From Paraspadella gotoi (Eukaryota; Animalia; Chaetognatha): a stretch of DNA of 30,638 bases. The stretch lies in the NCBI GenBank assembly GCA_051294375.1, contig JBJCIZ010000321.1:1-30638 (forward strand). Direction: 5' to 3'. Shown in pieces: positions 1-30,638 of this stretch (position 1 is the stretch's first letter; the number at the start of each line of letters is the position of its first letter). The translations under genes and the position numbers were made by a program. Under the pieces are notes generated by a model, which saw only the letters and a program-made list of their open reading frames with translations, was not told the origin of the DNA and searched no databases.

Positions 1-38
1 AGAGAGAGAGAGAGAGAGAGAGAAAGAGACAGACAGAG
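1..38. repeat. (AG)n microsatellite
   Basis: Direct AG dinucleotide run at the window start. Confidence 0.9.
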
Positions 39-199
39 TCTGAGAAAAAAATTAGGAATAAAAAAGTTGTTATTTTACTCACTGAATAAAAATACTTAAA
101 ATACTTACAAAATACATAAAATTGATAAAATTATTATTCCGATAACATTGTTTAATCACATGCAATATATCTGTTATTATCAATTTTATTTTTTTAAAT

Positions 200-508
200 T
201 TTTCATTAATAAAACAAAACAAATTTTAAAAGTTGTATTAATAACCTTTATCTAACTATTATTATTATTATTATTTATTTATCAGAATCTATAAAAAAAA
301 TTGAAAAGCAAAATTTTAAAAATTATTTTCATTTTCATATTATTTAATAGTCGCTTAACCATTATTTATTTGAGAGAACTTCTAGTTTTCAACCTGTTCC
401 GGCCTAATATCTAGTAAGAAGTATCTAGTTCTCTTTAAATTTTTTTTTCCCTTTTACTATTAAATCGGTTTTCAATGTAACTTTTGAATTAGTTCATTGG
501 GTTGTTGC
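200..508 (-). mobile_element. Partial copies of the MITE family at 2319-2922
   Basis: 371-406 (tgagagaacttctagttttcaacctgttccggccta) is the reverse complement of 2319-2355. 421-508 is the diverged reverse complement of ~2804-2890. Truncated by the N-gap. Confidence 0.75.
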
Positions 509-931
509 NNNNNNNNNNNNNNNNNNNNNNNNNNNNNNNNNNNNNNNNNNNNNNNNNNNNNNNNNNNNNNNNNNNNNNNNNNNNNNNNNNNNNNNNNNNN
601 NNNNNNNNNNNNNNNNNNNNNNNNNNNNNNNNNNNNNNNNNNNNNNNNNNNNNNNNNNNNNNNNNNNNNNNNNNNNNNNNNNNNNNNNNNNNNNNNNNNN
701 NNNNNNNNNNNNNNNNNNNNNNNNNNNNNNNNNNNNNNNNNNNNNNNNNNNNNNNNNNNNNNNNNNNNNNNNNNNNNNNNNNNNNNNNNNNNNNNNNNNN
801 NNNNNNNNNNNNNNNNNNNNNNNNNNNNNNNNNNNNNNNNNNNNNNNNNNNNNNNNNNNNNNNNNNNNNNNNNNNNNNNNNNNNNNNNNNNNNNNNNNNN
901 NNNNNNNNNNNNNNNNNNNNNNNNNNNNNNN
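509..931. other. Assembly gap (N run)
   Basis: Ns; ORFs spanning it are artefacts. Confidence 1.
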
Positions 932-1124
932 TGGAATCGGATGTTTTTACAACTGTTTTCTACCGGAATTTTTTTCAGGCTCGTTTGTAAAGTTGGGCAG
1001 TCAGATTCGAACGGAAATCTCTATTAGAAAAATGTTGAATTTTTTTTAAGCAAGATTTTCGCCTACATTATGTTATTTCCTTTCTTCTCTCTAACTCAAT
1101 GTTAAAGAGAAAAATTTGTTATTG

Positions 1125-1185
1125 AAACAAACGCTGATGAAAGCTTAAAGCAAGAGCCGAAACATGTCCTAATGTAAATAAAAAT
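1125..1185 (+). ncRNA. Degenerate minimal type I hammerhead ribozyme motif (Penelope-like element style)
   Basis: CTGATGA (1134-1140), partial stem II agctt/gagcc, GAAA (1159-1162), palindromic ACATGT stem III, TC cleavage dinucleotide, then AATAAA. Stem I pairs poorly. Confidence 0.45.
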
Positions 1186-1223
1186 CGTTGTTATCAAACA
1201 AACTTTGTTTTCTCTAAAGATAA

Positions 1224-1594
1224 ATTATGCAAAAAAAGTCCGTCAGTCCGTCCGTCCCCCCTTAGATGGATGGATTGGAAGGAAATTTCGTGGGTGGGTA
1301 GGGAAGTGTGTGATTGAGCTGGATATGAAGTTTCGATGGAATCGTGCGAATGGAAATGATTTTAAATGGAAAAAACAAAAAAATATATTTTACTATTTGA
1401 ACGGCAATTACCCCGGGGGCAGTGCTAGGGGCGGCCCCGTAGGGTGGCTCCGCGGGGCGGTAGGGTGTGCCAAATGCCAAAAGTTGTTCGGATTTCAAAA
1501 GAGGTCTAGGATAATATGTGGAGGCTCAAAAAAGGATGTTAGGAACTATCGCCGCCTAAATAAGTTGATCACCGGCCGTGCTACCCTGCCTTAA
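1224..1594 (+). mobile_element. Non-autonomous Helentron/DINE-1-like element fragment
   Basis: Head attatgcaaaaaaa-gtccgtcagtccgtccgtcc. Body 1265-1410 matches the reverse complement of ~9480-9625 and ~19680-19830. (GTCY)n is typical of Helentron-associated elements. The right boundary is uncertain. Confidence 0.55.
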
Positions 1595-2318
1595 AGAATT
1601 TTTGGTACACCTTTCACTTCATAGTTCATTGTGTCTAAAGTAAGAAAGGTTTTTGTGTCCACCTAAATTTATTAGTTGTAAAAGTATATGAAGTTAATTC
1701 AAATAAATTTTCAGATCCTATCTCTGGAGGCTCTGCTGCAGCATTTACAACATGCTGGAGGAGGTGGTAGCTATTAAAATAAAGAGTATATATTTTGAGT
1801 GCTGATGGTATTATTTTCATTAAAAAGCCCTTTAACTAATTTCATAACCTTTTTTTAAAAATGCAAGTATGTTTATATCCTGGAGGATACTTCTTGTACA
1901 GTTTTTATAATGACTTAAATTATGTACAAAATTTATATCTATTAATTAGATAGTAAAACAGTTTAATAAAAATAAATAGGATAAAAGTTTTTGGTAAGTC
2001 TTAAATTGATTGACCAACTACTTCTCATGGGAACCTCTTTTGAAGGATTCTGAAAATTTATCCCCACACCCCATCAATTAAAAAAAAGAAAGTTATGATA
2101 TCAAAAATAGCTTTAATAGCTGGCCAAATACTCGTAGTTACTTTTTTAATTAACAATTTTTGAACAGCATTCTTTATACGACCTGTAGAGGCATCTCCAA
2201 TATGCTGGAGTATGTGGATAAAGGCTTGCTGCTAATAAAGCTTTTAATTAAAGAATAAAATCCTTATTTTTGATATATATAATTATATAATTACTTTTAA
2301 CCAAGGTGTGCCCTACAT

Positions 2319-2922
2319 TAGGCCGGAACAGGTTGAAAACTAGAAGTTCTCTCAAATAAAAAATGGATAAGTGACTGTTAGAGAATATGAAAATAAAAAT
2401 AATTTTTAAAATTTATCTTATTGATTAGCGCATGGAAGCATTTAAAGATTATTTTATTACTATATAAAGTTAAAATTTTTTTTTAATTTTTCAATTTTTT
2501 TAAGAGATTCTGGTAGAGCTTTAAAAGTTAGATAAAGGTTATTAATACAACTTTTTAAATTGTTTTTGTTTTATTGATAAAAATTTTAAAAAAACATAAA
2601 ATTCAGCCAATGATGATGATGATGATGATTTTTAAATGTTTTTTATATTTTTAACCAATTTTTTTGTAAAAGTTTTAAAAGATTGTAGTAGTAACTGTCA
2701 TTTAACTTTTCAAGCTCTATAGGAATCCGTTCTTAAAAATTAAAATTTAAAAAAAAAATGTTTGTTATTTGTTATATATTATTAAATATTTAAAAGCTTC
2801 AGTGCAACAACCCAATGAACTAATTCAAAAAGTTGCATTGAAAATTGATTTAGTAATAGAAGGAAAAAATTTTTTTTGAGAGAACTAGAAGTTATAAAAA
2901 GTGTTAATTTTGTCCCGCCTTA
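2319..2922. mobile_element. hAT-type MITE (~600 bp, foldback)
   Basis: Termini taggccggaaca / tgtcccgcctta (9/12 inverted match). 8-bp TSD ccctacat (2311-2318) / gcctacat (2923-2930). Internal halves are diverged inverted repeats (e.g. ~2500-2560 vs ~2670-2735). Confidence 0.75.
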
Positions 2923-3994
2923 GCCTACATGTTTGTAGATTCTTCATGTACAGACTGTTTGAAGGATAAAATATCTTTATTATATTATTATAAATAAATA
3001 TGTTTTTATCATAACATGATAAAATCAGCCTGAGTCAACCTAAGAATAATATATCTAATAATAGAGATGCGCATCGCTCGAATCAAAGCTCCGATCAAGA
3101 CTCCTTTATATTTCACTTCTATTCAAAACTGCATAGTCAAGGCCAAAACAAATTATGTCAATATAGGCAGATTTCGAAAGCTTGGCGTCTTGGGAAACCA
3201 ATGGAGGTAGAGCGCGATCAAAATTCCCATTTTATCATGCCCAAAAATGGTATTTAAATGGATTGGTCAGGCCGTTTTTTCCCTATTCCAAGAAAACCTC
3301 CTGGCTCTTGAGTAAAAAAGACCAAATCATACATATCAGTACAGTTTCCGAAACCGTATTGTCTTCTCTACATGATGAAAAAAACAAAATTAAAATTCTT
3401 GCAATATTAATTGCTTGATAAAGCAATCAAATGAACTGGTTTTTTAGGTGAAAACTGCATAGTCAAGCCTTCATTTTTTTAATTTTGAACACAATTTACT
3501 ATTCAAATCAGGTAGAGCGCGGGCTTAATTCAAAAGCGTTTTCTCAATATAATTCAAAATTTAAAAAAAGTCCAATAAAAACTCATTAAAAACAAAAATT
3601 GTCGCACAGTATTGCTTGTGAGTCCCAAATGCTAAAAAATATTTTTTTAAATTTTTTATATTATTATATAATATAGCAAGATAGCTTATTTATTAAATGA
3701 ATGGATAATTTTTATATTGGTTGTACCAATTTCATATAAAAATATTTATATAAATATAATTATAGTATTAAGAATGAACTTTTTTATTTAATCCGAGAAA
3801 GGTAGCACTATATATTAAAAAATATATATGCATAAAAAATTATATTTTATAATAAAATTAGCTAATTTTTTCAAACTGCAACAGTTTTTTTTTATTATGA
3901 TATGATTAATAAATATAAGATTAATATTTTAATAAAATATAATACTTATATTAAATATAATAAATCAAAACAATTTTAATTTTTTTATTTTGAT

Positions 3995-3995
3995 G

Positions 3996-4043
<48 letters not shown>

Positions 4044-4055
4044 TAATAATAATAA
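3995..4055. repeat. (AAT)n microsatellite
   Basis: Direct trinucleotide run. Confidence 0.9.
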
Positions 4056-4129
4056 ATAAAATATAAATATTTTAATTTTAATTTTATTTTTTTAATTATA
4101 AATTGAAGAGACATTAATTATTGTTATGT

Positions 4130-4334
4130 GTTAGTGACAGAACCGTTCAATGTAAGCAGTCCCTGAGCTTCGGATCAGGCTGTAACACCATGTTACAGGC
4201 GGGTTAAGCGCCCCGTCCCTCTTAACTGCCAGACGACCACCGGGCTAGAACCCCGGACCTTTGGGTTGGGAGGCGAATGACTTGCCTCCGGCACCAATGG
4301 CCGCTGATGAACGGTTGGTGGATTCTAGTCCACC
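4130..4334 (-). mobile_element. tRNA(Gly)-derived SINE-like element 1
   Basis: Minus strand 4303-4234 is 70 nt with a 7-bp acceptor-like stem CGGCCAT/GTGGTCG, TCGCCTCCCA (Gly-CCC anticodon-arm-like) and a degenerate B box GGTTCTAGCCC. It is a GC-rich island in AT/(AAT)n flanks. Confidence 0.6.
4155..4230 (-). ncRNA. Twister-like ribozyme, circularly permuted (P5 type)
   Basis: Minus strand: P5 GGCAGTT..GACTGCT; GG-GACGG; GGCGCT; TAA-CC-C-GC; P3 CTGTAACA/TGTTACAG; P4 CCTGA/TCAGG; L4 TCCGAAGC. Both pseudoknots can form (CCG/CGG and GC/GC). Predicted cut U^A between 4206 and 4205. Confidence 0.7.
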
Positions 4335-4349
4335 ATAAAATATTATTTT

Positions 4350-4449
4350 TATTATTATTATTATTATTATTAATATTATTATTATTATTATATTTATTAT
4401 TACTATTATTATTAATATTATTATTATTAATATTATTATTATTATTATT
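4350..4449. repeat. (ATT)n microsatellite
   Basis: Direct trinucleotide run; source of the poly-L/I/N ORFs. Confidence 0.9.
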
Positions 4450-4780
4450 TGTACGAACACTTGGCATGTGCTCATGTAGCCGCCTCTGCTTCGCCGCCGT
4501 CGTGCAGTTATGGAGGACCGCCATCCTCCACGTCCCTCGCTGATGTCTCCGGAAGTGGGCGGGGCCGCGTCCAGCGCCGTTGCGTGTGCGCCGAAAACGT
4601 CGGCTCGCCGTCATGAGGGAGTAATTGGCGAGGCTATTGTCACCCAAGTATGGCCGAATGTAGTGGGCCATGAGTTCATCCACAAGTCTATGACGGAGCC
4701 TAAAGTCTGACCACAAGTACGTCCACAAGTCTCTTGGAGTATGGTCTTGGAGTGTGGTCTATGGACGTGGCATCACTGTG
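4450..4780. other. GC-rich, hairpin-rich island, probably a retroelement fragment
   Basis: Sharp GC rise; hairpins tggagga/tcctcca (4511-4530) and gccga/tcggc; on the minus strand it runs into (AAT)n like a tail. No recognisable protein. Confidence 0.35.
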
Positions 4781-5615
4781 AACGATATAAAAAGGTGATG
4801 GATGGTGACATAATGGCGTCCTAGAACCTTGTAAAAGGCAGTTTGATGACAGGTGGAAAAGTCCTAAGAATCTACACGGGCCTAGTATATCTGGTAAAAA
4901 AAGAAAAGAGGAGTGTAATCTCCTAAAGAAAAGAAAAGAGGCATCTATTGGCAGAAACGGTAATAACAAAAGTCAAACAAATAAATGGGGGGAAAAAGGG
5001 GGACATATCTTTACATTATTATTATTATTATTATTATATAATCTGATAATAATTATATTTTATTATAAAATAAATTTATTTTATTTATTTAAAATTATAA
5101 AAAAATATTTTTTAATTATTTTAATATTCAAATAAATTTTTAAAAAAATATTCTTATAATTTATATATAATAAAAAATTATTTTTAACTGAATAGGATTT
5201 TTCTAAAAAAATTAGGCCCAGGATCTCACTGTGCGCCGGTTCTAAAGCTTAGTACTACGCATAGTACTAATCTTTGTTGGATCAAAACGAGCTCGATTTT
5301 AAGCGAAAGTTGATCGGTTTGAAGAGCGATTGCTTTTTGGCGATTACTTTTGAACAGATTGTCGGATTATGATGAAATTATGCATGTAGACTTGGGCTAT
5401 GATTGATACTAGATGCAATAGATGTGTGATCAAGAAAAGTGTTGTTGAAAGCTTAGGCATCGAAACTATGAGAAAATGTGTGGTTGGAGATCTTCTGACA
5501 AGTGAAGACGATAGACTACCAACCCCAGGGGGCAGACTATTCCAGGGGGAGCAGCGAAATGGTCATTAGAGGGGCGCCCCTAATAGACCCAAAATGTTTG
5601 CCCCAGAGGGAAACG

Positions 5616-8246
5616 CACAATGTATATTTGAAAAAGAGCCTCCAGGTAATAAACCCTGCTCCTGTCCTCGGTCCGCCGTATCTCGTACAAATGTTATATT
5701 TTGAAAAAGGGCCTCCAGTAAGACGTAGTAAAATTTCTAAATTTAACTTATATTAAAAATTCTAAAAATAAGAAAAACGAACAATAGTTATACTAATGAA
5801 CAATTTATATAATAAAAAAAATTATATAAATTTTACAATTTACGCAGTAGGCCATATTTATATCTAGTACTAAACACAATAAATGTAAATATTTTAACAG
5901 TTTTTCTAAGATTTTTTGCAGATTTGGGTTCGTCATAAAAAGTTGATCAAAAATTAGAAAAAGCTATATTTAAGCTGAAAATTAACTTTTATATATTAAA
6001 TATAGTTTTTTTAATTTTTAAACCCACTTAATGAAAGAAATTTTTAAAAAATGATTTATATTTTCTTTATAACAACTTTGCGAGGAATTCAAATCTGCAA
6101 TCAAAATTAAGAAAAGCCTATTTGAAATTTTTCAATTTTATAAGGATAGTACTATATATAAAATATAGCCTACTGTGAAAATTAAAAGCATAAAATTAAT
6201 TTTTTTTTACAAATTAATATTCACATGATAGTATGTATGTTCATAATTGACTTTTAGAATTTTTCATATGTAACTTTCACTAGGCCTTAGCCTCCAGGTT
6301 AACAGCCCTGCTCCTTCCTCGGTCCGCCTATCTCGTACACCAATGTTAATGTTTTTGAAAGGGACTCCAGGTTAACGCCTGCTCCTTCCTCGGTCCGCCT
6401 ATCTCGTACACAATGGTTATAGTTTTTGAAAAAGGGACTCCAGGTTAACGCCTGCTCCTTGCCTCGGTCCGCCTATCTCGTACACAATGTTATGTTTTAA
6501 GAAAGGGACTCCCAGGTTAAACGCCCTGCTCCTTCCTCGGTCCGCCTATCTCGTACACAATGTTATATTTTTGAAAAAGGGACTCCAGGTTAACGCCCTG
6601 CTCCTTCCTCGGTCCACTATCTGTACACAATGTCATATTTTGAAAAAGGGCCTCCAGGTTAACGCCCTGCTCCTTCCTCGGTCCACCTATACTCGTACAC
6701 AATGTCATATTTTGAAAAAGAGGCCTCCAGGTTAAGCCCTGCTCCTTCCTCGGTCCGCCTATCTCGTACACAATGTCATATTTTGAAAAGGGCCTCCAGG
6801 TTAATGCCTGCTCCTTCCTCGGTCCGCCTATCTCGTACACAATGTCATATTTTGAAAAAGGGCCTCCAGGTTAACGCCCTGCTCCTTCCTCGGTCCGCCT
6901 ATCTCATACCAATGTCATATTTTTGAAAAAGGCCTCCAGGTTAACGCCCTGCTCCTTCCTCGGTCCCGCCTATCTCGTACACAATGTCATATTTTTGAAA
7001 GGGCCTCCAGGTTAACGCCCTGCTCCTTCCTCGGTCCGCCTATCTCGTACACAATGTATATTTTGAAAAGGGACTCCAGGTTAACGCCCTGCTCTTCCTC
7101 GGTCCTAATCTCGTACACAATGTTATATTTTGAAAAAGGGACTCCAGGTTAACGCCCTGCTCCTTCCTCGGTCCGCCAATCTCGTACAAAATGTTATATT
7201 TTGAAAAAAGGCCTCCAGAGTTAACGGCCCTGCTCCTTCCTCGGTCCGCCCATCTCGTACACACAATGTTATATTTTGAAAAAAGGCCTCCAGGTTAACG
7301 CCCATGCTCCTTCCTCGGTCCGCCCATCTCGTACACAAAATGCATATTTTGAAAAAGGGCCTCCAGGTTAACAGCCCTGCTCCTTCCTCGGTCGCCCATC
7401 TCGTACACAATGTCATATTTTGAAAAGGGCCTCCAGGTTAACGCCCTGCTCCTTCCTCGGTCCGCCCATCTCGTACACAATGTCATATTTTGAAAAAGGG
7501 CCTCCAGGTTATACGCCCTGCTCCTTCCTCGGTCCGCCCATCTCGTACACAAATGTCATATTTTGAAAAAGGGCCTCCAGGTTAACGCCCTGCTCCTTCC
7601 TCGGCCGCCCATCTCGTACACAATGTCATATTTTGAAAAAGGGCCTCCGGTAACGCCCTGCTCCTTCCTCGTCCGCCCATCTGTACACAATGTCATATTT
7701 TGAAAAAGGCCTCCAGGTTAACGCCCTGCTCCTTCCTCGGTCCGCCTATCTCGTACACAATGTTATATTTTGAAAAAGGGCCTCCAGGTTAACGCCCTGC
7801 TCCTTCCTCGGTCCGCCTATCTCGTACACAATGTTATATTTGAAAAAGGGCCTCCAGGTTAACGCCCTGCTCCTTCCTCGGTCCGCCTATCTCGTACACA
7901 ATGATATATTTTGAAAAAGGGCCTCCAGGTTAACGCCCTGCTCCTTCTCGTCCGCCTATCTCGTACACAATGTTATATTTTGAAAAAAGGGCCTCCAGGT
8001 TAACGCCCTGCTCCTTCCTCGGTCCGCCTATCTCGTACAAATAGTATATATTTGAAAAAGGGCCTCCAGGTTAACGCCCTGCTCTTCCTCGGTCCGCCTA
8101 TCTCGTACAACAATGATATTTTGAAAAAAGGGCCTCCAGGTTAACGCCCTGCTCCTTCCTCGTCGCCTATCTCGTACAAACAATGATATATTTTGAAAAA
8201 GGCCTCCAGGTTAACGCCCTGCTTCCTTCCTCGGTCCGCCTATCTC
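5616..8246. repeat. 71-bp tandem minisatellite (~27 units at 6290-8246, plus ~1.5 units at 5616-5718)
   Basis: Unit cacaatgtcatattttgaaaaagggcctccaggttaacgccctgctccttcctcggtccgcctatctcgta; spacing 7741->7812 = 71 bp; no spacers. Confidence 0.95.
5719..6289. mobile_element. hAT-type MITE inserted into the 71-bp satellite
   Basis: Perfect 8-bp TSD gcctccag (5711-5718 and 6290-6297). TIR taagacgtagtaaaa / tttcactaggcctta (12/15). Internal inverted halves (5845-5872 vs 6147-6176; 5900-5945 vs 6072-6117). Confidence 0.85.
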
Positions 8247-8945
8247 TCTCGTCTTTTCTGTTTTTCTTGCACTGGCTATGGATCGTGCCCACATCCCACC
8301 CACCACCGATTTGGTATCACCAATTTACTAATTATACTAAACTCGAGCAAATATTCTAAATCTTCTACTTTTTAGTTTGAATAATAATGACATCAATCGT
8401 TTATTAAATTATTAAAATTTACATCATTCAGACATACACTTTTGTATTTTATTTTTAAGGCATAATTCTTGTTTTGCTATTAAATCTTTTATACGAATAT
8501 ATTTTTAAGAAATAGGTTATTAAACCTACAATATGCAAATAAGAGTAGGTCACTTTTTTGTTGGTTACTAGATGGATCTCTGATTGTCCGTTTCTCAGGT
8601 CTCAAGCGTCTCCCGTCCCGTGTAAGTTTGACGAGGGTAAATAAGGAATTAAACGTGAATTAAGAAAGTAGTATTAATGTTTATAATGCCTATATAAAAC
8701 CCGTAAAACTCTAGTTGAGGACGAGTGAAACCATTCCAAAAAAGTCAAGAAACGAACTAAATCAGTGATCACAACAAAAGCAACGATGACGATGATGACA
8801 ATAATGCCTCCTGTTCAATCACACACTTTTCTACTCACATACATAATGTGGTATTCCTTTCGTTTCGTTGTGTTTTGGTGTTTTAGCGAAAACAAAGTTT
8901 AGAGTTTGTACTACAACGATTTTTTATTTAACATAAACAGACATG

Positions 8946-9075
8946 TTTTGGCTCTTGTTCAAGCCTTCATCACTTGAAGGCTTGAACAACTTGCAGAATT
9001 TGGTCAACTGGCATAATTTGGTCAACTTTAAGAATTTGGTCAACTGGCATATTTTTTTCAATTGGCATAATTTGG

Positions 9076-9118
<43 letters not shown>

Positions 9119-9698
9119 GAGAGAGATGGAGAGAGAGAAACTTTAAAAAATTCAAATAAATGTGTCTTTTGGTTTTCTAATTTGAACTCTTTTCCACTCA
9201 TATGATTCCATCAAAAAATTTATATCCAGCTTTATCACATACTTTCGTACCCACTCACAAAATTCAATTTCGATTTATCTATCCAATTTTTAATAAACAT
9301 AATAATTATGAGTAAATTTAAGTTAAAATACTTCAAGTAAATATGACTTTTGTGTTTTTCCATTTTAACTCATTTCCACTCGCACGATTCCATCGAAACT
9401 TTATATCCAGCTCAATCACACACTTTCCTACCATCATACAAAATTTCAAGTCAATTGTCTTATCCACTCATGAGCAATTTGCGTTCAAATAGTGAAATAT
9501 ATTTTTTTGATTTTTCCATTTAAACCAATTTCCACTCGCACGATTCCCTCGAAACTTCATATCCACCTCAATCACAGAGTTTCCTACCCACACACAAAAT
9601 TTCATACCAATCCATCCATCCAATCACGAGTAATTGGAGTTCTTTGCTAAGGTGGGATGGACGGACGGACGGACATCGTTTTTTTTGCATAATAGCGA
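8946..9698 (-). mobile_element. Helentron/DINE-like non-autonomous element(s)
   Basis: 15-bp perfect hairpin 8955-8989, aatttggtcaact repeats, (AATC)n, three ~160-185-bp degenerate core repeats (9190, 9373, 9529), (GGAC)n and a ttttgcataat terminus. May be a composite of two elements. Confidence 0.55.
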
Positions 9699-9731
9699 GG
9701 CCTTGTGATATTTTCCGTCATCCACCCTACT

Positions 9732-9756
9732 NNNNNNNNNNNNNNNNNNNNNNNNN
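9732..9756. other. 25-N assembly gap
   Basis: Exactly 25 Ns, at the start of the inverted arm. Confidence 1.
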
Positions 9757-11003
9757 TTACTGAAAGAAGCAGAAGATGTTCAACGTTTTCACGTTAAATG
9801 TCAGTTTTTAATAATAAAATAGCAATTTTTTATGTCCATAGCTTTCACAGCTCACAAGACATTACCTTTAACAATATTTCAATGTTAATGTAATGTATTG
9901 TATATTTTACTAGAAATTATTAAGATTAGAAGTTGTAGATTTCCTTTCGCTCTTAAGGAAAAAAATAACCTAGCGGAATTAAGGAAGAGGAAGTCAGAAT
10001 CGCTTTGATTAATCTTAAATATTGTAGATGATGTTGAAAAAGGAGGAGAATTTGGTAGTCAGATTTAGGACTAAGCTTGACGACAAGCAGAGGTTTTTTA
10101 ATATATCTTATACCGGCCAATATAGAATGATGTGCAATATTGTTTAATTATTTAATTTCAAAAAAATCCTACCCATACCCAATCATAGAAAATATCAACT
10201 AAAGTCTTCGGAAAAATCACCCCTTCTGTTGCGAAGCTTTTGCGAGAAGATTTATCTGGAATCTGACTCGGTTGAAAAATCTTAGATTCCGATCGTTACT
10301 CCTCTTTTACTTCTTTAAATTAAAAATTTCACAAAATGGCACCAATTCACTTTCCCATGATCCGCTACATATTAAATACCCAATAACCAATCGTAAAGCA
10401 AATTTGCAGCAGCCCTTCAACATATGGCTATCGGATTCCTGAATTTGAAGTTTATTGTAAAATCGACAACATATGTTAAACTGCGTTGACATTTGTATTA
10501 TACGTTGAGAAATCCTTTATTTGTATATAAAATTGGCATCAAATATTTTCCGCGCGGCCCACCCAGTCTCATGGAATCTAGATGGTTTAATGTCAAAATG
10601 ATGGTGTATTTGTCTAGAGGAAAACAATGCGAGCCCTTCAGATTGCAACAGGATCACTCGAGGTTTCTACATTACTCTATTTACCTGAATTTTTCCAGGA
10701 GTGTGACATTTTGGTAGTCAATTTAATGAAAATCTCATTGAAAAAAGTCTTCCTCGACTTTCTCTAAACGACGTAATCTCCTATGTCAATTCTTCTAAAC
10801 CATTGCCATTTAGACGTACTAAGATTTACTCTATCGCAGTCATTCTCTATCCAAAATATAAAAATATGAAAAGGTTTTGGATCGACTTTGGATTTGGTTC
10901 TAGACTATAAGTTTTTGATTACCCTAGGGCTAACGCTAGGATGAACCCTGCAGGGGAAAGGCTTTATCCTGATGGATTAAATTAGATTAGTTATTTATTT
11001 AAC

Positions 11004-13240
11004 CTATCTTTCCATTTGCTGTCCACATTGGGCAAGGATTACTCTGTGTTGTCTCTTTTTTTTTTCAAACGGTAAGACGCCAGCTTCAGCAGCTAAGCAG
11101 CTTTCCTGTTTTTTCTACGAGGTTGAAAATAACGCTAAAGAGCAATTGTGACTCAAGAAGCTCCAGCACCTTTTTGATAGTGCCTGGTTTGCATGGAAGG
11201 CATATTCTAGTGTATTATGGACTATAGGTTCCGGCAAACAATTACTACTACAAGAGACACGCACCTTCATTTCGAGATTTTGATGTTACAGGGCTTTATT
11301 TGCATTTTGTTTGCCAGAAAGTTTTTGATATGTGCCTTTGGACACTTTTTGGCAAACTTCGGGTACCCATGGGACTCTGAAAAATGTCCCTGGATCACAT
11401 TTTTAACACTTTGCTACCAATTTCAGCTGTTCATAGCAAGTGGACAACTTTTGCAATTTCTGGAACTGTTTTTCTGGTTATAGTACCAGAAATGGGCCAT
11501 TTTATACAATTTCTAGATCCAACTTTGCTAGAATAATTCTTCCAGAACGACCAGGTTTGCAATGGTGGTGAACTTCAATCAGAATACAATTCCCAAGTTG
11601 GGCAGAAATTACAATGTCTAGCACTTTCATAGATGAAAATTGAACCTTTTTGACATGAGCTGCATTTTTTTCCACCAAGCACGTTAGAATAAAGTTCCTT
11701 TTTGACATGGTCTGCATTCCTTTGTCCCTTTTCTGAACTTAATTGCACCATAAGGACAGAATTACCAAATTTAATGCCAGGCACAATCTTGTACACTTCA
11801 GCAGAGCAAGCGAATACATGGTTTTTATATCATAAGATGCAATTCGTTACAATCCAGAAGCCGACAACGTGATAGCCACGTATTTATCAGTTCCATTTAT
11901 GATCCTATCACCATTTTCTACTCTCATCAACAGGCTCGACAGCGATCTGCAACGTTTTTACATTTCCTCCATATACTTACTCTCTTGTGGCAGTTAAATA
12001 ACATATGCCCTCCTATAGAAGGACCTCACAATGCACTCAATTCGTAATTTAACTTTATCATGGCTAACACGGGATGAAAAGAAAATTAACTGCTTTTCTC
12101 CTGTCCAAATGAGTTTAAAACCTTAGCTTTTGTTCTTACGGCCTCTGTATTAAGCCGCTTTTGAAAGCAAAAACAGTTCGTATTTCCAGATTCAGGGGGA
12201 TGATTTTCCCGTATTCGGACGCAACCTCATCCTCATTAATCATGTAAATGATATAGGCAAAAAAAATAGTTTTCAAACAACTTTGCATCACCAGTGTTCC
12301 AATACAGAGCAATCCTTGCATATTTTTGTTTCAACCCCCTGTAAAACAACACCTTCTTTGTTTAATTTGAACATAATACCATGTTGCATGTTGTCTTGGA
12401 ATAACTGCAAAAATGATAAATATATCTCCATCTGTTGCAGCAATGAAATCAATGCAGATATGGTTTTTGTGTTATGTCCAATGTAAGTGCATTACCCCAT
12501 TTAATATTACATGGTAAAGCACCAGGCCTTTCAACCTTGTTACTTAATGTTAGATTAAAAAAAGAAATTTCCAAAACCTTTGCAACAGGATAGTTTAAAA
12601 ACATATCCTCTAAATTTTTAAAACTTTTTTATTGAACTAAAACTTTTTTTATCCATTATAAGCATTCCAGCTCGATCATAGCTTAGCAACCACTCCTGAA
12701 TGCAATAGGGTTTTTAAGGAAACCCGTTTTCTGGAATATAACATCCATTTTCGGGAGGAAATCGTCTGAATCACACTCGAGAATACCATTTATTTGCCTT
12801 ATATACGACAAAGAATGTCTGCTCTTTACAATCAAATTCGGAATGTCAAATGGCATTTCAAATTGAACTTTAAACTTTTGTGACTTCAATTTCACAAATG
12901 ATGGAAATTGGTATCATTTTTTCATTTAACTGGAGTACTGAATGGTATCAGTTTTCACATCCAGGTTTACCAGCATTTAAAAGAAAGGAAGTTACTGGAG
13001 TGGCTCCTTCAGTCATATAGACAGCTATAGCTCGTTTTAAACTTTCAAGTCTGGCTGAATATCTTTTTTTTAAAATCTTCTAAATCTTTGTACTTACAAA
13101 ACATTTGTTGAGAAGAAAAAGTTTTATTTTGAGCAGGCAAAATGTAGCTTTGAATGCTTTTTTTTTTTGTTGTGCGCATTTTCCAACAGAGCCAAGAGGA
13201 AATAAAGTATCCATTTTGATGTCCAATAACTCGTCAATGG
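11004..13240 (-). pseudogene. Frameshifted mirror copy of the Cys-rich exon (pseudogene, or more likely an uncorrected read copy)
   Basis: ORF fragments match the 731-aa ORF (KLKSQKFKVQFEMPFDIPNLI, YSNVLGGKKCSSCQKG, EIRTVFA). Indel density rises toward the gap at 9756. Confidence 0.85.
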
Positions 13241-13371
13241 CTGAAAAAATATAAAGACAATATTATTGCACGATTTGTCAGAGAGGATGAGAAAGAAAAA
13301 AAAAGTACCATCTCTGAAACCTATAAATTTATAGTATACCTCGGAATAACTCTGACAAAAAAATCCATAGG

Positions 13372-13462
13372 TTTATAGTCGGATCTGCTTATCAGCAGAT
13401 CCCAACTCTATAATTCACTTTGTCGGTCCGTCGGTCCGCCCCAATATTGTCGGGCATTCACT
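13372..13462 (+). mobile_element. Helentron-like terminus (mirror of 23096-23189)
   Basis: tttatagtc, hairpin ggatctgct/agcagatcc, caactctataa, tttgtcggtccgtcggtcc. Confidence 0.5.
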
Positions 13463-16203
13463 TATACACGGTTCCCTAGACACCCCGAAAAAGAAAAATA
13501 GAAATAACCCATTTCTGAAACACAAAAAATGAAAAATATAATGTTTTTACTACATCGTAGTGAGTCGAAAAATTCTGATCCAAGCAAGTTTTTTTTATTG
13601 AATTTAAAGTTTGTTATAAATTTTTCATACCAAAATAATGAGAAACTAATCAACAACTTTGTCATTCTTTGTCAAATTTTACTTTCTTTATATCAATCAT
13701 TATCTACTGAAAGAGACTTTAATTTGAACTCACTCTCTAAGCCTACGATATTCGTTCTCAAGTTATTATTAAAAATAACTCAATTTATTACAAAAATAGT
13801 AACCATTTTGTAATTACTACATGAAGACTTAATCAATCTTATTTAATAAAAAACTATGAAATGTAACATACAATTGCTTAGCTTCAAAATTAACCTAATT
13901 TTAAATTTTCTTCAACCAATAATTACTATGAAATGCTATGTATAAAATTGTTAAATTTTATATATATTTTTAAATAATTTAACATCAAGCAAGAACATAA
14001 TTAGTAATATTATACATCCAAAAGAATCCTCATTTTATGATCTTTCTTTTGAGTCTAATCTCGGTTCTCTGTGATAATTCGTTTTGAGATATTGACAAAA
14101 ACAATTCCAAAAATGCTTAAAAAATAAAAAAATATTCAAAAAATATTAATATTTGAGTCAATTTTTGATATATTTTATCATAAAAGTTTTAATTGATAGG
14201 AAAATATACCAATAATAAATTAAATTTCATATTTAAATATTTTTTAATCAAACATGACTTGTGATCGCCTTTTTTCCTCCAAAAATTACAAATAAAATTA
14301 TGATTTGTCTATTTTTTGCTAATATTTTAAGCTTTTATATTAAAATTCTACTGAAAAATGATATAATAAAAAAATATGGCCATTTGTGATTCTAACGAGC
14401 TATCATACTTTTAAAATCATAAAAAATAAGTATTATGAAGTCAAAATGAAAAAAATGTCAGTACCGAAATCGATTTTTAGTAATTTCTTAGAGAGAGAGA
14501 GAGAGGAGAGAGAGAGAAAGAGAGAGAGAAAGGGAGAGAGAGAGAAGGGGGAGGGAGATAAGATAGAAAGCCTTATTATTATAAATTATATTATATTACT
14601 ATTATATATTATTATATTATATTACTAAATTATATATACTATATTATATTATTACTGTGGATAGGCGCTAAGTGGGCTGAGATGACTATCCGTAACTTCT
14701 ATAACCCCTTTAGTAGCCATGGAACGGTCCTGGGCTTGGGAACCAGGCTTGAGGGGTTGCCACGCCCCAAGGCGGCTTACGGCCATCCTCACGCTCCCAC
14801 AGGGTAGGTACCGGGTTGGGATTGAACCCGGTACCTAGTGGTCATGAGATGATGGCTTTACTCCATAGACCACCGGGTCAGGACTGAAGGTGTCATGATT
14901 ATAGGGGGGTGAACCTAGGCAATGCCCGACTACATTACTATATTATATTATTACTATATTATTCACAAGTAGGAGAGTAAAAAACGGTTAATATTAAAAT
15001 TTTGTCTTTTATATTATATAGTATAATATAAATAGTAATATAATAATATAGTACAATATAATATAATATAGTAATATAATATAATAATATAATAATAAGG
15101 CTTTCTATCTTTATCTCCCTCCCCTCCTCTCTCTCTCCCTTTCTTCTCTCTCTTTCTCTCTCTCTCTAAGAAATTACTAAAATCGATTTCGGTACTGACA
15201 TTTTTTTTCATTTGACTTCATAATACTTATTTTTTATGATATTTTAAAGTATGATAGCTCGTTAGAATCAAAAATAGCCATATTTTTTTATTATATCATT
15301 TTTTCAGTAAGAATTCTAATATTAAAAGCTTAAAATATTAGCAAAAAATAGACAAATCACAATTTTATTTGTATATATTTGGAGAAAAAAGGCGATCACA
15401 AGTCATGTTTGATTAAAAAATCTTTAAATATGAAATTAATTTATATTGGCATATTTTCCTATCAATTAAAAACCTTTATGATAAAATCTATCGAAAATTG
15501 ACTCAAATATTAATATTTTTGAATATTTTTTTTACTTTTTAAGCATTTTGTGGAATTGTTTTTGTCAATATCTTAAAAACGAATTATCACAGAGAACTGA
15601 GATTAGACTCAAAAGAAAGATCTAAAATAGGGATTCTTTTGGATGTATAATATTACTAATTATGCTCTTGCTTGATGTTAAATTATTTTAAATATATATA
15701 TATAAATTTAACATTTTATACATAGCATTTCATAGTAGTTATTGGTTGAGAAAAATTTAAAATTAGGTTAATTTTGAAGCTAAGCAATTGTATGTTACAT
15801 TTCTAATAGTTTTTATTAATAAGAATTGATTAAGTCTTTCATGTAGTAATTACAAAATGGTTACTATTTTTGTAATAAATTGAGTTATTTTCAAAATAAC
15901 TTGAGAACGAATAATCATAGGCTTATGAGAGTGAGTTCAAATTAAAGCTCTCTTTCAGTAGATAATGATTGATATAAAGAAAGTAAAATTTGACAAAGAA
16001 TGACAAAGTTGTTGATTAGTTTCTTTCATATTTGTATGAAAAATTATAACAAAACTTTAAAATCAATTAAAAAAAAACTTGCTTGGATCAGAATTTTTTC
16101 GACTTCACTACGATGTAGTAAGACATTATATTTTTCATTTTTTTGTGTTTCAAAATGGGTTATTTCTATTTTCTTTTTCGGGGTGTCTAGGGAACCGTGT
16201 ATA
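13463..16203. mobile_element. Foldback non-autonomous DNA transposon, ~1.2-kb TIRs (mirror copy)
   Basis: Termini TAtacacggttccctagacaccccgaaaa / ttttcggggtgtctagggaaccgtgtaTA. Arms ~13463-14640 and ~15010-16203. TA flanks suggest Tc1/mariner. Confidence 0.8.
14655..14934 (-). mobile_element. tRNA-derived SINE-like element 2 with twister-like motif at 14717-14802 (mirror copy)
   Basis: Reverse complement of 21576-21855. Confidence 0.6.
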
Positions 16204-16291
16204 TCATGTCAGAACACGAATTATGATTAATTATGCAAAAAAAAGATGTCCGTCCATCCATCTGTCCGTCCGTCCATCCGTCCATCCGTCC

Positions 16292-16580
16292 GCACTATAA
16301 GACTTAGTAGGGTGGATGACGGAAAATATCACAGCCTCGCTATCGAGCCAGAACGACTACACTATAAGAGCTTAGAGGGTGGATGACGGAAAATATCACA
16401 GGGCCTCGCTATCGAGCCAGAACGCTACAACTATAAGAGCTAGTAGGGTGGATGACGGAAAATATCACAGGGCCTCGCTATCGAGCCAGAACGACTACAC
16501 TATAAGAGCTTAGTAGGGTGGATGACGGAAAATATCACAGGGCCTTGCTATCGAGCCAGAAGACTACACTATAAGAGCTT
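16292..16580. repeat. 70-bp tandem repeat, ~4 units (mirror copy)
   Basis: Unit ctataagagcttagtagggtggatgacggaaaatatcacagggcctcgctatcgagccagaacgactaca, following a (GTCC)n head. Confidence 0.9.
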
Positions 16581-16690
16581 TATTTTCCGTCATCCACCCT
16601 ACTAAGCTCTTATAGTGCGGACGGATGGACGGATGGACGGACGGACAGATGGATGGACGGACATCTTTTTTTTGCATAATTAATCATAAT

Positions 16691-18455
16691 TCGTACTCAC
16701 ATGTTATGTTTGAAAAAGGGACTCCAGGTTAACGCCCTGCTCCTTCCTCGGTCCCCTATCTCGTACACAATGTCATATTTGAAAAAGGGCGCCTCCAGGT
16801 TAACGCCTGCTCCGTTCCTCGGTCGCACCTATCTCGTACACAATGTCATATTTTGAAAAAGGGCCTCCAGTTAACGCCCTGCTCCTTCCTCGTCCAGCCT
16901 ATCTCGTACAAACAATGTCAATATTTTGAAAAAAGGGCCTCCAGGTTAAGCCTGCCCTTCCTCGGTCCGCCTATCTCGTACACAATGTCATATTTGAAAA
17001 GGGCCATCCAGGTTAATCGCCCTGCTCCTTGCCTCGGTCCGCCTATCTCGTACAGATCAATGTCATATTTTTGAAAAAGAGGCCTCCAAGGTTAACGCCC
17101 TGCTTCCTTCTCGGTCCGCCTATCGTACACAATGTCATATTTTGAAAAGGCCTCCAGGTTAACGCCCTGCTCGCTTCCTCGGTCCGCCTATCTCGTAGCA
17201 CAATGTCATATTTTTGAAAAGGGCTCCAGGTTAACGCCCTGCTCCTTCCTCAGGTTCGCCTATTCGTACACAATGTTATAATTTTGAAAAGGGACTCCAG
17301 GTGTAACGCCCTGCTCTTCCTCGGTCCGCCTATCTCGGTACAAATGTTATATTTTGAAAAAAGGGACTCCAGTTAAGCCCTGCTCCTTCCCGGTCCGCCC
17401 ATCTCGTACAACAATGTTATATTTTGGAAAAAAAGGCCTCCAGGGTTAACGCCCTGCTCCTTCCTCGGTCCGCGCCATCTCGTACACAATGTTAATATTT
17501 TGAAAAAGCGGCTCCAGGTTAACGCCCTGCTCCGTCCTCGGTCCGCCATCACGTAACACAAATGTCATATTTTGAAAAGGGCCTCCAGGTTAACGCCCTC
17601 TACCTTCCTCGGTCCGCCCATCTCGTACACAATGTCATATTTGAAAAAAGGGCCTCCAGGTTAACGCCCTGCTCCTTCCTCGGTCCGCCCATCTCGTACA
17701 CATGTCATATTTTGAAAAAGGCCTCAGGTTAACGCCCTGCTCCTTCCTCGGTCCGCCCATCTCGTACACAAGTCATATTTTGAAAAAGGGCCTCCAGGTT
17801 AACGCCCTGCTCCTTCCTCGGCCGCCCATCTCGTACACAATGTCATATTTTGAAAAAGGCCTCCAGGTTAACGCCCTGCTCCTTCCTCGGTCCGCCCATC
17901 TCGTACACAATGTCATATTTTGAAAAAGGCCTCCAGGTTAACGCCCTGCTCCTTCCTCGGTCCGCCTATCTCGTACACAATGTTATATTTTGAAAAAGGG
18001 CCTCAGGTTAACGCCCTGCTCCTTCCTCGGTCCGCCTATCTCGTACACAATGTCATATATTTGAAAAAAGGGCCTCCAGGTTAACGCCCTGCTCCTTCCT
18101 CGTCCGCCTATCTCGTACACAATGATATATTTTGAAAAAGGGCCTCCAGGTTAACGCCCTGCTCCTTCTCGATCCGCCTATCTCGTCACACAATGATATA
18201 TTTTGAAAAAGGGCCTCCAGGTTAACGCCCTGCTCCTTCTCGGTCCGCCTATCTCGTACAAATGATATATTTGAAAAAAGGGCCTCCAGGTTAACGCCCT
18301 GCTCTCTCTCGGTCGCCTATCTCGTACACAATGATATATTTTGAAAAAGGGCCTCCAGGTTAACGCCTGCTCCTTCCCGGCCGCCTATCTCGTACACAAT
18401 GATATATTTGAAAAGGCTCCAGGTTAAGCCCTGCTCTTCCTCGTCCGCCTATCTC
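16691..18455. repeat. 71-bp tandem minisatellite, second array (~25 units)
   Basis: Same unit, orientation and variant order as 6290-8246. Confidence 0.95.
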
Positions 18456-19277
18456 TCTCGTCTTTTCTGTTTTTCTCTGCACTGGCTATGGATCGTGCCC
18501 ACATCCCACCCACCACCGATTTGGTATCACCAATTTACTAATTATACTAAACTCGGCAAATATTCTAAATCTTCTACTTTTTAGTTTGAATTAATAATGA
18601 CATCAATCGTTATTAAAATTATTAAAATTTACATCATTCAGACATAACTTTTGTATTTTATTTTAAGGCATAATTCTTGTTTTGCTATAAATCTTTTATA
18701 CGAATATATTTTTAAGAAATAGGTTATTAAACCTACAATATGCAAATAAAGTAGGTCACTTTTTTGTTGGTTACTAGATGGATCTCTGATTGTCGTTTCT
18801 CAGGTTCTCAAGCGTCTCCCGTCCCGTGTAAGTTGACGAGGGTAAATAAGGAATGTAACGTGAATTAAGAAATAGTATTAATGTTTATAATGCCTATATA
18901 AAACCCGTAAAACTCTAGTTGAGGACGAGGTGAAACCATTCCAAAAAAGTCAAGAAACGAAACTAAATCAGTGATCACAACAAAAGCAACGATGACGATG
19001 ATGACAATAATGCCTCCTGTTCAATCACACACTTTTTACTCACATACATAATGTGGTATTCCTTTCGTTTCGTTGTGTTTTGGTGTTTTAGCGAAAACAA
19101 AGTTTAGAGTTTGTACTACAACATTTTTTATTTAACATAAACATACATGTTTTGGCTCTTGTTCAGCCTTCATCACTTGAAGGCTTGAACAACTTGCAGA
19201 ATTTGGTCAACTGGCATAATTGGTCAACTTTAAGAAATTGGTCAACTGGCATATTTTTTTCAATTGGCATAATTTGG

Positions 19278-19321
<44 letters not shown>

Positions 19322-19936
19322 CAATCAATAGAGAGAGATGGAGAGAGAGAAACTTTAAAAATTCAAATAAATGTGTCTTTTGGTTTTCTAATTTGAACTC
19401 TTTTCCACTCATATGATCCATCAAAAAATTTATATCCAGCTTTATCACATACTTTCGTACCCATCACAAAATTCAATTTCGATTTATCTATCCAATTTTT
19501 AATAAACATAATAATATGAGTAAATTTAAGTTAAAATACTTCAAGTAAATATGACTTTTTGTGTTTTTCCATTTTAACTCATTTCCACTCGCACGATTCC
19601 ATCGAAACATTATAATCCAGCTCAATCACACACTTTCCTACCATCATACAAAATCAAGTCAATTGTTTATCCACTCATGAGCAATTTGCGTTCAAATAGT
19701 GAAATATATTTTTTTGATTTTTCCATTTTAACCAATTTCCACTCGCACGATTCCCTCGAAACTTCATATCCACCTCAATCACAGAGTTTTCTACCCACAC
19801 ACAAAAATCATACCAATCCATCCATCCAATCACGAGTAATTGGAGTTCTTTGCTAAGGTGGGATGGACGGACGGACGGACATCGTTTTTTTGCATAATAG
19901 CGAGGCCTTGTGATATTTTCCGTCATCCACCCTACT
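16691..19936 (+). repeat. ~3.2-kb direct repeat of ~6480-9731
   Basis: Satellite plus downstream sequence 18456-19936 is near-identical to 8247-9731; differences are mostly 1-bp indels. Confidence 0.95.
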
Positions 19937-20217
19937 AAGCTCTTATAGTGTAGTCGTTCTGGCTCGATAGCAAGGCCCTGTGATATTTTCCGTCATCCAC
20001 CCTACTAAGCTCTTATAGTGTAGTCGTTCTGGCTCGATAGCGAGGCCCTGTGATATTTTCCGTCATCCACCCTACTAGCTCTTATAGATGTAGCGTTCTG
20101 GCTCGATAGCGAGGCCCTGTGATATTTTCCGTCATCCACCCTCTAAGCTCTTATAGTGTAGTCGTTCTGGCTCGATAGCGAGGCTGTGATATTTTCCGTC
20201 ATCCACCCTACTAAGTC
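19898..20217. repeat. 70-bp tandem repeat, ~4.5 units, between two (GGAC)n-ttttgcataat element heads
   Basis: tgatattttccgtcatccac recurs at 19911, 19981, 20051, ~20120 and ~20187. Confidence 0.9.
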
Positions 20218-21341
20218 TAAGTGCGGACGGATGGACGGATGGCGGACGGACAGATGGATGGACGGACATCTTTTTTTTGCATAATTAATCATAAATTCTG
20301 TTCTGACATGATATACACGGTTCCCTAGACACCCCGAAAAAGAAAATAGAAATAACCCATTTCTGAAACACAAAAAAATGAAAAATATAATGTTTACTAC
20401 ATCGTAGTGAAGTCGAAAAATTCTGATCCAAGCAAGTTTTTTTTTAATTGAATTTTAAAGTTTTGTTATAATTTTTCATACAAATATGAGAAACTAATCA
20501 ACACTTTGTCATTCTTTGTCAAATTTTACTTTCTTTATATCAATCATTATCTACTGAAAGAGAGCTTTAATTTGAACTCACTCTCATAAGCCTAGATTAT
20601 TCGTTCTCAAGTTATTATTAAAATAACTCAATTTATTACAAAAATAGTAACCATTTTGTAATTACTACATGAAAGACTTAATCAATTCTTATTAATAAAA
20701 ACTATAGAAATGTAACATACAATTGCTTAGCTTCAAAATTAACCTAATTTTAAATTTTTCTTCAACCAATAACTACTATGAAATGCTATGTATAAAATTG
20801 TTAAATTTATATATATATTTTAAATAATTTAACATCAAGCAAGAGCATAATTAGTAATATTATACATCCAAAAGAATCCTCATTTTATGATCTTTCTTTT
20901 GAGTCTAATCTCAGTTCTCTGTGATAATTCGTTTTTAGATATTGACAAAAACAATTCCACAAAATGCTTAAAAAGTAAAAAAAATATTCAAAAATATTAA
21001 TATTTGAGTCAATTTTCGATAATTTTATCATAAAAGGTTTTAATTGATAGGAAAATATGCCAATAATAAATTAAATTTCATATTTAAAGATTTTTTAATC
21101 AAACATGACTTGTGATCGCCTTTTTTCTCCAAAATATACAAATAAAATTGTGATTTGTCTATTTTTTGCTAATATTTTAAGCTTTTAATATTAGAATTCT
21201 TACTGAAAAATGATATAATAAAAAAATATGGCTATTTTTGATTCTAACGAGCTATCATACTTTAAAATATCATAAAAAATAAGTATTATGAAGTCAAAAT
21301 GAAAAAAAATGTCAGTACCGAAATCGATTTTAGTAATTTCT

Positions 21342-21375
<34 letters not shown>

Positions 21376-21575
21376 GAGAGAGAGAGGAGGGGAGGGAGAT
21401 AAAGATAGAAAGCCTTATTATTTATATTATATTATATTACTATATTATATTATATTTACTATATTATTATATTACTATTTATATTATACTATATAATATA
21501 AAAGACAAAATTTTTAATATTAACCGTTTTTTACTCTCCTACTTGTGAATAATATAGTAATAATATAATATAGTA

Positions 21576-21855
21576 TGTAGTCGGGCATTGCCTAGGTTCA
21601 CCCCCCTATAATCATGACACCTTCAGTCCTGACCCGGTGGTCTATGGAGTAAAGCCATCATCTCATGACCACTAGGTACCGGGTTCAATCCCAACCCGGT
21701 ACCTACCCTGTGGGAGCGTGAGGATGGCCGTAAGCCGCCTTGGGGCGTGGCAACCCCTCAAGCCTGGTTCCCAAGCCCAGGACCGTTCCATGGCTACTAA
21801 AGGGGTTATAGAAGTTACGGATAGTCATCTCAGCCCACTTAGCGCCTATCCACAG
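21576..21855 (+). mobile_element. tRNA-derived SINE-like element 2
   Basis: A-box-like TGGTCTATGG (21638-21647), CTCATGA anticodon-like loop (Met-like), B box GGTTCAATCCC (21682-21692). GC-rich island in (TAA)-like low-complexity flanks. Confidence 0.65.
21708..21793 (+). ncRNA. Twister-like ribozyme, circularly permuted (P5 type)
   Basis: P5 CTGTGGGA/TTCCATGG; GT-GAGGA; TGGCCG; TAA-GC-C-GC; P3 CTTGGGG..CCCCTCAAG; P4 CCTGG/CCAGG; L4 TTCCCAAGC (one nt longer than canonical). Predicted cut between 21731 and 21732. Confidence 0.55.
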
Positions 21856-21874
21856 TAATAATATAATATAGTAT

Positions 21875-21899
21875 NNNNNNNNNNNNNNNNNNNNNNNNN
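21875..21899. other. 25-N assembly gap
   Basis: Exactly 25 Ns; the mirror copy is essentially contiguous across this point. Confidence 1.
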
Positions 21900-22005
21900 A
21901 ATATAATTTAGTAATATAATATAATAATATAATATAGTAATATAATATAATTATATAATAATAAGGCTTTCTATCTTTATCTCCCTCCCCCTTCTCTCTC
22001 TCTCC

Positions 22006-22050
<45 letters not shown>

Positions 22051-23095
22051 AGAAATTACTAAAAATCGATTTCGGTACTGACATTTTTTTTCATTTTGAC
22101 TTCATAATACTTATTTTTTATGATATTTTAAAGTATGATAGCTCGTTAGAATCACAAATGGCCATATTTTTTTATTATATCATTTTTCAGTAAGAATTTT
22201 AATATTAAAAGCTTAAAATATTAGCAAAAAATTGACAAATCATAATTTTATTTGTATATTTTTGGAGAAAAAAGGCGATCACAAGTCATGTTTGATTAAA
22301 AAATATTTAAATATGAAATTTAATTTATTATTGGTATATTTTCCTATCAATTAAAACCTTTTATGATAAAATATATCAAAAATTGACTCAAATATTAATA
22401 TTTTTGAATATTTTTTTTATTTTTTAAGCATTTTGTGGAATTGTTTTTGTCAATATCTCAAAAACGAATTATCACAGAGAACCGAGATTAGACTCAAAAG
22501 AAAGATCATAAAATGAGGATTCTTTTGGATGTATAATATTACTAATTATGTTCTTGCTTGATGTTAAATTATTTAAAAATATATATATAAAATTTAACAA
22601 TTTTATACATAGCATTTCATAGTAATTATTGGTTGAAGAAAAATTTAAAATTAGGTTAATTTTGAAGCTAAGCAATTGTATGTTACATTTCTATAGTTTT
22701 TTATTAAATAAGAATTGATTAAGTCTTTCATGTAGTAATTACAAAATGGTTACTATTTTTGTAATAAATTGAGTTATTTTTAATAATAACTTGAGAACGA
22801 ATAATCGTAGGCTTATGAGAGTGAGTTCAAATTAAAGCTCTCTTTCAGTAGATAATGATTGATATAAAGAAAGTAAAATTTGACAAAGAATGACAAAGTT
22901 GTTGATTAGTTTCTCATTATTTTGTATGAAAAATTATAACAAAACTTTAAAATTCAATTAAAAAAAAACTTGCTTGGATCAGAATTTTTCGACTTCACTA
23001 CGATGTAGTAAAAACATTATATTTTTCATTTTTTTGTGTTTCAGAAATGGGTTATTTCTATTTTCTTTTTCGGGGTGTCTAGGGAACCGTGTATA

Positions 23096-23189
23096 AGTGA
23101 ATGCCCGACAATATTGAGGGGGCGGACCGACGGACCGACAAAGTGAATTATAGAGTTGGGATCTGCTGATAAGCAGATCCGACTATAAA
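23096..23189 (-). mobile_element. Helentron-like terminus interrupted by the foldback element
   Basis: 9-bp hairpin ggatctgct-gata-agcagatcc (23159-23180) next to ggaccgacggaccgacaaa. Confidence 0.5.
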
Positions 23190-23323
23190 CCTATGGATTT
23201 TTTTGTCAGAGTTTAGTCCGAGGTATACTATAAAATTTTATAGGTTTCAGAGATGGTACTTTTTTTTTCTTTCTCATCCTCTCTGACAAATCGTGCAATA
23301 ATATTGTCTTTATATTTTTTCAG

Positions 23324-25525
23324 CCATTGACGAGTTATTGGACATCAATATGGATACTTTATTTCCTCTTGGCTCTGTTGGAAAATGCGCACAACAAAAA
23401 AAAAGCATTCAAGCTGACATTTTGCCTGCTCAAAATAAAACTTTTTCTTCTCAACAAATGTTTTGTAAGTACAAAGATTTAGAAGATTTTAAAAAAAGAT
23501 ATTCAGCCAGACTTGAAAGTTTAAAACGAGCTATAGCTGTCTATATGACTGAAGGAGCCACTCCAGTAACTTCCTTTCTTTTAAATGCTGGTAAACCTGG
23601 ATGTGAAACTGATACCATTCAGTACCTCCAGTTAAATGAAAAAAATGATACCAATTTTCCATCATTTGTGAAATTGAAGTCACAAAAGTTTAAAGTTCAA
23701 TTTGAAATGCCTTTTGACATTCCGAATTTGATTGGTAAAGAGCAGACATTCTTTGTCGTATATAAGGCAAATAAATGGTATTCTTCGAGTGATGATTCAG
23801 ACGATTTCCCTCCCGAAAATGGATGTTATATTCCAGAAACGGGTTTCCTTAAAAACCCTATTTGCATTCAGGGAGTGTTGCTAAGCTATGATGGAGCTGG
23901 AATGCTTATAATGGATAAAAAAAGTTTTAGTTTCAATAAAAAAGTTTTAAAAAATTTAGAGGATATGTTTTTAAACTATCCTGTTGCAAAGGTTTTGGAA
24001 ATTTCTTTTTTTAATCTAACATTAAGTAAACAAGGTGAAAGGCCTGGTGCTTTACCATGTAATATTAAATGGGGTAATGCACGTACATTGGACATAACAC
24101 AAAACCATATCTGCATTGATTTCATTGCTGCAACAGATGGAGATATATTTATCATTTTTGCAGTTATTCCAAGACAACATGCAACATGGTATTATGTTCA
24201 AATTAACAAAGAAGGTGTTGCTTTTTACAGGGGGTTGAAACAAAAATATGCAAGGATTGCTCCTGGTATTGGAACACTTGGTGATGCAAAGTTGTTTGAA
24301 AACTATTTTTTTTGCCTATATCATTTACATGATAATGATATTATTCTCCAATACGGAAAATCATCCCCTGAATCTGAAATACGAACTGTTTTTGCTTCAA
24401 AGCGCTTTAATACAGGAGGCGTAAGACAAAAGCTAAGGTTTTACTCATTTGGAACAGGAGAAAAAGCAGTTAATTTTCTTTTCATCCGTGTTAGCCATGA
24501 TAAATTAAATTTACAATGTAGTGCATTGTGGGTCTTCTATGAGGGCATATGTTATCTTAACTGCCACAAAGAATGTAAGTATATTGGAAAATGTAAAAAA
24601 CCTGCAGATCCTTCAGCCTGTTATGAATGTAAAAATTATAGGATCATAAATGGAACTGATAAATACTGTGCTATCACTTGTCCTTCTGGATTTACAATTG
24701 CATCTTATGATATAAAAACATGTATTCCTTGCTCTGCTGGAATGTACAAGATTGGTCCTGGCATTAAAATTTGTAATTCATGTCCTTATGGTGAATTTAG
24801 TTCAAAAAAGGGATCAAAGGAATGCAGACCATGTCAAAAAGGAACTTATTCTAACGTGCTTGGTGGAAAAAAATGCAGCTCATGTCAAAAAGGTCAATTT
24901 TCATCTATGAAAGGTGCTAGACATTGTAATTTCTGCCCACTGGGAATGTATTCTGATTTTGAAGGTTCACCACATTGCAAACCATGCGTTCCTGGAGAAT
25001 ATTCTAGCAAAGTTGGATCAGAAATTTGTATAAAATGCCATTCTGGTACTTATAACCAGAAAAAAGGTTCCAGAAATTGCAAAAGTTGTCCAGTTGGCTA
25101 TGAACAGCCTGAAATTGGTAGCAAAATGTGTAGAAAATGTGATCCAGGACATTTTTCAGAGTCCATGGGTACCCGAGTTTGCAAAAAGTGTCCAAAAGGC
25201 ACATATCAAAAACTTTCTGGCAAAACAAAATGCAATAAATGCCCTGTAACATCAAAATCTCAAATGGAAGGTGCTGTCTCTTGTAGTAGTAATTGTTTGC
25301 CGGGAACCTATAGTCCTAATAACACTGAAATATGCCTTCCATGCAAACCAGGCACCTATCAAAAAGGTGCTGGAGCTTCTGAGTGTCACAATTGCTCTTT
25401 AGGTTATTTTCAACCTCTAGAAAAACAGGAAAGCTGCTTAGCTGCTGAAGCTGGCTCTTACGTTAAAGAAAAAGGAGCAACACAGAGTAATCCTTGCCCA
25501 AGTGGCACAGCAAATGGAAAGATAG
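23324..25525 (+). CDS. Internal exon of a cysteine-rich repeat protein (GCC2/GCC3, ephrin-receptor-like repeats, furin-like region, possible FAMeT-like domain)
   Basis: 731-aa ORF; C-terminal half is a series of ~17-aa CxxCxxG(T/Q)(Y/F) repeats. Acceptor ttttttcag|cc at 23323/4 and donor g|gtaaat at 25525/6, both phase 1, 2202 nt. The ORF has no signal peptide and stops just past the donor. Confidence 0.85.
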
Positions 25526-27884
25526 GTAAATAAATAACTAATCTAAATTTAATACCATCAGGATAAAAGCCTTTCCCCTGCAGGGTCATACCTAGCGTTA
25601 GCCCCTAGGGGTAATCAAAAACTATATACTAGAACCAAATTCCGAAAGTCGATCCAAAACCTTTTTTCATATTATTTTTATATTTTTGGATAGAGAATGA
25701 CTGGAATAATGTAAATCTTAAGTTACGTCTAAATTGGCCAATGGGTTTAGAAGAAATTGACTAGGAGTCTACGTCGTTCTTAGAAATCGAGGAAGACTTT
25801 TTCAATGGAGATTTTCATTAAAATCTGACTACCAAATAATGTCAACACCCCTGGGAAAAATTCAGGTAAAAAATAGATGTAAAAACACTCGATTCCGATC
25901 CTGTTGCATCTGAAGGGCTCGCATTTTTTTCCTCTTGACAAATAACCATCATTTTGACATTAAACCATCAGATTCAAATGGACTGGTCCGCTCGGGAAAA
26001 TATTTTTGATGCAATTTTTATATATAAAATAAAGGGATTTCTCAACTTAAATACAATGTCAACGCATTTAACATATGTTGTGATTTTACAATAAACTTCA
26101 AATTCAGGAATCCGATAGCCATATGTCTGAAGGGCTCTCAAAATTTTTCTTTACATTTTATTTGGTTATTTTAATATGATACGATCATGGGAAAGTGAAT
26201 TAGTCCATTTTGGTGAAATTTTTATTTAAAGTAAAAGTAAAAGAGGAGCTAACGATCGGAATTCTAAGAGTTTTCAACCGGGAGTCAGATTCAGTAAAAA
26301 TCTTCTATGGCAAAAATCTTCCAAAGAAGGGGTGGATTTTCCGAAGATTTTGGTTGATATTTTCTATATTTATGGTAGGATTTTTTTTGAAACTTAATAT
26401 TAACAATATTGCCATCATTCTATATTGGCCGGTATAAGAATATATTAAAAAAACCTCTGGCTTTGTTCGTCAGAGCTTAGTCCTAAATTGACTAAAAACA
26501 ACCAAAATTTCTCTCCCTTTTTTCAACATTCTCGCCTTTTAAGATTTTCGCCGATTCTGACTTCCTCTTCTTAATTCCGCTAGTTAATTTTTTTTTCCTT
26601 TAAGGAGCGAAAGGAATCTACAACTTTCTAATCTTTTATAATTTCTAGGTAAAAAAATACAATACATTACATTAACATTGAAATATTGTTAAAGTGTAAT
26701 GTCTTGTGAAGGCTGTGAAAGTTGAGTAAATAAAAAAATTGCCTATTTTATTATTAAAAACTGACATTTAAGTGAAGAAGTTGAACATCTTCTGGCTCCT
26801 TTCAGTAAACGTCCCTGTTCTCTAAAATAAGATAATGTTTACTTTTTGCTGGTGGAAAGAAAGATAAATACTTAGACTGTGATGGGGTTAATAATATTTT
26901 GTATTATTTAAGTGACAAAAAATTTACATTTTTCTTTATCAAAAAACTTTAAAGTTTTACTAGAGTACAATTAGCTTTTTTTCTTCAGAATCATTAAAAA
27001 GAATTTAATTTTTATTTATTCTTATGGGGTGTCATTAGTTTTAAATTATTATAATTTTGACTTAGATGTGACTGAAGAAAAAGCCGAGACCGACGGAGAC
27101 GCCAGAGTCTGATCCAATCGACCGATTGACCGATCGACGGAAGAGACTGACCGGACTCTTTCTCCACTCTTTCTCTCCCTCTCTCTCTTTCTCTCCCTCT
27201 CTCTCTTTTTCTCTCTCTCTCTCTCCAAACTTTACTTGGACGAGACTAAACAAGACAGATTTAGATTCACTGGATCACTCTAGACTGTCAACTACTTTCT
27301 GTACAAAGTTTTTCTACTACGTTTTTACTGAATTTTCTCTACGATTTATTGAATTTCTCTACGATTATAGATTCTTTCTCCGATTTGATCTCGATTTTGC
27401 CTAGATTTCGTCTCGTTACCTTGATTTATTACATTTATTTACTTTGATTCCCAGCATTTTTTCCTTCCGACATTTTTCGAGCTTCAGTTACACAAACGTA
27501 TTGGGATACTTTCGTCAGATACGTTGCGCACCAGTGGGACCATTCTCCACCTCAGGGCGTTAGGAGAGCCAACTTCTTAATACAGTAAGAAAGTATTACA
27601 TCGCTGCGATAAGGTGATGTGGTTTTTGACTTGTTTTTTGGATTGAACTTAACATTTGTTTTTCCAAGCTTCGACAACGGAACCCTTTGAACCGGAAAAC
27701 ATCATCCAAAAGCGTGAGTTCTGATCGATTGATTGATTGATTGATTAATTGATTGTATTGATTCAGCTAATTGACCGATTGATTATTATTGATTAAGTAG
27801 TGTATTGATTATGATTGCATTAAGCGGGATTTAGTGATTGATTATTCGATGAATTATGATTGATTAATTGTTATTTTTTTGCTT

Positions 27885-27893
27885 TGGTGCCGT
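27885..27893 (+). promoter_or_regulatory. Candidate primer binding site (tRNA-His-like)
   Basis: TGGTGCCGT matches the complement of a tRNA-His 3' end for 9 nt only, and no CA LTR end is immediately upstream. Confidence 0.35.
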
Positions 27894-28117
27894 CCCTCTC
27901 TGTTCCAAAGTCTACTTAGGCAAGATATTTTCCAAATTCACTCATTTTTAACGAAAATTCCTTGCTGATTCAAATTTTGTCTAAAGGAATTTTTTATTTA
28001 CGAATTAAATGTTCGTCGAGGGACTTTGCAATTTGATTATATATTGATTGATTGACTGATTCAAACTTTCCTTTGCTCTCTTTAATTGAAATTCTTTTTC
28101 TTATTTCATATTGAACG

Positions 28118-30625
28118 ATGTCTCTCGCTGAACTCGAGAAAGAATACGCGCGTATCAACATGGATGATTTAACTCCTGAAGGATTGCATGACGTCGTTGG
28201 CACCCTCTGTGGATTAATTGATCGCTATCTTCAAGCCGAAACTCCTGAAGCCATCACTGCTATCAAAGAAATGAAGTTTCTAGTCAATCAAAAGATTGGC
28301 CAAATCAGGATGATTCAAGGTAGCTATCCCCCAGGATCCATCCAACGTGGGATGCTTGATAAAAGCGTCAATATGGCTAACATCACAGTCCGTAAGCGTC
28401 GTAATGTGCCACCTCCTAAGAGAACCGAAATGGATGAAGAGCAAAGAAAGAATGATGATACTGAGACGGCACCGAAAGAAACGCATGATTGATGATTGAT
28501 GGGTACTTTGACGCCATGAATGATGTTCAACAGAATGATGTTTCAGNNNNNNNNNNNNNNNNNNNNNNNNNNNNNNNNNNNNNNNNNNNNNNNNNNNNNN
28601 NNNNNNNNNNNNNNNNNNNNNNNNNNNNNNNNNNNNNNNNNNNNNNNNNNNNNNNNNNNNNNNNNNNNNNNNNNNNNNNNNNNNNNNNNNNNNNNNNNNN
28701 NNNNNNNNNNNNNNNNNNNNNNNNNNNNNNNNNNNNNNNNNNNNNNNNNNNNNNNNNNNNNNNNNNNNNNNNNNNNNNNNNNNNNNNNNNNNNNNNNNNN
28801 NNNNNNNNNNNNNNNNNNNNNNNNNNNNNNNNNNNNNNNNNNNNNNNNNNNNNNNNNNNNNNNNNNTGCTCCAGATGAATGAAATTAAGAACAAGGCTAT
28901 GAAGAATATTGACGAAGAAATTGAAGGAAAAGCTCAATTGTATAATGAGGCTTGTAACGTGCTTGGGACCAACGCTACTACAAGCACCATAAAAAAGGAA
29001 CGCCGGACTTCCTCTACTGAGAATGATGTTTTAAAGAATGAAATGGACGAATTGAGAAGAGCAATAAGGAGTATCAACGAACGTCTATCGACAACGGAAA
29101 CAATCAAAGATAAGGCTATGGTCAAAGTAGAAGATTGCTGCGTCAAACACGAAGAAGACCTGAGAAGGCAAGAGAGAAGAATTCGCAAGCTGGAAAATTC
29201 AGTCCAGGAGCTGATTCAAGAACTGGATAGAGAAAGAAGCAGGCGGGTGAGCTTTGGAGGCACCACAACTCGCGACATTACTCCGAACCCGGCTCCTTCA
29301 ACTCCCAGCCCTGCTACAACCGACTCTACTACTGCTGCACCTTCTCTTGCTCCAACACTGACGACAGCACCTTCTCTCGACGATTCCGTCATGGGACTGT
29401 GGATCAAACAACAAAAAAGGACTCCATGATCAGAACCGTGGAACAGGGAAGGCCCAAAAAGCTCTTCTCTGGTGAGAATGTACCTTCAGGACCTGTATTT
29501 GAAATGCATATGAGAGCGTATGAAAGAGTGATGGAACAGGCCGAGGCTACAGATCAGGTTAAATTACAAGAATTAAATCATTGGTTCACCGGATTAGCTG
29601 AGATGAAGCTTAACAAATTCATTGTGAAGAAAGATCAATATGATGAGAACATCAAGGATGCTTTGGAAACCCTCTGGAAAGAATATGGTAAGAAAAACGC
29701 AAGCATCCATGACATGTTGAAGGAAGTATTGAGCAAGCCAAAACTCACCTCCGGGAACAAAGTGGAACTCGACAAGCTGACTACCGAACTAGAGAACATC
29801 AAGGCCCTGGCTGAGCAAAACGGCAAAGGCAAAGAATTGGACAGGGACACGGTGATCAACGAGATCTTGGAGACCCGCTGCGACTTCTTGAAGACCGACT
29901 TCGCAAAAAAGGACGCCGACCATCAATACGATCATGGAAAAAAGCTGAACTTCGACGACTTCATCGCTTACCTCAAGAAAAGAATCATTTACGAAAAGGG
30001 CGCCTACGCCAAACAAAAGAAGAAGGTCACGGTCGACGTCGCCGCCATCAACGTCAACGAATCTCTTCTGAATTCCAATGGCGGGGGTAAAGCGACGACG
30101 ATCAAGTCTTCAAGGACTACTCAGGGATCACCACCTCCACCCTCTCGTCCATCTCGAAAGGTGAAAGTTGAAGAAACGAACGTTGCTTTGAATCATGTGA
30201 GTGATGTGATGGATAGATGCTGTCCTTGCTGTAATGAATGGCATTATCTAGAGACTTGTTCTACTTTCAAAAAACTTTCAAAGGATGGAAAGATTGATGT
30301 GATGAAACGAAATGGTTTGTGTTTTAGATGTTTGGATAAAAATCATATGGCAAAACAATGCACTGAACCCAAAGAAGCTTGTATGGTTTGTCACGGTTCT
30401 CATCATACTATTATGCATGATGCTACATCCTTTACTCCAAGGCAGGACCCCACGACATATGCTAAAGTGGTAGCATCATCACCGGCTCGAACCCCGAATC
30501 GACCACCACCGAGAAACACCAGCCTCAACATGACGCCACTCACTGCTGCTGTTGCAAGGACGCCACCGTCGCCAAACACTTCGTCGACGCGACCGGCCAC
30601 AGCGCCTCCAGCAATGTCAAGTTGA
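28118..30625 (+). CDS. gag: BEL/Pao Gag (frameshifted near 28490 and 29415; gap at 28547-28866)
   Basis: Coiled-coil N-terminal region; DUF1759-like FSGE...KLQEL...G.A...ALETLWKEYG; triple zinc knuckle CPCCNEWHYLETC / CFRCLDKNHMAKQC / CMVCHGSHHTIMH characteristic of BEL/Pao. Confidence 0.88.
28547..28866. other. Assembly gap (N run) inside gag
   Basis: Ns. Confidence 1.
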
Positions 30626-30638
30626 CTAGCTGCAGCAT

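Follow-up and report, generated by a model that had tools for sequence, protein, structure and literature searches.

The window, that is, the whole stretch of 30,638 nt of the Paraspadella gotoi contig that was analysed, contains one copy of a dispersed repeat, in which a tRNA-derived unit is followed by a twister-like ribozyme core (Table 1); no second copy of the repeat was found within the window. This copy adjoins (ATA)n and (TAT)n arrays. Other features of the window are represented by a duplication of about 10 kb with 93–94% identity, part of which is direct and part inverted; two unrelated tandem arrays with units of 69–71 bp, the second of which adjoins (GTCC)-type microsatellites; a 1.2-kb repeat, the four copies of which form two inverted pairs; and patchy inverted repeats, separated by about 1.8 kb, which are possibly the arms of a DNA transposon. 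Two open frames were also found. The gag-like frame, which we take to be of the BEL/Pao type, resembles DUF1759/CCHC clusters and gave no Pfam match at 1e-3; the commonest recorded phyla of the DUF1759 clusters that it resembles are arthropods and nematodes. The frame of 743 aa encodes eight ephrin-receptor-like cysteine repeats, and two relatives of it were found.

Table 1. Coordinates of the repeat, its parts and the other features of the window
Feature	Position	Strand	Remarks
Flanking duplication AAAT, left copy	4100..4103	+	No other 4-bp repeat at left end 4104; matching right end is 4337
Flanking duplication AAAT, right copy	4338..4341	+	Chance 4-mer match in the AT-rich flanks about 3%
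Whole repeat unit, likely solo LTR	4104..4337	minus	234 bp; TA...CA ends, TG two bases inside; from contig pile-up ends
5' (U3-like) hairpin	4316..4335	minus	7-bp stem; loop CUAGAA complementary to T-loop of tRNA-like unit
9-bp perfect inverted repeat, 5' arm	4308..4316	minus	Brackets tRNA-like unit and twister; pairs with 4141-4149 in predicted fold
tRNA-derived unit	4233..4304	minus	72 nt; 7-pair acceptor stem, A-box-like and B-box-like motifs, anticodon stem broken; from sequence
P5-order twister-like ribozyme	4155..4230	minus	Predicted cut U4206/A4205; P1 vestigial, P2 of 3 pairs with bulge; basis: descriptor match, pair probabilities
P5 helix	4230-4224 / 4161-4155	minus	7 pairs including G.U; open
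AA linker, then P2' GAGG	P2' 4221-4218	minus	
GA, with predicted general base	4217-4216	minus	
T1' CGG	4215-4213	minus	
GGCGCU, standing where P1 belongs	4212-4207	minus	
Cleavage loop U^AA	4206-4204	minus	
P2 CCC	4203-4201	minus	
T2 GC	4200-4199	minus	
P3	4198-4180	minus	7 bp
P4	4179-4162	minus	5 bp; loop U-CCG-AAGC; Y-NNN-AAGC motif 4174-4167
9-bp inverted repeat, 3' arm	4141..4149	minus	
3' (U5-like) end, terminal CA	4104..4140	minus	Followed by tRNA-Trp primer-binding-site-like sequence in one contig
Duplication of about 10 kb	6478-16580 and 16691-26808		
First tandem array	6290-8246, 16709-18455		About 25-28 units
Second tandem array	16293-16580, 19897-20215		
1.2-kb repeat	13463-14652, 15013-16203, 20312-21497, 21900-23095		
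Patchy inverted repeats	182-508 and 2317-2889		
gag-like frame	29231-30625	+	
743-aa open frame	23302-25533	+	

The boundaries of the repeat were obtained from contigs of public assembly runs, 11 of 15 of which contain the stretch or part of it. Contigs of eight of the 15 runs were aligned, namely, 16,483 in X1 (a DNA run), 2,975 in X6, 1,066 in X5, 1,027 in X9, 333 in X8, one in X10, one in X11 and none in X14, the last two counts saying nothing on taxonomic range. The runs are not independent, as X5 and X9 seem to represent the same data set and some contigs occur in both X1 and X6; the assignment of X9 as RNA is a guess. In X1, X6 and X9 the contig pile-ups stop at 4102–4104 (mode 4104) and at 4337–4338 (mode 4337). 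Among the matches listed, the loose ends at 4104, 4103 and 4102 numbered 112, 38 and 44 contigs in X1 and 77, 22 and 29 in X6, and those at 4337 and 4338 numbered 89 and 52 in X1 and 59 and 32 in X6. The contig ends thus extend the element beyond the span of 4130–4334 given to it in the preliminary description. Inside the repeat unit, neither a terminal direct repeat nor true terminal inverted repeats were found; 33 conserved bases lie upstream of the tRNA-like unit, and 37 bp at the 3' end lie outside the 9-bp inverted repeat.

The number of aligned contigs in X1 shows that the sequence is not single-copy, and the claim that it belongs to a high-copy mobile family is supported. Summed depth in X1 amounts to about 4 million inside the repeat against 230 on the flank, which hints at a copy number on the order of 10^4, although summed depth is not copy number. 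Scans of metagenome contigs (29 loci) and of viral contigs (7, 0 and 11 loci) gave chance motif matches only; none of the first 36 of these loci aligned past 26 nt, and the relaxed P5 core was found in 0 of 47. In X8, at a loose end behind 4140, two contigs carry the 37-bp end and then a different sequence resembling the terminal hairpin of the repeat; they possibly represent a related family or a deletion form without the tRNA–twister part.

The tRNA-like unit had been described as a 70-nt tRNA-Gly-like head at 4303–4234; the unit itself was found, with a larger extent of 72 nt. Its assignment to Gly is only tentative, because the anticodon stem is broken, the T-arm is not in register and neither ARAGORN nor the Rfam scan called the unit. 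The sequence supports the earlier view of this unit as a tRNA-derived, putative Pol III promoter. No TTTT run is present on the minus strand of the repeat unit. On the minus strand, the 5' hairpin loop (4328–4323) and the aberrant T-loop of the tRNA-like unit (4250–4245) are perfectly complementary, and the arms of 12 nt around this pair are 83% complementary; a loop–loop contact in the RNA of a 3' LTR, or an origin of the hairpin by inverted duplication of the T-arm, is possible.

The twister core begins two bases 3' of the tRNA-like unit on the same minus strand. The U^AA, the GA and the Y-NNN-AAGC loop of P4 are all present, both pseudoknots, T1 (CCG/CGG) and T2 (GC/GC), are complementary, and P3, P4 and P5 have pair probabilities of 0.99–1.0 in the fold prediction. 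A descriptor built on the twister consensus, in which the demands on P1 and P2 were relaxed, gave one match in the whole window; none of 20,000 dinucleotide-shuffled versions of the element matched it, nor did any of 150 shuffled versions of the window. The minus-strand twister core, which had first been reported with this P5 order and these motifs, is confirmed, together with the tRNA-like unit, as a real feature.

Two parts of the core deviate from a complete twister. The site of P1, which the preliminary description had listed as an element in the order of helices, is occupied by six self-complementary nucleotides with no foldable loop, so that they form no real hairpin and not even two pairs. 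P2 is indeed short, as had been claimed, but its count of 2 bp was too low, three pairs being possible with a bulged A; it is one base short and not unbroken. In the Rfam scans, including the twister search that had been proposed as a check, no twister match was obtained at the gathering score or at E<=10. The twister ribozyme of type P5, which presumably corresponds to Rfam RF02684, has in common with the present core all the core nucleotides, both pseudoknots, P3, P4, an open P5 and the P5 order; the present core differs in its vestigial P1, its P2 with one base missing and a bulge, and the lack of an Rfam score. Judged by its predicted anatomy, the ribozyme would work like a P5 twister, though it is not filed as a member of the Rfam family.

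The best 40 of 44 variant rows cover 37 sites, 18 of which are CpG positions, the bases of T1 and T2 included. Within the same 40 rows, no variant of at least 2% was found at UAA, GA or AAGC; this agrees with the conservation of these motifs across copies anticipated earlier, and the lack is not significant, as there are few other variable sites. The common differences outside CpG are located mainly in the P3 loop, the wobble pairs of the acceptor stem and P5, the A-box and the 3' end. The pattern fits the structure, with changes of the CpG, loop or wobble type only and no compensatory changes in the unphased variant tables. No P2 indel is present among the variants listed; accordingly, the short P2 is a trait of the family.

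The predicted twister probably cleaves at U4206/A4205, a site that obeys the U–A rule of twisters (PMC8501958). Cleavage is plausible because the parts on which natural twisters depend, the pseudoknots and catalytic bases, are intact here; natural twisters are sensitive to changes in these parts, while P1 is dispensable and defects of P2 are tolerated (PMC11662667). In the fold prediction, a competing 6-bp hairpin sequesters T1', P2 and T2 with a probability of 0.99; with the pseudoknots left uncounted, it is favoured over the active scaffold by 7.7 kcal/mol. The hammerheads of plant retrozymes are likewise predicted in a blocked fold (PMC4918200). By analogy with dimeric hammerheads (PMC7761336), we guess that the six self-complementary bases at the P1 site could pair between two copies.

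The flanks of the repeat resemble those of LTRs. The 4-bp duplication at the modal ends is exact in the window copy; near the ends of the element, 16 combinations of boundary and length give some duplication, and 4 of these 16 are of 4–5 bp. The AAAT duplication taken alone is a weak indication, because a match of this length is expected by chance at about 3% and other nearby boundary pairs also give short repeats. In the pooled flanks of the contig runs, the left side has the form N-T-A-(C/T) and the right side mostly (C/A)-T-A-N, which is the pattern expected if 4 bp are duplicated at a preferred kind of target; the right-flank consensus rows of X1 and X9 at 4337 match this pattern only in part. 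At the modal ends, the repeat starts with TA, with TG two bases inside, and ends with CA. Two alternative sets of termini, TG (4335)...CA with a duplication of 3 or 5 bp, and a TA duplication with a start at 4103, were rejected because the TA at 4336–4337 is near-invariant among the matches listed, while the left TA is not. In X1, T is present at 4103 in 82 contigs, and 38 of these do not have A at 4102.

A single contig of run X10 continues from the 3' CA of the element, on the strand of the element, as TTGGTGAGCCCGAC. The contig is 151 nt long with a depth of 5.4 and covers the element over 38 nt with two differences; its run carries the code of another organism (B). The continuation TTGGTGAGCCCGAC agrees at 13 of 14 positions with the primer-binding site for tRNA-Trp in Gypsy-32_NVi and Helenus-2_SyJa (Fig S2, PMC10886601). 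The chance of such a match was estimated by hand at about 3e-4, allowing for about 12 types of site, 4 offsets and 32 loose-end rows. The tRNA-like unit, the twister and the primer-site match are all located on one strand. Among the fragmented contigs, neither a polypurine tract nor a copy with the LTR–internal–LTR structure was seen.

The sharp ends, the 4-bp duplication, the pooled flanks and the primer-site match in one contig thus argue for an LTR. On balance, the repeat appears to be the solo LTR of a Helenus-like miniature non-autonomous LTR retrotransposon, the LTR of which holds a tRNA-derived putative promoter and then a predicted P5-type twister, although the primer site comes from one contig.

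Four other explanations were considered. According to the first, which is the main rival but unlikely, the repeat is a non-autonomous Penelope-like element of the Naiad type with an internal tRNA; its tandem precursors would be trimmed by the twister, and a GIY-YIG/RT enzyme would place the RNA in TA-rich targets. According to PMC8557442, hammerheads are absent from Naiads, their preferred target is (TA)n and a tail of 30–40 bp is often present, which is comparable to the 37 bp outside the inverted repeat, the TA-biased flanks and the neighbouring (ATA)n and (TAT)n arrays observed here; the vestigial P1 of the twister is also compatible with this origin. The 3' region of one Naiad has a 9-mer in common with the 3' end of the repeat, but in a string search this 9-mer occurred once in 584,131 characters, which is the level of chance. 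Both ends of the repeat are sharp, however, without a terminal direct repeat within the unit, and the joints listed include one head-to-tail joint, in one contig, so that the 5' truncations and partial tandems of such elements were not found. Neither a 4-bp duplication nor a primer site is characteristic of Penelope elements.

It is quite improbable that the repeat, as an LTR, belongs to an autonomous Gypsy element. In such an element, a transcript made by Pol II would have its end trimmed by the twister, and the tRNA unit would be a mere passenger. The primer site fits Gypsy-32_NVi as well as Helenus, and 30 of the 113 internal bases of the contig were seen, but the families with a tRNA in the LTR included in the available part of PMC10886601 are all short and non-coding (311–1263 bp). 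Moreover, the Pol III promoter and the absence of a TTTT run suit a short RNA.

SINE2 elements end in a variable 3' tail, which is a simple repeat or resembles a LINE, and their duplications are longer and vary in length; a SINE copied off a Pol III transcript would lose the sequence upstream of the tRNA. The preliminary description had treated the repeat as a tRNA-headed SINE-like element, and the corresponding explanation, a classical SINE copied by a LINE, in which the twister forms one end of the RNA, is very unlikely. It accounts for the tRNA-derived promoter and the high copy number; twisters are also known from Perere-3 non-LTR elements, where they occupy the 5' end (PMC8501958), and repeats of Schistosoma combine tRNA and hammerhead (PMC6765202, PMC4918200). 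A SINE should begin at its tRNA head, however, whereas the tRNA here is internal and the 33 conserved bases 5' of it would lie outside a Pol III transcript; the copies have a fixed 3' end at 4104 instead of a variable tail, and they do not stop at the predicted cut; and the flanks are LTR-like, with a duplication of 4 bp and, in one contig, a match to a primer site. The sharp ends and the conserved upstream bases largely refute the SINE reading, and the label is probably wrong.

Helentron/HINE-like elements have asymmetric inverted repeats and a terminal hairpin, comparable to the asymmetric 9-bp inverted repeats and the terminal hairpin present here, but an origin as a non-autonomous DNA element of this or another rolling-circle type with a captured tRNA–twister cassette is just as improbable as a SINE, since rolling-circle elements are not known to make a 4-bp duplication or to carry a primer site; true terminal inverted repeats are also absent here.

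For the LTR retrotransposon, the following mechanism is proposed. In a full-length copy with the LTR–internal–LTR structure, transcription by Pol III would begin within the 5' LTR, at its tRNA unit, and, with no terminator of the TTTT type, would continue through the primer site and the internal part into the 3' LTR. Cuts at both twisters of the transcript would free a unit-length RNA. This RNA would be circularised by a host ligase of the RtcB type, an enzyme for which the joining of ribozyme-made ends has been shown in animal hammerhead retrozymes (PMC7229834). Cellular tRNA-Trp would then prime a Gypsy reverse transcriptase on the circular RNA, and the cDNA would be integrated by a Gypsy integrase, which would duplicate 4 bp of the target; a route from circle to cDNA to insertion has been modelled for plant retrozymes (PMC4918200). 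Solo LTRs would arise via recombination or from short cDNAs.

If the LTR reading is right, the double-cut circle route has about an even chance of being the one followed. A clearly less probable course is that only the twister of the 3' LTR cuts; it would then serve as a terminator, and ordinary strand transfer could use the resulting repeated end of 99 nt. The same lesser weight is given to an inactive relic. The broader proposal of an animal LTR retrozyme of a new build, in which the element has its own tRNA-type promoter and each LTR carries an active twister in place of a hammerhead, so that a unit-length circular RNA is excised, is tentative and, taken as a whole, somewhat unlikely. Under this proposal, both twisters of one transcript may pair via the self-complementary remnants of P1, in which case only full-length copies would cut and solo LTRs would be harmless in host RNAs.

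Twisters are common in eukaryote genomes, and few functions have been assigned to them. If the present interpretation is true, thousands of twisters per genome can escape Rfam. The one twister found described in a mobile element belongs to a non-LTR retrotransposon, at its 5' end (PMC8501958). The twister variants of Perere-3 resemble the present repeat in joining a retroelement to a self-cleaving ribozyme, but they are twisters of type P1 at the 5' end of a LINE, whereas the repeat combines a P5-order twister with LTR-like ends (PMC8501958). Repeats of the Schistosoma SM-alpha type (PMC6765202, PMC4918200) likewise join a Pol III-type promoter to a self-cleaving ribozyme; those are tandem non-LTR repeats with hammerheads, in contrast to the dispersed monomer with LTR-like ends found here. 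In a literature search, the scope of which excluded most subscription papers and Repbase, no tRNA-bearing LTR or SINE with a twister was found described.

The closest relatives in structure are two kinds of LTR elements. Elements with a tRNA in the LTR are described without ribozymes in the available part of PMC10886601. Similar to Helenus/TRIMp3 (Kojima 2024, PMC10886601), to which it is not assigned here, the repeat contains a tRNA-derived, non-functional tRNA unit in a probable LTR of similar size, together with a 4-bp duplication of the animal type and a likely solo LTR form; a candidate tRNA-Trp primer site, seen in one contig, resembles that of Helenus-2_SyJa and Gypsy-32_NVi. It differs from Helenus in the twister that follows the tRNA and in the absence of TTTT, the Helenus LTRs inspected having, as judged by eye, mostly a short and often T-rich 3' part; the modal 5' end TA is also different, though some Helenus LTRs deviate from TG...CA as well. 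The motif CCGAAGC occurred 0 times and no twister-like LTR motif was found in the available Helenus supplement, which was searched for strings rather than structures and in which line breaks may hide matches. In Helenus-1_SyJa-LTR of a wasp, a 10-mer and an 8-mer of 4331–4309 (minus strand) were seen by eye in the same order, just 5' of its tRNA unit.

LTR retrozymes are known mainly from plants, with hammerheads (bioRxiv 10.64898/2026.07.22.740005). The plant LTR retrozymes (Cervera et al. 2016, PMC4918200) and the present repeat, on the reading preferred here, are alike in that a ribozyme of the self-cleaving type is located in the LTR of a non-coding element and is predicted in a blocked fold; a 4-bp duplication, a primer site (a candidate one in the present case) and solo LTRs are further points of agreement, the 4-bp duplication being produced by animal Helenus and plant retrozymes alike (PMC10886601, PMC4918200). 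In contrast to the plant elements, the ribozyme is a twister instead of a type III hammerhead, the host is an animal, and an internal tRNA-type promoter is present, while retrozymes are seemingly promoterless according to a review (PMC7761336). An LTR with both a tRNA and a twister would, if the interpretation is true, join two known kinds of mobile element in one and show how a Pol III-driven LTR element forms RNA ends without a terminator inside the LTR. By analogy, the repeat would work like an LTR retrozyme without being a member of that group, the twister replacing the type III hammerhead, and the retrozyme strategy would extend to a second ribozyme class.
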